64,000 nucleotides of DNA, taken from assembly GCA_964633315.1 (NCBI GenBank), contig CAZWGS010000011.1, positions 6,879 through 70,878 of the forward strand, read 5' to 3'. The translations under genes and the position numbers were made by a program. Shown piece after piece: positions 1 to 64,000 of this stretch. Position 1 is the first letter of the stretch. Each line of letters starts with the position of its first letter. The notes under the pieces were generated by a model. The model saw nothing but the letters and a program-made list of their open reading frames with translations, was not told where the DNA came from and did no database searches. This stretch comes from an uncultured bacterium. Lineage in GTDB: Bacteria; Cyanobacteriota; Cyanobacteriia; Cyanobacteriales; CAWCAG01.

Positions 1-270
1 TCCTCGCACAGATTGTCCAGAGCGATTCATATAGGTTAGGGGTTTGAGGAGGAACATTTTCTTACCTAATACCACTCCTGAGGTAAATAAGCCCTGAAAG
101 CGTCGATTTTCTTGCCAAGAAAGCTGCCAACGTTGGGCGAGGGTATCAACAGCCTCAAAGCCAATATTATGCCTGGTTTGGTCATATTTAGCTTCTGGAT
201 TGCCTAAACCCACAATTAATTGGGGAATAATTAGTGGAGATTTATCCTGGGAAGAGTCTTTTGCTTTCAT
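1..270 (-). CDS. pth: Peptidyl-tRNA hydrolase, N-terminal part; the gene runs off the left edge
   Basis: Not in the ORF track because it is truncated. Reverse-strand translation from the ATG at 270-268 gives MKAKDSSQDKSPLIIPQLIVGLGNPEAKYDQTRHNIGFEAVD...LKPLTYMNRSGQSVRG, which carries the GLGNP..Y..TRHN.GF and MN.SG signatures of Pth. Confidence 0.85.
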   Translation of the reverse strand, partial: MKAKDSSQDKSPLIIPQLIVGLGNPEAKYDQTRHNIGFEAVDTLAQRWQLSWQENRRFQGLFTSGVVLGKKMFLLKPLTYMNRSGQSVRG

Positions 271-375
271 GAAATAGTAGATGAATTTTACTAGAGCTCT
301 TGCAAGAGTACTTTGGTAATCATTTTTTCATCAATGCTTGTACTTATTACTTATTACTTGAATTCTGCAAGAATT

Positions 376-1002
376 CTATTGTCCAGGATTAGGTGCAGAT
401 GGAAATGGTGCGGGAGCATTAGGTAAGGGAGATAAGGCAGGATCAATGGGAAAATTGGGTGTGGATGGGTTTGGTGTCACCCCTGGAATTGTCAGATTGG
501 GTTGAAGGGAAGTGGGATCTTTTACTCCTTCTGGTAAAGTAGCTAAAGCGACGCGATTACCACCTTCTTTGCGTAGAATATCGAGAACTTCGATCACATT
601 TTTATAGGTAGCATTTTTAGAAGCATAGAGTGCCATTAAACCATCGGGCTGAGTTTGGAAATATGCTTTAACATTTTGAGCTAGTTGCTCTTCGTTGCTG
701 ATGAGTTTATCTTCAATAAAAACGCGCCCTAAATCATCTACAACCACAATTAATAATTCTCTACTTTGGGCAACTCCTGTTTTTGCTTCTGGTAAATCTA
801 GGTTAATAGCTTGCTGACGCGAAACTCCAACTGCTGCGAGAATAAAGAAGATAAGAATACAAAAGACAACGTCAACTAAGGGGATAATTTCAATACGTAC
901 CTCTTGATCTGAGGAAGTATCAACCCATAACTTGAGAGGTTTGCCTGGAATCTGCTTATTGGAATGACGATTTTTCTTTTTTTTAACAGCTGACTTTGCC
1001 AT
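376..1002 (-). CDS. exbD: ExbD/TolR-family biopolymer transport protein with a Pro-rich C-terminal tail
   Basis: It has a basic N-terminus, a single TM helix (IIPLVDVVFCILIFFILAA) and an ExbD-like periplasmic domain. It lies directly downstream of an ExbB-like gene. Confidence 0.8.
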   Translation of the reverse strand: MAKSAVKKKKNRHSNKQIPGKPLKLWVDTSSDQEVRIEIIPLVDVVFCILIFFILAAVGVSRQQAINLDLPEAKTGVAQSRELLIVVVDDLGRVFIEDKLISNEEQLAQNVKAYFQTQPDGLMALYASKNATYKNVIEVLDILRKEGGNRVALATLPEGVKDPTSLQPNLTIPGVTPNPSTPNFPIDPALSPLPNAPAPFPSAPNPGQ

Positions 1003-1148
1003 ATCCTGCCTAATTAAAAATCGTTGGGCTGTAGGTTTTAGAGTAGTTTTTTAACATCAACATTTTGCCAAAGTATTTTTATCTTGGCATTTATTTAGTT
1101 GTTAGCTCACTTGTGCAAGCAATTTAATCTTATTTTTCCAGATAGTCC

Positions 1149-1877
1149 TCAATTTTCTTTACCTTCAAGTTGTCTATCTTCAGGAGTTACACCATCCATC
1201 TCTAGGGCAAACTCTTCATTTTCTTCTTCATCTTGATACCATTTTTGACGATAGATTAATTCCAACTCACTACCTGCTTTGCGGAAAATGCGAACTTGAT
1301 TAAACCACAAAGCCTGAAAAAAGCGATAAAAAGCGAGGCTGACGATGGCAACAACTAGTCCAGCAAATGTTGAGCCTAGTGCTTGACCAATACCCAGGGT
1401 AACACCCCCAGTATCAGCGGTGCCGATATCACTAATGCTAATGGAACCGAGGGAATCCATCAAACCCCAAACAGTTCCTAGTAAACCAATTAAAGGAGAA
1501 AGGGCGATTACTGCTTCTAAGACTTTTTCTCCTCGACGCATCAGGGCTAATTCGTCATCAGCTGCTGTTTCTATCGCCAAATGAAAAACTTCTGGTTCTG
1601 GATTTGTCAGTCGCAGGGGTATATAGAGAAAACGCCCCACAGGATGTCGCCGATATTCCATAGCCATTTCCCTCGCGAGATTCCAGTTACGGTAGGCTGC
1701 ATCTAGTATTCGATTGAGAATTCTTTTTTCCCGAATCAAGACTCTCATCCAGTGCCAGATACGCTCAAAAATCGTAGATAGAGCTAAAATTGACAGTACC
1801 AGCAGCGGCAACATGATTTCCAATTTGCCAGTTTGTATGATAGCTGTGATACTGCTTGTGATGTTGCTGAAGTTCAC
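1149..1877 (-). CDS. exbB: MotA/TolQ/ExbB-family proton channel protein
   Basis: It has three TM segments and the C-terminal core [15 protein letters not shown]...[18 protein letters not shown] typical of ExbB/TolQ. It is paired with exbD. Confidence 0.8.
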
Positions 1878-2071
1878 CTTTTTTATTACCTCCGTGGCAC
1901 TTCCCCAAGTAGTTTATAAGAAGTTTAAGTTATTTTCCGAGCCCAGGGGCACAATGTTTTTCTCTAACCCAACTGCTAGATTTTTTCCGATTGCAGTAAA
2001 TTACTTTACGCTGTTTGTGTTAAGAATCTGGGAAATTTTGAACCAATTGATCTGGAAAATTGGATCTTTGC

Positions 2072-4729
2072 CTAATCTTCAAAAATGTCCAATTGTTCTA
2101 CCAATTGACGCGAGGATTGAGAATTAACCATCGGCTTTCTTTGGACAATACCTCGACGCAACCCTAGGGCAATTTTACTGTGTTTTTCGATTTGTCCCAT
2201 CACTTGTTTCGCACGTTGAATCACCTGAGGTGGTAAACCTGCTAAACGCCCTGCTTCAATACCATAGGATTTATCAGCACCACCGGGACGCACTTGATGG
2301 AGAAAAACAATTTTTTCTGGTAATTCTTTGACCGTTACTTGATAGTTTGCCACATTGGAGAGAATAGAAGCCAACTCATTTAATTCATGGTAGTGAGTAG
2401 CAAAAATAGTCCGCCCTTGAATTTCCGTAGCTAAATATTCTGCTACCGCCCAAGCTATTGAAAGTCCGTCAAATGTGGCTGTTCCCCGACCAATTTCGTC
2501 GAGTAAAATCAGGGATTTAGCGGTGGCGTGGTTAAGGATATTGGCAGTTTCATTCATTTCTACCATAAACGTAGACTGCCCTGTGGCTAAATCATCCACC
2601 GCCCCCACACGGGTAAAAATGCGGTCACAAATACCCAAATTTGCCTCCCTGGCGGGGACAAAACTACCAGTTTGCGCCATCAGTTGAATTAAACCCACTT
2701 GCCTCAAATAACAGCTTTTGCCGCTAGCATTAGGTCCAGTGAGAATTATCAGATCTGGGTCATTATCTACTTCCGTGCTACCCATTTCAGTAGAATTAGG
2801 CACAAAGAAACCCGCAGGTAGAGATTGTTCCACCACTGGATGCCTACCATCAAGAATTGCTATTTTTCTATGGGCTTGAATCCGGGGACGAGTGTAACCT
2901 TGATATACCGCCACCTCAGCCAAACCAGCCAACACATCTAGCGCCGCTACCGCCTTAGCAATGTTGCGAATTGGTTGGGCAACTTTACCCACCTCCGTAC
3001 GCAGATTAGCAAATAACTCATACTCTAATTTATACAAATCTTCTCGCGCGGTCAGGATACGGGTTTCCCTTTCCTTAAGTTCCGAGGTGATGTAGCGTTC
3101 CTCATTAGTTAGGGTTTGCTTACGAGTATAATCCTCTGGTGCTTGGGCTGCTTTCGAGCGAGGCATACTGATATAGTAGCCAAAGGTTTTGTTATAGCCT
3201 ACCTTCAAAGTATTAACACCAGTGCGCTGACGTTCCCTCACCTCCAAATTTGCCAGCCATTGTTGATCCTCCACCATTAAACGGCGCATTTCATCCAGTT
3301 GGCTATTAATCCCATCCCGAATTAAACCCCCTTCCTTGAGGTGTTGCGGTGGATTTTCCACCAAATGGGCGCTAACGTGTCTCCCCAACTGTTCCAATTC
3401 CGGTGGTACTTTTTGCAACGCCCGCATATAGGGAGAAGAACCATAGGCGGTTAGTTCAGAAAGTTCGCTTAATTTAACCAGAGAGTCAGCTAAAGCCGCT
3501 AAATCCCTTGCATTCGCTGTTCCTGAACCCACACGCCCCGTCAGCCTCTCTAAATCATAAATACCGCGCAATAGATGGCGTAAATCTTCCCGCAGGGCGC
3601 TATTTTCCTTGAGTTCACTAATAGTATCCTGCCTAGCACCAATACCATTAATATCTAGTAGAGGCTGCAATAACCAACGACGCAACGCCCGCCCTCCCAT
3701 CGCCGTCATTGTACGATCTAGCGCCCAGAGAAGGGAACCGTGGAAACTTCCATCTCGCACCGTCTGCATAATTTCTAGGTTACGACGGCTTTGGTGATCT
3801 AAAATCAGATAATCGGCGAGGGCGTAGGTTTTTAAAGGTTGCAAAGGGACATCATGGGCTTTTTGTGTGTCCTCCAAATACTCCAACAAACCACCAGCAG
3901 CCCTCACAGCTAAAGTAAGATGTTCACAACCCATCCCTTCTAGGGAACTCACGCCAAATTTAAACAAAATGCGCTGCTTAGCTTCGCTAGAGTTAAAGTA
4001 TCTTTGGGGACGCAGACAATAGCAAAAAGAATCCGGTAAACAGGGAGGTAAATGTTCGCTAGTTTCCCCTGGACGCAGTAAACCGCCAATATCCGGTGCA
4101 TTAGTTGGCACTAACACCTCAGAAGCTTGCAAACGCTGCAATTCCGCCGTCAACGCCTCCAAATCCCTCCCCTGGGTAGTAAAAAAATCTCCCGTCGAAA
4201 TATCAGCATAAGCCAAACCCCAATGATCCTTGGCGATTACCACCGCCGCCAAAAAATTGTTGCGCCTGGCGGATAGCATCCCCTCATCAGTAAGGGTTCC
4301 CGGAGTTAGTAACTTAGTAATTTGGCGTTCCACCATACGATTTTCCGCCTTCGCCTGATTTGCATCCTCCACTTGATCGCAAATAGCAATGGCATAGCCT
4401 TTTTCCACCAACAAAGTGCTATATTTTTCCAGAGCATGGTGAGGCACACCAGTCATAGCAATACGCCCAATTTCCTTACCCCCATCCTTAGAAGTGCAAA
4501 CCAACTCCAACTCACGGGAAATAATCACCGCATCCTGAAAAAAGCACTCATAAAAGTCACCGCAGCGGTATAACAGTAGTGTGTGGGGATGCTGATCTTT
4601 GAGTTCCGCATAATGTTGCATCATCGGAGTCAGCTTAGCGCGTTGCAAATGCCGATAATCACCGTGGGGCGCTTCTCGTGTGGCGATAGTTGGTTTTTGG
4701 GGCGTAGATTCCGGTTGCACTGCGCTCAT
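2072..4729 (-). CDS. mutS: DNA mismatch repair protein MutS
   Basis: The 885-aa product has the TPMMQHY..LK N-terminal mismatch-binding motif, Walker A GPNASGKS, and [12 protein letters not shown] / THYHEL motifs. Confidence 0.97.
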
Positions 4730-4886
4730 GAAAAATCAAGGTGATGCTCAATGTATCTAACGACTTTATCGCAAGCTGCCAGTTAGGTTCAATGGAAAGT
4801 GAGCAAACTACAAGAAGTTTTATCTAATCATGGATAACTTCACTTAGTATGTACTTTAGCGAGGAGAATTTCAATTCAGTTAATTC

Positions 4887-6308
4887 ATGTCTCAGAAAAA
4901 CGAAACCAAAGTTCTGGTACTATCCTTACTCATTACCGCCGCGATGTTGGGTGGAGGTGCATGGTGGTTTCTCAATCGCAACAGCGACAAGCAAGGAAAT
5001 ACTCCAACTCAGCCAGACACTCCAGCTACGATAATACCAATTAGTCCTACCACAGAAATTTCCACTCGTCTAAGTACAGGGGATAAACTGCTTACAGGAG
5101 GCGCAACCAAAGCCAAGCAGGCAGCTATTTTCGCCTTGGCAACAGAGGACTATACCGAAGCCATTGCCCAATTAGAGGCATCCTTGCAAGCCAATCGCAA
5201 CGATCCAGAAGCCCTAATTTACCTCAATAATGCCCGCATTGGTAACGATCAAGCCCATCATATTGCCGTAGTTATTCCTGCTAGTTTTGATGTTAATGGA
5301 GCCAAGGAAATTTTACGTGGTATAGCTCAGGCGCAGCAAGAAATAAATAGTGCAGGTGGTATCAATAGCATTCCTTTAAAGATACTAATTGCCGATGATA
5401 ATAATGATCCAGAATTAGCCAAACAAGTTGCCCAATCCTTAGCCGAAAATTCAGACATCTTAGGAGTAGTTGGTCATTGGGCAAGTGATGTTACCCTAGC
5501 AGCAGCAGAAGTTTACGAGCAAGAAAAACTAGTCGTAATTTCCCCTGTGAGTACTTCAGTACAACTGTCAGGATTTGGCAATTATATCTTTCGCACTGTA
5601 CCCAGCGATCGCTTTGCAGGCAGTGCCCTTGCCCGCTATATGCTGCGAGACTTAGACTTAAAACAAGCCGCCGTCTTTTTCAACTCCCAAAGCAACTACA
5701 GCCGTTCCCTTAAGGAAGTTTTCACCACAGATCTTTTTGCGGAAGGGGGAGAAGTGGTAGAAGAATTTGACCTCTCAGAACCCAATTTCAACGCTGCAGA
5801 GGCTTTTCAACAAGCAAAAGCACGAGATGCCCAGGTTCTGGTATTAGTAGCAGATGTGAGCAATTTAGATAAAGCGCTGCAAGTGGTGCAAGTGAATGAT
5901 GGAGATTTAGAAATCCTTGCAGGAGATGATGTTTACAGCGCCAAAACTCTGCAAATTGGTGGTCGAGACGCTTTGGGAATGGTTTTAGCTGTACCTTGGC
6001 ATATTAAAGGTAACCCGGAAGCAACATTTCCCCAAGCTGCCAGGGATCTTTGGGTTGGTGATGTTAACTGGCGCACAGCTATGGCATATGATGCTGCTAA
6101 AGCCCTAATTGCGGCGATAGAGAAACAACCAACTCGTCAAGGAGTGCAAGCAGCCCTCAAAGATAGAAGTTTTACCGCCACTGGTGCAGAGGGAGCAATT
6201 CGCTTTTTGCCCTCAGGCGATCGCAACAAACCCATGCAGTTGGTTAAAGTGGAAGAAGATACCGATAATAGCACCAGTTTTGGGTACGAGTTTGTACCTC
6301 TAGAGTAA
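4887..6308 (+). CDS. Membrane-anchored type-1 periplasmic binding protein (Leu/Ile/Val-binding, LivK-like fold) with a TPR-like N-terminal helix pair
   Basis: It has an N-terminal TM anchor (VLVLSLLITAAMLGGGAWWFL), then ...NDPEALIYLNNAR..., then the PBP1 strings GVVGHWAS, ISPVSTS and FRTVPSD. It is paralogous to the C-terminal half of the protein at 41326..44076. Confidence 0.75.
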   Translation: MSQKNETKVLVLSLLITAAMLGGGAWWFLNRNSDKQGNTPTQPDTPATIIPISPTTEISTRLSTGDKLLTGGATKAKQAAIFALATEDYTEAIAQLEASLQANRNDPEALIYLNNARIGNDQAHHIAVVIPASFDVNGAKEILRGIAQAQQEINSAGGINSIPLKILIADDNNDPELAKQVAQSLAENSDILGVVGHWASDVTLAAAEVYEQEKLVVISPVSTSVQLSGFGNYIFRTVPSDRFAGSALARYMLRDLDLKQAAVFFNSQSNYSRSLKEVFTTDLFAEGGEVVEEFDLSEPNFNAAEAFQQAKARDAQVLVLVADVSNLDKALQVVQVNDGDLEILAGDDVYSAKTLQIGGRDALGMVLAVPWHIKGNPEATFPQAARDLWVGDVNWRTAMAYDAAKALIAAIEKQPTRQGVQAALKDRSFTATGAEGAIRFLPSGDRNKPMQLVKVEEDTDNSTSFGYEFVPLE

Positions 6309-6529
6309 AGTTATGTTGCTCAATAATTTTCTTTGCTAGGTTGCCAAATAGTATAGAAAACCAGATTACTGTAAAAAGTTATAATAATCGAAAATATTAG
6401 AAAACTAGACTAACTCTATAGCTCTACCAGATCCTTATGACATAAGTTATCAAAGCAACTTAACAAAAATTAGATGCATTTACCCTAGGTAAGTGAAAGC
6501 GTAGGGAACTATTACTGTGGGAACTAATG

Positions 6530-6688
6530 CTAACTTTCCGTTTCCTTTTCCCGATTTTCGACTTCATCTTTGAAACCTCTAAGGGTTTTTGCCAAAGCGC
6601 CACCTAATTGGGGAATTTTTTTTGGTCCAAAAATCAGCAAAGCAACAACACCAATCACAATCACCTCAGCCCAACCTAAACCAAACAT
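6530..6688 (-). CDS. tatA: Twin-arginine translocase subunit TatA/E (52 aa; below the ORF-track cutoff)
   Basis: Manual translation gives MFGLGWAEVIVIGVVALLIFGPKKIPQLGGALAKTLRGFKDEVENREKETES. This has the canonical TatA TM helix plus the FGPKK.P..G hinge. A GGAG lies about 7 nt upstream of the ATG. Confidence 0.8.
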   Translation of the reverse strand: MFGLGWAEVIVIGVVALLIFGPKKIPQLGGALAKTLRGFKDEVENREKETES

Positions 6689-6807
6689 AAAAACTCTCCT
6701 GGATCTAGCTACTCAATCATTAACATATAAGTCCCCAGCATCGGTATATGCTTAATTTAAGAAAACCTAAGTAAATTATGAGCTGCTAAGCTCCGAATCA
6801 CATCGGA

Positions 6808-7554
6808 ATGTCACAAATTGCAAATTCCTCAGTTCGTCAGCAACTACATCCCCTAATTCGCACACTAGCTGACTCCATTGTCGGTTACTGGGAAAAATAC
6901 TTGGAGTTATCACCTTACAATTTACCAGCAGGATTAGGCTATGTGGAAGGGCGACTCGAGGGCGAAAAACTGACGATTGAGAATCGCTGCTATCAAACAC
7001 CCCAGTTTCGCAAAATGCACTTGGAATTGGCAAAGGTGGGTAAAAACCTAGATATTCTCCATTGCGTTATGTTTCCCCGCCATGTTTATGCCTTGCCCAT
7101 GTTTGGTTGTGATATTGTTGCTGGTAGAGGACAGGTAAGTGCCGCAATAGCAGATTTATCTCCTGTAAATTCTGCGAAAAACCTACCCCCAAGCTATCAC
7201 CAAGCATTAGCCAAACTACCTCCAGTTTCCTTCGCCCAACATCGTCAACTTCCAGCTTGGGCAGATATCTTTTCTGAATTTTGTCTTTTTATTAAACCCC
7301 AAAATTCCCAAGAGGAAGCACAATTTCTCAAACGCGCCCAGGATTTCATTGAAATCCATTGCTACCAAGCACTCCAAGCCCAACCTGTATCAGAGAGAGA
7401 ACAAATTTTAAACCTCAAAGGACAAAATTATTACTGCACCAAACAACAACAAAATGATAAAACTCGTCGTGTACTCGAAAAAGCTTTTGGTAGCGAGTGG
7501 GCAGATAGGTATATGACTTCAGTTTTATTTGATATGCCCACAGTAGGAAATTAA
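6808..7554 (+). CDS. pcyA: Phycocyanobilin:ferredoxin oxidoreductase
   Basis: It contains the string [35 protein letters not shown]...LHCVMFP...[17 protein letters not shown], characteristic of cyanobacterial PcyA. Confidence 0.95.
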
Positions 7555-7599
7555 AATTTTATTTTTGTATCGATTACCCCACTTATTACTCGGCGTTGG

Positions 7600-7760
7600 T
7601 TAATCAAGATACCACAGTGACTTCTCCAGACGTTGATGCTACGCATACAACGCTGGCTTCTCCAAATCCAGAAGGATAGAGAGAACTAGCTTTGAGGTAC
7701 TATTAGTAGTAGATGCTTTTACTACTGGATTCCCTTTACGCCGTATTATAGTCGGGAACA
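7600..7760 (-). ncRNA. Candidate TnpB guide RNA (omega/right-end RNA) region overlapping the tnpB 3' end
   Basis: This is inferred only from the known position of omega RNAs, at the 3' end of tnpB running into the element end, and from the hairpin at 7626-7656. The boundaries are guesses. Confidence 0.3.
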
Positions 7761-9018
7761 AGTCCAGCCCGACTCTCTTAAGGTTGATACTCGATGCTAT
7801 GTCACGGTCAACCCAGAGCTTTAATTCTTCATCCCAATACTTTCTGATACTGACATCGGTAAAAACAAACTCGTCTTTATAAGGTAATATCATCGAGGTA
7901 TACGCGGGATTTACTGCGACGACTGAAGCACCAGTTTTTTCTCCTATGTACTTCAAGATATTAAAAAACTGCCCAAATGCGGCATCTGCCCAAGACTTAT
8001 TTAAACCAGTTTTAGCAGACTGACCATTGGGTAAGTATCTACCCGTTTCGTCTTGCTTGGGCTTATTTCTTTTGCTCAACCGTGCTAGATTGAGTTTTTC
8101 GTGGAAGAAAACTTTTTTGTCAGTAGCCATCAGTTGATGAGCACTTTTGTAGGCGTGGTCTTTTCTGGCTCTAGCGATGCGCTGATGCACCCTGGCTTCT
8201 CGTTTGGCTAGTTTGCGTCTAGCTTTTGTGCCTCTTTTTCTATTGGATTTGCGCTGAGAAACTATGGCTAGTTTATGTTGTGATTTACGAAAAGATTTGA
8301 GACTTGGTAGCTTAACTCCCTCAGAAGTAGCCAGATAATCATCTTCGTGTAGAACTGCATCCATTCCCAGAGAGTTGCCCCAAGTCGGAGTAATGTCTGG
8401 TTTGAAATCAGGCACAGAAGTATCTTCTAGGCGTAAATTAATGTACCAGCCATCAGCTTTCTTAATTACCTGCAGTGACTTAAGCATCGCTCCGTTTGGT
8501 AACGAACGATGATGGCGAATTTTAACAATACCTATCTTTGGCAGCGAAACATATAGCCACTTACCACCAACCGAACAAGAATGTAGTTTCGCTCCTTCAA
8601 AAACCATCGAACGGAATCTAGAGGCATTTTTGATTCTAGGTTTGCCCTTTCGCTTCCCATTTTTGTCGCCAGATACGTACCTGTTAAAAGCTAGCTTGAC
8701 TCTGGTGCAGACTTCTTGAAGCGTTTGAGAAGGAACGCAATTAAAGTCTAGTAGTTCTTTGCTCCAACCTACAGCTACCAAATCTTGTTTGAGTTTTGGT
8801 AGCTGCTTTTTTTGTCCGTAAAACTCAGGCTTATCTTTAAGTCCTGGTAGATGGCAAACCAAAGGGCAGCTATTGACGTAGCAGCGATTTTGCTCCCACC
8901 AATCAAATCTCTCGCCAAGCTGACGATTGTACCAATAACGGCAAATCCGAAGCCACTCGTTGAGAGTTAGCTTCTTTTGTGTAGTTGGATATAGCCGATA
9001 TTGGTAGTTTAGTTTCAC
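7639..9018 (-). CDS. tnpB: IS200/IS605-family TnpB (OrfB) RNA-guided endonuclease-like protein
   Basis: The N-terminus is the typical YQYRLYPT..Q. RuvC-like acidic residues sit in LGMDAV, VFFHEKLNL and VDRDIASSINL. NPAYTS precedes the position where a zinc ribbon is usually found. Confidence 0.9.
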   Translation of the reverse strand: MKLNYQYRLYPTTQKKLTLNEWLRICRYWYNRQLGERFDWWEQNRCYVNSCPLVCHLPGLKDKPEFYGQKKQLPKLKQDLVAVGWSKELLDFNCVPSQTLQEVCTRVKLAFNRYVSGDKNGKRKGKPRIKNASRFRSMVFEGAKLHSCSVGGKWLYVSLPKIGIVKIRHHRSLPNGAMLKSLQVIKKADGWYINLRLEDTSVPDFKPDITPTWGNSLGMDAVLHEDDYLATSEGVKLPSLKSFRKSQHKLAIVSQRKSNRKRGTKARRKLAKREARVHQRIARARKDHAYKSAHQLMATDKKVFFHEKLNLARLSKRNKPKQDETGRYLPNGQSAKTGLNKSWADAAFGQFFNILKYIGEKTGASVVAVNPAYTSMILPYKDEFVFTDVSIRKYWDEELKLWVDRDIASSINLKRVGLDLFPTIIRRKGNPVVKASTTNSTSKLVLSILLDLEKPALYA

Positions 9019-9065
9019 AAGTCAACGTAGTTTAAAATAACTACAGTGATTATAACAGAACATTA

Positions 9066-9476
9066 ATGAAAAATGATTTTGTTTCCAATGCTAGGTCTGT
9101 ATCTGATTTAAAAGCTCACTTGGTTCTTACTACAAAGTACAGAAGAAAGGTTTTGACTGGACAAATGATTGGTCGTTTAAGCGAGGTTTTAAGTGAGTTG
9201 TGTGAGAAATGGAATTGTAAACTGATTGAGTTCAATGGTGAAGACACGCACATACACCTGCTTTTCCAATATTACCCACAATTAGAATTACCCAAGTTCG
9301 TAGGTAATATTAAGTCTGTAACTAGCAGGAAACTGCGACAAGAATTTTCAGATGAAATTAATAAGTTTTACTGGAAAAAGGTTTTTTGGAATGAGTCGTA
9401 TTTTATTGCTAGTTGTGGAGGAGTAACAATATCAGTATTGAAAAAGTATATTGAAAGTCAGCATGCACCAACTTAA
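9066..9476 (+). CDS. tnpA: IS200/IS605-family Y1 (HUH) transposase TnpA
   Basis: The 136-aa product has the HUH motif in DTHIHLLFQY and the catalytic Tyr region NESYFIASCGG. Confidence 0.9.
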   Translation: MKNDFVSNARSVSDLKAHLVLTTKYRRKVLTGQMIGRLSEVLSELCEKWNCKLIEFNGEDTHIHLLFQYYPQLELPKFVGNIKSVTSRKLRQEFSDEINKFYWKKVFWNESYFIASCGGVTISVLKKYIESQHAPT

Positions 9477-9611
9477 GTGTAGACTGGCATTCATCGAGAC
9501 GTTCTGTGCGATAGCACAGAACGCTGGGCTTCTGCCAGATTAGCTAAATTAGGTTATTAGCATTCACAGATGCTGTAGTGATATTAATTTCTCCTGCACT
9601 ACGGATTAAAT

Positions 9612-10361
9612 CTAATGAGGACTTAAGGCAACTTTAAGCATTTCTTCTGGGGTAAGGCGATCATACACCACCCTGCCATCTCTAAACCAAACAATGCGCT
9701 GAGTGAGGCGTGCTACTTCTGGTTCGTGGGTTACCATAACCAAGGTAATACCACTCTCATTTAGTTCTGCAAAAAGCTCGAGTACCTCGTTAGTTGTACG
9801 CGAGTCTAGTGCCCCAGTAGGTTCATCTGCAAGTAATAATACAGGTTGATTAACAATAGCGCGGGCGATGGCGACTCGTTGCTGTTGTCCTCCTGAAAGC
9901 TGATTTGGTTTATTTTGTAAGCGGTTAGCCAAACCCACCTTTGTCAAAGCTGCAGTGGCACGCTCTTTTCTTTCTGAGTGCTTAAGTCCAGCATAAACCA
10001 TTGGTAGCATAACATTTTCCAAGGCACTCATTTGAGGCAATAAATGAAACTGCTGGAAGACAAAACCAATTTTGAGATTGCGAATATTGGCTAACTCTCC
10101 CTCTGGCAAACCTGAAACATCTACGTTATCAAGATAGTAGCGTCCAGAGGTCGGTCGATCTAAACAGCCAATAATATTCATCGCTGTAGATTTACCTGAA
10201 CCAGAAGCACCCATAATTGAGCAATATTCGCCCTTCTCTACTATCAAATCTACGCCAGCCAAGGCCTTTACCTCAGCATTTCCCGTACCGTAAACTTTAG
10301 TCACCGATTCGAGACGGATAATGACAGGTTTATGGGGATGGGGTTGTTTGCTATTTTCCAA
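9612..10361 (-). CDS. ABC transporter ATP-binding protein (MacB/LolD/DevA-like ATPase)
   Basis: It has Walker A GASGSGKST, the signature LSGGQQQRVAIARA, Walker B LLLADEPTGALD and the H-loop VTHE. Confidence 0.85.
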   Translation of the reverse strand: MENSKQPHPHKPVIIRLESVTKVYGTGNAEVKALAGVDLIVEKGEYCSIMGASGSGKSTAMNIIGCLDRPTSGRYYLDNVDVSGLPEGELANIRNLKIGFVFQQFHLLPQMSALENVMLPMVYAGLKHSERKERATAALTKVGLANRLQNKPNQLSGGQQQRVAIARAIVNQPVLLLADEPTGALDSRTTNEVLELFAELNESGITLVMVTHEPEVARLTQRIVWFRDGRVVYDRLTPEEMLKVALSPH

Positions 10362-10473
10362 GTTAAGTAAGCTCAGAATAACTGGATTGTTGTTACTATC
10401 CTAGCCTGTGTCAATTGGCTCTTTCGTGTACCTTTTTAGGCTACAGATACCATCCATCTAATCCAATCACTCT

Positions 10474-10585
10474 AATTCCCCTCTCCGACAATAATTCCCC
10501 AATTACCTTCTCCAACAACAATTCCTCAATTCCCTTCTCCAACAACAATTCCCCTCTCCTCGTAGGAGAGGGGTTAGGGGAGAGG
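10474..10585. repeat. 27-bp tandem repeat (two full units plus partial units) ending in a GC-rich hairpin
   Basis: The units ATTCCCCAATTACCTTCTCCAACAACA (10494-10520) and ATTCCTCAATTCCCTTCTCCAACAACA (10521-10547) are followed by the hairpin CCCCTCTCC-TCGTA-GGAGAGGGG (10551-10573). On the minus strand this hairpin lies about 20 nt after the dps stop and probably acts as its terminator. Confidence 0.7.
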
Positions 10586-10595
10586 TCTTCAAAAA

Positions 10596-11063
10596 TTACA
10601 GCATACTACGTAGCATCCAAGCAGCTTTTTCATGGACACTCAGACGCTCACCAAGAAGACCTAAAGTAGACTCATCTCCAGCACTGTCAGCTACATCAAA
10701 ACCAGAACGTGCAGTGCGTATTACCGCTTCGTTTGCTTCTACTAGTAAACGTACCATTTCTTGGGCATCAGGAACACCAGGGGTTTCCTGAATACTCGTC
10801 AATGTGGCATATTCGCTGTAACTACCAGGTGCAGGATAGCCAATGGTGCGAATTCGTTCTGCAATATCATCTACTGCTACTGCAAGCTCATTGTACTGCT
10901 CCTCAAACATAACATGGAGGGCATGAAACATTGGTCCGGTAACATTCCAATGGAAATTGTGGGTTTTGAGGTAGAGGGTATAGGTATCCGCTAGTAGGCG
11001 AGAAAGTACTTCTGCAACCTCTTTAAGATTTCCCTCATCAATCCCAATATTTACAGCTTGCAT
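10596..11063 (-). CDS. dps: Dps-family DNA-protection/ferritin-like protein
   Basis: It contains LADTYTLYLKTHNFHWNVTGPMFHALHVMFEEQY, the ferroxidase-site region typical of Dps. Confidence 0.9.
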   Translation of the reverse strand: MQAVNIGIDEGNLKEVAEVLSRLLADTYTLYLKTHNFHWNVTGPMFHALHVMFEEQYNELAVAVDDIAERIRTIGYPAPGSYSEYATLTSIQETPGVPDAQEMVRLLVEANEAVIRTARSGFDVADSAGDESTLGLLGERLSVHEKAAWMLRSML

Positions 11064-11617
11064 ATAAATCTCCTAGTTGCTTGAAAGTGATTTTTGTTGG
11101 GTCAACTATTTTAACAGCAAGAAACTGCACGTTGCGCCTCTAGGATTTTAACGAGGTTAGGAGACAAAGAGAATAGAAGTAGATCAATATTTTTGGCTGT
11201 CCCATTAGAAAAAATTATTAATTACAAGTAAATGTTTAGTTAAGAATTCAAGTTTTACTTCCATTTTTTTAGATGTCAAAGCAAAGTTTGACAATTTCGA
11301 GCTAATTATTTTGCTTTTTATGATGCTTTTTGACCGTCACTTATAGGAACAAATATTGCTCATATTATCTAGTTATTGTTTTTTATATAAAACAGAAAAA
11401 ATTAGATTGCCAATCCTGAAATATCTCGTGTTGTTTGCTGTTTGACTTAATACATTTATGCCAATTAGATAAAAGTAAAGATATATTATATGTTAGGATT
11501 TTTAATCCTCGGAGCTACTAAATATTGTTATTCTAATAGTAAGTAAATCATCTCAATACTCCATCGCCACAGTAAATAAACGTTGAGTCATGAGAGTTGA
11601 TCTAGGAGCGCAGAAAA

Positions 11618-11914
11618 ATGATTAACAATTTAGCAGCAAAAGATGAGCAACAATTAATGCCAGATCCTTGGTCAGCCACTAATAATGCTGCTGCAACCGA
11701 GGATTGGCATTGGCAGTTCCCTCTCCATCTGCAGCCAGCAATAGCAGCCGCAGGAAAACCAGGAATACGGCAACTAACAACACCAAAAATTAGTACGAAA
11801 ATCAACTTACCTCAGGTATTATTAACCGATGAAATCAAACTAAAAGCGACACAGCAGCAACAACTTACACAACAGCTGCAAGAGGCTTTAACTTTGCTCT
11901 ATTGGCTCGAGTAA
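11618..11914 (+). CDS. Hypothetical Gln-rich protein
   Basis: The ORF has AGGAG about 10 nt upstream of its ATG and sits 66 nt upstream of the next same-strand gene. I recognised no family. Confidence 0.35.
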   Translation: MINNLAAKDEQQLMPDPWSATNNAAATEDWHWQFPLHLQPAIAAAGKPGIRQLTTPKISTKINLPQVLLTDEIKLKATQQQQLTQQLQEALTLLYWLE

Positions 11915-11980
11915 GACAAGGAATGAGTAATTCATCACTCATTAACCACCCCGTAAACTATCAACCATGAGGGGAACAAA

Positions 11981-12646
11981 ATGACCATAATATTTTCCCA
12001 CCGCAAACAGGCAGGACAACTTCTGGCAAAGCAACTGAAAGACTATGCTAATCGCCCCGATGTGTTAGTCTTAGCGCTACCACGCGGAGGTGTACCCGTG
12101 GCATTTGAAATCGCAGTTGCTCTTAATCTCCCCCTAGATGTATGCTTGGTACGCAAACTGGGAGTTCCTGGACAACCGGAATTGGCGATGGGAGCAATTG
12201 GTATGGGTGGGGTGGTGGTGCTAAACCAGGGAGTGGTACAGTGGCGGCATATACCTAACTCAGTCATTGAAGTGGTGAAGGCTACCGAAAATGAAGAATT
12301 GGAGAGGCGAGAGCGAACTTACAGAGGTAATCGCCCCCTACCTGATGTAGTTAATCGTACAGTAATCCTTGTAGATGATGGTGTTGCTACAGGTTCTACT
12401 CTTAGGGCTGCAATTGCAACTGTAGGCGAATGGGGAGCTGCTAAAATAGTGGTTGCAATACCAGTAGCACCTCCTTCAACTTGTCGAGAAATCAAAAGAG
12501 AAGTTGACCAATTGATTTGTCTGGAAACTCCCCAATTATTTTACTCAATTAGCCTTTGGTATCAAGATTTTACTCAAACTAGCGATACTCAAGTATGTGA
12601 TTTGTTAGCCCAAGCAAACAAAGAAATTACCACTACTTCTGGATAG
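11981..12646 (+). CDS. Phosphoribosyltransferase-family protein
   Basis: It has the PRPP-binding loop VILVDDGVATGSTLRAAI and an N-terminal LALPRGGVPVA motif. Confidence 0.8.
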   Translation: MTIIFSHRKQAGQLLAKQLKDYANRPDVLVLALPRGGVPVAFEIAVALNLPLDVCLVRKLGVPGQPELAMGAIGMGGVVVLNQGVVQWRHIPNSVIEVVKATENEELERRERTYRGNRPLPDVVNRTVILVDDGVATGSTLRAAIATVGEWGAAKIVVAIPVAPPSTCREIKREVDQLICLETPQLFYSISLWYQDFTQTSDTQVCDLLAQANKEITTTSG

Positions 12647-12656
12647 CAAGCTGTAG

Positions 12657-12827
12657 TTAAAACTCACTTTTATTGAATTGGCGCACTTTGCCACCGTGAA
12701 TTTGTGCCATCGCCTCCGCCATTTGTTGCGATGGATATTTTTTAGCTCGTTCTAACCCGGGCTGAAATTGACCGGAAAGGTTCAAATAATGGGTAAATAA
12801 GCCAACTTGTTTGTAAATAATCCACAT
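12657..12827 (-). CDS. Hypothetical small protein (56 aa; below the ORF-track cutoff)
   Basis: Manual translation gives MWIIYKQVGLFTHYLNLSGQFQPGLERAKKYPSQQMAEAMAQIHGGKVRQFNKSEF. A GGAGAAAGGAAAG sequence lies immediately upstream of the ATG. Confidence 0.35.
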   Translation of the reverse strand: MWIIYKQVGLFTHYLNLSGQFQPGLERAKKYPSQQMAEAMAQIHGGKVRQFNKSEF

Positions 12828-13010
12828 CTTTCCTTTCTCCTTCCAATCTGATTGCTTTCAGATTCTTTTTACTGCAAATTTACATTTACTCATCTGTTTT
12901 TCAGGTATATCTTAAGCAAACTTCAGTTCTTCATTAGCATTCACTCAGAATTGTGGTGGATTATAAATCGTGTAAAGCAAATTTAACTAAATCGTTTAGG
13001 ACTTGGAATC

Positions 13011-13478
13011 ATGAACTTGAATCGCTTGAGTGCTGGTATCTTTACCTCTGTTATCGTTTTAGGTAGTTTAGGTGTCGTTGCTGTTAATCCTCATAGCGTC
13101 AATGCCCAAGCAATCAATAATACTAGACAAGAATTAGCGAGAAAAGAAGTTATTGCTTCAGGTAGTTTTGTTACAGTAGATAGAGGTCATCCTACTTCTG
13201 GAAATGCCCGCATTGTTACTGAAAATGGGCAACGTTACCTAGAGTTCGACCAACGATTCAAAACAGTGGGTGGACCTGATGTTCGAGTAATTTTATCTCG
13301 TACTCAAGTAGTACCAGTTAATGTTAATCAGCAAGACTATATTACCCTTGCCCCTCTCCAAAGCGTTAATGGCACTCAACGTTACGCCATTCCCGCCAAT
13401 GTTAATCTTGACGAATTTCCCTCTGTGGCAATTTGGTGTCGCCAATTTAATGTTACCTTCGGTTACGCGGCTTTTTAA
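13011..13478 (+). CDS. Secreted DM13-domain protein
   Basis: It has a signal peptide, then GSFVTVDRGHPTSGNARIV...YLEFDQRFKTVGGPDVRVILS, which fits the DM13 pattern. Confidence 0.7.
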   Translation: MNLNRLSAGIFTSVIVLGSLGVVAVNPHSVNAQAINNTRQELARKEVIASGSFVTVDRGHPTSGNARIVTENGQRYLEFDQRFKTVGGPDVRVILSRTQVVPVNVNQQDYITLAPLQSVNGTQRYAIPANVNLDEFPSVAIWCRQFNVTFGYAAF

Positions 13479-13554
13479 GATTGGAATAAATCTATTGTCG
13501 AAAGCGGCGGGTAGTTACTGAGTACATCCTCGGAATAAATTGACTTCTCGCTGC

Positions 13555-13600
13555 TTTGTTATTTGTTATTTGTTATTTGTTATTTGTTATTTGTATTTTG
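13555..13600. repeat. Heptanucleotide tandem repeat (TTTGTTA) with 5 perfect units plus degenerate units
   Basis: Read directly: TTTGTTA at 13555, 13562, 13569, 13576 and 13583, then TTTGTA TTTTGTG. It lies between two convergent genes. Confidence 0.9.
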
Positions 13601-13629
13601 TGTGCAAATAACTGTTATAATCGCCTGTC

Positions 13630-14835
13630 TCAGCTTTTTCCAGGCGGTACAAGACCACGTTGTACTAAAGCATTATCTATATCTTTAAGTAAGGCAAAAT
13701 CTACTTCTGGCAAAGAGGAAGTTAGGGAAACAGATTGCTGCAAAAACGAGAAAGCTTGTCGGAATTGCTCTCTATCGGCTTCAATAGGTGAATTAAAGTG
13801 GCAAGGAATAATGCGTCCAAAATCCCATTTAGCAACCTTTTCTACCCAATTTAGAGTTGCTTGAGGCGCGCGATTGAGAATCAGGGTTTGCAGAATTGGT
13901 GCGACAAATAAACGCCCCCCACCATGGAGTGTCGCAAAAGATTGTTCCCAACTATCTTGCCAGCGAAAAGGAAATAAACCGAAATAGTTTCTACGAGAAT
14001 GATTTGGCGCTTTAAAGGCATCTCGTATTGATGGGACTAAAGGAGTTGTTTCTAGGGTACTGGGGCGAAAATAGAAGGCAAATAGAGAGATACGCTGCCA
14101 TCCCTTGCGGCGATTTGCTTGGTTATCCACAATAGAATCCCAGGGATAATCTTTGGCATGGAAGAGAAGGGGAAAAGGATCAAGTTGTACAATCGCTGGT
14201 GGCGTTTCGGGTATGGAAACTATCGTATCGGTAACTAGGAGGGTACGCGATTGGCGATGATAGAAAGCAACTTCCCCAAATTTGCCTAAATTTAGGTCTA
14301 TGGTACTGAGTATGGCATAGTCAAACTCCTGGGCAAAGGGGGTTTGGGTGCTGTCTTCAGGTAGGATGTGGGTTCGGTTTAGTGGATAACCTAGCCAACT
14401 GAGGGGTAAATTTAATGGGTAACTCCATTGGTTAGGAGCTACGAAAACCTGAGCCTGAGGGAATTTTCGGGCAAAGGGACCAACAAAAACTTTGTGCTCA
14501 ATGCCGGAAATTGTGGGCAAAATAATATACTTAACATCGCCGTATTTTGCCACTAATTCCTGAACTAATCTGATACATTCTGGAGTTGGTGCAACTGGCG
14601 CGTATACTAAAAGTCCCCCTTCTTGGAGTCTAATGACACTCATGCGAATGGGAACAACAACATAGAAAATGCCCTGCAGTTGGTCAAAAGTCCAGATGGT
14701 ATCTTTGACAACTTCGGTTCTAATTGTGCGCCGTTTGCTGTAAGGGTAGATTGGCACAGTAAACCAAAATTTCCACGACCAATCTTTTGTCTTCTCTGTT
14801 GTGTATTTGTTCATGGTGGTTTGCCCTTCCTCCAC
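13630..14835 (-). CDS. DUF4336-like protein
   Basis: It contains TIWTFDQLQGIFYVVVPIRMSVIRL..GGLLVYAPVAPT.EC, as in cyanobacterial/plant DUF4336 proteins. The start may be the internal MNKYT (14814). Confidence 0.7.
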   Translation of the reverse strand: MEEGQTTMNKYTTEKTKDWSWKFWFTVPIYPYSKRRTIRTEVVKDTIWTFDQLQGIFYVVVPIRMSVIRLQEGGLLVYAPVAPTPECIRLVQELVAKYGDVKYIILPTISGIEHKVFVGPFARKFPQAQVFVAPNQWSYPLNLPLSWLGYPLNRTHILPEDSTQTPFAQEFDYAILSTIDLNLGKFGEVAFYHRQSRTLLVTDTIVSIPETPPAIVQLDPFPLLFHAKDYPWDSIVDNQANRRKGWQRISLFAFYFRPSTLETTPLVPSIRDAFKAPNHSRRNYFGLFPFRWQDSWEQSFATLHGGGRLFVAPILQTLILNRAPQATLNWVEKVAKWDFGRIIPCHFNSPIEADREQFRQAFSFLQQSVSLTSSLPEVDFALLKDIDNALVQRGLVPPGKS

Positions 14836-14991
14836 GAATCCTCCCCAATCACCAATGCTTAGCTATTTTAGTTAATCGTTAAATGTGGGAGTTATGCAAG
14901 TCCTTATCTAGTTTATTTGTACTAAATAAGTCAAAATATAGTTAAGGAAAATCCTTTTGCTGCTAACCCTAACGGATGCCTCGCAAAAGCT

Positions 14992-17235
14992 ATGTCTTAT
15001 GAACCTCTGCATCATAAATACCGTCCCCAAACTTTTTCTGAGTTGGTGGGACAAGATGCGATCGCAACTACTCTTACTAATGCTTTAACCAGTGGAAGAA
15101 TTGCCCCTGCATACCTTTTTACAGGACCTAGAGGTACGGGTAAAACTTCTTCTGCTCGTATTTTAGCGAAATCTCTCAACTGCTTGTCAACTAGCCAACC
15201 AACGCCAATTCCTTGCGGTAAATGTGATGTTTGTCAAGGCATTGTCAAGGGTTCTAGCTTAGATGTGATTGAAATTGACGCGGCGAGTAATACCGGAGTT
15301 GATAATATCCGCGAAATTATTGAACGTTCCCAATTTGCACCTGTACAGTGTCGCCATAAACTGTACCTCATTGACGAGGTGCATATGCTTAGTGTGGCAG
15401 CGTTTAATGCCTTACTTAAAACTTTAGAAGAACCACCACCGAGAGTGGTTTTTGTCCTCGCTACCACTGATCCTCAAAGGGTATTACCTACGATTATCTC
15501 TCGTTGTCAGAGGTTTGACTTTCGGCGTATTCCTTTGCAGTCAATGGTAATTCACCTGGAAAAAATTGCTGACCAAGAAGGGATTAAAATTGATTCAGAA
15601 GCACTAACTTTGGTGGCGCAAATTGCCAATGGTGGATTGCGTGATGCTGAAAGTTTACTGGATCAATTAAGTCTTTTGCCCACTACCATTACTATTGAAG
15701 CAGTTTGGAACTTGGTGGGTGCGGTTCCGGAACAGGATTTACTCAAGCTTTTGCAAGGGATTCGCAGTGGAGATGCGCCAGCGATAATTCGCCACTGTCG
15801 CCATCTGATGAATCGCGGTAGGGAACCTTTAATTGTGCTGCAAAATCTCGCTGGTTTTTATCTCAATTTGCTACTTGCCAAAACTGCCCCCCAAAGTCCA
15901 GAGTTAGTTGCAGTAACCTCTTCTACTTGGCAACAGTTATGCGATGAAGCGAAACATTGGGATGGGCAAAAAATTTTGCAGGGACAGCAGCATTTAAAGC
16001 AAAGTGAGCAGCAAATTAAAAGTAGCACTCAACCGCGTCTGTGGCTAGAAGTAGTGCTGTTGGGTTTACTTCCTGGCGCGATTACTCCTACTTCTAGTAG
16101 TGATTACTCACCAGAATTGAAATTAAACACTAGTATTAAATCTCAGGTATTTTCTCAGAAATCCTTATCAGAACAAAAGCAGCAGGTGCAGATTGAGTCA
16201 CCAGCGCCAGTAAAAAAGGTGGAAAATACTGGTAATCAACCAACTGCAATATCTGCTGTAGAATCGGATATTTCTGCTTTTAAATCTACAATTGAATCTG
16301 TTGTAGAACCAGACAAATCTAAACCTCAACCTACGGTAGAATCGGAAAATATTGCACCTCAAACTAACGTTGAATCTGTTGTAGAATCAGAAATTTCTAC
16401 TACTAACTCTACTGCGCAGCAAGAAACTCCAGCAACACCAAAAATTCCCCTCGAAAAAATTTGGCAACAGGTATCAGATAATGTGCAATCTACAATGACA
16501 AAACAGTTACTAGAGAACTCTTGCCAACTATTAGATTTTGCTGACAATGGTGCTCTTGTTGGAGTAAAAAGTCAAGGTGTCTTACGTCTCGTAAAAGAGC
16601 GCAAAGCTAATATTGAAGAAGCTTTTCAGTTAGTTTGTGGTCATAAAGTTAGCGTTACTTTACAGGTTGGCACAAAACTACCAGAATCAAAAACAGAAGT
16701 TGAGCAAAAAATAGCGCAACCTAAACCAGCAATAAAACCTGAAGTATCTCCTCAAATTGCACCACAATCTGAATCAGCAAAAAAAACAGAAGTATCTCCT
16801 TTAATTGCACTACAAACTGAACCGACAGCTAAAGCTGAACAATTTCCCGTAATTGCACCACAATCTGAACCAAAAAAACAATCTGAACCACCGCAACCAG
16901 AACCATTAGCAAAATCTCCTCCAGTTCCAATTCAAACTAGAGAAGAAGAACCAGAAGAGACTGATGCCGAATCCACAATTACGGTAGTAGAAACTCCTAG
17001 ATTAGAGGTGGAAGAAGTAGAGGAAAATGAGGAAGAATTTAGTGCTGCGGTACAAACTTTAACTGATGAGTTTAATGGGACAATAATTGACCTTGATCTG
17101 AAATTAGATAATAGCTATAGTCCCGTTTTCCAACCAGAGCCACAATCGAATCTTCCTGATGTGGAAGAAGAATTACAAGCACAGTTACTTGCTTCCTCAC
17201 CAGAAGAAGAGTTAGAAGATGATATGCCCTTTTAA
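14992..17235 (+). CDS. dnaX: DNA polymerase III subunit gamma/tau
   Basis: It has Walker A GPRGTGKTS, a zinc module CGKCDVCQ, the DEVHML box and SRCQRF. A long low-complexity Pro/Glu/Gln-rich tail follows. Confidence 0.95.
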   Translation: MSYEPLHHKYRPQTFSELVGQDAIATTLTNALTSGRIAPAYLFTGPRGTGKTSSARILAKSLNCLSTSQPTPIPCGKCDVCQGIVKGSSLDVIEIDAASNTGVDNIREIIERSQFAPVQCRHKLYLIDEVHMLSVAAFNALLKTLEEPPPRVVFVLATTDPQRVLPTIISRCQRFDFRRIPLQSMVIHLEKIADQEGIKIDSEALTLVAQIANGGLRDAESLLDQLSLLPTTITIEAVWNLVGAVPEQDLLKLLQGIRSGDAPAIIRHCRHLMNRGREPLIVLQNLAGFYLNLLLAKTAPQSPELVAVTSSTWQQLCDEAKHWDGQKILQGQQHLKQSEQQIKSSTQPRLWLEVVLLGLLPGAITPTSSSDYSPELKLNTSIKSQVFSQKSLSEQKQQVQIESPAPVKKVENTGNQPTAISAVESDISAFKSTIESVVEPDKSKPQPTVESENIAPQTNVESVVESEISTTNSTAQQETPATPKIPLEKIWQQVSDNVQSTMTKQLLENSCQLLDFADNGALVGVKSQGVLRLVKERKANIEEAFQLVCGHKVSVTLQVGTKLPESKTEVEQKIAQPKPAIKPEVSPQIAPQSESAKKTEVSPLIALQTEPTAKAEQFPVIAPQSEPKKQSEPPQPEPLAKSPPVPIQTREEEPEETDAESTITVVETPRLEVEEVEENEEEFSAAVQTLTDEFNGTIIDLDLKLDNSYSPVFQPEPQSNLPDVEEELQAQLLASSPEEELEDDMPF

Positions 17236-17242
17236 TTTATTA

Positions 17243-18082
17243 TTACTGCCAACCAAAATCTCGACCAAGAAATTTATACAATTGTTCGTTGTAAGGGCGA
17301 AAATAATTACTTAGCTTCTCTCGCATTGACCCAGACATTCTGTCCTCATATTTACCTCTGTTATGTGCCATTTCATGCTGAATTTCACAAGGAGGAATCT
17401 CCAGAAATTGAAATACTTCTTTCATTGTTAAAGGAACATCAGCAAAAAGATCCTCACTTTTGAGAATCAAAATTTGTTCTTTTGGAAATAAGCGATACAT
17501 TTCCTGAACTTGCTCAATATATCTTCCTCTAGCTAAATAGGAATACCGAGTGTAGTGATATTTTTTAAAATTTTCATCTAACAACATTTTCTCTCGTATA
17601 CCTCCGATACGAGCTGGTTCTTTAGCAATCGCCTCGTCAAAAGATAAATCCTCTTTACCTTTCCTTGTTATTTGTTGGTAATGAGAATAAGCTCGATCCA
17701 CTGGATCTCTTAGCAGCGCAATTAGCTTCACTGAAGGCAGAGTCTCAGCAATTCTACGTAAAGCATAGGGGTGAAAAATATAGAAAGGGCTCGCTTCAAA
17801 ATTCAGCAGTTCAGATTTATCTATACCTCTGCGCAAAGATTGATTCAGAGGAAATTGACGACTGTACCAAAGTAAACCTTTTTTGAAATTAACATCAAAA
17901 AAGTGAACTTCTTTATCAAAAGAAGCCACCATCTGAGGATGTTGTTCCAAATAACGAAATAAAGAGGTTGTACCTCCTTTCATGACACCCACAATAATTA
18001 CCTTGGGCAGACTATCTAAAAAAAGCTGCTTAACTCCCTGCTGTTTTTTCTGCGCTGAATTTACCATATTTGTCAATGCCAC
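17243..18082 (-). CDS. Sulfotransferase-family protein
   Basis: It has a PAPS-binding 5'-PSB-like loop VGVMKGGTTSL and a 3'-PB region LLRDPVDRAYSHY. Confidence 0.75.
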   Translation of the reverse strand: MALTNMVNSAQKKQQGVKQLFLDSLPKVIIVGVMKGGTTSLFRYLEQHPQMVASFDKEVHFFDVNFKKGLLWYSRQFPLNQSLRRGIDKSELLNFEASPFYIFHPYALRRIAETLPSVKLIALLRDPVDRAYSHYQQITRKGKEDLSFDEAIAKEPARIGGIREKMLLDENFKKYHYTRYSYLARGRYIEQVQEMYRLFPKEQILILKSEDLFADVPLTMKEVFQFLEIPPCEIQHEMAHNRGKYEDRMSGSMREKLSNYFRPYNEQLYKFLGRDFGWQ

Positions 18083-18208
18083 AATAACTTTACAGCCTTA
18101 AACAAGGATGCACTCATAGTTCCCAAAAACTTAATTTAATTAACATTACTAGCAAAATAAAACTTGCTAATATCTCAAAAATGAGATGTTTAAGAACCTA
18201 AGCAATAG

Positions 18209-19060
18209 CTATATTTTACTAGTTTCTGGTTGGCGAAATCTATACACATCTCTCAGTACTTTCACCCAACTTTTAGCCACTGATTCCAACAAGCGATCGC
18301 CTTTTTCTCTTGTTGCTTGGGTAGCATCTCCCATAACTCCACTTCGAGTTAATTCCTCGGTTAACCAAGCAAAGGGCAATTTACCCTCCATACTTAGGAA
18401 ACTATCCTCTGGTAAACCCTGGGGAAACTCACACACAGCCCTTTCCATTTTGACTTGTTCTGGAAGTAAAGAGAGCATCATACTAGTTTCGATATCTCCC
18501 GCATGAATGCCATATTCTAGCTCTTTTGGGCTAAACATTTCGCGGGCAATGTGGGGAACTCGCCAAACAAATAGGGGAAACACTGAAAAATCAAGATATT
18601 TTTGATGAATATCCCGTGCGGCAATTTCCATAATTTGAGGTTGTCCGCCATGGGAATTTAGGAGTATTAATTTACGAAAACCAGAACGATACAAACTATC
18701 GGCAACTTCCATAAGCACATTTAAAAGTGTCGTTGCACTGAGGGTAATTGTGCCTGGAAAGTGACAATGTTCATTCGATTTTCCATAGTATAAAGCAGGT
18801 AAACAGTAGGCAGGTACTTCTGCTTCTAATGTTGCTAAAGCTTTGCCAATTACTCCCATACCAATCGCCCCATCCACAATAATTGGTAAATGAGAACCAT
18901 GTTGTTCCACAGCACCCACAGGCTGAATAATCACGGTATTTTCCTTATCAGGCATTTCTTGAATATCTGTCCAGGAAAGATAGGCAAAAAATCGTTCTGG
19001 GGGAATAAAACCGTGCATCATAATGTTTTCAAATTCAAAGACAAATCTATCTTTAGGCAA
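18209..19060 (-). CDS. Creatininase (creatinine amidohydrolase)-family protein
   Basis: It has the motifs PVGAVEQHGSHLP and NSHGGQ. Confidence 0.8.
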   Translation of the reverse strand: MPKDRFVFEFENIMMHGFIPPERFFAYLSWTDIQEMPDKENTVIIQPVGAVEQHGSHLPIIVDGAIGMGVIGKALATLEAEVPAYCLPALYYGKSNEHCHFPGTITLSATTLLNVLMEVADSLYRSGFRKLILLNSHGGQPQIMEIAARDIHQKYLDFSVFPLFVWRVPHIAREMFSPKELEYGIHAGDIETSMMLSLLPEQVKMERAVCEFPQGLPEDSFLSMEGKLPFAWLTEELTRSGVMGDATQATREKGDRLLESVAKSWVKVLRDVYRFRQPETSKI

Positions 19061-19443
19061 CTAGCTTAAGTGAACACGGTAGCATACCCAATCACCTTTT
19101 CAAAGGCTACTCATCATACTAAATCCTGCTTATGTGAGTAGCCTGATACACAAAACCTCAAACCCTCCCCCCCAACTCCCCATCACCCTACAAGCTAAAA
19201 AGCTACTATCACAAACGGATTTGGTATCAATAGTATCTAAGTGCTACTCCCTACCTGGTGTCAGACAGCCTATTTTCTTGAGCTGATTGCTGGCTTATTC
19301 TTCTAGCGAAAAGGGACTAACTACTCGCTGCTGCGGAACTTTTTGCGGAGGAATTCTAGTTAAATCGGACTTGGTATTAGTTTTCACTGACCCTTGGTAA
19401 GGATGTTTATGATATATAAAGTAATAATTCTTTAAAAATATTT

Positions 19444-20817
19444 ATGGTGGCTCGAACGTACAAGCTAAGGAATTTCCGAGAATTTGTCAAAACCAAAATC
19501 TTCTTTGGTAATGAACCTACACCAGAATTAATTGCTATTCTCAGTGTTTATTTCGTTCAAGGAATCCTTGAGTTAGCACGTTTAGCTGTCAGTTTTTTCC
19601 TCAAAGATGATCTTGGCTTAACTCCAGCCGAAGTGGCTGCTATCACTGGAATTGCTTCTCTACCTTGGGTGATTAAGCCTCTGTTTGGTTTTCTTTCTGA
19701 TGGTTTACCAATTTTAAATTATCGTCGTCGCCCTTATATTATCCTCTCGGGTATCTTAGGTACTGCCAGTTGGCTAGCAATAGCAACAGTAGTCCATGAT
19801 ACTGCAACAGCCATGCTCGCAATGCTAGTTAGTTCTCTATCTGTTGCGATCAGCGATGTCATCGTCGACTCATTAGTAGTAGAGAGGGCGCGCAATGAAT
19901 CTTTTTCCCAAACAGGTTCACTGCAATCTCTGTGTTGGGGTACTTCTGCCCTTGGCGGGTTAATTACAGCTTATCTGAGTGGTTGGCTATTGCAGCAATT
20001 TACAACTCAAACCGTCTTTTTAATTACCGCCACTTTTCCTCTCATTACCTGTTTTGTGGCATGGTTAATTGCGGAATCACCAGTAACGACAGGTTTAAAC
20101 TTCTCCAGAGTAGGCAGCCAAATTAAGCAGCTACGCCAAGCAATTACCCAAAAAAGCATTTGGTTACCCACTGCTTTTATTTTCCTCTGGCAAGCAACTC
20201 CTAGTGCCGAATCAGCCTTCTTTTTCTTTTCCACCAATGAATTAGGTTTTGAAGCTGAATTTCTAGGTAAAGTGCGCCTGGTTACCAGTGTCGCAGCTTT
20301 AGTTGGCGTTTGGATTTATCAACGCTTCCTCAAACAGATTTCCCTGCGCCTCATCCTCGGTTGGAGTATTGTGATTTCCTGCGCTTTAGGTATGACAACT
20401 TTAATCCTGGTTACCCATGCTAACCGCGCCTTGGGAATTGATGACTACTGGTTTAGTTTGGGCGATAGTTTAATCCTCACGGTAATGGGACAAATCGCCT
20501 TTATGCCCGTACTCGTACTTTCAGCGCGTCTGTGTCCACCTGGCATTGAAGCTACTCTATTTGCGCTGCTGATGTCAATTTGGAATCTTGCACTAACACT
20601 TTCTCAGGAATTAGGTGCTTTATTGACTCACTTGCTGGGTGTTACGGAAACCAATTTTGAGTATCTTTGGCTGCTACTCGTCATCACCAATCTTTCCACC
20701 CTCCTTCCCCTTCCTTTTATCGGTTGGTTACCAAGTATGGAAGCAATAGACACCGATAAAACAGAGGAAACAGAAAACGAAGAAGACAACAAAGAACTAC
20801 AACCTTTAACCTTGTAA
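19444..20817 (+). CDS. Folate/biopterin transporter (BT1) family MFS protein
   Basis: It is a 12-TM-type protein with LKDDLGLTPAE......LPWVIKPLFGFLSD near the N-terminus, typical of BT1. Confidence 0.8.
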   Translation: MVARTYKLRNFREFVKTKIFFGNEPTPELIAILSVYFVQGILELARLAVSFFLKDDLGLTPAEVAAITGIASLPWVIKPLFGFLSDGLPILNYRRRPYIILSGILGTASWLAIATVVHDTATAMLAMLVSSLSVAISDVIVDSLVVERARNESFSQTGSLQSLCWGTSALGGLITAYLSGWLLQQFTTQTVFLITATFPLITCFVAWLIAESPVTTGLNFSRVGSQIKQLRQAITQKSIWLPTAFIFLWQATPSAESAFFFFSTNELGFEAEFLGKVRLVTSVAALVGVWIYQRFLKQISLRLILGWSIVISCALGMTTLILVTHANRALGIDDYWFSLGDSLILTVMGQIAFMPVLVLSARLCPPGIEATLFALLMSIWNLALTLSQELGALLTHLLGVTETNFEYLWLLLVITNLSTLLPLPFIGWLPSMEAIDTDKTEETENEEDNKELQPLTL

Positions 20818-20827
20818 TTAATAACAC

Positions 20828-22309
20828 ATGATTTTACAAACAACTACTGAATCTACTAATACTTACAATCAAGAACAATGGCAAAAGGGCTACACCTCCC
20901 AAACCGAAGAATATGATTATTGGATTGATGAGATAGAAGGGGAAATTCCAGCCCAATTAGAGGGAACCTTCTTTCGCAATGGTCCTGGTTTATTAGATAT
21001 TGATGGTACAGAGATTAGACATCCCTTTGATGGTGATGGCATGATTTGTGCTGTTACCTTTACTAGAGGGCGCGCCCATTTTCGTAATCGCTTTGTGCGT
21101 ACCGAAGGTTTTGTGCGAGAACAAGAAGAAGGTAAAATTCTCTACCGTGGTGTTTTTGGCACCAAAAAATCAGGAAACTGGCTGCAAAATGCCTTCGACT
21201 TCCGACTCAAAAATATTGCTAATACCAACGTCATCTACTGGGGTGGTAAATTACTGGCATTATGGGAAGCTGCTGAACCCCATCGCCTCAATCCCCACAA
21301 TCTAGAAACCATTGGCTTAGATTACCTTGATGGTATTCTACAACCAGGTGATGCTTTTGCTGCCCACCCTTGGATTGATCCCCATTGCGAATTAGATGGG
21401 GGAGAACCCTGTTTAGTTAATTTTTCCGTTAAAACAGGTATCTCCAGCAAAATTACGATTTTTGAGTTCAGTCCCACTGGTAAACTGTTGCGTAAACAAG
21501 AGTCTAATGTGCCTGGTTTTGCCTTCATGCACGACTTTGCCATTACTCCCAACTATTGCATCTTTTTCCAAAATTCAGTTACCTTCAATCCTATTCCCTT
21601 CGCTTTAGGATTGCGTGGCGCTGGAGAGTGTGTCAAATTCCAACCGAATCAACCCACTAAAATTATTCTGATTCCTCGCCAACCTGAATCAGGAAAAGAA
21701 CTACAAATACTGGAAGTTAAGGCTGGTTTCGTCTTCCACCACGGTAACGCTTTTGAGCAAGGAGAAGAAATTGTTCTCGATTCCATTTGCTATGACTCCT
21801 TGCCAGAGTTAGACGAAAATACAAGCTATAAAGATGTAGATTTCAGTTCCTTGGCACCATCGCAACTGTGGCGCTTTAATCTAGACTTAGCCTCCAAAAA
21901 AGTAACCAAAAAACTCATAGATAGTCGCTGCTGTGAATTTCCCACCCTTAACCCCAATCAGGTAGGGCGATCCTATCGTTATCTTTTCATGGGTGCTGGT
22001 TCACAAACAACAGGAACTGTTCCCCTACAAGCGATTCAGAAACTAGATTGGCATACTGGAGAAACTCAACTTTGGGATGCTGCACCCACAGGTTATGTCA
22101 GCGAACCAATTTTTGTCCCCAAACCCCAGGCACAGGAGGAAGATGAAGGTTGGTTGCTAACACTGGTGTATGATGGCGAAAACCATCGCTCTGATGTGGT
22201 CATTTTGGATGCTAGTGATTTACGCAAGCCACCCATTGCCAAATTGCACCTAAAACACCATATTCCCTACGGTTTACACGGTAGTTGGACTTCCCAATGC
22301 TTCTCGTGA
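20828..22309 (+). CDS. Carotenoid cleavage oxygenase (apocarotenoid oxygenase-like)
   Basis: It contains FFRNGPG.......HPFDGDGMI, the conserved His-containing strands (FAAHP, FMHDF, FHHGNAF) and a C-terminal HGSW. Confidence 0.9.
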   Translation: MILQTTTESTNTYNQEQWQKGYTSQTEEYDYWIDEIEGEIPAQLEGTFFRNGPGLLDIDGTEIRHPFDGDGMICAVTFTRGRAHFRNRFVRTEGFVREQEEGKILYRGVFGTKKSGNWLQNAFDFRLKNIANTNVIYWGGKLLALWEAAEPHRLNPHNLETIGLDYLDGILQPGDAFAAHPWIDPHCELDGGEPCLVNFSVKTGISSKITIFEFSPTGKLLRKQESNVPGFAFMHDFAITPNYCIFFQNSVTFNPIPFALGLRGAGECVKFQPNQPTKIILIPRQPESGKELQILEVKAGFVFHHGNAFEQGEEIVLDSICYDSLPELDENTSYKDVDFSSLAPSQLWRFNLDLASKKVTKKLIDSRCCEFPTLNPNQVGRSYRYLFMGAGSQTTGTVPLQAIQKLDWHTGETQLWDAAPTGYVSEPIFVPKPQAQEEDEGWLLTLVYDGENHRSDVVILDASDLRKPPIAKLHLKHHIPYGLHGSWTSQCFS

Positions 22310-22337
22310 CAATAGGTAAATAGGGAATTTTTTGTTG

Positions 22338-22388
22338 GCGGTGGGTAGCTACCTGAGTCATCCCTAGAAGCAATAGACTACCCACCGC
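22338..22388 (+). terminator. Possible terminator hairpin after the oxygenase gene
   Basis: An 11-bp stem GCGGTGGGTAG (22338-22348) / CTACCCACCGC (22378-22388) is followed by TTT. The loop is long at 29 nt, so this call is weak. Confidence 0.35.
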
Positions 22389-22549
22389 TTTCGGTAATCC
22401 GTAATTTTGTTACAAGTCTTTAATCTTTAAGTGAGATTGGATGAAATTACAGAGAAGTTAACTCAAAATATTAGGATATTTACCTTTAATCTCCATATTC
22501 TGGTTGTTATTTTATACCAGGAGTGACGAGCTAGGAGCTGACAGTCGGA

Positions 22550-23536
22550 ATGAAATTTAGTATTGTTATTACAACCTACAACCGTCTAAATTTGCTCAAA
22601 CGAGCGATTAATAGCGCACTCAATCAGAGCATTCCCTGTGAAATTGTCGTGGTGGATGATAATTCTAGTGATGGCACACAAGAATATGTCACTACTCTCA
22701 AACGAAAATTATCAGTAACGTCGGAAAAAACGATAGTTTACCATCGCAATCAGTCTAACTTAGGTCACTCTCAAAGCGTAAATGCTGGAGTATCTTTGGC
22801 CAGTTGCGAGTGGATTAAACCTCTCGATGATGATGACTATCTTGCTCCCAATTGTTTGGCACAATTAAATCAGGCAATTAAACTCTATCCCTACGCAGTC
22901 ATTTGTTCTTCTCAAGCAAAACAAGTTAATGAAGCAGGAGAGGAACTAACTATAACTCGCCAGGTAGGTTCACAGCCAATTGTGGCAATTCCCCAAGATG
23001 ATATTCACTATGGAATGTTGTTAGAAATGCTACCCTTTGGTACTCCGGCACAGGTTGTTTTTAAACGTAATATCTTTTTGCAAACGGGAGGTTGGGATTC
23101 TGGTTTAGATACCAATTTTGATGATATCGATTCCTGGGTCAAAATTGCCCAATTTGGAGATGCGATTTTTATTAATCAGTGTTTAGCATATAGAACTATT
23201 TGGCCTGGAGCCTATAATCACAAAATTTCTTTCCAAAAACGACTCGAAACCAATATTTTAATTAAGCGTAGAATTTATGATTGTGTCAGCTCCAAATATC
23301 AAGCAATAATGCCTAGTTTTGCAGCAATTACAAGATACTTACAACTGCATTGGAGTTTGGCTGCTATTAAGCAAGGTAAAATTTCTGTCGCCAGCAAAAA
23401 TGCAATTCCTGCTTGCTTTTGCTGGCAAGCTTGGCAGTTGTTGATTAATCGAGTCAGTAAAAGTAATGCTTACTGCAATTCTCTGCCTTCTCATTCCCCA
23501 GCCCTAGTCAAAGAACGAGTACAGATGTTTGATTGA
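22550..23536 (+). CDS. Family 2 glycosyltransferase
   Basis: It starts with FSIVITTYNR......SAL.Q and has the VVDDNSSDGT and LDDDDY motifs. Confidence 0.8.
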   Translation: MKFSIVITTYNRLNLLKRAINSALNQSIPCEIVVVDDNSSDGTQEYVTTLKRKLSVTSEKTIVYHRNQSNLGHSQSVNAGVSLASCEWIKPLDDDDYLAPNCLAQLNQAIKLYPYAVICSSQAKQVNEAGEELTITRQVGSQPIVAIPQDDIHYGMLLEMLPFGTPAQVVFKRNIFLQTGGWDSGLDTNFDDIDSWVKIAQFGDAIFINQCLAYRTIWPGAYNHKISFQKRLETNILIKRRIYDCVSSKYQAIMPSFAAITRYLQLHWSLAAIKQGKISVASKNAIPACFCWQAWQLLINRVSKSNAYCNSLPSHSPALVKERVQMFD

Positions 23537-23768
23537 CAAACAAGCTGTTGTATGTGTATTTAAAATCAAGAGCTGATGACATATTGTGACACTAAAGCGA
23601 TCATAGTGTAAAGAGACTTAACGAAAACTTTTTGATCTCTCTTGGAAATTATCTTGTAAACTGCTTAAATAGTTGTACAATTTTCCCCTTTAGTGCTGCA
23701 AGAAACCAGGCTAGATCGACTCGGATAGTTTTTCTTGCATGCACAGCATCATCAGGAGTTCATCAGCA

Positions 23769-23933
23769 ATGAATAAAATAACTAACGTGAAGCTACGCCC
23801 AAACCCTTTTACAACATATCGAGATCCTGAAACAGGAATTTGGAAAGTGCTCAAGGCTAATCTAGAATCTTCAGAATCAGGTAATCATAGTTTAAAACTA
23901 GAGTGTTCATCGAAACAAAAAACAGCCAGCTAG
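23769..23933 (+). CDS. Hypothetical small protein (54 aa from the internal ATG)
   Basis: GGAG lies about 11 nt upstream of the ATG at 23769, and the ORF reads MNKITNVKLRPNPFTTYRDPETGIWKVLK... I recognised no family. Confidence 0.3.
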   Translation: MNKITNVKLRPNPFTTYRDPETGIWKVLKANLESSESGNHSLKLECSSKQKTAS

Positions 23934-24011
23934 GTTTAGTCTGGGCTGAATATCTGTGCATAAGTCCTGATAGTCTATATTAATCAGCTAATGTAGATTT
24001 AAAGACGCTAA

Positions 24012-24473
24012 ATGAGTAAGCCTTTTCGTTCTCTTTTGTCCTTGATGTTAGTAGTACTTACCACTTTTTTGGTAAGCTGCGGTTCTCCAAGTGCAACTAA
24101 AGCACCTCCTACCTATACTGCTGAAACAATTGAGCAAATTCAGCAATTAGTGGTTCCAATTCAGTCAATGCGTGATCGCATGACAACGGAATTAGCTGAT
24201 TTGATTGATAATGAAGATTGGATCTATGTCAGAAACCTAATCCATGGTCCTTTAGGAGACTTGCGCTACAGCATGGGCTACATTTCTCGCCAACTTTTGC
24301 CTCAAGATCAAAAAGCGGCGCAAGAACTAGCTCAAGAAGTAGCCAATGATCTTGATAGAATTGACTCAGCAGCACAAGAAAAAGATGCTGTTCAAGTATC
24401 TGTTCTCTATAGCAAGGCATTACGTGATTTTGATGCTTTCTTGGATTTAATCCCCTCTGAAAGCGCAATATGA
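24012..24473 (+). CDS. psbQ: Photosystem II lipoprotein CyanoQ (PsbQ-like)
   Basis: It has a lipobox LVSCGS, a size of about 150 aa, and four-helix-type sequence ending in ...YSKALRDFDAFLDLIP, as in cyanobacterial PsbQ. Confidence 0.7.
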   Translation: MSKPFRSLLSLMLVVLTTFLVSCGSPSATKAPPTYTAETIEQIQQLVVPIQSMRDRMTTELADLIDNEDWIYVRNLIHGPLGDLRYSMGYISRQLLPQDQKAAQELAQEVANDLDRIDSAAQEKDAVQVSVLYSKALRDFDAFLDLIPSESAI

Positions 24474-25558
24474 TCCGAATCGCCATTATTGGCTGCGGTG
24501 TTGTGGGAGCTGCGATTGCCTACGAGTTAAGCTTAATAGAAGGGTTGGATATAACTCTTTTAGACCGCAAAACTCCGGCATCTGGCTCCACCGGTGCCGC
24601 TCTTGGTGTTTTAATGGGGACAATTAGCCATAAAACTAAGGGTAGAGCTTGGCAACTACGCTCAGCAAGTATGCGACGCTACGCCACCTTAATTCCTGAG
24701 TTGGAAGCGATTACAAAGCAAACCATTCCCCACAACCGTCACGGTATCGTCAAGTTACGCTTCGCTGGGGAAAAATTAGCCAAATGGGAGAAACTGCAGC
24801 AATTGCGCCGCCAAGAGGGTTGGCAGCTAGAAATCTGGGATGCGGCACAGTTAAAGGTAAAATGTCCCCAGGTAGAAAATGAGCGTGTTGTCGGCGGTAT
24901 TTATTCTCCTCAAGATTTACAGATTAATCCCGTGGCGCTAACTCAAGCTTTAGTGGCGGCGGCACAGATGCGTGGTGTGCGTACGCTGTTTGGAGTAAAG
25001 TTAGAGCAAATACTAACCCAGGGTAATCGCTGCACTGGTATACAGACAACAGCTGGTAATTTGGCAGTGGATTGGCTTATTATTAGCGCTGGCTTGGGTT
25101 CTACTAACTTAACTTCTAGCTTAGAGCAGCCTTTAGATCTGCGTCCAGTTTTGGGGCAAGCAATTCAGGTAAAATTGCCCTATAGTTTAGGTAATCCTCA
25201 GTTTCAGCCAGTGATTACTGGGGAGGATTTAAACATTGTGCCAATTGCAGAAAACGAGTATTGGATTGGGGCAACCGTAGAATTTGCCGATGAATCAGGG
25301 GAAGTAGTGGCAAATACGGCATTATTGGAACAGATGAAGCAACAAGCCATTTCCTTTTGTGGCGATCTAGCCCATGCTAGCATCATCAGCTCTTGGTCTG
25401 GTAAGCGTCCTCGTCCTGAAGGTCGTAGTGCACCTATAATCGAACAATCACCTGCCTATCCTAACCTAATCTTGGCCACTGGTCACTATCGCAACGGCGT
25501 GTTGCTTGCACCTGCTACTGCATTGAACATTCGAGAGTTGATAGTAAGTAAAATATAG
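24470..25558 (+). CDS. FAD-dependent oxidoreductase (DAO / glycine oxidase ThiO-like)
   Basis: It has the N-terminal dinucleotide fold IAIIGCGVVGAAIAYEL and a C-terminal ATGHYRNGVLLAP. Its start overlaps the psbQ stop (ATGA). Confidence 0.8.
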   Translation: MIRIAIIGCGVVGAAIAYELSLIEGLDITLLDRKTPASGSTGAALGVLMGTISHKTKGRAWQLRSASMRRYATLIPELEAITKQTIPHNRHGIVKLRFAGEKLAKWEKLQQLRRQEGWQLEIWDAAQLKVKCPQVENERVVGGIYSPQDLQINPVALTQALVAAAQMRGVRTLFGVKLEQILTQGNRCTGIQTTAGNLAVDWLIISAGLGSTNLTSSLEQPLDLRPVLGQAIQVKLPYSLGNPQFQPVITGEDLNIVPIAENEYWIGATVEFADESGEVVANTALLEQMKQQAISFCGDLAHASIISSWSGKRPRPEGRSAPIIEQSPAYPNLILATGHYRNGVLLAPATALNIRELIVSKI

Positions 25559-25614
25559 CCTTCTCTCTCAGTGTTAGCTGCAGCTAGGCTCAAATATTTA
25601 ACTATTAGATTTTA

Positions 25615-28600
25615 ATGTCTAAAAGCTTTTGGAATCGACTGATATTATTGCTATTAGCGCTGTTTACTTTGAGCTTGGTATTAGATATTGCCTCGCGTCT
25701 AGTGGCAGAAATACTCTGGTTTGAGGAAGTTAAGTATCTTTCAGTTTTCACCAAGCGCCTAATCACGCAATTACTCTTACTCTTTGCTGGTATTGTACCT
25801 AGTGCTGCCTTTTTGCTCGGAAATTTATTTTTAGCCCAGCGTTTCCAATACCAATCGCCACAAAATTCAACCAGCAAAGTACCCTTTATCTCAGTCTCAA
25901 CAATTCGCCTCCCCACTCTACTAACAATTGCCATCATCCTCAGCGGCATTATTGCCTTGATGGTAATTCACGATCTTCAAATTGCTGACCAATTCTGGCA
26001 ACTAGATTTAAGCCTAGCGAAAATTACACCACCTTTGCCAGCACCCTTTGATTGGAAGGCTGGACAACAAATCCTGATTCAAATTGTCGCACAACCTTGG
26101 AAAATTGGCGTTTTCCTAACGGTAATGGTCATATTATTAATCAGACCAGAATTTTGTCTGCGTGCCCTTGCCATCTTGATGAGCCTTTTTTTTGGCTTAG
26201 TATTAGCGGGTAATTGGGAGCGTTTTCTCCAATACTTAAACCAGACAGAATTCGGACAAATAGAACCCTTATTTAACAAAGATATTAGTTTTTATGTTTT
26301 TAATTTACCCATCTGGGAAATTAGTAATTTTTGGCTGGGAGGACTATTTTGGTATAGCCTAATTTCCGTCACGCTAGTGTATTTACTGTCAGGAAATAGC
26401 CTATCGGAAGGCAAATTTCCCGGCTTTTCCCTACCGCAACTGCGCCATATCTATTTTTTAGGTGTTGTTGTCATGTTAATTACCGCCCTACGCCACTTGC
26501 TTACCCGCTATGAGCTTTTGTACTCAATCCAAGGCGTATCCTATGGTGCCAGTTACACCGAAGTCAAGACGCAACTACCAGCAGAAATGGTTTTGAGTGT
26601 AGTTGCCCTCACTATCGCCTTGTGGTTTCTATTTCGGGCGATTTTTGGTCGCTGGTACAGTTATAAATCAAAGCAACTTTCTCCCTCTAAGTTGCCCTTG
26701 AGAACTCACTTGCGCTACCTTCTCCTATTATTATTTGGCAATTACTTTGTCATCGCAGCCATTGGTACCATCTTAATCCCTGCAATTGTACAGACTCTGC
26801 AAGTACAACCCAACGAACTGGAACTAGAAACCCCCTACATCAAGCGTAGCATTGCCTTGACCAGAGCAGCCTTCGCCCTAGACACCATTGAAGTGAAAAC
26901 CTTTGACCCCGATGCACAACTGAGCGCTGCAAAAATCGAGGATAATAACCTTACCATTAAAAATATTCGTCTGTGGGATCAACGCCCACTGTTGCAAACA
27001 AACAGGCAACTCCAGCAAATCCGCCTCTACTATGGCTTTTCCGATGCTGATATTGATCGCTATAACCTAAAACTGGAAACATCAGGGGTAAGTGATGCAC
27101 TGCCAAATTCCAGTCTACTCCCAAGCAATGCTGATGACCCACTGCCCGGCGAAAAACAACAGGTAATTATTGCGCCGCGAGAACTTGACTATGAGGAAGT
27201 GCCAAGCCAAGCTAAAACTTGGGTTAATAAACATTTAGTTTATACCCACGGCTATGGTTTTACCATCTCCCCCGTTAATCGAGTAGCCGAAGGGGGATTG
27301 CCCTACTATTATGTTCGAGATATTGGCACAGCCGACGAAGCAGGGGCACTGCTTACCTCTAGCACTATTATTGCCGATAGCATTCCCATTACTAATCCAC
27401 GTATTTACTACGGAGAATACACCAAAAACTACATTATGACCTCCACCAAAGCCCAGGAATTGGACTTTCCCAGTGGAGAGGAAAATGTCTATAACACCTA
27501 CGATGGTACAGGGGGCATTGATATTGGTAATTATGGACGCAGATTTTTATTTGCGGAGTATCTCAAAGACTGGCAAATGTTGTTTACCAATAACTTTCAG
27601 AGTGATACGAAGTTATTATTTCGTCGCCCCATTAAAAGACGCGCCCAGATTATTGCACCCTTTTTGCGCTACGATGGCGATCCCTATCTAGTAACAGCAA
27701 ACGCCTCATTGCCTTCCCAAGCCAACTCATCGAGCCAAAATAATCATCTCTACTGGATTTTAGACGCCTATACCACCAGCGATCGCTACCCCTATTCTGA
27801 TCCAGGAGACAATACTTTCAACTACATTCGTAACTCTGTCAAAGTAGTAATCGATGCCTACAACGGTAATGTAGATTTCTTTGTTGCCGATGCCAAGGAT
27901 CCGATGATCCAAACATGGACTAAAATTTTCCCTAAGCTTTTCCATCCCCTAGAAGCAATGCCAGCAGCTTTGCGTAGTCATGTTCGCTATCCGGCGGATC
28001 TATTTAGCACTCAATCGGAGAGATTACTAACCTACCATATGACAGATCCCCAGGTATTCTACAATCGAGAAGACCAATGGCAAACTCCTCAGGAAATCTA
28101 CGGCAATGAATCTCGACCTGTAGAGCCATATTACATGATTACCAAATTGCCCACAGAGCAAGCAGAAGAATTTATTTTACTATCGCCATTCACACCCACC
28201 AGCCGTAATAATTTAATTGCCTGGATGGCTGGGCGTGCCGATGGTGATAATTATGGCAAACTGTTGCTGTATCAATTTCCCAAGCAAAAACTGGTTTATG
28301 GTACAGAACAAATCGAAGCCTTAATTAATCAAGATCCGGTCATTTCTCAGCAAATTTCCCTTTGGAATCGCCAAGGATCGCGAGCAGTTCAAGGTAACCT
28401 GTTGGTAATTCCCATCGAACAATCTCTACTTTATGTCGAGCCTTTGTACCTCGAAGCCGAAGAAAATAGCTTACCAACCCTAGTGAGAGTTATCGTCGTT
28501 TACGACAATCGCGTAGTAATGGCAGAAACTCTAGAAAAATCCCTGACAGCTATTTTTGAGCCCGAAAAGCTTGAGCAGACAACGATAATTCGTTCTGTGG

Positions 28601-28623
28601 AATTAGAGAATATTACCAACTAA
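25615..28623 (+). CDS. UPF0182-family large membrane protein
   Basis: The 1002-aa product has multiple N-terminal TM helices and conserved soluble-region strings (NIRLWD, YTHGYGF, NPRIYYGE, HLYWILDAYTTS..YPYS). Confidence 0.75.
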   Translation: MSKSFWNRLILLLLALFTLSLVLDIASRLVAEILWFEEVKYLSVFTKRLITQLLLLFAGIVPSAAFLLGNLFLAQRFQYQSPQNSTSKVPFISVSTIRLPTLLTIAIILSGIIALMVIHDLQIADQFWQLDLSLAKITPPLPAPFDWKAGQQILIQIVAQPWKIGVFLTVMVILLIRPEFCLRALAILMSLFFGLVLAGNWERFLQYLNQTEFGQIEPLFNKDISFYVFNLPIWEISNFWLGGLFWYSLISVTLVYLLSGNSLSEGKFPGFSLPQLRHIYFLGVVVMLITALRHLLTRYELLYSIQGVSYGASYTEVKTQLPAEMVLSVVALTIALWFLFRAIFGRWYSYKSKQLSPSKLPLRTHLRYLLLLLFGNYFVIAAIGTILIPAIVQTLQVQPNELELETPYIKRSIALTRAAFALDTIEVKTFDPDAQLSAAKIEDNNLTIKNIRLWDQRPLLQTNRQLQQIRLYYGFSDADIDRYNLKLETSGVSDALPNSSLLPSNADDPLPGEKQQVIIAPRELDYEEVPSQAKTWVNKHLVYTHGYGFTISPVNRVAEGGLPYYYVRDIGTADEAGALLTSSTIIADSIPITNPRIYYGEYTKNYIMTSTKAQELDFPSGEENVYNTYDGTGGIDIGNYGRRFLFAEYLKDWQMLFTNNFQSDTKLLFRRPIKRRAQIIAPFLRYDGDPYLVTANASLPSQANSSSQNNHLYWILDAYTTSDRYPYSDPGDNTFNYIRNSVKVVIDAYNGNVDFFVADAKDPMIQTWTKIFPKLFHPLEAMPAALRSHVRYPADLFSTQSERLLTYHMTDPQVFYNREDQWQTPQEIYGNESRPVEPYYMITKLPTEQAEEFILLSPFTPTSRNNLIAWMAGRADGDNYGKLLLYQFPKQKLVYGTEQIEALINQDPVISQQISLWNRQGSRAVQGNLLVIPIEQSLLYVEPLYLEAEENSLPTLVRVIVVYDNRVVMAETLEKSLTAIFEPEKLEQTTIIRSVELENITN

Positions 28624-28652
28624 GACGATGGATAAAAACAACCGATAAAAAT

Positions 28653-28757
28653 AACGGATAAGTTATAGACTTTTAACCTACAATCAACCATCCACAATCC
28701 GCAATCAACTAATTAAGACAACGGATAAGTTATAGACTTCTAACCTACAATCAACCA
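28653..28757. repeat. Two copies of a 38-bp direct repeat separated by 29 bp, just upstream of the transporter gene
   Basis: AACGGATAAGTTATAGACTTTTAACCTACAATCAACCA (28653-28690) and the same sequence with one T>C change (28720-28757). Confidence 0.85.
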
Positions 28758-28761
28758 GTTA

Positions 28762-30960
28762 ATGACTAACGACAAAGAACAAGCAATAAAAAGCGCAGGT
28801 TTGGGAACATTTGGAGGTGTTTATACACCATCGATTCTAACCATTTTGGGCGTAATCATGTATTTACGCTTTGGTTGGGTTGTGGGCAGCGTGGGTTTAA
28901 TTGGCACACTGCTAATCGTTACCTTATCCACAGGAATTACCTTTCTCACTTCCCTCTCTGTATGTGCCATTGCCACAGATAGAGTGGTGCGCGCAGGCGG
29001 CGCTTATTATATGATTAGCCGTTCTTTGGGTATTGAAACTGGTGGTGCAGTGGGTATTCCCCTCTACTTTGCCCAAGCACTATCTGTCGCCCTCTACACC
29101 CTAGGTTTTGCCGAAAGTGTAGTCCAGGCATTTGGTGGTTTAAGCCAGCTTTATGTAGGGTTAATTGTCACGGTTTTGGTGGGGATATTGGCACTAACTT
29201 CAGCCGAAATTGCGATTCGCGCCCAGTACTTTATTATGGCGGCAATTGCACTTTCCCTACTCTCAATTGTTTTTGGGCATCCCCTAGAAAATACAGAACC
29301 ATTAATGTTTAGTTTCCCCAGCGATTCACCAGAGTCGTTTTGGGTTGTCTTTGCTGTATTTTTTCCTGCGGTTACAGGAATTATGGCTGGTGTTAATATG
29401 TCCGGGGATTTGAAGGATCCAGTGCGGGCAATTCCCATTGGTACCCTAGCTGCAGTCGGTACAGGCTATGTCATCTACATGGTATTGCCTCTTATTTTAG
29501 CCATGCGAACCGATTCCCAAAGCCTGATTAACGATCCTTTGATTATGCAGCAAATATCCCTGTGGGGACCAGCAATTTTATTGGGAGTTTGGGGGGCAAC
29601 TCTTAGCAGCGCCATTGGTAGTATTTTAGGCGCACCAAGGGTTTTGCAAGCTTTAGCCAGGGATGGCGTTTTGCCCCAATGGATGAGCTTTCTGGGTACT
29701 GGCAATGGAGCCAATGATGAGCCACGCATTGGCACTGCTGTTACCCTCGCAGTAGCAGTAGCAGCAGTATGTATTGGCGATTTGAACCTCATCGCCCCGG
29801 TACTAACGATGTTTTTCCTCACAACTTATTTGGTACTCAATGTTTCTGCAGGTATTGAAGCATTTCTCCAAAGTCCCTCCTATCGCCCTGCATTTCGCGT
29901 TCCCTGGTTTCTTTCTTTGCTAGGCGCAGTGGGTTGCTTAGCAGTGATGTTTTTAATCAATGCTTTAGCCACCGTTGTTGCAGCTATAGTAGTCCTCGGT
30001 ATCTATATTTGGCTTCAGCGAAGGGAATTAACTACAACCTGGGGTGATGCACGTCTGGGGATGTGGATGGCGCTGTTGCGGGCGGGTATTTACCAAATTG
30101 GCAACAAAAGTAGCGAAGATACAAAAAATTGGCGACCTCATATTTTGGCACTTTCTGGAGCACCGAGGAAACGTTGGTCTCTAATTTGCATTGCTAGCGC
30201 CCTTACCCATAGTCGAGGTTTGGTAACGGTAGCCAGTGTTTTGCCTAATGACAAGGATTTGGAGCGTCAAAATTCCCTAGAACAGAGCATATCTAATTAT
30301 CTAGAGCGTCGCAATGTGCTAGCTTTAGTCCGTGTGGTAAGAGCACCTGATCCCTTTGAAGGGGCAAAACGACTGGTAGATGCTTACGGTGTCGGTTCCC
30401 TAGTACCCAATACAATTTTACTAGGAGATAGTGAACAAGCCAGTCGCCGTGATGACTATTGCCAGATGATCAGCCACATTCACCAAGCTAAACGCAGTTT
30501 GGTGATTTTGCGAGAACATCCAGAGCGAGGTTTTGGCTATCGTCGCCAAATTGATGTTTGGTGGGGAGGGATGCAAGCAAATGGTAGTTTAATGTTGCTC
30601 CTTGCCTATTTGATGATTAAGGATCAAGATTGGCGTCGTGCCAAGATTCATCTCAAATTAGTAGTACCAGATCAAACCGCTGCTGTGGCGGCGAAGGAAA
30701 ATCTGGAAAAGATGATTGGGGATTTGCGTTTAGCTGCGATTCCTATCGTTTTAGTCGCTAATGGACGTTCCTTTGATGAAATACTCCATCAGTCATCCAA
30801 AAAAGCTGACTTGGTATTTTTAGGTATGGCAAGACCAGGAGATAATTTCACTGAGTATTATGAAAAGTTGCAACTTCGGGCAGCAAATTTGCCAACCACC
30901 TTGTTTGTTTTAGCTGCACCAGGTTTTGCTTTCAGTGAAGTTTTGAGTGAAGGAAATTGA
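28762..30960 (+). CDS. Amino acid permease / cation-chloride cotransporter (SLC12-like) family protein
   Basis: It has an APC-superfamily 12-TM core plus a soluble C-terminal domain of about 270 aa, as in bacterial SLC12 homologues. Confidence 0.75.
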   Translation: MTNDKEQAIKSAGLGTFGGVYTPSILTILGVIMYLRFGWVVGSVGLIGTLLIVTLSTGITFLTSLSVCAIATDRVVRAGGAYYMISRSLGIETGGAVGIPLYFAQALSVALYTLGFAESVVQAFGGLSQLYVGLIVTVLVGILALTSAEIAIRAQYFIMAAIALSLLSIVFGHPLENTEPLMFSFPSDSPESFWVVFAVFFPAVTGIMAGVNMSGDLKDPVRAIPIGTLAAVGTGYVIYMVLPLILAMRTDSQSLINDPLIMQQISLWGPAILLGVWGATLSSAIGSILGAPRVLQALARDGVLPQWMSFLGTGNGANDEPRIGTAVTLAVAVAAVCIGDLNLIAPVLTMFFLTTYLVLNVSAGIEAFLQSPSYRPAFRVPWFLSLLGAVGCLAVMFLINALATVVAAIVVLGIYIWLQRRELTTTWGDARLGMWMALLRAGIYQIGNKSSEDTKNWRPHILALSGAPRKRWSLICIASALTHSRGLVTVASVLPNDKDLERQNSLEQSISNYLERRNVLALVRVVRAPDPFEGAKRLVDAYGVGSLVPNTILLGDSEQASRRDDYCQMISHIHQAKRSLVILREHPERGFGYRRQIDVWWGGMQANGSLMLLLAYLMIKDQDWRRAKIHLKLVVPDQTAAVAAKENLEKMIGDLRLAAIPIVLVANGRSFDEILHQSSKKADLVFLGMARPGDNFTEYYEKLQLRAANLPTTLFVLAAPGFAFSEVLSEGN

Positions 30961-31020
30961 GAAATTGGGGAGATGGGGAGATGGGGAAATGGGGAGATTG
31001 GGAAGCAGGGGAAGTTAAGG
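30961..31020. repeat. GGGGA-rich octamer tandem repeat
   Basis: GAAATTGGGGAGATGGGGAGATGGGGAAATGGGGAGATTGGGAAGCAGGGGAAG, read directly after the stop codon. Confidence 0.75.
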
Positions 31021-31044
31021 AGTAGAGAATAATGCATTACTCAT

Positions 31045-31080
31045 CCGTTGTCATTACGATTAGTGACGCTGTAGCAGCGT
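31045..31080. repeat. Left copy of a 36-nt inverted repeat flanking the DUF4079-comEC pair
   Basis: The reverse complement of 31045-31080 matches 34002-34037 at 31 of 36 positions by manual alignment. Confidence 0.7.
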
Positions 31081-31191
31081 AAATCATCCGTTTCCACAAT
31101 CAACCATTAACCATCAACAATTCACAATCAACCAACAACCAAAAATCATTAATAATTAATAATTGACCATAGACAAAAAATTAATAAGTTA

Positions 31192-31668
31192 ATGACCAGT
31201 TTGAGCGAACTTCTAGAACCAATTGCCGCTTGGTTTCGTAGTTTGGGTATACCTGAACCCATTGTGCATTGGGGACACCCCTTAATGATGGCGATTGTGG
31301 TGTTTGTTATGGGTAGTTTTGTTGGTTGGGCTGGCTGGCGTGGCAGAATTGCTACTGAGTCAGAAGCAGCCCAAAAAAGTAAATCAGAACACCGTAAATT
31401 AGCCCCGTGGATGTTCGTTTTTATTGCTTCAGGCTACACTGGAGGCGTTTTATCTTTAGTGATGCAGCAACAGTCAATATTAGAGAGTCCTCATTTTTGG
31501 ACTGGTTCAGTAGTAGTTGCTTTACTCGCAACTAATGCTGGCATTTCTCTAGCTGGTTTTGGAGGCACAAAAGTGTTGCGTAGCATCCATGCTTATGTGG
31601 GTAGTGCAGCCCTTTGCTTACTACTAATACACGCTGTTTTGGGTTTAAAACTTGGTCTAGCTATTTAA
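31192..31668 (+). CDS. DUF4079-like 4-TM membrane protein
   Basis: It is a small His-containing polytopic membrane protein. The family name is recalled from its general pattern only. Confidence 0.5.
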   Translation: MTSLSELLEPIAAWFRSLGIPEPIVHWGHPLMMAIVVFVMGSFVGWAGWRGRIATESEAAQKSKSEHRKLAPWMFVFIASGYTGGVLSLVMQQQSILESPHFWTGSVVVALLATNAGISLAGFGGTKVLRSIHAYVGSAALCLLLIHAVLGLKLGLAI

Positions 31669-31671
31669 TTA

Positions 31672-33987
31672 ATGAATTTCAGTGGCGCTACCCTGCTGTG
31701 CTTGGCTTACATTGTCGCTTTAGCTGCAACAGCCCTGCTGCGGGTCATTCTACCAGAAGCATCGGTACAGGATTTCCGGAATCTAGGTGCTGCTTTTTTG
31801 GCTATAGCTGTGATTGCAGCCTTGGTTGTACCCCGTATTTGGCGTGGTACACCCCAAGCTAAAATCTGGCTCATGGCAGGGTTAGTTGGGGCTTTAGCAG
31901 TGCTACATTTGCAATTGCGAATACCCCAACCCAGCGCCCAGGATATTAGCCAATATGTCAATGAACCCGCAACCAAAGGGATAGAACAACTGGTAACGGT
32001 TCAAGGCAAAATCATTAGTCAACCAAAAATTACATCTAACCAGCGTTTGCGTTTCTGGCTACAAGCACAGCAGCTAACTTCTGTGCAAGTAAAAGAAGGG
32101 ACTAACTATGGTTTAAATACTGTGGAAGGTAAACTCTATGTCACAGTACCATTGCTGCAGGGAACAGGTACCTATCTGGGACAAATAGTTACTGTTACAG
32201 GTATACTCTATCAACCCCAAGCTCCCCGTAATCCTGGCAGCTTTGATTTTAAAGCTTATTTGGCTGGTGAAGGGGCATTTACAGCTCTCAAAGGCAATCA
32301 AATTGTTGCGGAAAACCCAGAAGAGCAACCTTGGGGTTGGTGGCGGTTGCGTCAGCGTATCCTGCGCGCACAGTTGCGTTGGTTGGGTAGTCCCCAAGGA
32401 CAGGTTCTCAGTTCCATTGTTTTGGGGCGACGGGCGGTGGATTTACCTAACGATGTCCTGCAACAGTTTGTCAAAGCAGGTTTAGCCCATGTGTTGGCGG
32501 CTTCGGGTTTTCATATCTCGCTACTTTTAAGTGTGGTACTCGGTGCTAGTCGCTCTTTACCCATCCGCGGTAAGTTTATTGTTGGTTGCACAACTCTGGC
32601 AATTTACCTGTGCTTAACTGGTTGCCAACCCTCAGTATTGCGGGCGGCTTTAATGGGTTTGGGAGCCCTAATCGCCCTCATAACGCAACGACAGGTAAAA
32701 ACATTGGGGGCGCTGTTGCTGGCGGCGACAATTTTATTGCTTGTGAATCCTCTTTGGATTGAAGATTTAGGTTTTCAGCTTAGTTTTTTGGCAACTTTAG
32801 GTTTAGTAGTTACTGCACCTGCGATTGCAAAATATTTAGATTTCCTACCCACAACCATAGCTAACATTGTTGCTGTGCCTATCGCTGCAACGCTGTGGAC
32901 TTTGCCTTTGGTGAGCCATGTTTTTCAAGTAATCGCTCCCTATAGTATTCTCACCAACATTATCGTCACACCTCTAATTATCCTAATTAGCCTGGTGGGT
33001 ATGCTAAGTGCGGGTGCAGCCCTAATTTATCCTCTTGCTGGGAGTGCGATTGCTTGGTTACTCTATTTTCCCATTCAAATCTTGCTCGCTATTATTGAGT
33101 TTATCAATCAACTGCCTGGTAGTTCCTGGGTTGTAGGCAGTATTTCCCTCAGCCAAATGCTAGCGATTTATGGACTCATCTTTTTAGTCTGGTGTACTCG
33201 TCGCTTGCAGGTTTGGTGGTGGTTGGTGGCGTTGTTTGCTTGCACTCTAGTTATTACCCCTATTGTCTACAGTCGCGCGCAAATATCCCAGGTTACTGTC
33301 TTAGCCACAAATCAAGAACCAGTAGTAGTGATACAAGACCAAGGAAAAGTGGTTTTGATTAATAGTGGACAAGTCAATACCGCCAGGTTTAGCCTACTGC
33401 CTTTCCTGCGTCAGCAGGGAGTTAACCAGATTGATTTAGCAATTGCTTTAGAGTCTCAAAATAGGTTAATTGCAGGCTGGAATGGGATTTTGGCAAATTT
33501 GCCGATACAAGAATTCTGGTACAGCTCTGGGGGAATAAGACAGGCGATTAAAGGGACAGAAAATACGAGATACCAGCCCCTAGAATTAAACCAAACACTG
33601 CAACTTGCTTCCCTGAAGCTCAAGTTAATTAGTCGGCAACCAGCAGCTTTACTGATACAAATGCAAGGGAAAACTTGGTTGCTGTGCGCTTACAATCAGC
33701 CAACAAAACAGAATCAAGAACAATTTCTACGCTACATCCAGGAAGCAGAAAATGTAAAGCCAGAGGTTATTTTATGGTCAACTCACAGCTCAAATAGCGA
33801 TTGGTTAAATACTCTCAACCCCCAAGTTATTATTGCCTACGGAGATAATTTTGATGCCGAAATTACCTCTGATCTCAAGCAACAGACAACGCAAGTTTAC
33901 TCCACACAGCGTGATGGTGCTGTGCAATGGAGTGTGCAACAGGGATTTAGCACTCCTTTAGCAAAGCAAGATTTAGATTGGTATTAG
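31672..33987 (+). CDS. comEC: ComEC/Rec2-family DNA internalisation-related competence protein
   Basis: It has the competence-domain strings GLAHVLAASGFHISLL and CQPSVLRAALMG, many TM helices, and a degenerate C-terminal metallo-beta-lactamase-like domain. Confidence 0.85.
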   Translation: MNFSGATLLCLAYIVALAATALLRVILPEASVQDFRNLGAAFLAIAVIAALVVPRIWRGTPQAKIWLMAGLVGALAVLHLQLRIPQPSAQDISQYVNEPATKGIEQLVTVQGKIISQPKITSNQRLRFWLQAQQLTSVQVKEGTNYGLNTVEGKLYVTVPLLQGTGTYLGQIVTVTGILYQPQAPRNPGSFDFKAYLAGEGAFTALKGNQIVAENPEEQPWGWWRLRQRILRAQLRWLGSPQGQVLSSIVLGRRAVDLPNDVLQQFVKAGLAHVLAASGFHISLLLSVVLGASRSLPIRGKFIVGCTTLAIYLCLTGCQPSVLRAALMGLGALIALITQRQVKTLGALLLAATILLLVNPLWIEDLGFQLSFLATLGLVVTAPAIAKYLDFLPTTIANIVAVPIAATLWTLPLVSHVFQVIAPYSILTNIIVTPLIILISLVGMLSAGAALIYPLAGSAIAWLLYFPIQILLAIIEFINQLPGSSWVVGSISLSQMLAIYGLIFLVWCTRRLQVWWWLVALFACTLVITPIVYSRAQISQVTVLATNQEPVVVIQDQGKVVLINSGQVNTARFSLLPFLRQQGVNQIDLAIALESQNRLIAGWNGILANLPIQEFWYSSGGIRQAIKGTENTRYQPLELNQTLQLASLKLKLISRQPAALLIQMQGKTWLLCAYNQPTKQNQEQFLRYIQEAENVKPEVILWSTHSSNSDWLNTLNPQVIIAYGDNFDAEITSDLKQQTTQVYSTQRDGAVQWSVQQGFSTPLAKQDLDWY

Positions 33988-34001
33988 GAAACAGATGCTT
34001 G

Positions 34002-34037
34002 ACGGTGCTACAGCGTAACTGAAAGTAATGACAACGG
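34002..34037. repeat. Right copy of the 36-nt inverted repeat flanking DUF4079-comEC
   Basis: ACGGTGCTACAGCGTAACTGAAAGTAATGACAACGG, compared with the reverse complement of 31045-31080. Confidence 0.7.
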
Positions 34038-34118
34038 TTGTTACCCTCTCAGGCGATTCCTAACAGAAAACGCCCCCACCACAGGGACAAGGGCGTATCA
34101 AGAAAGACCTTTTCGTTG

Positions 34119-35168
34119 CTAAACGAGAGCCAGTAAAACGAATGAAACCAAGTAAAGGGGAACAATCACATATCCTACTTTCTTAGGAATTTCATCCCGG
34201 TATACGAATATCAGTAGCGTTGCTGTCAGAATCATCGTCACCACAGCAGGAAAGGTGTTGTGCATGGCACTCTCAAGAGCAAATGGTCGAATGATGGTCG
34301 ATATACCCAAAAAGGACGTGTCGAAAGCATTTGAACCAGCTAGAGCGATGCATGCAAAAAAAAGTCCTTTCTTTCCACTCTTGACCAGTGGAATGGAGGT
34401 AAAAACTTCTCCAGCACTTGTTACAACCGCTCCAATAATCCCAAGGACAAAGGCAGGAATTCCAAAAACGCCACCACTATAAATGATAGCGTCGAAGAAC
34501 CAGACCGTACCCAGCAGGAGAAGGGCAAACCCTGTCACCAGATTGTATGTTGAGCCGTTGAATCCAGCATCATCGTCATCATCGGTATCGAAAATGCCTT
34601 CAGGGGCATCAGCCAAAAATTGCCAAGCGGCAGCTAAAGCCGTAATTGTGATTTCAAATCCTGCAATGCGGGTAAAGCCATTCATCATTGCCGAAACAAC
34701 AAAATATGACATCAACGTCAAGAGCCACATATCTGCACGTAGCAAACGTGGATCCCACTTATTATTCTTGGCGAAGATTACACACAAGAAAAACAAGGCA
34801 CCAATCTGAAAGCCATCAGATCCGATAATACTATGGGCAAGAATCTCATTTTCACCCTTAACGGTTGAGATGATGACGAAGCCCAACTCACTCAAGCTGG
34901 TGCCGAAAGCAATGATACCTGGAATCAAAGCAGGCGACCATTTTTCTCGATTCACAATCGCTGTAGCCTCGCCAACTACGGATTCGCTACCTGCATCTAG
35001 CATACTAAAGCCAAAATAGCCGACAATCATCGCAATCGGCATACCAACAGCCACTTGGTTTGTGTTCTCGAGCAAGGTGAGAATAGGATCAATACTGAAA
35101 CCAACCCCCAAGATGGCAAGGGTCAAGATTAACAACCGTGGCGCAGGATGCGTTAGAAAAAGTGTCAT
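34119..35168 (-). CDS. CaCA-like (sodium/calcium exchanger family) membrane protein
   Basis: It is polytopic, with two alpha-repeat-like motifs (GTSLSELGF and GSNAFDTSFLG). I prefer the start at MTLFLTH (ATG 35168) over the track start at 35231. Confidence 0.55.
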   Translation of the reverse strand: MTLFLTHPAPRLLILTLAILGVGFSIDPILTLLENTNQVAVGMPIAMIVGYFGFSMLDAGSESVVGEATAIVNREKWSPALIPGIIAFGTSLSELGFVIISTVKGENEILAHSIIGSDGFQIGALFFLCVIFAKNNKWDPRLLRADMWLLTLMSYFVVSAMMNGFTRIAGFEITITALAAAWQFLADAPEGIFDTDDDDDAGFNGSTYNLVTGFALLLLGTVWFFDAIIYSGGVFGIPAFVLGIIGAVVTSAGEVFTSIPLVKSGKKGLFFACIALAGSNAFDTSFLGISTIIRPFALESAMHNTFPAVVTMILTATLLIFVYRDEIPKKVGYVIVPLYLVSFVLLALV

Positions 35169-35361
35169 GATGTTTAAGGGTATAAAAATATTTCTCAGCG
35201 TTATTACCGACTGCAAGGGCACTGGCATCAAGATCTACCATTAGGTCAACCTGTGGGCAATTCCAGCCGAGACCAAAGTCTACTTCCTCCAGGACGACAC
35301 CATCCTTTTTGAGGGTAATCACTTGATACTTTTGGAGGATGATGACATTAGTATCAGTCAT
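35089..35361 (-). pseudogene. Truncated TerD-domain ORF (N-terminal third only) overlapping the antiporter start
   Basis: MTDTNVIILQKYQVITLKKDGVVLEEVDFGLGWN......VDLDASALAV..NAEKYFYTLK matches the start of TerD-family proteins (...GLGWD....DLDASA....F.FYNNLK). The Ca-binding GDN/GDDE part is absent. AAGGAAA lies upstream of the ATG at 35361. Confidence 0.5.
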
Positions 35362-35873
35362 TTTCCTTGGGTTAAACCCGCTCAAGACGGGACTAGACTT
35401 ACAAATGTAGTCAAAATCAAAAGGTCACTGCGAATGCACTAAACCACATTTAACTGTTGCAGTAGTATCACATTTAAGTTTGATTTTAAATTACGGTTTG
35501 AGGTCTGATGTTGACGTCAAAATCGTAACTTTTTGTTCAATTAGACCCGCTGATGCGAGATGACCGAGAATTCATCTCATAGCTCCCTTTTCCAGGGATT
35601 GCTCCCCAATTCTCTATTTCCCAACTCCTCCACACCAAATTGTTTACTCTAAAATTTCGTAAGTAATGTGGCGAAACGTTAATCTTTTTTGCTCTAGGAT
35701 ACAATCGGATGATTAATAGATGTAGCTCAATCTCTTGCTCTCCATAGATTTGAGCTTATTATTAACCCTCAAAAAGGAGATGCTTGTCTGTACTTAGTCC
35801 ATCGAGCTTTCTGGGATAATTCAGAAACGATTTCATTGCTCGATTGCAAACAGGACAAGGGAGAAAAAACGAT

Positions 35874-37400
35874 ATGAAATTGGCTTACTGGATGTATGCA
35901 GGACCCGCTCACATCGGTACTCTAAGAGTTGCTAGTTCTTTTAAGAATGTCCACGCTATCATGCACGCTCCTCTGGGAGATGATTATTTTAACGTCATGC
36001 GATCTATGCTAGAGCGGGAGAGAAACTTTACTCCGGTAACCGCCAGTATCGTTGATCGCAATGTTCTTGCTCGTGGTTCCCAAGAAAAAGTTGTAGATAA
36101 TATCACTCGTAAGGATAGGGAAGAACATCCAGATCTCATTGTTCTCACTCCCACTTGCACTTCGAGTATCTTACAGGAAGACCTGAGCAATTTTGTAGAC
36201 CGAGCGCAGATGGATTCCCAGGGAGACGTAATGCTGGCGGATGTAAATCACTACCGTGTTAACGAACTCCAAGCTGCAGATCGCACCCTGCAACAAATTA
36301 TTGAATATTACATCAAAAAGGCACGTAAACAAGGTAATATTGCAACCGAGAAAACAGCCCAACCTTCGGTTAATATTATTGGCGTTACAACTCTTGGCTT
36401 CCACAATCAACACGATTGCACTGAACTCAAGCGTTTGATGGCAGAGTTAGGGATTGCGATTAACGAAATTATCCCTGAAAAGGCTTGCGTTCACAACCTC
36501 AAAAATCTATCTCGCGCTTGGTTTAATCTGGTTCCCTACCGCGAAGTTGGCTTAATGACCGCTCGCTACCTAGAAGCAGAATTTGGCATGCCCTACGTAG
36601 ATATTACACCGATGGGAGTAGTAGAAACAGCCCGCTGCATCCGCAAGATTCAATCTGTGATTAATGCTCAAGGTGCAGAGGTAGACTACGAAGATTATAT
36701 CAACGAGCAAACCCTCCATGTTTCCCAAGCAGCCTGGTTTTCACGCTCCATTGACTGTCAAAATTTAACTGGTAAAAAAGCCGTTGTCTTTGGCGACAAT
36801 ACCCACGCCGCAGCTATGACCAAAATTTTAGCGCGAGAGATGGGAATTAGAGTTGTGTTAGCAGGAACTTATTGCAAGTATGATGCTGATTGGTTCAAGG
36901 AACAGGTGAGTGAATATTGCGATGAGGTGCTAATTAGCGATGATAATGGAGCCATAGGAGATGCGATTGCACGTCTCGAACCAGCCGCCATTTTTGGTAC
37001 ACAAATGGAACGTCACGTGGGTAAGCGTCTCAGCATCCCCTGCGGTGTCATTGCTGCACCAATCCACATCCAAGATTTTCCCATCGGTTACAAGCCATTT
37101 TTAGGCTATGAGGGGACTAATCAGGTAGCAGATTTGGTCTACAATTCCTTTACTTTGGGTATGGAAGATCATCTGCTAGAAATTTTTGGCGGACACGATA
37201 CCAAGGAAGTAATTCACAAGGGTATTTCTGCTGAATCTGACCTCACCTGGACCAAAGATGGCTTAGCGGAACTGAATAAAATTCCTGGTTTTGTACGTGG
37301 TAAGGTGAAGCGCAATACAGAGAAATTTGCTCGCGAGAGAGGTATCACTGCGATTAATGTGGAGGTACTTTACGCTGCGAAAGAGGCTGTAGGTGCTTAG
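35874..37400 (+). CDS. chlB: Light-independent protochlorophyllide reductase subunit B
   Basis: [58 protein letters not shown] is a near-canonical ChlB N-terminus. The start is taken at the internal ATG 35874, which has GGGAGA upstream. Confidence 0.95.
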
Positions 37401-37409
37401 CCTTTTCAG

Positions 37410-37552
37410 CATCAATTAGATGTAGAATGCTATATCTCTACATCTAATTTGAATGTAGCGTGCTACATATTTCTATTCTTGCCTCTAATTCAGACGAAAC
37501 ATAAATTATGTCTCTTAATCTGAATTAGATGTAGCATGCTACGTCCCTAGGT
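37410..37552. repeat. Cluster of palindromic repeats between the convergent chlB and pyrB genes
   Basis: The cluster contains AGATGTAGAATGCTATATCTCTACATCT, ATGTAGCGTGCTACAT and GATGTAGCATGCTACGTCCCTAG, plus the inverted pair CTAATTCAGA...TCTGAATTAG. AATTAGATGTAG.ATGCTA occurs twice. Confidence 0.7.
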
Positions 37553-38596
37553 TTAACCTTTTCCGCTAACCATCAAATACAACAGCGCCATACGAACAGC
37601 AACTCCATTACTTACTTGCTGGGGAATTAAACTTAGTTTAGGATCATCCATTAAATCAGAACTAATTTCTACACCGCGATTTACAGGACCAGGATGTAAA
37701 ACTCTAACTTCTGGATGACAGAGCTGGAGACGTTCGCGTGTTACACCATATAGTTGATGGTACTCTCGCAAGCTAGGTAGTAAATGTTGGCTCATTCTTT
37801 CCTTTTGCAAGCGTAGAGTCATGACAAAATCGGCTTCCTCTAGTGCAGGTTCAATTTGCCAATGAATAAACAAATTATCTGCTCGCTCGCCAGAAACCAA
37901 GTCTGCAAAACCTTGAGGTACAAGGGTTGGACTACTGGCTAAATGTACTTTCATTCCCGCTGTCGTCAGGCTATAAATATTGGATCTGGCAACGCGTGAG
38001 TGTAGGATATCTCCCACAATGGCAATTTTTTTTCCTTGAAGCAACTCTAGACGAGGACGAATTGGATCAAGTAAAGAGCAGATAGTAAACAAATCTAGTA
38101 AACCCTGGGAAGGATGTTCATGCTGTCCATCACCTGCATTCAAAATACCCACACCCACACCAAGGCGATCCATTTCTTGCGCCACTGCTTGGGGAACTCC
38201 CGCTTCACGATGGCGAATTACCATCATATTAGCTCCCATCGCCAGATAGGTTTTAGCGGTATCTAAAATTGTCTCTCCCTTAGTCAAAGAAGATGTTCCA
38301 GGTGAAAAATTGAGGATATCAGCAGATAAACGCTTCGCCGCTAATTCAAAACTACTGCGGGTACGAGTAGAAGGTTCAAAAAATAAATTAGCAACTACCT
38401 GTCCTTGCAATGCTGGTACCTTTTTAATGCGCCGCGATAGTACCTCACGAAAGCTAGCCGCAGTTTGTAATAATGTTTCATATTCTGCGGTTGTAAAATC
38501 AGCTAGAGATAGGATATGGTGGCGATTCCAGGTAGTTGCAGACATGGTAAATTGCTCACTGAGTACAGGAATTTGGTAATCACTAGTTATGGGCAC
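37553..38596 (-). CDS. pyrB: Aspartate carbamoyltransferase catalytic subunit
   Basis: It has the motifs [19 protein letters not shown] and HPGP. The true start may be the internal MSATTWN (38548). Confidence 0.93.
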
Positions 38597-38887
38597 TTTT
38601 TTCTCCGTAGTTATAGGTATTACCCCATTGGGAAGTCAACAAAAACCCATCTAAACTGGCTATGCACAGATTTTAGTCTTTTGTAATTAATTGGGGTGTA
38701 AGGGTTATATCCATTCTTTTGCTCTAGATTTTCGCTTTAGTATTCCCAATGAGCCATTATCTATGTTCTTGGCTCCCAAGAGTAAATCAGTATTAACCTA
38801 ATTAACCTTGAATTTATCCTGCTAGAGAAGATCTGTTGCTGAATATGAGTAGTTAAAGGAGTTCAAAAGTGTTGCACTGAATCTACT

Positions 38888-39448
38888 ATGAACAGCATCA
38901 AACAACGTCTCACCTATCTACTGACAGGGATTATGTTGGTGAGCATCACTAGCTGTAGTCTTCCCTCTTCCACTAAAAATACTGCCATCGATTCGGTTGA
39001 TGAACCAACGACAATTACTGAATCGCTAACTACAGATCTCGATTTGGCTCAATCTTCTACAATACAGGAGCAAGAGCAAGACTCCTTTGCACAGCAAGAT
39101 AACACTACTGTAACTGTTTACCAGATTGATAATCAGTGCAATAGCTTGGTTCCCGAAAAAGTAGCTGTTTCCAAAACCAATACCATAGAAGCTGCAGTGG
39201 GTAAGGTATTAGACATGAGTAGCAGTTCCGATTTTGATGTTGCTGGCTATCGGATTAATGTTAATTCCAGTGGAGTTGCAACTGTGGATATGCGTTTAGC
39301 ACCCAACAGCAAACGTCAATTTGTTTCTCTCTCCAGTTGTGAACAGTTTGCGATTTTTGGTAGCCTACGCAAAACTTTAACAGAAAATTCTCAATGGCAA
39401 GTTAGAGATGTTGTCTTTACCGAACAAGGTCAAGAAATTTTTCTTTAG
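38888..39448 (+). CDS. Lipoprotein with a GerMN-like domain
   Basis: It has a lipobox ITSCS, a Ser/Thr/Gln-rich linker, and then VTVYQIDNQCNSLVPEKVAV......EAAVGKVL, which resembles GerMN domains. Confidence 0.5.
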   Translation: MNSIKQRLTYLLTGIMLVSITSCSLPSSTKNTAIDSVDEPTTITESLTTDLDLAQSSTIQEQEQDSFAQQDNTTVTVYQIDNQCNSLVPEKVAVSKTNTIEAAVGKVLDMSSSSDFDVAGYRINVNSSGVATVDMRLAPNSKRQFVSLSSCEQFAIFGSLRKTLTENSQWQVRDVVFTEQGQEIFL

Positions 39449-39482
39449 GTTGCTACTAAAGATTAAGCAATATGAAATTTTT

Positions 39483-39520
39483 GTTGGGGTTTAGCTTTTC
39501 TCAACCCCCAATTGTTTTTT
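39483..39520 (+). terminator. Rho-independent terminator after the GerMN-like gene
   Basis: The stem TTGGGG (39484-39489) / CCCCAA (39506-39511) is followed by TTGTTTTTT. Confidence 0.6.
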
Positions 39521-39742
39521 GCATTATGTTGCTTAATGTTAATCAAATTGTCAGGTTTGATCTCGATTATATGGGTCAAATAATAAGCTCAGAAGCCGCT
39601 TACAAGCCTCTTTAGGTACATTCGCTTTGGTTAAGCTCTTATTAAGTCTTCTTTCAGATTAATGCTAATCACTGTTGAGGTGAGCTTCAATATTATTAGT
39701 GCAGACTATGAAAATTCACCCATAATTATTAATTGATTTGAG

Positions 39743-40030
39743 ATGAAGCGACCCTCACAACTAACACGGCTAATTTGGGATTTTTATCGGGAAAATCAAA
39801 GAGAGTTGCGGCTACTCAAACTACTCCGGAAATGTAAAGTCTTCCGCAGGTGGGGAGTATTGCATATTAACTGTTGTAATCGAGAAGTTGCTGATACCCT
39901 CGTAGAAGCCCATAGCTTAATCGTTGAACCAGTTAATCAACTTAAATTAGCTCAAAGATTGAAGATCTCAGTTGATAAAAATCTGATCGCTTGCTTTGAA
40001 TTGAATTCTGGTCAACTTTTTCGCAACTAA
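39743..40030 (+). CDS. Hypothetical protein
   Basis: This rests on the ORF alone. I recognised no family. Confidence 0.35.
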   Translation: MKRPSQLTRLIWDFYRENQRELRLLKLLRKCKVFRRWGVLHINCCNREVADTLVEAHSLIVEPVNQLKLAQRLKISVDKNLIACFELNSGQLFRN

Positions 40031-40048
40031 CTTATAAATCAATACCTG

Positions 40049-40399
40049 TCAAAAGAAATCATCTGCTTTTTGCGTTAAACCATGCTGTGGAGAATAGTCA
40101 GGACAATCCACAGCTTTTTCTGTGTTAGCAATGCCAGGTTGTACTGTACACTTAAGGCGATAGTCATTGGTGAAGAAGCAGCAGCCTGTACAAGGGATTT
40201 CATGCATCTGCTTGGCTCTTAGGATGGTATCGAAGATAACGCTGCAAATACTCCACAGCAGCAATATTGCGAATAACCAAGCGAAGACAAAGCAAATGGG
40301 AGTCAGGAATGGCTGTATTGCGTGAATTAGGTAAGAAAGAAATACAAGCACAGCTCTATTTTGCAGTGAGAGCAAAACTTTTAATTGGGCAACTATCAT
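40049..40399 (-). CDS. Hypothetical membrane protein with a Cys-rich C-terminal tail
   Basis: It has two to three TM helices, then IPCTGCCFFTNDYRLKCTV....AVDCPDY. Confidence 0.45.
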   Translation of the reverse strand: MIVAQLKVLLSLQNRAVLVFLSYLIHAIQPFLTPICFVFAWLFAILLLWSICSVIFDTILRAKQMHEIPCTGCCFFTNDYRLKCTVQPGIANTEKAVDCPDYSPQHGLTQKADDFF

Positions 40400-40470
40400 G
40401 ATACCTAAAATGGCTTCAATAATTAGCCAATTAAAGATAAAGTTATCAATGTCGTCAACGAATCCTTTAC

Positions 40471-41241
40471 ATGACAGCTCAACAAGTTGTTCCTACCCTA
40501 AGTGCAACATCTATTCTCGAAGGTGTTAATGCTGTTAGTGTTAGTCAATTACCCTCGATTTGGCATAAGATTGAGTGTGGTGAAGCCCAAATAGGACATC
40601 CTAACCCTAAGTTTTTAGTTGCTTTAGCTCGATTATTCTTCACCAAAGCAACTGATCGCACTCCAGAAATTTTTCAACAAAGATTTGATTGCCAATCTCT
40701 TTATCAACAGGGAGCTTGGGATACTCTACAATTTTTCGGTGCCGATTATCTACTATCAGCCTATCCCAATTTAGAATTAGCCAAACAGACTGCTGTCGCA
40801 ACAGATGGTGTCCAGCGCGTTATTGCTTTTGTCGCTGATGTTTTTGCTGAATTTGGATACGAACTACCAGCATCTTTCTATCAGATGCTACTATGTCCCA
40901 TTGAGCGTGACTCCATCCTAGAATCGCGAGCAATGGCTTTTGATCCTCGTATGCAGGGTGTAAAACGTCCCTATGACGCTTGTCTCCACGCACTCAATGT
41001 GACGCGAATCATGATGGTAGTTCAAGATAAAGCTGCTGCTCATGGTCTATTATTGCAACATGGTTGTGGTTGCGATAGCCACTTAACCGACATTCAATCA
41101 TCTGTACGTGGTGCAACTGTACGTTATTCCTTTGAAGATCGCAACACTCGCCACAAAGCGATTACAGCTTATATTTGGCGCGTGTGGAATGAATATCTAC
41201 TCTTTCCCATGTCTATTCAGTCACAAACCCTTGCTCTCTAG
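40471..41241 (+). CDS. Hypothetical protein
   Basis: This is a clean 256-aa ORF. I recognised no family. Confidence 0.5.
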   Translation: MTAQQVVPTLSATSILEGVNAVSVSQLPSIWHKIECGEAQIGHPNPKFLVALARLFFTKATDRTPEIFQQRFDCQSLYQQGAWDTLQFFGADYLLSAYPNLELAKQTAVATDGVQRVIAFVADVFAEFGYELPASFYQMLLCPIERDSILESRAMAFDPRMQGVKRPYDACLHALNVTRIMMVVQDKAAAHGLLLQHGCGCDSHLTDIQSSVRGATVRYSFEDRNTRHKAITAYIWRVWNEYLLFPMSIQSQTLAL

Positions 41242-41325
41242 ATTAGACTTCTTGCTGGTAGTTTCCCAACTACCAGCAAAATATTGGCAAACAAAGACTT
41301 CTTTCCTTACTAGCTCATTTTCTCT

Positions 41326-44076
41326 TTACTCTGTACATAGAGCATCGCTATTCTCTTCAATATTCTCGAAATCTATGGAATCTGAAGTATCTCGTACTAC
41401 CTTAACTAATCGAGATTCTCTTTGAGGATCACCCGAAGCCCAGAAACGAAGTTCTTCCCCTGATGTTTCATAGCACGAAAGATTGACTTTAGTTAGATTT
41501 TCAAGAACTGTTGCTCGTGTAACATTTTCTGGATCGCTATTGGATATTGCCTCAATAAAAGCCTTAGTTGCATCATAAGCATATGCTGTGCGCCAGTTAA
41601 CTTGATCGTCTTTATCACCGTTATTCCATCTCTTTTTTGCGTCTTTTCCATAAATACTATTATCAGACCAAGCTACAGCTAAAATAAGGTTTTCAACTGC
41701 AACTCCACCATGTGACAAAGTCTCAAGATCATGCAATGCATCACCACCTAATAGTGGCAGCTTTTTAGATTCAGGAAGTTCGTTATTTGCCCTTGCGACA
41801 GCAATAGCAACAGAAGTTGTTTTCACACTAGGTAATAGTACTGCTGCTTGTACTTGATTTTCATCAACAGATTGCTCGATTATGTCTTTTATATCTATTT
41901 CAATATTTTTCAGGTTAATTTGTTGATCAGCATTGCCTCCTAAATTTGTAAATTCATCTTCAAAGGCTTGTTTCAGACTTTTACTGTAAATACTATCAGC
42001 ATCATAAAAAATTATCACTTTTTCAGTCTGTAAAGTATTTTTGGCATACTGAGCAAGCTTCTTACCTGCTAATTCATCTGAAGGAACAGTACGAAAGAAA
42101 ACTTCGCTGTGTAATTCGGTACTAGTACTAGTAGGAGAAATCATAGGAACTTCAACCTTTTCGTACTCTTTTAATGCCACTTCACTCATTTCACTAGATG
42201 TATGTCCAACTACCCCTAAAACTTCTGAACGCCTGGTTAAATCTTTGGCAATTTTCCGAGCTACTTGTTTATCGCTCATATCGTTATTAATAACAATTTC
42301 TAGCAGACGACCTTCGATACCATTTTTTTGATTGAATTTATCTTGTGCATCTGCCACACCTCGTAAAACGTTTTTAGTAGCATGTTCTTCGTAATCTACA
42401 GAAACCACTACAGCTAGCTTAAAGGGAGGATAATCTTGTTGACGAGCCCTCGCATTATTCAGATAAATTTTTGGTTCTGGGTCATTGGGAACAACATTTA
42501 CAGCTTCTTCAAACAGCGTCATTGATCTTTCATAGTTACCATTTTGGAAATCCTTAATTCCCTCATTGAGATCGTAGTTAGCACGGGAACTAAAGAGTCT
42601 TTTCTCTCCACTGCTCATTTCAATTTCTTTACAGGTATTGTTTAATCTGACAGAACCTCGTCCGCAAAAAACTGCACCATAGAACCATGATGTCGTAGCA
42701 ACTATGCCAAGAGTAATAGTAGTGAGGATAAAAACAGCAGTTAACTTCATTTTATTACTTTGTCTTTCTTTCTCTAGAGTTAATTGAGCTGAAGTTTCTT
42801 TCCTTTCCAATTCTTGACTAGCATTAAGAAACTGATAATCCTGACTTTTTAAAGTTTTATCCTCTGCCCACTCTAAAGCTTCCTTGAGTTTTTCTTCTTT
42901 CAGTAGCCATTTATCCTGACGATTAGATTCTAGCCAAGCCTCAATATATTCGGTATAAGGACAGAGTTTTTTCAGTTGTACATTTATCCACTCCTGGTCA
43001 AATATTTCTCCATAAATGCGATTGTAAACTCTCAATTTACCTTGTTGTTTGATGACTAAACCAGATAAACGTAACTTCATCTGTTCAGAACTGTCATTAG
43101 CAGAAATATATCCTTGTTGCAGAATTTGCTGATACAATCCCAGCAATCTACCTAGACATTTTTTGTTTTTTCTGAGGCGATCACGTATTGTCCTAAAATG
43201 CTCTGGATTATCCTGTGATTCCCAATTTTCTATTACTTTAGATCGTACTAACTCCTGTAACCATTCCGTTTCTTCTTCTGGTGGAATATTAGTATTAGTC
43301 TGAACAATAAGCTGACATATTTTTTGGGTTAGAAAAGGCTGTCCTCCAGTCCAAAATAAAACCTCTGCTAATACCTTTCGAGGATTACTTGTTTGATTTA
43401 CTAACCCTGCTGCTAACGGTTCAGCTTCATCTAATTTGAAACCAGAAGGTTCTATGGCTTTACCAATATTAAAAGGAGTACGTTTTTTGTCTTGAATGAA
43501 GTCTGATGGAGTAGCCACTCCTAATAAAGCAAAAGTAAGGCGATTATAGGCTGGATTATCCACTCGCTTATTGTAGCAAGCACGAATAAAAGCAAAGAAA
43601 TCATCAGAAAAAAATCCTAAACTAAGAACAGTCTCAACTTCATCAATGAATATGACTATATTTTGCTTTATTTCTACAAACACAATTTGCTCAAAAAACT
43701 CTCGCAAACGTTGCACAGCAGATAAATTTTCTCGCTCTTCCCACCATTTTCTTCGGGTCGAATATGTCAGTAATTCAAACTCACTTGCTAATTCATGAAA
43801 TATAGCCATGTACAAAGAAATTGAGTTTTCATGATCGCTACCAATTGTTGTGAAATCGATAGCAACACAAATTACTCCTTCTGCTTGCAATCTTTGCATT
43901 GTTTGCACACGCAAGCTAGATTTACCCATTTGGCGTGAGTTCAACACAAAACAAAAATCTCCTGCTTTGAGGTCTTGATATAAGTCTTCATCAGCTTTCC
44001 GTATCACATAACTTGGTGCATCAGCAGCGAGACTACCTCCAACTTGATAATGATATTTAGTCATATCTTGAACCAT
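41326..44076 (-). CDS. AAA_35-like P-loop NTPase fused via one TM helix to a type-1 periplasmic (Leu/Ile/Val-type) binding domain
   Basis: The N-terminus reads YQVGGSL...[11 protein letters not shown], with Walker [11 protein letters not shown] and Walker [11 protein letters not shown] linker ...[23 protein letters not shown] follows, then a TM helix [26 protein letters not shown]. The PBP1 strings are [22 protein letters not shown] and FRTVPSD. Confidence 0.8.
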
Positions 44077-44120
44077 CTTGCATCCCTTTTAAATTTGCTA
44101 AGTATCTGTTTAATTTTGAG

Positions 44121-45416
44121 TTAATAAGAAAGCCTTTCTTTAAAATATTTAGCATACAAATTACAGCGAGGCTTGACATTATTACCCTCAAAAACTGTCA
44201 GTCCCAAACTTTGTAACTTAAACGCTAAGGTTGTCTCTAATCGCACAGGTTCATGGGCTTGCACTACCTGTTTCATTGCTTCTAGTAATTCTGGATATTG
44301 TTGTAGATTCAACCAATGTACTCGTAGATGATGATTATAAATTCCTTCTTCTGTATCTGCTTTTTGCAGCATTTCTTCGAAGAAATTTTGCCTCATCTTC
44401 AGGTAACCGATGGCTTTTTGAACTAGACAAGGATGACCGCCAAGTAAGCAGATAATTTGTTGAACCTGTGAATCATCCCAAATTACTCCTTGTTGACTTG
44501 CCAAAGCCTGTATCTGCTCTGAAGTGAATTCAGGTAATTCGATTGGTACTCCAATATTAAACGGTGAATGATTTTTATCCAGTGGAATGTAAATATCTGT
44601 GGCATGAGCTAGAACAAGTCGTAGTTTTTGCCACAAAGGACGACTTTTTGCTTTTTCATGCCAGCCTCGCAACATTCCTAAGAAGTTATCTGCAAAAGAA
44701 GCATCGAAAATCCTGTCTACTTCATCCAAAGCTAAGACTAAGGGACTATTGATTTTAGGCAGTAGATGTTCCTTAAAATAAATATTACAGTTAGAGACGC
44801 TACTAGAATTATCCATCCAATAATTACTTAGTGCTTCTGATAATTCCAACTGTTGACTAATAACGGTACAAAACCAGCGTAAAAAATCATTTAATGAGCT
44901 AGACATTATCTCGCTTGCATCTTTTAGATCAAGAAATACAATTTGGTAATTTTTTTTTATTGCCTCCACTAGAATCCGGTCAACCAACAAACTTTTTCCC
45001 ATAGACTTAGGAGATTTAATTCGTAGCAGAGAACCGGGTTTAGAAATAGTTTCATAGCAGAGAGATTCAATAGGATATCTCTCAATATAATGTTCAAAGG
45101 TTTGAATTAATTGAGGTGGTGGGTTAGTCGGAGTTGTATAGCTTTCGGTCTTCTCAAAGTCAGCTATTTCTTTCCAGTTCAAACCCAATGCGTAACTAAG
45201 TTCTTGAAAATTGTGAATATTAACAGCTTTGCGATTGAGAAAGCGATTGACAGTGGATAAACATAGTCCTATCACATCTGCTAAATCTTGTTGACTGGCA
45301 AAACCATTTCGTATTACAGCCTGCCTAACACGTTCCTCATGTTGACGAGATATCTTGAGCGATCTTGCTAATCTTGACATAATTCCTTCAGAATCGATTT
45401 CGCCCAAATAATACAC
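44121..45416 (-). CDS. HTH-domain protein fused to an AAA_35-like P-loop NTPase
   Basis: The N-terminal HTH reads SQQDLADVIGLCLSTVNRFLNRK. Walker A is KSPKSMGKSLL and Walker B is LVLALDEVDRIF. The probable start is MSRLARS (45377). Confidence 0.75.
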   Translation of the reverse strand: MYYLGEIDSEGIMSRLARSLKISRQHEERVRQAVIRNGFASQQDLADVIGLCLSTVNRFLNRKAVNIHNFQELSYALGLNWKEIADFEKTESYTTPTNPPPQLIQTFEHYIERYPIESLCYETISKPGSLLRIKSPKSMGKSLLVDRILVEAIKKNYQIVFLDLKDASEIMSSSLNDFLRWFCTVISQQLELSEALSNYWMDNSSSVSNCNIYFKEHLLPKINSPLVLALDEVDRIFDASFADNFLGMLRGWHEKAKSRPLWQKLRLVLAHATDIYIPLDKNHSPFNIGVPIELPEFTSEQIQALASQQGVIWDDSQVQQIICLLGGHPCLVQKAIGYLKMRQNFFEEMLQKADTEEGIYNHHLRVHWLNLQQYPELLEAMKQVVQAHEPVRLETTLAFKLQSLGLTVFEGNNVKPRCNLYAKYFKERLSY

Positions 45417-45572
45417 CGCTTTTTCAGCTAACTAAGGCTACTCACGAATAAGTCACTCACGAGATAAAATTGTTATTAAGTGATGATAAACTTAGCCTGA
45501 TGTGATGTTGCACTGACTCTTTACTCAGTAAACGTCGTGATTTCATGGGATTGTTGAAAAGAAAATAGACCC

Positions 45573-46250
45573 ATGAATAACAAGCAAAAGCTAGGACACT
45601 CTTTCACTTTTAATCTAGCCCAAGAGCAAACTGAAGTAGAGCAGATTAAGTCACAAGATTTTTCCCATCACATTGTTCAAAAACCTGATTTTGACGTTTA
45701 TACCTGTCAGCTAACAGTAATGTTTTGCGATCTTGTGGGTTCAACTGCTCTCTCAGAACAATTAGCCCTTTGTGCTTATTGGAACATACTTCAACAATAC
45801 CAGGAACGTTGCAGTCTTATCATCCAAAATTGTCAAGGCTACATTTCTCAACCTTTAGGTGATGGATTGATGATCTATTTTGGCTTCCCTACTCTCCAAC
45901 AAGATGATGCAACTAGAGCAATACAAGCTGGCTTAGATGTATTATTGGCTATTGAACAACTCAACGTTTTTTTCAAAGAATGGGAAATTAACCTTGCAGT
46001 GCGAGTTGGAATTGCGACAGGAGAAGTATTAATGGCGCAAGTTCATTCTAGTGATAAATCTGAGTGGCTTGCGATTGGAGTAATACCAAATATTGCAGCT
46101 CGACTACAAAGTTTAGCCCCTTCTAACTCTATTGTTTTTTGTCCCAAAACTCATCAATTAGTGAGGGAATGTTTCGACTGTCAATCTTTGGGAGCAAAGA
46201 GTCTTAAAGGAATTTCCCAACCAATGGAAGTATATCAGGTATCCAGATAA
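45573..46250 (+). CDS. Stand-alone class III nucleotidyl (adenylate/guanylate-type) cyclase catalytic domain
   Basis: The metal-binding Asp residues lie in VMFCDLVGST and LGDGLMIYFGFP. The transition-state Asn/Arg lie in IGVIPNIAARLQSLA, and VRVGIATGEV is present. No other domain was seen. Confidence 0.85.
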   Translation: MNNKQKLGHSFTFNLAQEQTEVEQIKSQDFSHHIVQKPDFDVYTCQLTVMFCDLVGSTALSEQLALCAYWNILQQYQERCSLIIQNCQGYISQPLGDGLMIYFGFPTLQQDDATRAIQAGLDVLLAIEQLNVFFKEWEINLAVRVGIATGEVLMAQVHSSDKSEWLAIGVIPNIAARLQSLAPSNSIVFCPKTHQLVRECFDCQSLGAKSLKGISQPMEVYQVSR

Positions 46251-46448
46251 ACCAAAGTTCAACTGGTACACTTTTGCGATCTAACAGTTCACAAAAACTA
46301 ACGCTTAAAACCATTACTGTGACTGTTATACAGCCTTAGAGTAAGGTTGGGTACAATTGCTACTCGACTCCCCAATCTTACTCTTAAGGAACAAATCGCA
46401 CTTTGGTGTCTATCCTGGAGTAAAGCTACTTCCAGGATACTTTAGTTA

Positions 46449-47066
46449 ATGCCAATGCTAATTCCACACCAACTCAAATTACTTGGTTTAGTGAGCACAA
46501 CGATTCTAGTATGCTCCTTTGCCACTCCTCAATCAGAAATGAAGCTGCTACCAAATGCAGTAGTTTCAGCGCAAGAGGAAACAATAGATTCTGAGACTCA
46601 AACATGGCAAGAAATTACTTCCCTGGAAGGCAAATTTAGTGTCATGATGCCAGGAAATCCTTCTGTGGAGTCACCAGGAAATAACCAAGATTCTGCTCAA
46701 TTTTCCTTGCAAACCAAAGGAGGAGAAATTACTTATACAATAACCTACAATACCTTACCCAACCCTGAACGACAGTTAAGTGAGGAACAAGTTAACCTTC
46801 TACTTGATGCAAGTCAGCAAGTACTTATTGGTAATGGTAGATTGTTAGAGAAAATAGATCTCGAACTAGAAGACGATTATATAGCTAGAGAAGTGACAGG
46901 AGTGCGTCCAGAAGGCTCTTTTCAAGCCAGATTTTATTGGGTACATCCACGTCTTTATGTATTGTTAGTAGGAGTAAACACAGGAACCGAATTCCCGCAA
47001 CAGCAAGCACAGGCATTTCTTCGTTCCTTTAGACCCCTAGTAGAAGATAATATTGAGTCACCATAA
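46449..47066 (+). CDS. Hypothetical secreted protein
   Basis: It has an N-terminal hydrophobic signal-like segment (LKLLGLVSTTILVCSFA). I recognised no family. Confidence 0.5.
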   Translation: MPMLIPHQLKLLGLVSTTILVCSFATPQSEMKLLPNAVVSAQEETIDSETQTWQEITSLEGKFSVMMPGNPSVESPGNNQDSAQFSLQTKGGEITYTITYNTLPNPERQLSEEQVNLLLDASQQVLIGNGRLLEKIDLELEDDYIAREVTGVRPEGSFQARFYWVHPRLYVLLVGVNTGTEFPQQQAQAFLRSFRPLVEDNIESP

Positions 47067-47133
47067 TATTTTCCTGATGGCGTAGTCAACAGACTGAGAG
47101 GTGAGAATATACCACTGATAAGGTAAAGTCTCG

Positions 47134-47505
47134 ATGTTGAGTTGGTCAAGAATACGAGGTGTGCTGCTGGGAATTGTCCTTACCTTAGCTTGTCATCTCA
47201 TAGCGATTTCCACCGTTGTGTTAGTTTCTTCTCTCATTTACGGTATTCTCTACATTCACCTCAATCTACTACCGTTCAATGAACATGAAAACTTTTTCTA
47301 TGGTTTTTTGATAACAGCACTAGCAGTTTCTGGAGTTGGTCTCTATCAAGTTCTTTATATCCTACCCTTGAGGCGATGGTGTCGTCACCAAAGACACTAC
47401 GGATTACGTCAGGGAGTAGGAATTGCAGCTATTGTTACTACTGCGGTTAGTGTTTATGGTTTTATTTATGTACTTTGGTATTGGTATACTGCTTCCTTAC
47501 CTTAG
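47134..47505 (+). CDS. Hypothetical small 4-TM membrane protein
   Basis: Four hydrophobic helices fit into 123 aa, and it lies 67 nt after the preceding gene. Confidence 0.5.
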   Translation: MLSWSRIRGVLLGIVLTLACHLIAISTVVLVSSLIYGILYIHLNLLPFNEHENFFYGFLITALAVSGVGLYQVLYILPLRRWCRHQRHYGLRQGVGIAAIVTTAVSVYGFIYVLWYWYTASLP

Positions 47506-47538
47506 GGATTGTGCAACTTAATAGACCTCTGTGTAAGC

Positions 47539-48741
47539 TCACCCACGGCTTAAAGCGCGTGGGCTTTCGCCAACCGCTAAACCTTGGTGTTTTAGTAGCC
47601 CTGAATCCAATGCACAAGACAAAGAATCCGAACCTCGGAGGAGGCTTACGACCCCTCCAATAATAGACAAGACATAGCTTGCGTTTTGATCAGCATCACC
47701 ATGCCAACCGCACTTAGAATTAGTACACTTAAATCTCTTCCCACTTCTCAACCCCAAGTGCATACACCCATGACAAGTTTGAGAGCTGTATCGTGGGGAA
47801 ACTGGGATTACCTCAACTCCGTTAATCAATCCTTTGTATTCAACAAAAGTACGAAGTTGATAGAAAGCCCAAGAATTAGAGCGTCTTCTTTCAGTCTTGC
47901 TCCTAGGTTGTTGGTTGGTTGTGTTTCTAATCCCACTCAGGTCTTCAATAGCCACGATGCTATTAGATTTATGGGCATCAATAATTATGGTTTTGCTGAT
48001 GACATGGTTGACATGGCGTTGAAATCTTTTCTCCCGCCCCGACAGCCGTTTCAACAATTGCCGACATCTACGTCTGCTACTGCGTGTGCCTTTCGAGGCG
48101 CGTTTTTGGAGGTTAGCGCGTTGCTTAGAGTATCTGTCTCTAACATCACGAATTTCTTTGCCAGACCATTTCTGGTTTTGCGAAGTAAATGCTATGTCGG
48201 TGCGCCCAAAATCCACGCCGATAACATTTTCAGATTTAATTGGTTTCGGTGCATCATCCTTAACCTGAATATGAATGTAGTAATTACCATCTCTATGTTT
48301 GCAAAGTTGTGCCGAGGTTGGCTTACTACTTTTAAGTTTTCCAATTTGATAGTTGCTGGTAACGATGGGAATATGTTCTCTACCGCCAACCAAAGTTAGA
48401 CTAACAGACCAGTCTTTCTCGCGAAAAGCAAATATCCGAGCATCATAATCAGCAGATGTCGGCTTGAATGCTTTGACGGGCTTTTTATCTTTCTTAGCGG
48501 TTTTGCGGTTAGCGCCAACCCTCGCGCAAGCCCTGACAGCCAAGTTAGCCGACAAACCGTATCTATCTCTAATAGTTTGATAAACCTGAGATTGAATAGT
48601 AGCTTTGCTAGTTATAGAGGGCTTAACTTCCTGGTTGGCATAGTTACAAGCAGCAGCAAACATCTCAAGAGTAGCGTCAATTTTTGTGACTATTTCTTGA
48701 GAAGGGTTGAGTTTGCAAACTATAGTCAGGACTTGCTTCAT
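47539..48741 (-). CDS. tnpB: IS200/IS605-family TnpB RNA-guided endonuclease-like protein
   Basis: The RuvC triad lies in IGVDFGRTD, IVAIEDLSGI and HGDADQNASYVL. A zinc ribbon CHGC...CTNSKC is present. The start is taken at MKQVLT (48741), because the track's N-terminal extension runs through the end hairpin. Confidence 0.85.
   Translation of the reverse strand: MKQVLTIVCKLNPSQEIVTKIDATLEMFAAACNYANQEVKPSITSKATIQSQVYQTIRDRYGLSANLAVRACARVGANRKTAKKDKKPVKAFKPTSADYDARIFAFREKDWSVSLTLVGGREHIPIVTSNYQIGKLKSSKPTSAQLCKHRDGNYYIHIQVKDDAPKPIKSENVIGVDFGRTDIAFTSQNQKWSGKEIRDVRDRYSKQRANLQKRASKGTRSSRRRCRQLLKRLSGREKRFQRHVNHVISKTIIIDAHKSNSIVAIEDLSGIRNTTNQQPRSKTERRRSNSWAFYQLRTFVEYKGLINGVEVIPVSPRYSSQTCHGCMHLGLRSGKRFKCTNSKCGWHGDADQNASYVLSIIGGVVSLLRGSDSLSCALDSGLLKHQGLAVGESPRALSRG
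47540..47700 (-). ncRNA. Candidate TnpB omega/right-end guide RNA region
   Basis: This is inferred from position (the tnpB 3' end running to the element end) and from the terminal hairpin at 47542-47563. The boundaries are guesses. Confidence 0.35.
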
Positions 48742-48820
48742 GAGCCCGATCGTATCACGAGTGACGGCACTTAAAAGTGCCGAGTCAAAATTCCTCCAAC
48801 GGCTCAAAGCGCGTTGGCTT
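47540..48820. mobile_element. Solo-tnpB IS200/IS605-type (IS1341-like) element without tnpA
   Basis: Same-orientation subterminal hairpins sit at both ends. They are CCCACG-GCTTAAAGCG-CGTGGG (47542-47563) and CCAACG-GCTCAAAGCG-CGTTGG (48796-48817), each followed by GCTT(T/C)C. Confidence 0.7.
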
Positions 48821-48994
48821 CCTTTCTCCCGTACTTATTGTGAAATTTTACGTCCCTACAGGGGTTAAAAATTCAGATATTTTAATTTCCCCAGATGTTT
48901 ACAGACACAGTTACATAACTAGATGTTCATAGCACCTAAAAATTGAGACTGGAAAATTAACAGGAAATTACTTGCACAAAGCATCATCAAACAA

Positions 48995-49049
48995 TAAAAA
49001 ACCCCCGAAGTTTAAAATCGGGGGTAAATTACTATTCAAATTCGAGTGT
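48995..49049 (-). terminator. Rho-independent terminator module, copy A, after the 351-aa gene
   Basis: On the minus strand the stem CCCCCGA/TCGGGGG (49002-49024) is followed by TTTTTT (the complement of 48996-49001). About 55 bp are shared with copy B. Confidence 0.7.
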
Positions 49050-49053
49050 GTTA

Positions 49054-49153
49054 TGCCAAATCCGATTTATACGAGTACCTTATTCTCAATTACAACTTAA
49101 TGTATATCAAGCTTTTCTCAATAAAAAAGGGTTCTCTTGAGGCGGATTTGGTA
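49054..49153. repeat. MITE-like 100-bp segment bounded by inverted CGGATTTGG(T/C)A motifs
   Basis: TGCCAAATCCG (49054-49064) and CGGATTTGGTA (49143-49153) form a 10/11 inverted repeat. Related motifs occur near 19216, 19366, 58917 and 59052. Confidence 0.4.
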
Positions 49154-49216
49154 TGAGGTGCTCGCTGAATATCAGGGCTTGCTTTCTTGAGAGGAGAAAT
49201 ACCTCAGATCAACTTA

Positions 49217-50272
49217 CTACTGTTTGACAAGGGTAGCGACATCAACGTGAGGCCACATAATCAATTTATCAGGGTCTTGAGAAGTAAAGTCATTGATGAA
49301 CTCAAGAGCTGTTGTTTGAGAATATTGCAATTGCAAGAATTCATTTCCGTTTTCATCCTCAACCTCTTCTATCCAGAAGGTAGATTCAAAGGATGTCGCA
49401 TCGGCATTTTTCTTAATGAATGGAATATTGGAAATTCCGCCTTCATTTTCTGTGGAGACGTTATCCAATACTACCGTTTTCACAAGCTTCTGTTTGTCTA
49501 TAACATCTTGAAGCATTTGGTTAGGATTGGATGGAACGAAGGGCGGAACACCTTCAGCTCTTAGATAAGGAGTATTGTATCCTAGTCCGAGAGCTGGTCG
49601 GTCGAGAGCAGGCAAACCCTGAATGGCTGGGATTTGGAAATTTCCTTCTGTCTCAAAATATTTTCCTATTGCTAATAGGGAATCTCCGTGAGGAATTGAT
49701 GAGAGCCGCGATACAATTTTCTTTTCCTTATCCAACAACAACCACATCCCATTTTCTATATGAAGCGGTTGAAATGTGTTAGCGTCGCTCACTACTTGCT
49801 GGTAATGCAAACCGACGACAAATGTATCGATAGGAAATCCCCGGTTAGGAACTGGCGCACCAATAGGAGTGAAAGTTAAGGTCTCTACATAGGGCATAAT
49901 TTCTACGCAAAAGCTCTCATTATCATCCTTGGGAAGCCTTCCGGGACATCCAACACTATTACGAGGAAGTCTGCTGTTAATGGGAACGGCGATCATATTC
50001 CATCCCTTTCCTACCCAGGTACCTGCTAAATCTTTCAGGGGACCTAAATCGTCTACTGTATCTGTTGTCTCATCTGAGAGACGAAGGAAATTAGGCGGTA
50101 GCTTTTGAGAAGGAGATTCAAGAGACTCCAGGATCAATTTATCGATAAGCTCTTTTCCGATAGGCTCTTTCTCGATAATATCTGGTGATGCCTGCTCTTC
50201 AGCCATTGCGGTTAATGGGTTACCAATCAAAATGGTAAGTAGGATTAAACAAGACAGAAGAATTTTTTTCAT
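49217..50272 (-). CDS. Secreted protein, possibly a nitrobindin/FABP-like heme-binding beta-barrel family member
   Basis: It has a signal peptide (ILLSCLILLTILIGNPLTAMA). The spaced pattern LAGTWVGKGW ... ETLTFTP ... VGLHYQQ ... PLHIENGMW resembles the G.W.G.G / E...F / Y.Q / H.E.G pattern of that fold. The function is uncertain. Confidence 0.4.
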   Translation of the reverse strand: MKKILLSCLILLTILIGNPLTAMAEEQASPDIIEKEPIGKELIDKLILESLESPSQKLPPNFLRLSDETTDTVDDLGPLKDLAGTWVGKGWNMIAVPINSRLPRNSVGCPGRLPKDDNESFCVEIMPYVETLTFTPIGAPVPNRGFPIDTFVVGLHYQQVVSDANTFQPLHIENGMWLLLDKEKKIVSRLSSIPHGDSLLAIGKYFETEGNFQIPAIQGLPALDRPALGLGYNTPYLRAEGVPPFVPSNPNQMLQDVIDKQKLVKTVVLDNVSTENEGGISNIPFIKKNADATSFESTFWIEEVEDENGNEFLQLQYSQTTALEFINDFTSQDPDKLIMWPHVDVATLVKQ

Positions 50273-50564
50273 TTAATTCACTCTTTGGTTGTGTAAAAAA
50301 GTAGTGATCACACCCGTTCTACGGAACAATAGACTGTTATCTTGAACCGCTATAGGTGAAATGCTCCTCTGTTATATAGACGTTTGAAAGTAAGGAGTTA
50401 TGAATTTTTTGAGTTAGAGCTCTTTTTTCTAGTTTTATCGATGTAGCTTTTCCCCTTGTAGGGAGTTGGGGAAATAGAGAGTTGGGGAAATATTTGAAGT
50501 TTTGCGTTAATGGTTACTCTGTGAACAGAATTTAGTATTTCCTGTACATAGCGCCATAAAACCA

Positions 50565-50618
50565 TAAAAAACCCCCGATTTTAAACTTCGGGGGTAAATT
50601 ACTATTCAAATTCGAGTG
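50565..50618 (-). terminator. Rho-independent terminator module, copy B, after the DUF4912 gene
   Basis: It has the same flanks as copy A. The hairpin at 50572-50594 is the exact reverse complement of the copy A hairpin. Confidence 0.7.
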
Positions 50619-50652
50619 CGTTAATTACGAATTCAGTCTCAAAATCGCCTGC

Positions 50653-51879
50653 TTACACTAGCCACTCTTCAACAGCTTCTTCCTTTGTATTGGTATTGCG
50701 TGAAGGTGTCTCGCGGTTAAACTTCATGTGAATGGAACGAGTTTGTTCACCATCAGCAGCTACTGCCATGATGGGATAATCAATCAAACCATCCTGGAAG
50801 GACATATGGAAGCGGAAAGTACCATCGGGATTGAGTTTAATTGGTTGTCCGCCAATGGTAACAGTTGCATCGGGTTCTGTTGCACCGTAAACAATTAGTT
50901 CTGCATCAGCAACTAACCAGAATTTGCGAGGGCGTATCGGAGGTGCAGAAGCGGAGAAACCAGACATACCCACACCGGACATATTTAAGCCAGAAGCGGT
51001 GGGAACTGCCCACATACCTACGCCAGAGGGGAAGACGTAGGAACTAACAGCTTGCTGCGGAACCATGGAACCGGGAACATGTTGCATAGAACCGAATAGA
51101 GAACCTGCAACGCGTTGTGCTTCTACTGATTCTGCCATACCGAAAATTTCGTCGTAGATCGCATTTTCGGTAGCAGGCGCTTTCTTGCTGGGGGGAACCA
51201 GGGTAAACACAGTTTTGCCTTTGAGATCCTCATCCCAGTTAACGGTGATGAAGTGGTCTTCAATCCAGTCGGAAGGATAAACAGGAGGAACACGAACAAT
51301 ATCGGAGTTGGCTAAAACTAACCAGCGACCATCAGCACAGCGATAGCCAATTTCTAGCATATAATCGCGATCGCTAACGGGGATGGGTAGATACCATTCT
51401 CTTGCTAACTCATCACAAGGAAACTCTTGTAGGCTGTGGGGACTTTGAACAGTGAGATCAATGTCGGTTACATCGTAGAGACGTAGGGCGATTTGCTGTC
51501 CTCCCTGACGGCGCAAATCTTCCTTGTGTTCGTTAGGAATATCCCAGTAAGTGTAGCACCACTGAGGATCGCGAGGCATGAGGACGATGCGGCTTTCTCC
51601 GTAGCCATGGGGTAAATCCGCTAGTCCTTCGTCCACTGATGCTAAGGTACCGCCTGTACGATCTTCTTGACCTAGTTCAAATTTAGATGCTTCCACCGCT
51701 TCTTTTTCCTCCAAACTGCTAAATTTACTATGTGAGAGCTTTTCACTTTCTGCTTTTTTTACCGCAGCCAGTAATTGCGATTTACGCATCCGACTGTAAC
51801 GAGAGATATTAAATTCACTGGCAACTTTACGAAGCTGCCGTAAAGTCATTTCTTCAAAAGGTGGGCGTTCTTTTGCCAT
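50653..51879 (-). CDS. DUF4912-domain protein with an N-terminal Rho_N/SAP-like helix pair
   Basis: MTLRQLRKVASEFNISRYSRMRKSQLLAAV is Rho_N-like. IVLMPRDPQWCYTYWDIP is the DUF4912 start. Confidence 0.8.
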   Translation of the reverse strand: MAKERPPFEEMTLRQLRKVASEFNISRYSRMRKSQLLAAVKKAESEKLSHSKFSSLEEKEAVEASKFELGQEDRTGGTLASVDEGLADLPHGYGESRIVLMPRDPQWCYTYWDIPNEHKEDLRRQGGQQIALRLYDVTDIDLTVQSPHSLQEFPCDELAREWYLPIPVSDRDYMLEIGYRCADGRWLVLANSDIVRVPPVYPSDWIEDHFITVNWDEDLKGKTVFTLVPPSKKAPATENAIYDEIFGMAESVEAQRVAGSLFGSMQHVPGSMVPQQAVSSYVFPSGVGMWAVPTASGLNMSGVGMSGFSASAPPIRPRKFWLVADAELIVYGATEPDATVTIGGQPIKLNPDGTFRFHMSFQDGLIDYPIMAVAADGEQTRSIHMKFNRETPSRNTNTKEEAVEEWLV

Positions 51880-52855
51880 GATTGTGATCTCCGAAATAAT
51901 TGGGATGGCAGGTAGCTAATTGGGCAAGATGCTTGGTTTTTCTTGAGTTGTACTTTGGTGTCAGTTGTGGCATGAATGTCTTCAACTTCTGCTATTGTGC
52001 CGAGTGCAACCGCCCTAGTATTCAACAGGTAGACTCGGCTATCGCTACCCGTTAACTTACGCTCTCCTGGAACCTTCCTGGGTTTGGTTGTACCTCAACT
52101 CAAGGTTGAATTAGTACAATTGCTTGCTTCCGAGATCGGCGGGGATCGCTTCGTTAATAATATGTAACAAAACTTCTACCCCATAGGTCAAGGGGTTTCT
52201 TAACTCAATTGTGGAGAGATTTACGAGTTTATAGGCATGGCAGGGATCATTATGTCATGAAATCTTGATATTAAGATCCCAAAGAGGGATCAAAGAAAGG
52301 AAAGTGTTGTGGAAATGGGATCTGGGAGTTGCACGAGTCCAATAGTGGTATGTCAAGTTTGGATTAACAGATAAATCTTCCCCTGTTTGTCTGAACCCAT
52401 CATTTCAAGATTGACACTCCAGTAGTTCAGTAGTTTAAAAATTTGGGCAAGTAGACCCCATAAGGACAAGGGACGGGATGTAGCGGTATTTCCCTATTTG
52501 AATAAGTAAGTTGTGATTGAAAAAAGAATATACCTAAGCAGATTAACTATTCACATATTTTTCACAAATTTATGACTAATTAAAAAGCTTTTATAAAGTC
52601 TCTTCTCATTTTCCGGTTAACTAAACTAAGCTGAGAAGTATCAAAGCGAAAGGAAGCTGTAAGTGATTCAAAACACACAAAATTAAGGATTTAGCTCATC
52701 TCTGACTAGTAGCTTACTCATCGATAAATTTACTAAAAAAACTTTTTAAATCTTCCTAAAAAGTAATTATTGCTTCTCGCAATTATTTAATGAATGTGAT
52801 TTTTCTATTGAGTAGTATCACGAAAAATATTTCGTTTTTTGGAGCAAAAATTTTC

Positions 52856-53002
52856 ATGTCTATTACAACTTTTGTTAAAAATTTCTCAATGCTTGTTGCT
52901 CGATTAGTATTTGCTGAAACCACATCTGTCCCTGAAACCGCCTCAGCACTTAGTTTCGTGACAGTAAATGTTCCTGGTGCAAGTTCTACACTCAAGCGCT
53001 AG
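52856..53002 (+). CDS. Possible 48-aa small protein
   Basis: The ATG has GGAG 12 nt upstream, and a good plus-strand terminator follows at 53066-53096. The opposite strand is equally open, so coding status is uncertain. Confidence 0.25.
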   Translation: MSITTFVKNFSMLVARLVFAETTSVPETASALSFVTVNVPGASSTLKR

Positions 53003-53065
53003 AGAAAACAAGTTTAAAACTATTGCGCAGACACAACGAACCTTAAAAATGCTTTTTCTTACTTA

Positions 53066-53096
53066 ATCAGGGATGAAAGTCCCTGATTTTTCTTTT
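53066..53096 (+). terminator. Rho-independent terminator
   Basis: The stem ATCAGGGA / TCCCTGAT with loop TGAAAG is followed by TTTTTCTTTT. Confidence 0.6.
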
Positions 53097-53160
53097 GGTG
53101 GATTAGGCTTTCAGCTTCTCTAGTACTTAGAGAGACATAGACATTAGCCAAAATTAATTT

Positions 53161-53184
53161 AGGGACGTAGAATTCTACGTCCCT
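53161..53184. repeat. Perfect 24-nt palindrome AGGGACGTAGAATTCTACGTCCCT (dispersed family)
   Basis: Read directly. Related copies lie at 57270-57297 and 59631-59658, a half copy at 48843-48859, and degenerate copies at 62401-62455 and 37520-37552. Confidence 0.85.
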
Positions 53185-53251
53185 AAGTTCTAATGCTGTT
53201 CAGTTAATTGTAAAAACCTAGACTGCCAATTTTTCAGTCCTTATTAACTAC

Positions 53252-56200
53252 CTAAACAACTTCTAAATCCACTTGGAATACAAAGTCATTAAAGTCTCCG
53301 TCACCCAAACCTAATTCATCTTCAAAGGCAAAGAAATTATCTCCCAACAGTACCAGATGATCTAAACCATCGGCATTAGCTTCGAGGAAAGGAGAGTAGA
53401 ATTGATCGATATCGCCATCGCTAAGAAGATAAGGTGCATAGAGGAAACCACCAAATAGCGTTGTTGGTTCAGGATTAATTAGGCTGAACTCTACCACACT
53501 ATTATTAACAGCAGCTTGGGCATAACCCTCGTCTCCGGGAGTGAATAATTGTCCTGTTACAGGATCGAAAACTGTACCTGCTTCATCCAAAATGGTGTAC
53601 AAACCACCCACATTACCGAAACCAGCTTCTTCAGTGGCATTAATTGTGGCTGATATCAGTTCTCCTGATTGTTCACTGAGATCAATTAACTCAATTTCTC
53701 CCTGAAGTCCAGTTCCTATTGGCAAGCTTTCTTCAACAACTGCAACATTAACTACGAGATCGTTAAAGTCTTCGCCTGCGCCATCTTCAAAGCCAAGAGT
53801 GAAGCTACCATCTCCCACAGCACTAAAATCTACGCTGTTGGCAATTAAGACGCTATCAAGTAAGCTAGAGTCTGCCAATACCGCATCAGTAGTGGTGTCA
53901 GCTACTACATAGAAGCCGATTTCTTGTCCTGCGCTTAAACCGTCGATAATGCGTCCAGAAGTGGTAAAACCTCTATCTGCAAGAAACTCTTGAGAGGTGC
54001 TTGAAAGGGAAGAGAAAATTACTTCACCACTTTCTAGAATATCGGTAACACTTTGTCCGGGCTCAACAATATAGGTACCAATTTCATTGACGAAGTCTGC
54101 ATCTACACTTTCTAGCAGGAACTGAAGAGTTACTTCTGGATCGTTACCGCCAAGGATAAATGTATCATCGTCAGTTAGCTCCAGACTAGCAGGGACGAAG
54201 TCTTCATCGGTGGTAATAGTACCTACTACAGCTGAATCTGTACCAACGGTGTAGTCTGGATCTGGTGTTAGAGTAAGAGCAATAGTTTCGTCTGGTTCAG
54301 CAATGTCATCTGCCACTGGAGTTATGCTAATAGTGCCAGTGTTAGTACCTGGAACCAAACTACTAATACCATCAATACGTGCACTACCAATATCAGTTCC
54401 AGCTAAGTCTGCGTCACCTAAAAACTCAGCAAATTCAGCGGAAACCAGCAAGTCAGCTTCGCTAATCGAGAGACTATCTATAGTGGTATCAACATCTCCT
54501 GGATCGCCAATATCAAAGAGAATAAGATCGGTGTCTAAAGTATCTTCAACAAAGAAACCACTAGCAAGATCCGTATCCCTTGTAGCGTCAAAACCAATGG
54601 AGAAGTTACCTACATTGGCAGTACCTAGGGCATTAGTGAGGTCAATTGAGCCAGTGTGCTCAATGGTACCTTCTAGAGGTGTTAAACCATTTTCTAGATT
54701 ATAGGTAAAGTCTGTTGCCTCAGCAATAGTGAAGCCTACAGCAGTTTCACCATCGGGGAAACCATCGGTATTAGCATCTACAGTACCTTCAGTTCCGGTA
54801 ACAGTAATGCCTAGAGTAGCTAGAAGTGCTGTATCGAGTCCAACACTGGTAACACCAGAGTCAAGGTCAAATTCTGTAGCCTCAATTTCAATGCTACCGC
54901 TACTGGCATCGAAGGTAAATGTGCTGTCGCTGGTTACAGTGTAATCTTCATCAAGGGTTGCTGTTCCGTCAACGCCGAAGTTTACTGTCAGGTCTTCGTC
55001 AAGGATACCATCAACACTGAAAGTGTAGACCAGGCTTTCTAAACCATCTTCGACTACCGCTTCTGGTGCTACTGCAAGGTTAACAATTGGTCCTGGTGCT
55101 TCGTCAATAACCAATTGTCCTCGAATCTCTCCTGCGGGGAAAGCTTCGGTGTGAATATTCCAGTAGAAGGGTACTTCTTCACCTTCTTCTGCTTCGCGGA
55201 ATGTCTCAACAAAGTTACTTAGGGAAATGGTATTGGGGTCAGTTTCTTCCCAAACTCCTGTTAAAGTAACAGTACCATCGTCATTGAGGACAATTTCGAA
55301 ATCATCGGCATCTTGATCATCGTACTGGGAAGCAACTAGGTCAATCAAACCAAGGACAATGGGACCATTTTCTCCACTGGGTGCATTATGAATGTGGACT
55401 CTGGTAACATCATCCTCGGTGGTTTCTGTAAAAGCTGTACCATCACCGATAAAGGCACCAAAATCCAAACCATCTACTGTTAGGCTGTATTCTAGGGCAT
55501 CACCTGCAGCGTTAAGGGTTAGGATAGAAGTGCCTGTGGCGCTGCTACCGGAAGGAGTAACTTCTTGATCGCCACTTAAAGTAGATTCTATAGCTACTGG
55601 TTCTGATACCGCCACAGCATCAGCAAAGGCGATATTAATGGTGGCGAGAGTGTAATCGGGTTGGGTAAAATCAGCGTTGGCAAAGTTGGGATCATCTAAA
55701 ATACCACCACTACCAGGAGGTAAGAATCCTGTTGTCGCTGTGGTAACAACACCATTTTCATCCACACCTGTATTTGGTGCAGCTTGTCCGAAAAAGGCTG
55801 TATTTGCAGGTATTTCGTCGTTAACTTCCGTACCTGCATCCCGTACTAGGTTACCAGTGACGGTGATAGTTGCACCTTCTTCAGGATCGCCAAGGAAGTT
55901 ACCATCATCGTCAAAGACTTCAAAACGCAAGGGGTTACCGTTACCGACGAAAAAGTCGTTACTCGGTAGCACCATTGAAGCGTAGCTAAAGTAATTGCTG
56001 GTGGGATCATTAGGATCTACCGTGAAGTTAAAAGATACTGTCTCGCCCACATCCAAAGGACCAGGAGCATCACCTTCTAAACCAGGAATGGTAAAATCAA
56101 TTCCTGCATTCTCATCGTTAGAGAAGGCAGCATTTAAAGGACCTGCATTACCATCCTCTGCGATTTGCTCAATAAAAGCAAAATCAGGAAAAATTGACTC

Positions 56201-56311
56201 ATCGAGATTATAAAGATCAAATTCGCCATTATGAAAACCTACCCAGACTGGAGTGAGTAGAGTACCGTTTTCTGGCGCTACATTGGTGATTGTGACTGTT
56301 AATGTTTCCAT
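53252..56311 (-). CDS. Large acidic multidomain protein: spondin_N-like, CHRD, Calx-beta-like repeats and two DUF4114-like domains
   Basis: The spondin-like start is TITNVAPENGTLLTPVWVGFHNGEFDLY...IAEDGN. The CHRD domain reads LSGDQEVTP...VHIHNAPSGENGPIV...WNIHTEAFPAGEIRGQL. The Calx-beta strings are VNFGVDGTATLDEDYTV and ...AEPDETIALTL. The DUF4114 strings are GFEDGAGEDFNDLVV and FEDELGLGDGDFNDFVF. There is no signal peptide, and an in-frame TAG lies 3 codons upstream of the ATG. Confidence 0.8.
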   Translation of the reverse strand: METLTVTITNVAPENGTLLTPVWVGFHNGEFDLYNLDESIFPDFAFIEQIAEDGNAGPLNAAFSNDENAGIDFTIPGLEGDAPGPLDVGETVSFNFTVDPNDPTSNYFSYASMVLPSNDFFVGNGNPLRFEVFDDDGNFLGDPEEGATITVTGNLVRDAGTEVNDEIPANTAFFGQAAPNTGVDENGVVTTATTGFLPPGSGGILDDPNFANADFTQPDYTLATINIAFADAVAVSEPVAIESTLSGDQEVTPSGSSATGTSILTLNAAGDALEYSLTVDGLDFGAFIGDGTAFTETTEDDVTRVHIHNAPSGENGPIVLGLIDLVASQYDDQDADDFEIVLNDDGTVTLTGVWEETDPNTISLSNFVETFREAEEGEEVPFYWNIHTEAFPAGEIRGQLVIDEAPGPIVNLAVAPEAVVEDGLESLVYTFSVDGILDEDLTVNFGVDGTATLDEDYTVTSDSTFTFDASSGSIEIEATEFDLDSGVTSVGLDTALLATLGITVTGTEGTVDANTDGFPDGETAVGFTIAEATDFTYNLENGLTPLEGTIEHTGSIDLTNALGTANVGNFSIGFDATRDTDLASGFFVEDTLDTDLILFDIGDPGDVDTTIDSLSISEADLLVSAEFAEFLGDADLAGTDIGSARIDGISSLVPGTNTGTISITPVADDIAEPDETIALTLTPDPDYTVGTDSAVVGTITTDEDFVPASLELTDDDTFILGGNDPEVTLQFLLESVDADFVNEIGTYIVEPGQSVTDILESGEVIFSSLSSTSQEFLADRGFTTSGRIIDGLSAGQEIGFYVVADTTTDAVLADSSLLDSVLIANSVDFSAVGDGSFTLGFEDGAGEDFNDLVVNVAVVEESLPIGTGLQGEIELIDLSEQSGELISATINATEEAGFGNVGGLYTILDEAGTVFDPVTGQLFTPGDEGYAQAAVNNSVVEFSLINPEPTTLFGGFLYAPYLLSDGDIDQFYSPFLEANADGLDHLVLLGDNFFAFEDELGLGDGDFNDFVFQVDLEVV

Positions 56312-56548
56312 TGGCTCCTACACACACTAAAAGTAACTACAAGATAAAGCAAATTAAACTTGTATTTGCTGAAAATTTGCTTAGAGAATGACATTGCTAT
56401 CTTATTGGTAACTCACTAGAGCTCCCATAAACTTATACCTTACAGTGTATGAATCTGTTAGTATTCCTGAAGACGTATTTGCTTAATCTTAGCTAAGAAA
56501 TTAGGCGATTTTCCAAGGATTTAGACTTAACAGAGGTTTAAATTTAAA

Positions 56549-57043
56549 CTAAGCGCCAGTTAAGTACTCTTGAATCAGACTGAAAGCGATTGGTGCATTA
56601 GCAGCAAGTTTCACGTTTTGGGGTGAGAGGTGACGGAAAAATGCTTGAGTTGCTTCGCATTCAGTGACTAGAATCACTTGCTTCCCATTTTTCAAAGCTA
56701 AAGCTACTTCTGAGGCGGTTCCTAAACCCATACCACAGGCGACAACTAGGTTGCTGGAGAGGACATTAATGTTGTTGCGAGCATTGCCCAAATCCGTAAC
56801 AATAGCAATATCTACAGCCTCAGACATTCCCTGCTTATCTGCTGTGGGCAAAACCCCTACTGTTAAGCCTTGAGACGCTTTTGCACCTTGTAGCGCCGCT
56901 TCCATTACTCCTGCTTTTCTACCACCTGTTAATAGTATCCAACCTTGTTGAGCGATTAGTTTACCTAATTCGTAGGCGTTTTCACAATCTTTTGCAGTTG
57001 CTTGGTCTCCAGGACCCATGATACCGATTATAGTTTGACTCAT
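56549..57043 (-). CDS. TIGR00725/LOG-like Rossmann-fold protein
   Basis: It contains IIGIMGPG, LLTGGRKAGVMEAA, and GMGLGTASEVALAL. Confidence 0.7.
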   Translation of the reverse strand: MSQTIIGIMGPGDQATAKDCENAYELGKLIAQQGWILLTGGRKAGVMEAALQGAKASQGLTVGVLPTADKQGMSEAVDIAIVTDLGNARNNINVLSSNLVVACGMGLGTASEVALALKNGKQVILVTECEATQAFFRHLSPQNVKLAANAPIAFSLIQEYLTGA

Positions 57044-57269
57044 AAGGAGGCGTAATCTGAAGTTAGTACAAGATTGCTACGGGAAATAAGCAGGGGAAGC
57101 GGGTAAAGCGGGTGTTGTTAAAGAAAAGCTTTTTTTCTACTTAGGGAGTTTTAGTATAGTGCTTTTCTCAAGATGCAAGGGAGACTAGCGAATTAAGGGA
57201 ATGCGCAAGGTAGGGATTGTTGATCTAATCTTTGAAAAGCAGATCTAGTACTATTTAAAAACAAAATAG

Positions 57270-57297
57270 GTAAGGACGTAGAATTTTACGTCCCTAC
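57270..57297. repeat. Copy of the GTAGGGACGTA-N-TACGTCCCTAC palindrome family
   Basis: GTAAGGACGTAGAATTTTACGTCCCTAC lies just downstream of pepA. Confidence 0.75.
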
Positions 57298-57320
57298 ATG
57301 AGTAAATAGTTGATTTAGAT

Positions 57321-58793
57321 TTAACTCAATACCCAGTTAACTAAAGTACGTACAGGAGAACCTGTGGCGCCAGAATTGTTGACACCGCTTTCTTTATCCG
57401 CCCAAACAGTACCTGCCACATCTAAATGCGCCCAGGGCGTATCTTTGATAAACTGTTTGAGGAAGAGGGCTGCTGTAATTGAACCTCCAGCACGAGGTCC
57501 TGTATTTTTCATGTCTGCAATGGGAGACTTTAAGCCTTCAAAATACTTGTCTTCTAAAGGCATTTGCCAGAATTTTTCCCCCGATAATTCTGCTGCATCC
57601 TTTAATTGTTGCGCTAATTGTTCATCGCTAGTCCACAAACCAGAAATATCATTACCTAAAGCAACAACACAAGCACCTGTGAGGGTAGCAAGGTCAACAA
57701 TAGCATCGACCTCTAGCTTTTCGGCAAAAACTAAAGCATCGGCGAGGGTGAGTCTACCTTCTGCATCAGTGTTGTTGACTTCAATAGTTTTACCGTTAGA
57801 AGCGGTGAGAATATCGCCGGGATGCATGGCATTACCGCTAATCATATTTTCAGTCACAGCACTGATAAAATGTACTTCTACATCAGGTTTTAATTGGGCT
57901 ACAGCTTTAGCTGCGCCCAAAGTTGCTGCGCCACCGCCCATGTCCATTTTCATGGTTTCGATACCACTACCAGAACCTTTAATATTTAAACCGCCGGAAT
58001 CGAAGGTTAGTCCTTTCCCTACAATCGCAACTTTACGCTTGGGTGTCCCTTCTGGTTTGTAGGTGAGGTGGATGAATTTGGGCGGTAAATCGGAGGCTTT
58101 GGCAACACCTAAGAAGGCTCCCATGCCTAGGTTTTCACACTCTTCTTGCTCTAAAATTTCTATGGCTAAGCCATATTCTGAGGCGATGTCTACGGCTGTT
58201 TGTGCCATAGTAATGGGGGTAACAGCATTAGCGGGGGCAGCGACTAATTCTCGCGCTAAAATAACACCAGAACTAACAGCCTGTGCTTTGCTAATCGCCT
58301 CTTCCTGTCCACCATAACCGAGAAGTTCAACGGTTTCTAATTTTGCTCCTTTGTCTTCTGGCTCGGATTTGAAACGGTTATCCTGGTGTAGGGCTAAAAG
58401 TATACCTTCGCTAATTATCTGGCTGGTGAGGGCAGGATCGCTGTTAACTGCGGGTAAACTAATAGCTAGAGTTTTACTCTTTTGTTTCTTGGCTAAACGT
58501 GCGATTGTCGCCGCAGCAACACGCAATGTATCTGATTTTAATTCTTCAGTTTTGCCTAAACCAACTAGGATGATTTTCTTAATTGGGCTGTTGCTACCAA
58601 TGCGAGTAGCGGCGCTGCTACCAGATTTTGCCGTAAATTCTTCTTCTGCAATTAATTCTTTAATTGTTCCCGCTAGCTTGGTATCTAAGGCGGCTAAATC
58701 GCCACTAAGTTCTATATCTTCTTCAAATATACCCAATGCTAGGGCATCTCCAGACCATTCCAGATATGATGTTTGTGTTGCCTTAATTTGCAT
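57321..58793 (-). CDS. pepA: Leucyl aminopeptidase (M17)
   Basis: It has [11 protein letters not shown], the NTDAEGRL signature and MKMDMGGGA. Confidence 0.95.
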
Positions 58794-59078
58794 AGCTATA
58801 CTCTACATTTCCCTATGTACCTCTAAATCCTAGTGTGACACTCTAAAGCGAAAGCGTGTGGACTTGGATCATATTCATGTAATATTTATGTAGTTATAAT
58901 GTAGGGTAGTACATAATACCAAGTCCGGTTTGACTAGACTACTAGAAAACGAGCGGGGAAGCGGGGAGATCAACCTATTGGGTGTTGAGGAAGCGGGGGG
59001 AGAAGGGAGAAAGGAGAGGGGAGATATTTTTGAGTATTAGCCTTTGGAAAGCAGATTTGGCATGAGTAGACAATATCA

Positions 59079-59642
59079 TTGATGAATCCATCTCGTGCGA
59101 TTAAAATCAGTCGCTACCTCAGTAAACACCTACGTCACCAACCAGAAAGAATTGGTTTACAATTGCAACCTGGAGGTTGGGTAAGTGTGGAGGAATTACT
59201 CAATGCTTGTAGGTTAAATCGTTTCTATATCAATCGCGCAGAATTGGAAGAGGTGGTTGCTACTAACGATAAGCAGCGCTTCTCTTTTAATCACAATAAA
59301 ACTCTAATTCGTGCCAACCAAGGACACAGCGTTGAAATTGACCTACAACTAGAGCCTAAGATACCACCGGATGTACTTTATCATGGCAGTGCCAAGCAGT
59401 TTGTAGATTCTATTTTGAAATCTGGTTTAAAAAAGATGTCGCGCCATCATGTACATCTTTCCTCGGATGTTACCACAGCTAAAAGAGTTGGTTCTCGACG
59501 TGGTTTTCCTGTGGTATTTACGGTGGATGCGAAGGCGATGTGTGAAGCAGGTTTTAGTTTCTATTGTTCGGATAATGGTGTTTGGTTAGTAGATTTTGTT
59601 CCACCGAACTATTTACACAAGATTTCTAATGTAGGGACGTAA
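59079..59642 (+). CDS. kptA: RNA 2'-phosphotransferase (Tpt1/KptA family)
   Basis: It contains ISRYLSKHLRHQPE..GL.L..GGW, ...IRANQGHS..., and HVHLS. Confidence 0.9.
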   Translation: MMNPSRAIKISRYLSKHLRHQPERIGLQLQPGGWVSVEELLNACRLNRFYINRAELEEVVATNDKQRFSFNHNKTLIRANQGHSVEIDLQLEPKIPPDVLYHGSAKQFVDSILKSGLKKMSRHHVHLSSDVTTAKRVGSRRGFPVVFTVDAKAMCEAGFSFYCSDNGVWLVDFVPPNYLHKISNVGT

Positions 59643-59658
59643 AATTTTACGTCCCTAC
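59631..59658. repeat. Copy of the palindrome family overlapping the kptA stop codon
   Basis: GTAGGGACGTAAAATTTTACGTCCCTAC. Its first 12 nt encode V-G-T-stop of kptA. Confidence 0.8.
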
Positions 59659-59856
59659 AAAGGTTACCTGACTCAATTTACCTTATGTTTATATTTTCCG
59701 TATGACAGTTGAACTAGTTTCACTCTTTCACATATAAATCAATTTTTTTCTGGCTTAATTAAAGAACAAAATAGAAAACTATTCAATTGATACGGATTTT
59801 GTTTGTTAACGAATCTAGGTCAGGTTAAGCGCCGCAGTTCGACAGGTCTTACCTGA

Positions 59857-61143
59857 GTGTTGGTCAATATTTTAGGTGAGTACATTATGTTCATTAATCT
59901 TCGTCGTCTTCTAGGACAATTATTTACTAAATCTAGAACTATTAACAAAACTCCTCTCAATAAAGTCAGTTTAATTGTTCTGATTATCATTGACATTTTT
60001 ATCTTGGTTAATGTCTTCATGGGACTTAATGACGTTGGCCAGTGGTATATTAGCCCTTATGAAGCTTATCCGTGTTATTCACAATGGAATAATTATCTCA
60101 ATAGCAATAGTCAGAATAAAGATTATGAATTTTTAACCCAATCTTTTGATATTGTTAGCCCAGATTATCAAATTGCCAGTAACAGTAACGTTAGCCAGCA
60201 TTATCAAAATTTAAGTGAGAATAAACTTGGTTCTGTCTCTACTACTTGTATGACCTTTGCTGGCTATCAAGAGGCGATTACAACTCTCGAGAATGAAGAT
60301 AATTTCAGAACTATTAATAAAAATCAAGAATCAATTTTTATTCTCCAGAGTGCTAATCAAACTATTCGTGAGCAATATGATTCAACTTTATTAGAGAAAA
60401 TTGCTGGGCAAGATACTTCTCAATCTATTAATACTACTGATGCCTCGAAAGCAAAACAAGAGTTAGAGCAGAATAATCAGAAAATTGCGGATCTACAAGA
60501 AGCAATAACTAAGACAAAAACAGAAATAGTTAACTCTCAGGAATCTCGTCAGTTTTTAAATTATTTGCAAGACGAGACAACTTTTAAGGCGTTACAAGCA
60601 TCTTATAATAGAGCATCATTTTGGTATCCCAGTATTCAAATTGTTTTTCAATTTTTCTTTCTGTGTCCCCTAATTATTTTTGCCTTCTCAATTCATTCAC
60701 TAGCACAGAAGAAAGATTATGGTTTGGTGGCTTTAATTAGCTGGCATTTGCTAGTTATTTTCTTCATCCCTCTGGTAGTTAAGCTGTTTGAATTTCTCCA
60801 GTTTGGTGTCCTGGCTCAATTTATTTTCGAGCTGATGCGTGAACTTTTAGGGGGATTGCTTTTCCTTGTTAGTTATCTCTATATTCTAGCGATTCCTTTG
60901 ATTGGCTTTGGCATCATCAAGTTATGCCAATTATTTATCTTTAATACGAAATTACAAGCTGCTAATCGAGTTCAAAAATCACGCTGTATTCGCTGTGCTA
61001 AAAAACTCCGCAGTGATCATTCCCATTGTCCCCATTGTGGTTACTATCAATACCAGGAATGTTCTCATTGCCATAATCTTACTTATAAGCATTTACCCCA
61101 CTGTTATCATTGCGGCGCTCCACAAGCAATGAGTAATGAGTAA
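59857..61143 (+). CDS. Hypothetical membrane protein with a coiled-coil region and a C-terminal double zinc ribbon
   Basis: It has an N-terminal TM helix, a Gln/Glu-rich coiled segment, several C-terminal TM helices, and then CIRCAKKL...HCPHCG....CSHCHN......HCYHCG. The start may be MFINL (59887). Confidence 0.5.
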   Translation: MLVNILGEYIMFINLRRLLGQLFTKSRTINKTPLNKVSLIVLIIIDIFILVNVFMGLNDVGQWYISPYEAYPCYSQWNNYLNSNSQNKDYEFLTQSFDIVSPDYQIASNSNVSQHYQNLSENKLGSVSTTCMTFAGYQEAITTLENEDNFRTINKNQESIFILQSANQTIREQYDSTLLEKIAGQDTSQSINTTDASKAKQELEQNNQKIADLQEAITKTKTEIVNSQESRQFLNYLQDETTFKALQASYNRASFWYPSIQIVFQFFFLCPLIIFAFSIHSLAQKKDYGLVALISWHLLVIFFIPLVVKLFEFLQFGVLAQFIFELMRELLGGLLFLVSYLYILAIPLIGFGIIKLCQLFIFNTKLQAANRVQKSRCIRCAKKLRSDHSHCPHCGYYQYQECSHCHNLTYKHLPHCYHCGAPQAMSNE

Positions 61144-61483
61144 AAGATGGTTGCTCTGTGTTTATTCACTCTAGTCAGATAATATTAGACATCGAAAAAT
61201 CCTTGAGTACTACTCGAAAGATGCGATTCGAGCCACATTAAAAAACCTGATTAATGTTGCCACTAGAGAAAGATTAGGTTAGAATCGCATTGACTCTTAA
61301 GCAAAAACACTTAAGTATCTTAAATAAAAACACGTAAACCTAGCATAAAAAGCATTGCTGTTTGTTAAAAACAGTCTAAATAGAGAATAGGTGCCTAATT
61401 TACGATTGAGGCACAACTAATTTCTTGAGCAGTATTTTGGAGCAAAAGTGATGTTTTTTCAGCAAGCTGGGAAATCATAGTGC

Positions 61484-62362
61484 TTGATTTTTCAAACTAA
61501 AATTATGTTGACTCAAGATCGCAAGCAAAGATTGCTCAAGTTTATGCTTGATCCTTCAATTTTAATCAGAAATATTTCTTTTAGAAATTCAAAAACTATT
61601 TCAGATAAAAATCATATTTTTGTAGTTGGTGCTCCCAGAAGTGGTACAACTCTAGTGAAGCAAATTTTGAGTACCCATCCTAGATTAAGAGGTCCTGGTT
61701 ATGAAACAGCTATTTTTATGTTCAAAGATATTTTTAATTTTAAATTTTCAGGATTTCAAAGAGATGAAATTTCTACTCTGATTCAAAAATCAAATGATAT
61801 CGTAGATTTTTTTGACCAGTTTGCAGAAGCTAATTTAGAAAAGCTAGGAGGAGAACGTTTCGTCGAAAAAACTCCACCTCATGTTTTGCAGTTAAAATTT
61901 TTAATTAAACATTTTCCTAAAGCACAATTTATCAACATTTTTCGAGACGGTAGAGATTGCTACTGTTCCGCACAAAAACATCCCAATATTGTTCAAGGAC
62001 GCAGTGTAGAAAACTATGCTGAATATTGGAAAAAATGCATTAAATCGCGATTAACAGAAGCATCAAATCCCAAAATTTTCGATATAAAATATGAAGAATT
62101 CGTCGCTAATCCAGGAAAAATTGTTCCAGAGATAATGAACTTTTTAGGCGAGGAATTTGACCCGAAGCAGATTAATCCAGAATATTACTCCCAGAATTTA
62201 GCAGTTAATACTCGAAAAAGCCATTTCAGTAAACTTTCGAAACCGATAAGTCGTAGCAGTCAAGGGCGTTGGAAATCTGAAATGGAAGCCAAGGAAATTA
62301 ATCGTTTCCATCAGATCGCAGGAGATGAGTTAAGGTTACTTGGATATTCTACTAATTACTAG
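61484..62362 (+). CDS. Sulfotransferase-family protein
   Basis: It has the 5'-PSB loop VVGAPRSGTTL and a RDGRDCY region. Confidence 0.7.
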   Translation: MIFQTKIMLTQDRKQRLLKFMLDPSILIRNISFRNSKTISDKNHIFVVGAPRSGTTLVKQILSTHPRLRGPGYETAIFMFKDIFNFKFSGFQRDEISTLIQKSNDIVDFFDQFAEANLEKLGGERFVEKTPPHVLQLKFLIKHFPKAQFINIFRDGRDCYCSAQKHPNIVQGRSVENYAEYWKKCIKSRLTEASNPKIFDIKYEEFVANPGKIVPEIMNFLGEEFDPKQINPEYYSQNLAVNTRKSHFSKLSKPISRSSQGRWKSEMEAKEINRFHQIAGDELRLLGYSTNY

Positions 62363-62607
62363 TTTTCTCTTTTCTGTATAAATCACTGGAAAATAACATT
62401 TGTAGGGATATGAAATTTCACTTCTACAAATTATTTAAATCCTACATCCCTACATTCTTGGTCATAGATTTATATTACTATCATAAACATTTCCATAAAC
62501 TAAATTTAGCTTTAGACAGCATCATGGATATATCTCTTATTTGAACTACAACTGCTAAGGGATTAGTAAAAGCTAGAATTTAGAATTAAGTTAGGTATGA
62601 TGGTTTA

Positions 62608-63453
62608 TTGTTCGCCTTGATAACAATGAAACCTATCACCTCAGAAGCGATTCTAGAAACCTTACAAAACCTAATTGATGTTGTAGCAAAATTACGTTCA
62701 CCCGATGGTGGTTGTCCCTGGGATTTAGCGCAAACACCCCAATCTCTCACTCCCTATATCATTGAAGAAGCTTACGAAAGCGTAAATGCGATTCAAAGTG
62801 GCGATCAAAATGCGATTGCAGAGGAATTGGGTGATTTATTATTACAAGTAGTTCTCCAAGCGCAAATTGCCCAGGAATACAATCATTTTAGCCTCCAAGA
62901 AGTTGCTCAGGGAATTACCGAAAAACTGATTCGTCGCCATCCCCACGTCTTCGACAATCTGGAAGTAGCAGGAGTAGAAGAAGTGCACCGTAATTGGGAA
63001 GAAATTAAAGCAGCAGAAAAAGGAGAAAGTCTTGAAACTACTCAATTACTAAGCTATAAACTTAACCGTTATGCTCGCACTCTACCACCTCTGATGGCAA
63101 GTATGAAAATGTCTCGCAAAGCTGCTGCTGCAGGATTTGAGTGGGAAGAAGCGGCGGGAGTTTGGGAAAAATTTGACGAAGAATTAGGGGAATTGCAAGA
63201 AGCATTAGCCACAGAAGACAAAAACCATCAGGAAGAAGAATTAGGAGATTTACTCTTTACTCTAGTCAATATCGCCCGTTGGTATGATCTAGATCCTAAC
63301 GCTGCTTTGCAGAGAACAAATCATAAATTTGTACAGCGTCTTCGTCTCATGGAAAGCTTTGCAGAGCGTCCTTTGACCGAATACACTCTAGCAGAACTAG
63401 AACAATTATGGCAAAAAGCGAAGGCTAAAATACAACAGAAAAATAGAGAATAG
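62608..63453 (+). CDS. mazG: Nucleoside triphosphate pyrophosphohydrolase MazG
   Basis: It contains LRSPDGGCPWDLAQT..SL..Y..EE.YE, two EE.GDLLF-type MazG repeats, and RRHPHVF. Confidence 0.9.
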   Translation: MFALITMKPITSEAILETLQNLIDVVAKLRSPDGGCPWDLAQTPQSLTPYIIEEAYESVNAIQSGDQNAIAEELGDLLLQVVLQAQIAQEYNHFSLQEVAQGITEKLIRRHPHVFDNLEVAGVEEVHRNWEEIKAAEKGESLETTQLLSYKLNRYARTLPPLMASMKMSRKAAAAGFEWEEAAGVWEKFDEELGELQEALATEDKNHQEEELGDLLFTLVNIARWYDLDPNAALQRTNHKFVQRLRLMESFAERPLTEYTLAELEQLWQKAKAKIQQKNRE

Positions 63454-63508
63454 TTGATACTTAAATAGTAGGCATTTATCACTATTAGCTACTGGATTCC
63501 CTAAATTT

Positions 63509-64000
63509 ATGCAACAAACAGCACTCAATTTAATCGCCATTGGGGTATTTGTCGTCACCATGAGTAGTTTACTCACCCCTGTTTTACCTATTTCTCCCCT
63601 AATTCCTGCTGGCTTTACCTTAACAGTTTTGAGTTTAACTACCATTGATACCTTTGCTTGGCAAGGAAGAGGGGTAAATATATTATTAGATTGGGTTGCT
63701 GGTTTTTCCCCAGAACACCGAGAGCGAATTGTACATCACGAAGCAGGTCACTTTCTAGTGGCTTATTTTTTAGGTGTTCCCATTACTGGTTACACCTTAA
63801 GCGCTTGGGAGACTTGGCGCAAGGGATATACGGGTTTGGGAGGAGTGGTATTTCAAACCGAGGATTTATCGCAACAAGCGATTCCACCTAGTGAGATACG
63901 CTTAGTATTAGATCGTTTTTGTACCGTTTGGATGGCGGGAATTGCAGCCGAAAACTTAGTATATGATCAGGCTCAAGGTGGTGCTGAAGATAGACAAAAA
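63509..64000 (+). CDS. Membrane protein with an HEAGH zinc-metalloprotease-like motif (FtsH/M41 protease-domain-like); 3' end lies off the window
   Basis: It is not in the ORF track because it is open at the window edge. Manual translation gives MQQTALNLIAIGVFVV...ERIVHHEAGHFLVAYFLGVPITGY...WMAGIAAENLVYDQAQGGAEDRQK. Confidence 0.6.
   Translation, partial: MQQTALNLIAIGVFVVTMSSLLTPVLPISPLIPAGFTLTVLSLTTIDTFAWQGRGVNILLDWVAGFSPEHRERIVHHEAGHFLVAYFLGVPITGYTLSAWETWRKGYTGLGGVVFQTEDLSQQAIPPSEIRLVLDRFCTVWMAGIAAENLVYDQAQGGAEDRQK

Follow-up and report, generated by a model that had tools for sequence, protein, structure and literature searches.

A cyanobacterial protein with an AAA_35 NTPase, one TM helix and a predicted extracytoplasmic binding domain, possibly the sensor subunit of a two-gene NTPase pair

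The gene at 41326..44076 of the window (the whole 64,000-nucleotide stretch of cyanobacterial DNA that was analysed), hereafter L, is read here, at roughly an even bet, as one half of a conserved NTPase pair encoded by two genes: L would be the membrane-bound sensor subunit, and its paralogue, hereafter S, would carry the output domain, an HTH domain in this case. The pair is best read as a split form of the layout of STAND/NLR-type switches (effector, nucleotide-binding oligomerisation module, sensor), in which S would provide the effector and one module, and L a second module followed by a linker, a TM helix and an extracytoplasmic sensor. The original prediction had proposed for L a cytoplasmic NTPase joined by one TM helix to a periplasmic binding domain; its domain order, single TM helix and topology stand, but it overlooked the partner gene upstream (44121..45416). 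The features of L are the following:

41326..44076, (-) strand: L gene, 916 aa, with the order AAA_35 (L-type), linker, TM helix, TPR-like segment, type 1 PBP
42997..44037, (-) strand: predicted cytoplasmic NTPase module of L, residues 14-360, with P-loop, helical (TGGQPFL, GxP-type) and winged-helix domains (Pfam, model, Foldseek)
43915..43941, (-) strand: Walker A motif of L, NSRQMGKSS, residues 46-54
43633..43656, (-) strand: Walker B motif of L, VIFIDEVE, residues 141-148
42745..42996, (-) strand: L-specific helical linker, residues 361-444, its last helix continuing into the TM helix
42664..42744, (-) strand: single TM helix of L, residues ~445-471, predicted N-in/C-out
42439..42663, (-) strand: predicted juxtamembrane outside segment of L, residues 472-546, with a Cys471/Cys483 hairpin, an SSGEKRLF motif and a TPR-like helical pair
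41362..42438, (-) strand: type 1 (LivJ/ANF-receptor-like) periplasmic binding fold of L, residues ~547-905 (Pfam, PDB, Foldseek)

The open reading frame of L matches 41326..44076 exactly and begins with an ATG, 8 nt downstream of a ribosome-binding-like site (AAGGGA). Pfam searches located AAA_35 (PF14516) at residues 14-360 (profile positions 4-330/331; 100.6 bits, where the cutoff is 27; E 1e-28), Peripla_BP_6 at residues 568-895 (E 1e-26) and ANF_receptor at residues 577-750 (E 5e-14), with both Walker motifs intact, and the same scan revealed no recognisable output or effector domain in L. The reading frame, the Pfam matches, the hydropathy profile and an AF2 model of the full-length protein (pLDDT 87.9) all agree with the proposed domain order and single TM helix. 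A binding fold of about 430 aa had been proposed; the fold is indeed a type 1 PBP, but it spans only about 360 aa (residues ~547-905), and the figure of ~430 aa corresponds to the whole ectodomain. The L architecture was found in 102 of the 120 best database clusters and the domain combination in at least 100 cyanobacterial homologues; it is neither a one-off nor rare. An assembly or fusion artefact was ruled out, as the full architecture is common to more than 100 homologues.

The only segment of L above a Kyte-Doolittle value of 1.6 (19-residue window) comprises residues ~442-471, and no N-terminal signal peptide was detected. A TM helix is present in nearly all L homologues, and the N-in/C-out topology, with the NTPase inside and the binding domain outside as originally proposed, is supported across the family by a positive-inside bias, a paired-cysteine hairpin outside and a Cys-poor ectodomain. 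The K+R count in the 15 residues before the helix was 3.57 versus 1.58 after it, with an N-side excess in 89 of 102 same-architecture homologues. In the family the juxtamembrane outside segment contains no Cys in 51 cases, two in 43 (mostly 11 residues apart) and a single one in 2, and the average Cys number is 0.94 for the ectodomain versus 5.9 for the cytoplasmic module. The TM segment of the L in the window is the weakest of the family (Kyte-Doolittle maximum 1.81) and its flanking charges are nearly balanced (4 K/R in the N-flank, 3 in the C-flank); therefore, its orientation rests on that of the family and on the need of the NTPase for ATP.

Between the module and the TM helix lies the linker, which is absent from S proteins, since the match between L and S in hhalign ends at L residue ~362. 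DSSP on the model assigned helices to residues 361-371, 375-383, 394-404 and 411-454 of this region, and W363, P373, Y374, W381, W403 and F416 are conserved. The linker string quoted in the original prediction was located at about residues 399-421, and the accompanying statement that it usually precedes cytoplasmic WD40/TPR repeats fails for the L subfamily: among 79 relatives, 62 have a TM-like helix after the linker, most of the WD40 types included, likewise with a positive-inside bias. The "inside-out" layout is therefore the rule in this subfamily and not the exception.

The N-terminal part of the ectodomain (residues 472-546) contains a beta-hairpin, an SxGExxLF motif that is conserved and a pair of TPR-like helices, with strands modelled at 475-484 and helices at 501-546, and TPR matches to PDB designs; G490 is invariant in the family. 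The C-terminal domain has both an HMM match to type 1 PBPs and a two-lobe Venus-flytrap fold. Its sequence matches in the PDB were 4mlc, 4gnr, 3td9 and LivJ, and Foldseek with the AF2 model retrieved Atu2422, LivK and Leu-bound SBP structures (3ip5, 3td9, 4q6b) with TM-scores to target of 0.82-0.86, the value for Atu2422/LivK being 0.86. In LivJ, the alpha-amino and alpha-carboxylate groups of the amino acid are held by Ser79, Ala100-Thr102, Tyr150, Tyr202 and Glu226. For the comparison of pockets, L was aligned by BLAST with a sequence taken to be that of LivJ; S628 of L aligned with Ser79 (Ser in 102/102 homologues), T649-S650-T651 with Ala100-Thr102, of which the Thr102 equivalent is conserved too, and Y697 with Tyr150 (kept in 98/102). 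D779 corresponds to Glu226 by hand alignment only and is Asp in 30/102 homologues, the position of Tyr202 is occupied by V751, and Tyr18 of LivJ is not kept. An amino-acid-like ligand is plausible for the L of the window, and the ligand class is uncertain because the equivalents of Tyr18 and Tyr202 are lost and the Asp at D779 is shared by so few homologues.

The name "ABC transporter substrate-binding protein", under which NCBI and JGI list many homologues, would make L a supplier of branched-chain amino acids for an ABC importer, a reading that we reject as highly improbable. The best NCBIfam match of L is indeed a LivJ-type subfamily, with 48.6 bits against a cutoff of 477, but the binding domain makes up the C-terminal portion of a membrane protein of 916 aa that has a 440-aa cytoplasmic NTPase and lacks a signal peptide, and permease or ABC ATPase genes were found neither within 10 kb of L nor in the loci of four relatives. 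Moreover, a TM helix also links this ectodomain type to nSTAND1, nSTAND2, AAA_16/ATPase_2, CHAT and Pkinase (Ser/Thr kinase) modules; its attachment to kinases, CHAT proteases and other NTPases argues that it is a sensor module. The NTPase-TM-PBP arrangement itself recurs independently with nSTAND1, nSTAND2 and AAA_16 modules.

By its sequence, L is a divergent subfamily of AAA_35. Walker A K52 (GKS, residues 51-53) and Walker B D145 and E146 are each kept in 78/78 aligned L proteins, TGGQPFL is nearly invariant in the family, and an Arg that precedes a TPFNIG motif is conserved in 65/79 L proteins, a position at which S proteins mostly have Gln (44/66). A PDB sequence search with the N-terminal 444 aa of L gave no match even at E<=10, leaving fold comparison alone as informative. 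The model of this part (pLDDT 93.5, pTM 0.88) shows an NTPase, helical (GxP) and winged-helix core, with a beta-hairpin at 341-350 after helices at 305-337. In Foldseek, ATPase_2 proteins (2qen, 2fna) ranked first, followed by ORC/Cdc6 and then by CED-4/Avs/MalT, with E values of 5e-10 to 4e-7 for ATPase_2 and archaeal ORC/Cdc6 and of 3e-6 to 3e-5 for CED-4, Avs3/4/5, MalT (8bob) and Apaf-1. The best matches, the archaeal ATPase_2 (PF01637) proteins PAB2304 (2qen, E 5e-10) and SSO1545 (2fna, E 5e-9), had TM-scores to target of 0.58-0.60 at ~15% identity; unlike L, these are soluble proteins. Weak ATPase_2 Pfam matches were also obtained for some S proteins.

STAND membership, according to criteria that Leipe, Koonin and Aravind reportedly set out in 2004, includes a GxP helical and winged-helix core and an Arg at sensor-1. 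In the model, L has the NTPase, GxP helical and winged-helix core, but the position after strand 4 (sensor-1) is Thr189, a Thr in 74/79 L proteins, instead of the STAND Arg, and effector, NTPase and sensor are not on one polypeptide, the effector being on the separate S protein. The label "STAND-like" that L had received is therefore acceptable at the level of fold only, given that ATPase_2 and ORC/Cdc6 are nearer to L than CED-4, Avs and MalT. The ATPase_2, ORC/Cdc6 and STAND families, the fold neighbours of the module, all work by nucleotide-dependent assembly.

The overlooked gene lies directly upstream of L on the same strand:

44121..45416, (-) strand: S gene, 431 aa, HTH and canonical AAA_35 NTPase, proposed output subunit
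45117..45380, (-) strand: candidate N-terminal HTH domain of S, residues ~13-100
44136..45095, (-) strand: AAA_35 module of S, residues 108-427, with Walker A PKSMGKS and Walker B LALDEVD
44077..44120, (-) strand: S-L spacer of 44 nt with a ribosome-binding-like site (AAGGGA) and no predicted terminator-like site

S probably starts at the ATG at 45380, which would give a protein of 419 aa. Its AAA_35 match is far stronger than that of L (E 2e-126, 421.7 bits), and the HTH assignment is marginal, the domain scanned alone scoring 22.4 bits for HTH_24 (cutoff 21.9) and 23.1 bits for HTH_26 (cutoff 22). Walker B of this S is intact (LALDEVD), and as both NTPases of the window keep intact motifs there is no obligatory division of labour between them here. 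A scan of 40900-45800 yielded no terminator sites and fewer promoter-like sites than shuffled sequences, a result uninformative on the existence of an operon. The 156-bp region 45417-45572 contains two copies of the direct repeat ACTCACGA and an inverted repeat over the start codon of a divergent cyclase gene (45573..46250). This cyclase was rejected as a conserved partner, as it is absent beside the pairs of Symploca, Nostoc, Chroococcidiopsis and an 8.3-Mb genome; a local regulatory link between it and S/L in the source organism is possible.

Of the 84 relative loci that were examined (80 genome loci plus 4 further ones), 53 have S followed by L: 48 S-L pairs on one strand, three S-L-L, one S-L-L-L and one S-L with a second S on the opposite strand. 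These 53 loci span many genera, and within the sample the system is almost restricted to cyanobacteria, most of them of filamentous genera. The gap between the two genes is often -4 or -1 nt, so that they overlap. Remnants of S were detected at 4 further loci, and about 6 loci have L without any S within 6 kb, so that S may not always be required for the function of L. The modules of S and L align as homologues over 324 columns (21% identity; probability 99.6 in hhalign) and form two distinct subfamilies; their distances correlate across the 53 pairs (Mantel r 0.775, reached by 0/999 permutations), a co-divergence that for adjacent genes is also expected from simple co-inheritance.

The two subfamilies differ in what is attached to the module. 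The N-termini of 66 S proteins carried CHAT (17), TIR (16), Trypsin_2 (6), Pkinase (4), Guanylate_cyc (4), sigma70_r4/HTH (~8), GGDEF (2) and caspase (1) domains, and the sensors of L proteins were WD40 in 47/79 and PBP in ~15/79, mostly behind a TM helix. The S partners of PBP-type L proteins carried HTH, TIR, trypsin or CHAT domains, and an HTH-type pair also occurs at a Nostoc locus. This split between paralogues, one with variable effectors and the other with variable sensors, is hard to explain without a joint function and, together with S-L adjacency in 53 loci of many genera with frequent start/stop overlaps and the lack of a recognisable output domain in L, makes it improbable that L acts on its own as a homo-oligomeric membrane receptor or scaffold of the ExeA/GspA kind, with S as an independent regulator that shares its operon. 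That alternative would draw on the handful of loci without S, on the intact NTPase motifs of L and on ExeA-type topology as an established precedent.

A switch based on sequestration, in which L would hold S at the membrane and release it upon a ligand change, so that free S homo-oligomerises and the S-L complex is the off state, seems unlikely, but less so than an autonomous L. Precedents exist in the restraint of MalT by the transporter ATPase MalK and in membrane anti-sigma factors that hold sigma factors. The data on pairing and co-divergence apply equally to such a switch; moreover, S, complete with effector and module, could oligomerise by itself, sigma70 region 4 is present in some S proteins, and MalT (8bob) is among the structural neighbours of the L module. 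A passive tether, however, has no need of invariant Walker A and B motifs (78/78) or of an Arg at a finger-like position, and loci in which several L genes follow one S are better explained by alternative activators than by several tethers; a single executor served by alternative sensors would give such loci.

According to the preferred reading, with L as sensor and S as output subunit, a small ligand would bind the LivJ-type Venus-flytrap domain in the periplasm, and closure of this domain would be passed on through the juxtamembrane hairpin/TPR segment, the TM helix and the L-specific helical linker. The NTPase module of L would thus be freed for nucleotide exchange and would join S through their homologous modules, and the N-terminal domains of S would cluster. 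For the pair in the window, the HTH domains would then bind a DNA target and alter transcription; the TIR, CHAT or trypsin domains of relatives would be switched on by their proximity. The physical complex of S and L, the direction of signalling and the identities of ligand and DNA target are inferred.

A more specific version, in which S/L pairs are cyanobacterial transmembrane NLR-like receptor pairs, is possible but doubtful. In these, extracytoplasmic PBP, WD40 or TPR sensors would, through hetero-oligomers with S, fire TIR, CHAT or trypsin death effectors or, in the case of the window, an HTH-mediated transcription response. Among the periplasmic cues there could be amino acids or fragments of the wall that leak from neighbouring cells, damaged or infected, where the cells of a filament share their periplasm. 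If this held, S/L would be the first switch of the STAND/AAA+ type with demonstrated sensing outside the cytoplasm, and would form a bridge in bacteria from surface receptors to NLR-type immunity.

What sets the family apart is that an NTPase module related to STAND/NLR proteins is systematically separated by a membrane helix from a sensor on the outside, and that the effector is carried by a paralogous partner. Assembly of S with L would show how extracellular ligand binding leads to nucleotide-dependent oligomerisation inside the cell, would provide a bacterial counterpart to sensor/helper NLR pairs, and would define an undescribed signalling, possibly cell-death, system, relevant to how filaments keep their integrity, how blooms collapse and how multicellular immunity evolved. 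An HTH-type pair such as that of the window could also serve as a ligand-gated transcription switch. For annotation, the public name "ABC transporter substrate-binding protein" is misleading for L genes.

The S/L pair is apparently undescribed: the literature searched gave no paper describing the pair and no functional description of the L architecture, in line with the original claim that no characterised example was known. For AAA_35 in cyanobacteria, this search found only a census of accessory domains of sigma factors (PMC11119718), and a 2026 preprint surveying STAND proteins does not mention the family. The EACC1 and caspase "System 4" (Kaur et al. 2020), for which a TM helix followed by an extracellular PBP is mentioned, was discarded as a different system without AAA_35. 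Against PADLOC-DB 2.0, L matched only mad8 (E 0.004, no stretch passing alone) and S had no match; the TIR domain of a relative's S matched TIR models only.

The closest precedent is the two-gene nSTAND2 operon, predicted to form a hetero-toroid, with the hetero-multimer inferred from conserved Arg fingers (Kaur, Iyer, Burroughs and Aravind, eLife 2021; PMC8195603). Like S/L, it consists of two adjacent paralogous NTPase genes, one of which carries variable effectors (PMC8195603). Its effector partner has eroded NTP motifs (PMC8195603), a feature partly mirrored in S, the Walker B of which is eroded in 10-16 of 66 proteins (D->N in 6/66, E->N in 10/66). That nSTAND2 partner is always inactive, whereas the S of the window is intact; the nSTAND2 effectors are GT4 or HEPN instead of the CHAT, TIR, trypsin or HTH domains of S; and no TM helix or extracytoplasmic sensor, as predicted for L, is described for the nSTAND2 pair (PMC8195603). 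The nSTAND2 model (PF20702) matched neither S nor L at E<=0.01. Both pairs are computational predictions only.

In topology, L resembles ExeA/GspA of Aeromonas, in which a cytoplasmic P-loop ATPase, a TM helix and a periplasmic peptidoglycan-binding domain serve to organise an envelope structure, and the one-component membrane regulators of the ToxR/CadC type, in which the N-terminal domain is large and cytoplasmic and the ligand-binding domain periplasmic; all of them are N-in/C-out. These are unrelated families with other functions (secretin assembly and direct DNA binding, respectively), without a paired paralogue with shuffled effectors. Single-pass receptors with an ANF-receptor ectodomain, such as receptor guanylyl cyclases, share with L the Venus-flytrap, one TM helix and a cytoplasmic signalling module, and bacterial Ser/Thr Pkinase-TM-PBP proteins (P0136, P0161) have the very same ectodomain type; the difference is that the module of L is an AAA+/STAND-like NTPase without catalytic output, which lies instead on a separate paralogue. 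With STAND/NLR switches (MalT, Apaf-1/CED-4, Avs, bacterial NACHT) the S/L pair has in common the N-terminal effector, the variable C-terminal sensor and the repertoire of TIR, caspase-like CHAT, trypsin and HTH domains. To our knowledge, characterised switches of this type, be it MalT, Avs, Apaf-1 or plant NLRs, sense their ligands inside the cell, whereas in S/L the effector and the sensor are on two polypeptides and the sensor is predicted to lie outside the cytoplasm behind a TM helix. A comparable split between sensor and executor is found in NAIP-NLRC4 and in the sensor/helper NLR pairs of plants.

The gene at 41326..44076 is placed exactly by the original prediction: it is a 916-aa minus-strand ORF with an ATG start, and inspection of the sequence showed a ribosome-binding-like AAGGGA 8 nt upstream of the start codon. 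We call its product L, and the product of the paralogous gene upstream S. HMM searches matched both of the domains that had been anticipated for L, and its ectodomain, the part C-terminal to the TM helix, was found to be made of two parts:

41326..44076, minus strand: L, 916 aa
L residues 14-360: AAA_35 (Pfam E 1e-28; nearly full model covered)
L residues 472-546: hairpin, conserved SxGExxLF motif and TPR-like pair
L residues ~547-905: PBP (periplasmic binding) fold, ~360 aa
L residues 568-895: Peripla_BP_6 (Pfam E 1e-26)
L residues 577-750: ANF_receptor (Pfam E 5e-14)
44121..45416, minus strand: S, 431 aa, 44 nt upstream of L on the shared strand

With a Kyte-Doolittle cut-off of 1.6, residues ~442-471 were the sole segment of L above the threshold, in agreement with the single hydrophobic helix proposed, and no N-terminal signal peptide was found in L. 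The linker string quoted in support of the proposal was located at residues ~399-421. An AlphaFold2 model from an alignment of 102 homologues had a mean pLDDT of 87.9, and its C-terminal domain gave TM-scores of 0.82-0.86 when superposed on Atu2422, LivK and a Leu-bound substrate-binding protein. The observation on L is correct; its interpretation was partly right and too narrow. L belongs to a sizeable family that is almost exclusively cyanobacterial (at least 594 related stretches in species-representative genomes).

As the charges flanking the TM helix of the window L are nearly balanced, its orientation was assessed on the family. In 102 same-architecture homologues, K+R in 15 residues amounted to 3.57 before the helix vs 1.58 after it, with an N-side excess in 89. 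The juxtamembrane outside segment contained no Cys in 51 homologues, two in 43 (usually 11 apart) and one in 2, and the mean Cys content in the family was 0.94 for the ectodomain vs 5.9 for the N-terminal module. Charge bias and Cys pattern, together with the need of the NTPase for ATP, support the predicted layout with the NTPase inside and the binding domain outside, as originally proposed.

No solved structure matching L residues 1-444 at the sequence level was found. The model of residues 1-440 (pLDDT 93.5, pTM 0.88) had archaeal ATPase_2 proteins as best structural matches (2qen at 5e-10; 2fna), followed by archaeal ORC/Cdc6 and, behind these, by CED-4, Avs3, Avs4, Avs5, MalT and Apaf-1. 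P-loop, helical and winged-helix domains make up the module, the helical one bearing a TGGQPFL motif that is nearly invariant. The term "STAND-like" is fair at the level of the fold, and classical STAND membership is not demonstrable. The Lys of Walker A and the Asp-Glu of Walker B are kept without exception in 78/78 L relatives, which makes L very probably an active NTPase.

S is a canonical AAA_35 protein (Pfam E 2e-126) with an N-terminal helix-turn-helix (HTH). S probably begins downstream of its called start, the GTG at 45416: from the ATG at 45380, which GAAGGA precedes, it would have 419 aa and begin MSRLARSL. The S and L profiles aligned over 324 columns with 21% identity (hhalign probability 99.6) and represent two paralogous subfamilies of one module; an extra ~80-aa helical linker running into the membrane helix is present in L only. 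Gene order was sampled at 4 loci reached via identical proteins and 80 loci from species-representative genomes. The same-strand order was S-L at 48 loci, S-L-L at 3 and S-L-L-L at 1, and at 1 locus S-L was followed by a second S on the opposite strand; the S-L intergenic gaps were frequently -4 or -1 nt. S fragments were kept at four further loci, and S was absent within 6 kb of L at about six. Distances among S modules correlated with those among the paired L modules (Mantel r 0.775; reached by 0/999 permutations), and S and L therefore diverge together, as a cassette, a pattern that could also come from co-inheritance alone. The functional unit is most probably the S-L pair.

Arrays of one S with two or three L genes were seen at six relative loci (L016, L039, L055, L062, L066 and L071), L066 having three L genes of ~1160-1210 aa. 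Such arrays would be expected of several sensors feeding a common output subunit, and several L genes may stand behind one S.

Both ends of the pair vary. The N-termini of 66 S proteins carried CHAT (17), TIR (16), sigma70 region 4/HTH (about 8), Trypsin_2 (6), Pkinase (4), Guanylate_cyc (4), GGDEF (2) or caspase (1) domains, and the C-termini of L proteins were WD40 propellers in 47/79 and PBPs in about 15/79. The original statement that cytoplasmic WD40/TPR repeats usually follow the linker is contradicted by a TM-like helix after the NTPase module in 62/79 L proteins and by a positive-inside bias in every sensor class, WD40 included. In most WD40-type L proteins (loci L018-L086) a strong TM helix separates the NTPase module from the repeats, and 27/34 of this heuristically assigned class showed the bias. 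On this basis their WD40 propellers of ~700 aa are predicted to lie in the periplasm, which would itself be unusual. PBP-type L is paired with HTH-type S in the window and at L003, L004 and L073, with TIR-type S at L006 and L007, with trypsin-type S at L008, L010 and L015, and with CHAT-type S at L012 and L013; one sensor type is therefore wired to several outputs.

With L residues 473-915 as query, a search of 1.84 billion representative proteins gave 571 representatives of the ectodomain at E<=1e-30, the best 150 of which comprised 20 AAA_35-L proteins, 75 short membrane-anchored forms and 55 other long proteins. A Pfam scan of 54 of these 55, most of which have a TM helix ahead of the ectodomain, revealed N-terminal nSTAND1 (15), nSTAND2 (7), AAA_16/ATPase_2 (about 19), CHAT (9) and Ser/Thr kinase (5) domains. 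The combination NTPase-TM-PBP has therefore arisen in several families of NTPase, a recurrence that speaks for a functional design and for a sensory role of the PBP. A transport role of the PBP was rejected on the same recurrence and on the absence of any ABC permease or ATPase gene within 10 kb of L in the window and at four relatives' loci. The window also encodes a stand-alone, short anchored paralogue of the ectodomain (4887..6308, plus strand, 473 aa). It has an N-terminal hydrophobic anchor, an STGDKLL motif and a TPR-like pair, matches Peripla_BP_6 at E 7e-38 and shares 33% identity with L residues 487-903.

The ectodomain was aligned to a LivJ sequence that reproduces the published pocket numbering. 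S628, invariant in the L homologue family, presumably corresponds to LivJ Ser79, T649-S650-T651 to Ala100-Thr102 and Y697 to Tyr150; D779 (Asp in just 30/102 homologues) we take, by hand alignment, to be the equivalent of Glu226, and those of Tyr18 and Tyr202 are presumably lost. The comparison thus points to a conserved backbone-holding frame of an amino-acid pocket, with specificity positions that differ among paralogues, and an amino-acid-like ligand is plausible for the window L.

The best-supported reading of S and L is a switch split into an effector-module and a module-sensor protein. Ligand would bind the PBP outside, the signal would reach the L NTPase via the TM helix and the L-specific linker, and L would then assemble with S, clustering its HTH domains. 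Just before the TPFNIG motif, roughly at the position of the arginine finger of AAA+ proteins, 65/79 L proteins have an Arg, and S proteins mostly a Gln (44/66); Walker B is eroded in 10-16/66 S and in no L. These asymmetries hint at a heteromeric S-L assembly. Chief among the rival readings is a sequestration switch; there, L would restrain S as MalK restrains MalT.

Divergent from S and 156 bp apart lies a stand-alone class III nucleotide cyclase (45573..46250, plus strand, 225 aa). Its matches to Pycsar PycC models (best E 2e-18) may reflect general cyclase homology only; no cNMP-binding effector was seen, and no cyclase adjoins the pair in four relatives. A fused cyclase is carried by 4/66 S proteins. 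Two small plus-strand ORFs without Pfam match follow (46449..47066 and 47134..47505), one with a hydrophobic N-terminus, the other made of hydrophobic segments. Shortly before the S start (45440..45462), a direct repeat, ACTCACGA, occurs twice with a spacing of 15 nt, and a perfect 8-nt inverted repeat, TTCATGGG/CCCATGAA, spans the cyclase start codon (45542..45577); these could be putative operators for the S HTH, or chance.

IS605-type OrfB/TnpB (Cas12f-like TNB) genes occur at 47539..48807 and 7639..9018, both on the minus strand, one of them 2 kb from the pair, and relatives' pairs lie amid transposase fragments (L005) or toxin-antitoxin genes (L006), which suggests that S-L pairs sit in variable genome regions. 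The surroundings also include ordinary chromosomal neighbours:

53252..56311, minus strand: chromosomal neighbour
25615..28623, plus strand: chromosomal neighbour
13630..14835, minus strand: chromosomal neighbour

Encoded in these surroundings are a 1019-aa CHRD + DUF4114 protein, a UPF0182 membrane protein, a DUF4336 protein, MutS, aspartate carbamoyltransferase, ChlB and ComEC. Beyond Cyanobacteria proper, L-type genes were seen in two MAGs, L077 (Actinomycetota; no S within 6 kb) and L038 (Sericytochromatia), which could reflect horizontal transfer or binning error.

A literature search for PF14516 found no paper; in the literature found, AAA_35 is mentioned solely in a census of cyanobacterial sigma factors, as one of the accessory domains. 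Neither S nor L has a model in PADLOC. In public databases homologues are named, for instance, "ABC transporter substrate-binding protein" or "AAA-like domain-containing protein", labels that say little or mislead. An nSTAND1+PBPb fusion is listed without comment in the supplement of Kaur et al. 2021 (PMC8195603), and a periplasmic lectin domain has been predicted on one NACHT protein (Doré et al. 2024, PMC10907252). The closest precedent for the S-L pair is an operon of two nSTAND2 NTPases, predicted to form a hetero-toroid in which the inactive partner bears the effectors (Kaur et al. 2021, PMC8195603); it differs in NTPase family and is without a membrane-spanning sensor. We see in S-L a candidate STAND/AAA+-type effector-NTPase-sensor switch, split in two and membrane-spanning; its interest lies less in the single L protein than in the conserved pairing and in sensors placed outside the cytoplasm.

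Follow-up and report, generated by a model that had tools for sequence, protein, structure and literature searches.

A recurrent pair of AAA_35 NTPases beside a stand-alone class III cyclase in a cyanobacterial genome: a candidate split receptor with a DNA-binding partner

Relation to described systems

Each of MalT, AfsR and GutR has an HTH, a STAND NTPase and a sensor region in a single polypeptide, and ligand-controlled oligomerisation governs transcription. In plants, paired NLRs such as RGA5/RGA4 and RRS1/RPS4 are adjacent STAND paralogues, one carrying a recognition module and the other an output module. Rv0386, which typifies the cyclase-STAND(AAA_16)-TPR(-LuxR HTH) proteins, reportedly uses Gln and Asn at its substrate-specifying positions. 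In bacteria, TIR, EAD4 and EAD11 are characteristic modules of predicted conflict systems (Kaur 2020 PMC7159879; Kaur 2021 PMC8195603), among which the MNS/Npun2340-2341 STAND clade has been named (Kaur 2021 PMC8195603). The EACC1/EACC2-caspase and TRADD-N systems have a constant core and highly variable C-termini, including TM segments with an extracellular CHASE2 or PBP domain, and the conflict systems of multicellular bacteria occasionally use an HTH as output, indicating a transcriptional response (Kaur 2020, 2021).

The locus in this study lies in a window of 64 kb, the whole stretch of DNA that was analysed (Table 1). Its two NTPase genes, A and B, both score above the AAA_35 cut-off and resemble the MNS-clade STANDs (MJ-type/Npun2340-2341/SSO-type; Pfam AAA_35, Arch_ATPase), a clade that includes cyanobacterial HTH-TIR-AAA_35 proteins annotated as 'molecular chaperone Tir'. 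A and B proteins alike retain Walker A, Walker B and GxP motifs, and, as in other STANDs, the output modules at the N-terminus and the repeat sensors at the C-terminus are variable, but here output and sensor are carried by two tandem paralogous NTPases. No account of such a tandem sensor/output AAA_35 pairing was found in the literature searched, and the name 'Npun2340/2341', taken by itself, suggests that adjacent genes were noticed in 2004. In contrast to MalT, AfsR and GutR, the HTH is N-terminal, of XRE type and encoded apart from the sensor, which is predicted to lie outside the cytoplasm; the locus encodes two NTPase modules, and the control of a target promoter is putative. The division of recognition and output between two adjacent STAND paralogues is analogous to that of the plant NLR pairs; those, however, are cytosolic, eukaryotic, of another STAND clade and usually head-to-head, whereas the genes here are in tandem, the sensor partner would span the membrane and the interaction is putative. 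Loci related to that of the window have a CyanoTRADDas_TM neighbour, which is a likeness to the conflict systems with variable sensors, although the constant core here is the AAA_35 pair, and EAD, caspase, TIR and TRADD-N are all absent from the window locus.

Table 1. Features of the locus, with positions counted from the first letter of the window
Feature	Position	Strand	Length or residues	Description
Gene B	41326..44076	-	916 aa	Membrane-spanning (predicted) AAA_35 (STAND-type) NTPase
Gene B sensor	41392..42375	-	residues 568-895	LIVBP-like periplasmic binding domain (Pfam)
Gene B TM helix	42682..42744	-	residues 445-465	Predicted by hydropathy
Gene B NTPase module	42997..44037	-	residues 14-360	Pfam AAA_35
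Gene A	44121..45416	-	431 aa as called	Soluble XRE-HTH + AAA_35 NTPase
Gene A STAND module	44130..45095	-	NTPase 110-295; helical + GGHP 299-352; winged helix 361-429	
Gene A HTH domain	45153..45368	-	residues 17-88	Followed by disordered linker 89-102 (AlphaFold)
Divergent intergenic region	45417..45572			Conserved blocks (alignments)
15-nt motif copy	45441..45455	-		TGACTTATTGTTTAG with 3 mismatches
Cyclase gene	45573..46250	+	225 aa	Stand-alone class III nucleotide cyclase
205-aa orphan gene	46449..47066	+	205 aa	N-terminal hydrophobic segment
123-aa orphan gene	47134..47505	+	123 aa	Membrane protein, 3-4 TM helices (hydropathy)
TnpB gene	47539..48807	-	422 aa	IS200/IS605-type RNA-guided nuclease

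The two NTPases

All six open reading frames of the preliminary description were recovered at the same coordinates, domains included, as were its spacers of 44 nt between A and B and 156 nt between A and the cyclase gene. The last of the six was confirmed as TnpB (Pfam OrfB_IS605 and Cas12f1-like_TNB; NCBIfam guided_TnpB, 9e-52), and is a neighbour that stands outside the system.

The AAA_35-TM-PBP1 architecture first put forward for gene B holds, with Pfam matches to AAA_35 (1e-28) and Peripla_BP_6 (1e-26) on either side of a single TM segment. This segment (Kyte-Doolittle 19-residue window score of 1.81) has a K/R-rich flank on its N-terminal side with a net charge of +2, and hydropathy and the positive-inside rule, on which the topology is based, support an N-in/C-out orientation. 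The NTPase motifs (Walker A SRQMGKSS, Walker B IFIDEVE and the GxP motif GGQPFLT) are invariant in 10 B orthologues, and over residues 1-460 the identity to the counterparts of B at 12 other loci is 51-63%. The sensor domain also matches ANF_receptor and Peripla_BP_5, and its top PDB matches (4mlc, 4gnr and 3td9; E 4e-13 to 5e-12) are all branched-chain or amino-acid binding proteins. In other loci the C-terminus of B is instead CHASE2, DPBB_1, WD40 or TPR. PBP1, CHASE2 and RlpA-like DPBB are domains that act outside the cytoplasm. Of 15 B proteins, 13 have a single TM segment preceded by a K/R-rich flank, and the two that lack the segment are plasmid-borne. As the sensor-bearing NTPase is predicted to cross the membrane, the sensor would face outward; the earlier proposal that the sensor had been moved outside the cell therefore stands as a prediction of placement, but not as a peculiarity of this locus, since it is family-wide in the second NTPase.

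The product of gene A matches AAA_35 strongly (2e-126, Pfam), and has 775 homologues at E<1e-10, mostly cyanobacterial and of 410-450 aa, the majority of which are labelled by JGI as 'transcriptional regulator with XRE-family HTH domain'. The HTH that had been ascribed to it falls under the Pfam cut-off in the window protein (18 vs 22 bits, with sub-threshold HTH_24 and HTH_26), but is backed by a helical domain in the AlphaFold model (pLDDT about 80-92) and by homologues that score HTH_3, HTH_19 or HTH_26. The rest of the model (mean pLDDT 85.8), with its NTPase, helical and winged-helix modules, is predicted to be a STAND fold; the top Foldseek matches are the archaeal MNS-type structures 2qen and 2fna (E about 2e-10), followed by Avs3, CED-4, ORC/Cdc6, NRC4, Roq1 and Apaf-1. 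Residues G140, K141, D231, G327 and H328 are invariant, and P329 nearly so. Translation likely starts at Met13 (ATG at 45380), because orthologue alignments begin there and residues 1-16 of the model are disordered, and the divergent spacer would therefore be 192 nt. In relatives of A the N-terminus is swapped, with HTH-TIR, EAD4 or EAD11-TIR in place of the HTH. As the HTH stands alongside an enzymatic effector in the HTH-TIR-AAA_35 relatives, it may serve autoregulation and not output.

Conservation of the pair and its divergent neighbours

Of 17 distinct contexts, which take in cyanobacterial chromosomes, plasmids and one Bacteroidota genome, 14 have gene B immediately after A on the same strand, and two more have it nearby. 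Most gaps fall between a 4-nt overlap and about 135 nt, with a wider one in locus L013. The two AAA_35 genes, which had been paired as paralogues in the preliminary description, are thus the robust conserved unit of the locus, with a division of labour in which variable N-terminal output modules are found on A and variable C-terminal sensor modules on B.

The cyclase gene encodes the class III enzyme expected (Guanylate_cyc 5e-19 in Pfam, 69 bits; catalytic domain at residues 46-223). The full catalytic set is present (D53, D97, R144, N173 and R177, all invariant), and Q93 and L166 at the substrate-specifying positions are invariant too, a combination of Gln and Leu that makes the identity of the cyclic nucleotide uncertain. 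A regulatory domain is absent (Pfam), and the clade has no conserved N-terminal extension, its length ranging from 0 to about 70 residues. The best PDB match is the adenylate cyclase CyaB (3r5g, 1e-21), against only 2e-5 for the solved cytidylate cyclase 8jsf. The other members of the cyclase clade are cyclase-AAA_16(STAND)-TPR fusions, and the nearest relatives beyond its own small clade are almost all about 1100-1270 aa in length, with a Zn-ribbon or SAM domain followed by cyclase, AAA_16 and TPR. The unusual Gln93 and Leu166 are common to the window cyclase and these STAND-fused relatives. Since the clade members are cyclase-STAND fusions, the comparison with Rv0386 drawn earlier reflects a genuine evolutionary relationship of the cyclase domain (42-50% identity within the clade), and the window cyclase likewise has Gln at the substrate-specifying Lys position. 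Unlike the Rv0386 type, however, it is a free protein and the adjacent NTPases are AAA_35, not AAA_16; an HTH was absent from the AAA_16-TPR cyclase fusions examined.

Only two lineages, paralogous to each other, have the cyclase next to the pair. In L006/L007 and L009 (L numbers denote loci) all three genes are true orthologues of those in the window, with 54-63% identity and the same divergent layout, the B sensor being swapped to TPR and the intergenic region conserved in alignments. Because the four triad loci amount to two paralogous groups, independent support for the triad is thin, and its layout could have been kept by shared descent alone. The pair is without the cyclase in 13 of the 17 contexts, where its neighbours are otherwise unrelated, and the cyclase is without the pair in 4 of the 8 contexts of its clade, 3 of which show no trace of it. 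In L010 the pair has been lost, and the lone cyclase keeps the whole intergenic region upstream. At L020, L102/L103 and L104 the divergent slot is filled by a CyanoTRADDas_TM gene (32.5, 69.3 and 29.9 bits, respectively; cut-off 24.3).

A 15-nt motif, TGACTTATTGTTTAG, recurs in independent loci at a fixed distance upstream of A, about 60-80 nt from the gene start. The match is exact in L006/L007, L009, L019 and L010, has 2 mismatches in L020 and L008, 3 in L021 and L102, and a 1-nt insertion in L104. By chance, about 0.002 exact matches would arise over the roughly 1 Mb searched, whereas at up to 3 mismatches 28 matches were observed against 12-24 in shuffles; the copy in the window is the poorest and, with its 3 mismatches, at a level not above chance alone. 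The motif is a candidate operator or promoter element, and may be nothing more than part of the promoter of the A-B operon.

The two genes downstream of the cyclase present a different picture. The 205-aa protein has no match in Pfam, NCBIfam or PADLOC, only three relatives (79-86% identical) among 5.8 billion proteins, and an AlphaFold model with a pLDDT of 33. It had been described as a signal-peptide protein, and its one hydrophobic segment, at residues 9-27, is compatible with either a signal peptide or a signal anchor. The 123-aa protein matches no family even at E<=1, including CyanoTRADDas_TM, and has only 13 marginal matches (E 1e-5 to 8e-4) among 1.84 billion representatives. That it is a multi-TM membrane protein agrees with the hydropathy profile, but the four helices given to it become 3-4, because the first of its three peaks (residues 9-41) is long enough for two. 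Among the loci fetched, the near-identical copy L008 is the only other one to have the two proteins, and their membership of the system is unsupported. The five genes, once proposed as a single module, are therefore not a co-conserved unit, although the pair recurs and so does its triad with the cyclase.

Possible functions of the locus

The reading we favour, tentatively, is that a split transmembrane STAND receptor and its HTH partner control a variable divergent output gene, which in this locus is the cyclase.

It is unlikely that the locus instead serves conflict, programmed death or defence, with the pair as a bacterial sensor/helper NLR-like module and the divergent operon as a source of effectors. 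On this account, for which Pycsar/Pucsar or the CyanoTRADDas_TM genes beside related pairs provide the analogy, the cyclase would supply an alarm nucleotide, with envelope damage coming from the small membrane protein. The TIR, EAD4 or EAD11 modules on close A paralogues, the CyanoTRADDas_TM gene in the divergent slot at three related loci, the presence of type A genes on 38 cyanobacterial plasmids, the slightly lower G+C content over 42-46 kb (0.36-0.37 vs ~0.40-0.44) and the adjoining TnpB gene all agree with such a role. The window's own A, however, is without an enzymatic effector, periplasmic-solute sensors (PBP1, CHASE2) suit environmental sensing more than phage detection, the neighbourhood is housekeeping (MutS, DnaX, ComEC, ChlB, PyrB and PepA), relatives are absent from the viral contigs searched, the 123-aa protein is unlike CyanoTRADDas_TM, and neither A, B nor the two small proteins have a significant PADLOC match (B has a marginal one to mad8, E 0.004). 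A Pycsar-like system in particular, which a small stand-alone class III cyclase near a small multi-TM protein and scores of up to 64 bits on the PADLOC PycC models would bring to mind, is rejected, because the cNMP-binding domain that Pycsar and Pucsar effectors have fused to TIR or to 3 TM helices is absent from all neighbours; the PycC score is also no better than that of the generic Pfam model, and the cyclase is nearer in sequence to CyaB-type adenylate and STAND-fused cyclases than to the solved cytidylate cyclase.

We also doubt that the AAA_35 pair is self-contained, with the cyclase, 205-aa and 123-aa genes functionally unrelated to it and merely adjacent in one lineage. The contexts in which pair and cyclase occur apart, and the confinement of the orphan genes to near-identical copies, are as this would predict, but the divergent layout and the intergenic blocks have outlasted divergence to 54-63% protein identity and a swap of the B sensor, the lone cyclase of L010 retains the intergenic region with its exact motif, and related pairs repeatedly show a specific small gene in the divergent position.

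Direct control at the protein level, in which an A/B oligomer would draw in the free cyclase and impose dimerisation on the catalytic domains, with transcription irrelevant, is improbable: as a split version of the cyclase-STAND fusions, whose covalent STAND module is thought to act likewise, it suits the AAA_16-TPR relatives of the cyclase, their common Gln93 and Leu166 and the triad layout preserved in two lineages, but the local NTPases are of another family, a conserved adaptor is missing from the cyclase, in which the N-terminal extension is variable, close cyclase orthologues exist without any AAA_35 neighbour, and the HTH of A is left without a role.

In the favoured reading, of a split receptor controlling a divergent output gene, B would be a single-pass receptor with a cytoplasmic AAA_35 NTPase, one TM helix and an extracytoplasmic LIVBP-like solute-binding domain, and A its soluble, sensor-less paralogue with an N-terminal XRE-type HTH. 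A ligand bound outside the cell would bring about the NTP-dependent association of the NTPase modules of B and A, and this would switch the DNA-binding activity of A, which may recognise the conserved 15-nt motif within the divergent promoter region and so control both its own operon and the divergent output slot. The two downstream orphan genes may share the cyclase transcript, with nothing to tie them in functionally. The output slot in this locus would be occupied by a minimal, sensor-less class III cyclase, the activity of which would be set mainly by its abundance and would yield a cyclic nucleotide.

Anatomy and conservation of a tandem AAA_35 pair

On its minus strand the window encodes two adjacent AAA_35 NTPases, gene A (431 aa, XRE-HTH and AAA_35) and gene B (916 aa, AAA_35-TM-PBP1), with a 225-aa cyclase and two small genes transcribed away from gene A. 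The ORFs named in the preliminary description were all found where it had placed them, and its spacers of 44 nt and 156 nt agree, although gene A more likely starts at Met13, as evidenced through orthologue alignments and an AlphaFold model. The G+C content is slightly lower over the NTPase genes. Coordinates of all features are collected in the table.

Coordinates of features in the window and in the compared loci (L, other genomes or plasmids)
Locus	Feature	Position	Strand	Remark
Window	gene B	41326-44076	-	
Window	gene A	44121-45416	-	
Window	HTH domain of gene A	residues 17-88		AlphaFold2 model
Window	disordered linker of gene A	residues 89-102		AlphaFold2 model
Window	NTPase of gene A	residues 110-295		AlphaFold2 model
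Window	helical domain of gene A	residues 299-352		AlphaFold2 model
Window	winged helix of gene A	residues 361-429		AlphaFold2 model
Window	gene A/cyclase spacer	45417-45572		
Window	15-mer	45441-45455	-	3 mismatches
Window	cyclase	45573-46250	+	
Window	205-aa protein	46449-47066	+	
Window	123-aa protein	47134-47505	+	
Window	gap between 123-aa gene and tnpB	47506-47538		33 nt
Window	TnpB	47539-48807	-	OrfB_IS605 + Cas12f1-like TNB; NCBIfam guided_TnpB
Window	237-aa ORF	47686-48399		antisense within tnpB
Window	351-aa protein	49217-50272	-	
Window	408-aa protein	50653-51879	-	Rho_N + DUF4912
Window	1019-aa protein	53252-56311	-	CHRD + DUF4114
L006	15-mer	9812		exact
L009	15-mer	3428		exact
L010	15-mer	1904		exact
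L019	15-mer	8922		exact
L020	15-mer	8926		2 mismatches
L102	15-mer	7926		3 mismatches
L104	15-mer	~1585		1-nt insertion
L020	CyanoTRADDas_TM gene	8452-8784		
L102	CyanoTRADDas_TM gene	7524-7808		
L104	CyanoTRADDas_TM gene	1188-1649		
L006	genes adjoining cyclase	10559-12773		opposite strand to cyclase
L009	genes adjoining cyclase	4156-8086		opposite strand to cyclase
L008	gene A	1980-3479		499 aa as called
L010	triad intergenic region	1860-2090		
L017	613-aa protein	8815-10656		
L107	gene B protein	7465-9540		Calothrix brevissima plasmid5
L108	gene B protein	1-2922		plasmid-borne
NC_003037.1	cyclase relative	1012708-1013259		Sinorhizobium meliloti megaplasmid

Gene A matches the Pfam AAA_35 profile at 421.7 bits (cut-off 27; E 2e-126), while its HTH matches lie below the Pfam threshold. 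It possesses Walker A (SMGKS), Walker B (LALDEVD) and GGHP (GxP) motifs, with G140, K141 and D231 invariant in 55 sequences. A sequence search of the PDB with gene A gave no match. An AlphaFold2 model built from a 55-sequence alignment (mean pLDDT 85.8) was compared with the PDB using Foldseek, the top matches being the archaeal Walker-type ATPases 2qen (1.7e-10) and 2fna (2.6e-10), followed by Avs3 (7e-8), CED-4 (9e-8), ORC/Cdc6, NRC4, Roq1 and Apaf-1. The modelled fold fits the MNS clade of STAND NTPases. There are 775 homologues of gene A at E<1e-10, the majority being XRE-HTH + AAA_35 proteins of 410–450 aa; HTH-TIR-AAA_35 proteins form a large subgroup, and others carry EAD4, or EAD11-TIR (L015). 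An XRE-type HTH 41% identical to gene A residues 16-122 is also found at the N-terminus of a 613-aa L017 protein that has a Methyltransf_33 domain and a weak match to TIR_2. As an N-terminal module, this HTH is thus mobile and not confined to AAA_35 proteins.

Gene B has its AAA_35 domain at residues 14-360 (100.6 bits, Pfam cut-off 27), with Walker A (RQMGKSS) and Walker B (IFIDEVE) invariant or conservatively replaced among 10 orthologues, and a GGQP motif kept in this N-terminal NTPase module. A hydrophobic segment (445-465) with a positively charged N-side flank, the topology being predicted solely from a hydropathy scan, precedes a sensor domain (~568-895) that matches Peripla_BP_6 (94.9 bits, cut-off 31.7), ANF_receptor and Peripla_BP_5, as well as PDB entries 4mlc, 4gnr and 3td9. 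The C-termini of B proteins vary, with PBP1 in the window, CHASE2 in L012 and L013, RlpA-like DPBB in L104, WD40 in L014, L015 and L019, and TPR in L006, L020 and L021. Of the 15 B proteins, 13 have one hydrophobic helix that is preceded by K/R-rich sequence, the exceptions being two plasmid-borne ones (L107 and L108). The preliminary description noted that the sensor had been moved outside the cell; it is indeed predicted to be periplasmic, but this is a family trait rather than a peculiarity of the locus, since a periplasmic sensor is predicted for most B members. In the L107 protein, a stretch resembling an H-box, LSQELRTPITSI, carries Gln at the place of the phospho-accepting His of histidine kinases. 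By this anatomy, gene A carries an output module and lacks a sensor, and gene B carries a sensor and lacks an output module.

Seventeen distinct gene A contexts were compiled from cyclase orthologues, a genome scan, contexts of A homologues and cyanobacterial plasmids; the scan of genome contigs used exact-peptide patterns and gave 7 loci. A gene B orthologue lies directly downstream of gene A on the same strand in 14 of these, its first ~450 residues being 38–63% identical to those in the window. B is close to A but rearranged in two more (L012 and L108), and it was not seen near A in the remaining one (L106). Among the 17 contexts are ones from Xenococcaceae, Symploca, Moorena, Lusitaniella, Leptolyngbya and Calothrix, and one from a Saprospiraceae (Bacteroidota) genome. 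No third partner common to all pair loci was found, the remaining neighbours being unrelated.

The divergent cyclase and the intergenic region

The cyclase scores 69 bits against the Pfam Guanylate_cyc profile (cut-off 21.9), and among solved structures it is closest to adenylate cyclase CyaB (3r5g, 1e-21), whereas the cytidylate cyclase 8jsf reaches only 2e-5. Catalytic residues were assigned through alignment to CyaB 3r5g. The metal-binding Asp53 and Asp97, together with Arg144, Asn173 and Arg177, are invariant among the aligned orthologues and AAA_16-fused relatives, and the enzyme is probably catalytically active. Canonical substrate-specifying pairs are Lys/Asp or Lys/Thr for ATP, and Glu/Cys-type for GTP. 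The canonical pair is missing here, these positions holding Gln93 and Leu166, which are invariant in the cyclase clade and its AAA_16-fused relatives; the substrate is therefore not readable from the sequence.

Nine close relatives of the cyclase are 50–90% identical to it, and the next nearest are cyclase domains fused to AAA_16. Eighty metagenomic relatives (38–48% identity) are mostly frames of 1100-1270 aa, and the six scanned encode a Zn-ribbon or SAM domain, then cyclase, AAA_16 and TPR. The cyclase is thus a free-standing branch of a clade of cyclases fused to STAND modules. No AAA_35 neighbours were found beside the 80 metagenomic relatives, a set that suits classification rather than co-occurrence. 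A likeness to Rv0386-type proteins had been proposed, and it holds for the cyclase domain, shared with this clade, though not for its partners, which are AAA_35 proteins here and AAA_16 in the cyclase-AAA_16-TPR relatives (~1100-1270 aa). Cyclase, STAND NTPase and HTH are indeed spread over three separate genes in the window, not joined in one polypeptide. The closest plasmid-borne relatives, 42% identical, are on Sinorhizobium meliloti megaplasmids (matches H1-H20, e.g. NC_003037.1); several rhizobial plasmid records list no feature under the cyclase match, the plasmid gene tables being incomplete.

The complete triad, i.e. the pair with a divergent cyclase, recurs in the same layout in L006/L007 and L009, with orthologues of gene A (58–60% identical), of the gene B NTPase module (60–63%) and of the cyclase (54–63%), and with TPR in place of TM-PBP1 as the gene B sensor. 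Several blocks are common to the intergenic regions of triad loci. In L008, a near copy of the window locus, gene B (84%), the cyclase (90%) and the 205-aa (86%) and 123-aa (90%) proteins are highly similar, but gene A, which has a longer N-terminus, is only 65% identical and appears to have undergone faster evolution or exchange. In L010 the cyclase orthologue (63% identity) stands alone, no AAA_35 gene being in reach and a DUF928 gene taking the expected place of the pair, yet the locus keeps the complete triad intergenic region, including the block beside gene A's expected start. Apparently the pair was lost here and its regulatory region kept, and the linkage of cyclase and pair is therefore ancestral to the group of L010. 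Two observations speak against a link: the cyclase orthologues of L001, L003 and L011 lie among unrelated genes, and 13 pair contexts have no cyclase. In the TPR-type triads of L006 and L009, genes for a DUF6996/DUF6997/DUF7226 protein and a D12-class DNA methyltransferase adjoin the cyclase on the opposite strand; next to these, L009 also encodes a reverse transcriptase of group II intron type (RVT_N, RVT_1, GIIM, HNH).

A 15-mer, TGACTTATTGTTTAG, lies ~60-80 nt upstream of the gene A start, in gene A's orientation, at a fixed distance in independent cyanobacterial loci. Exact copies, expected ~0.002 times by chance in the sequence searched, are present in L006/L007, L009, L010 and the independent L019. 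L020 and L008 have two mismatches and L104 a 1-nt insertion, while L021, L102 and the window have three mismatches, a level of match not above chance when taken alone. A second, weaker copy occurs 44 bp off in L006 and L009, and a conserved block, ATGATTTGAGCAAAA, is nearer the start codon than the 15-mer. A promoter and terminator scan was uninformative: promoter-like sites were fewer than in shuffled sequence, and no terminator separated any of the three plus-strand genes from the next.

In L020, L102/L103 and L104, the position held by the cyclase in the window is taken by a gene for a small CyanoTRADDas_TM (PF20712) protein, above the Pfam cut-off. The definition of this family comes from TRADD-N conflict systems, themselves predicted. 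The recurrence of the motif and of divergent CyanoTRADDas_TM genes suggests that the pair controls a variable output gene at the divergent position.

Small downstream genes and surroundings

A five-gene module had been proposed, and it is trimmed here to three genes and the intergenic region. Conservation of neighbourhood holds for the pair, whereas the cyclase is absent from 13 of the 17 contexts and the two small genes recur only in L008 among the loci fetched; it is their position that would place them in a module. A search of 5.8 billion proteins gave three relatives of the 205-aa protein (79–86% identical), and one of 1.84 billion representatives gave only 13 marginal matches to the 123-aa protein. 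Neither has a Pfam match at E<=1 or a PADLOC match at E<=0.01. A hydropathy scan gave one N-terminal hydrophobic segment in the former, described earlier as having a signal peptide, and three peaks, corresponding to 3-4 helices, in the latter, described as a 4-TM protein. The AlphaFold model of the 205-aa protein, from the only 4 sequences available, was unusable (pLDDT 32.9).

The TnpB said to lie beyond the last gene is borne out by Pfam and NCBIfam (422 aa). Only 33 nt separate the end of tnpB from the stop codon of the 123-aa gene, which is convergent with it; the 3' end of the element and its omega-RNA should therefore extend into the 123-aa gene or border on it. The ORF antisense within tnpB is probably spurious. 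An Rfam search of the window gave no match. The flanking genes (ChlB-like, PyrB-like, MutS, DnaX, ComEC, PepA) are of the ordinary kind for a cyanobacterial chromosome. Further along, the 351-aa protein has an N-terminal hydrophobic leader, looks secreted and has a weak match, at cut-off (25.3 bits), to a THAP4-like haem-binding beta-barrel; genes for a Rho_N protein and a CHRD protein are also present (table).

Candidate mechanism and wider meaning

What the data show is the anatomy and the conservation of the pair. In the best-supported reading beyond this, which we infer with somewhat less than even confidence, gene B would sense a periplasmic solute via its LIVBP-like domain, its NTPase module would bind that of A depending on nucleotide, and the HTH of A would act on the conserved site of the divergent promoter. 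The minimal cyclase lacks a regulatory domain and would then be controlled through expression. Alternatively, and less probably, the cyclase may be activated directly at the protein level, making the locus a split analogue of the cyclase-STAND fusions to which its catalytic domain is related.

A role in conflict or cell death, for which the divergent operon would supply effectors, would be in keeping with the TIR and EAD paralogues of gene A, the CyanoTRADDas_TM partners in related loci and the plasmid copies, but it sits less well with the absence of a cNMP-binding effector and of a defence-island context, the nearby genes being ordinary chromosomal ones. The cyclase is also the sole significant PADLOC match, and viral copies are absent, no gene A relatives having been found in the viral contigs searched. 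Pycsar and Pucsar are defined by a neighbouring effector in which TIR or TM is joined to a domain that binds cyclic nucleotides; membership was rejected, as no neighbour has a cNMP-binding domain and PycC scores do not discriminate (64.5 bits for PADLOC PycC, no better than the generic Pfam profile). A further alternative is that the cyclase and pair are mere neighbours, which their separation in most pair contexts favours and the shared triad layout and the intergenic region kept in L010 oppose.

Each part falls into a known family (MNS-clade STAND NTPases, class III cyclases, type I PBPs or TnpB). The same design, in which the C-terminal sensor varies and is in some cases extracellular and the N-terminal output varies too, with HTH among the outputs, has been reported from related conflict systems of cyanobacteria (Kaur 2020, PMC7159879; Kaur 2021, PMC8195603). 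The pair is unnamed in the main texts of these two papers and of a 2026 STAND survey, and the open-access full-text literature searched held no AAA_35 tandem with an output/sensor split, no membrane-spanning sensor partner and no divergent-slot cyclase.

Beyond expression control of the cyclase, we consider it possible, if rather doubtful, that the AAA_35 tandem is an NLR-like pair of sensor and helper in bacteria, and a transmembrane signalling route of its own. A membrane STAND receptor would read an extracytoplasmic ligand via an exchangeable PBP1, CHASE2, DPBB, WD40 or TPR domain, and NTP-driven co-oligomerisation would activate a cytosolic partner STAND, whose exchangeable N-terminus would give a transcriptional (HTH) or lethal (TIR) output. 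The divergent position would take exchangeable effectors, the cyclase here and CyanoTRADDas_TM elsewhere. STAND/NLR proteins are known as cytosolic sensors. If this sensor/helper reading is true, a STAND module on a membrane-spanning receptor, signalling to a sensor-less HTH or TIR STAND, would widen the STAND/NLR picture, add a signalling route beyond the two-component, one-component and ECF classes, and provide a prokaryotic counterpart of the division of labour between sensor and helper in plant NLR pairs. For the window locus, this would give a concrete, testable chain from periplasmic solute to NTPase pair, 15-nt site and minimal cyclase.
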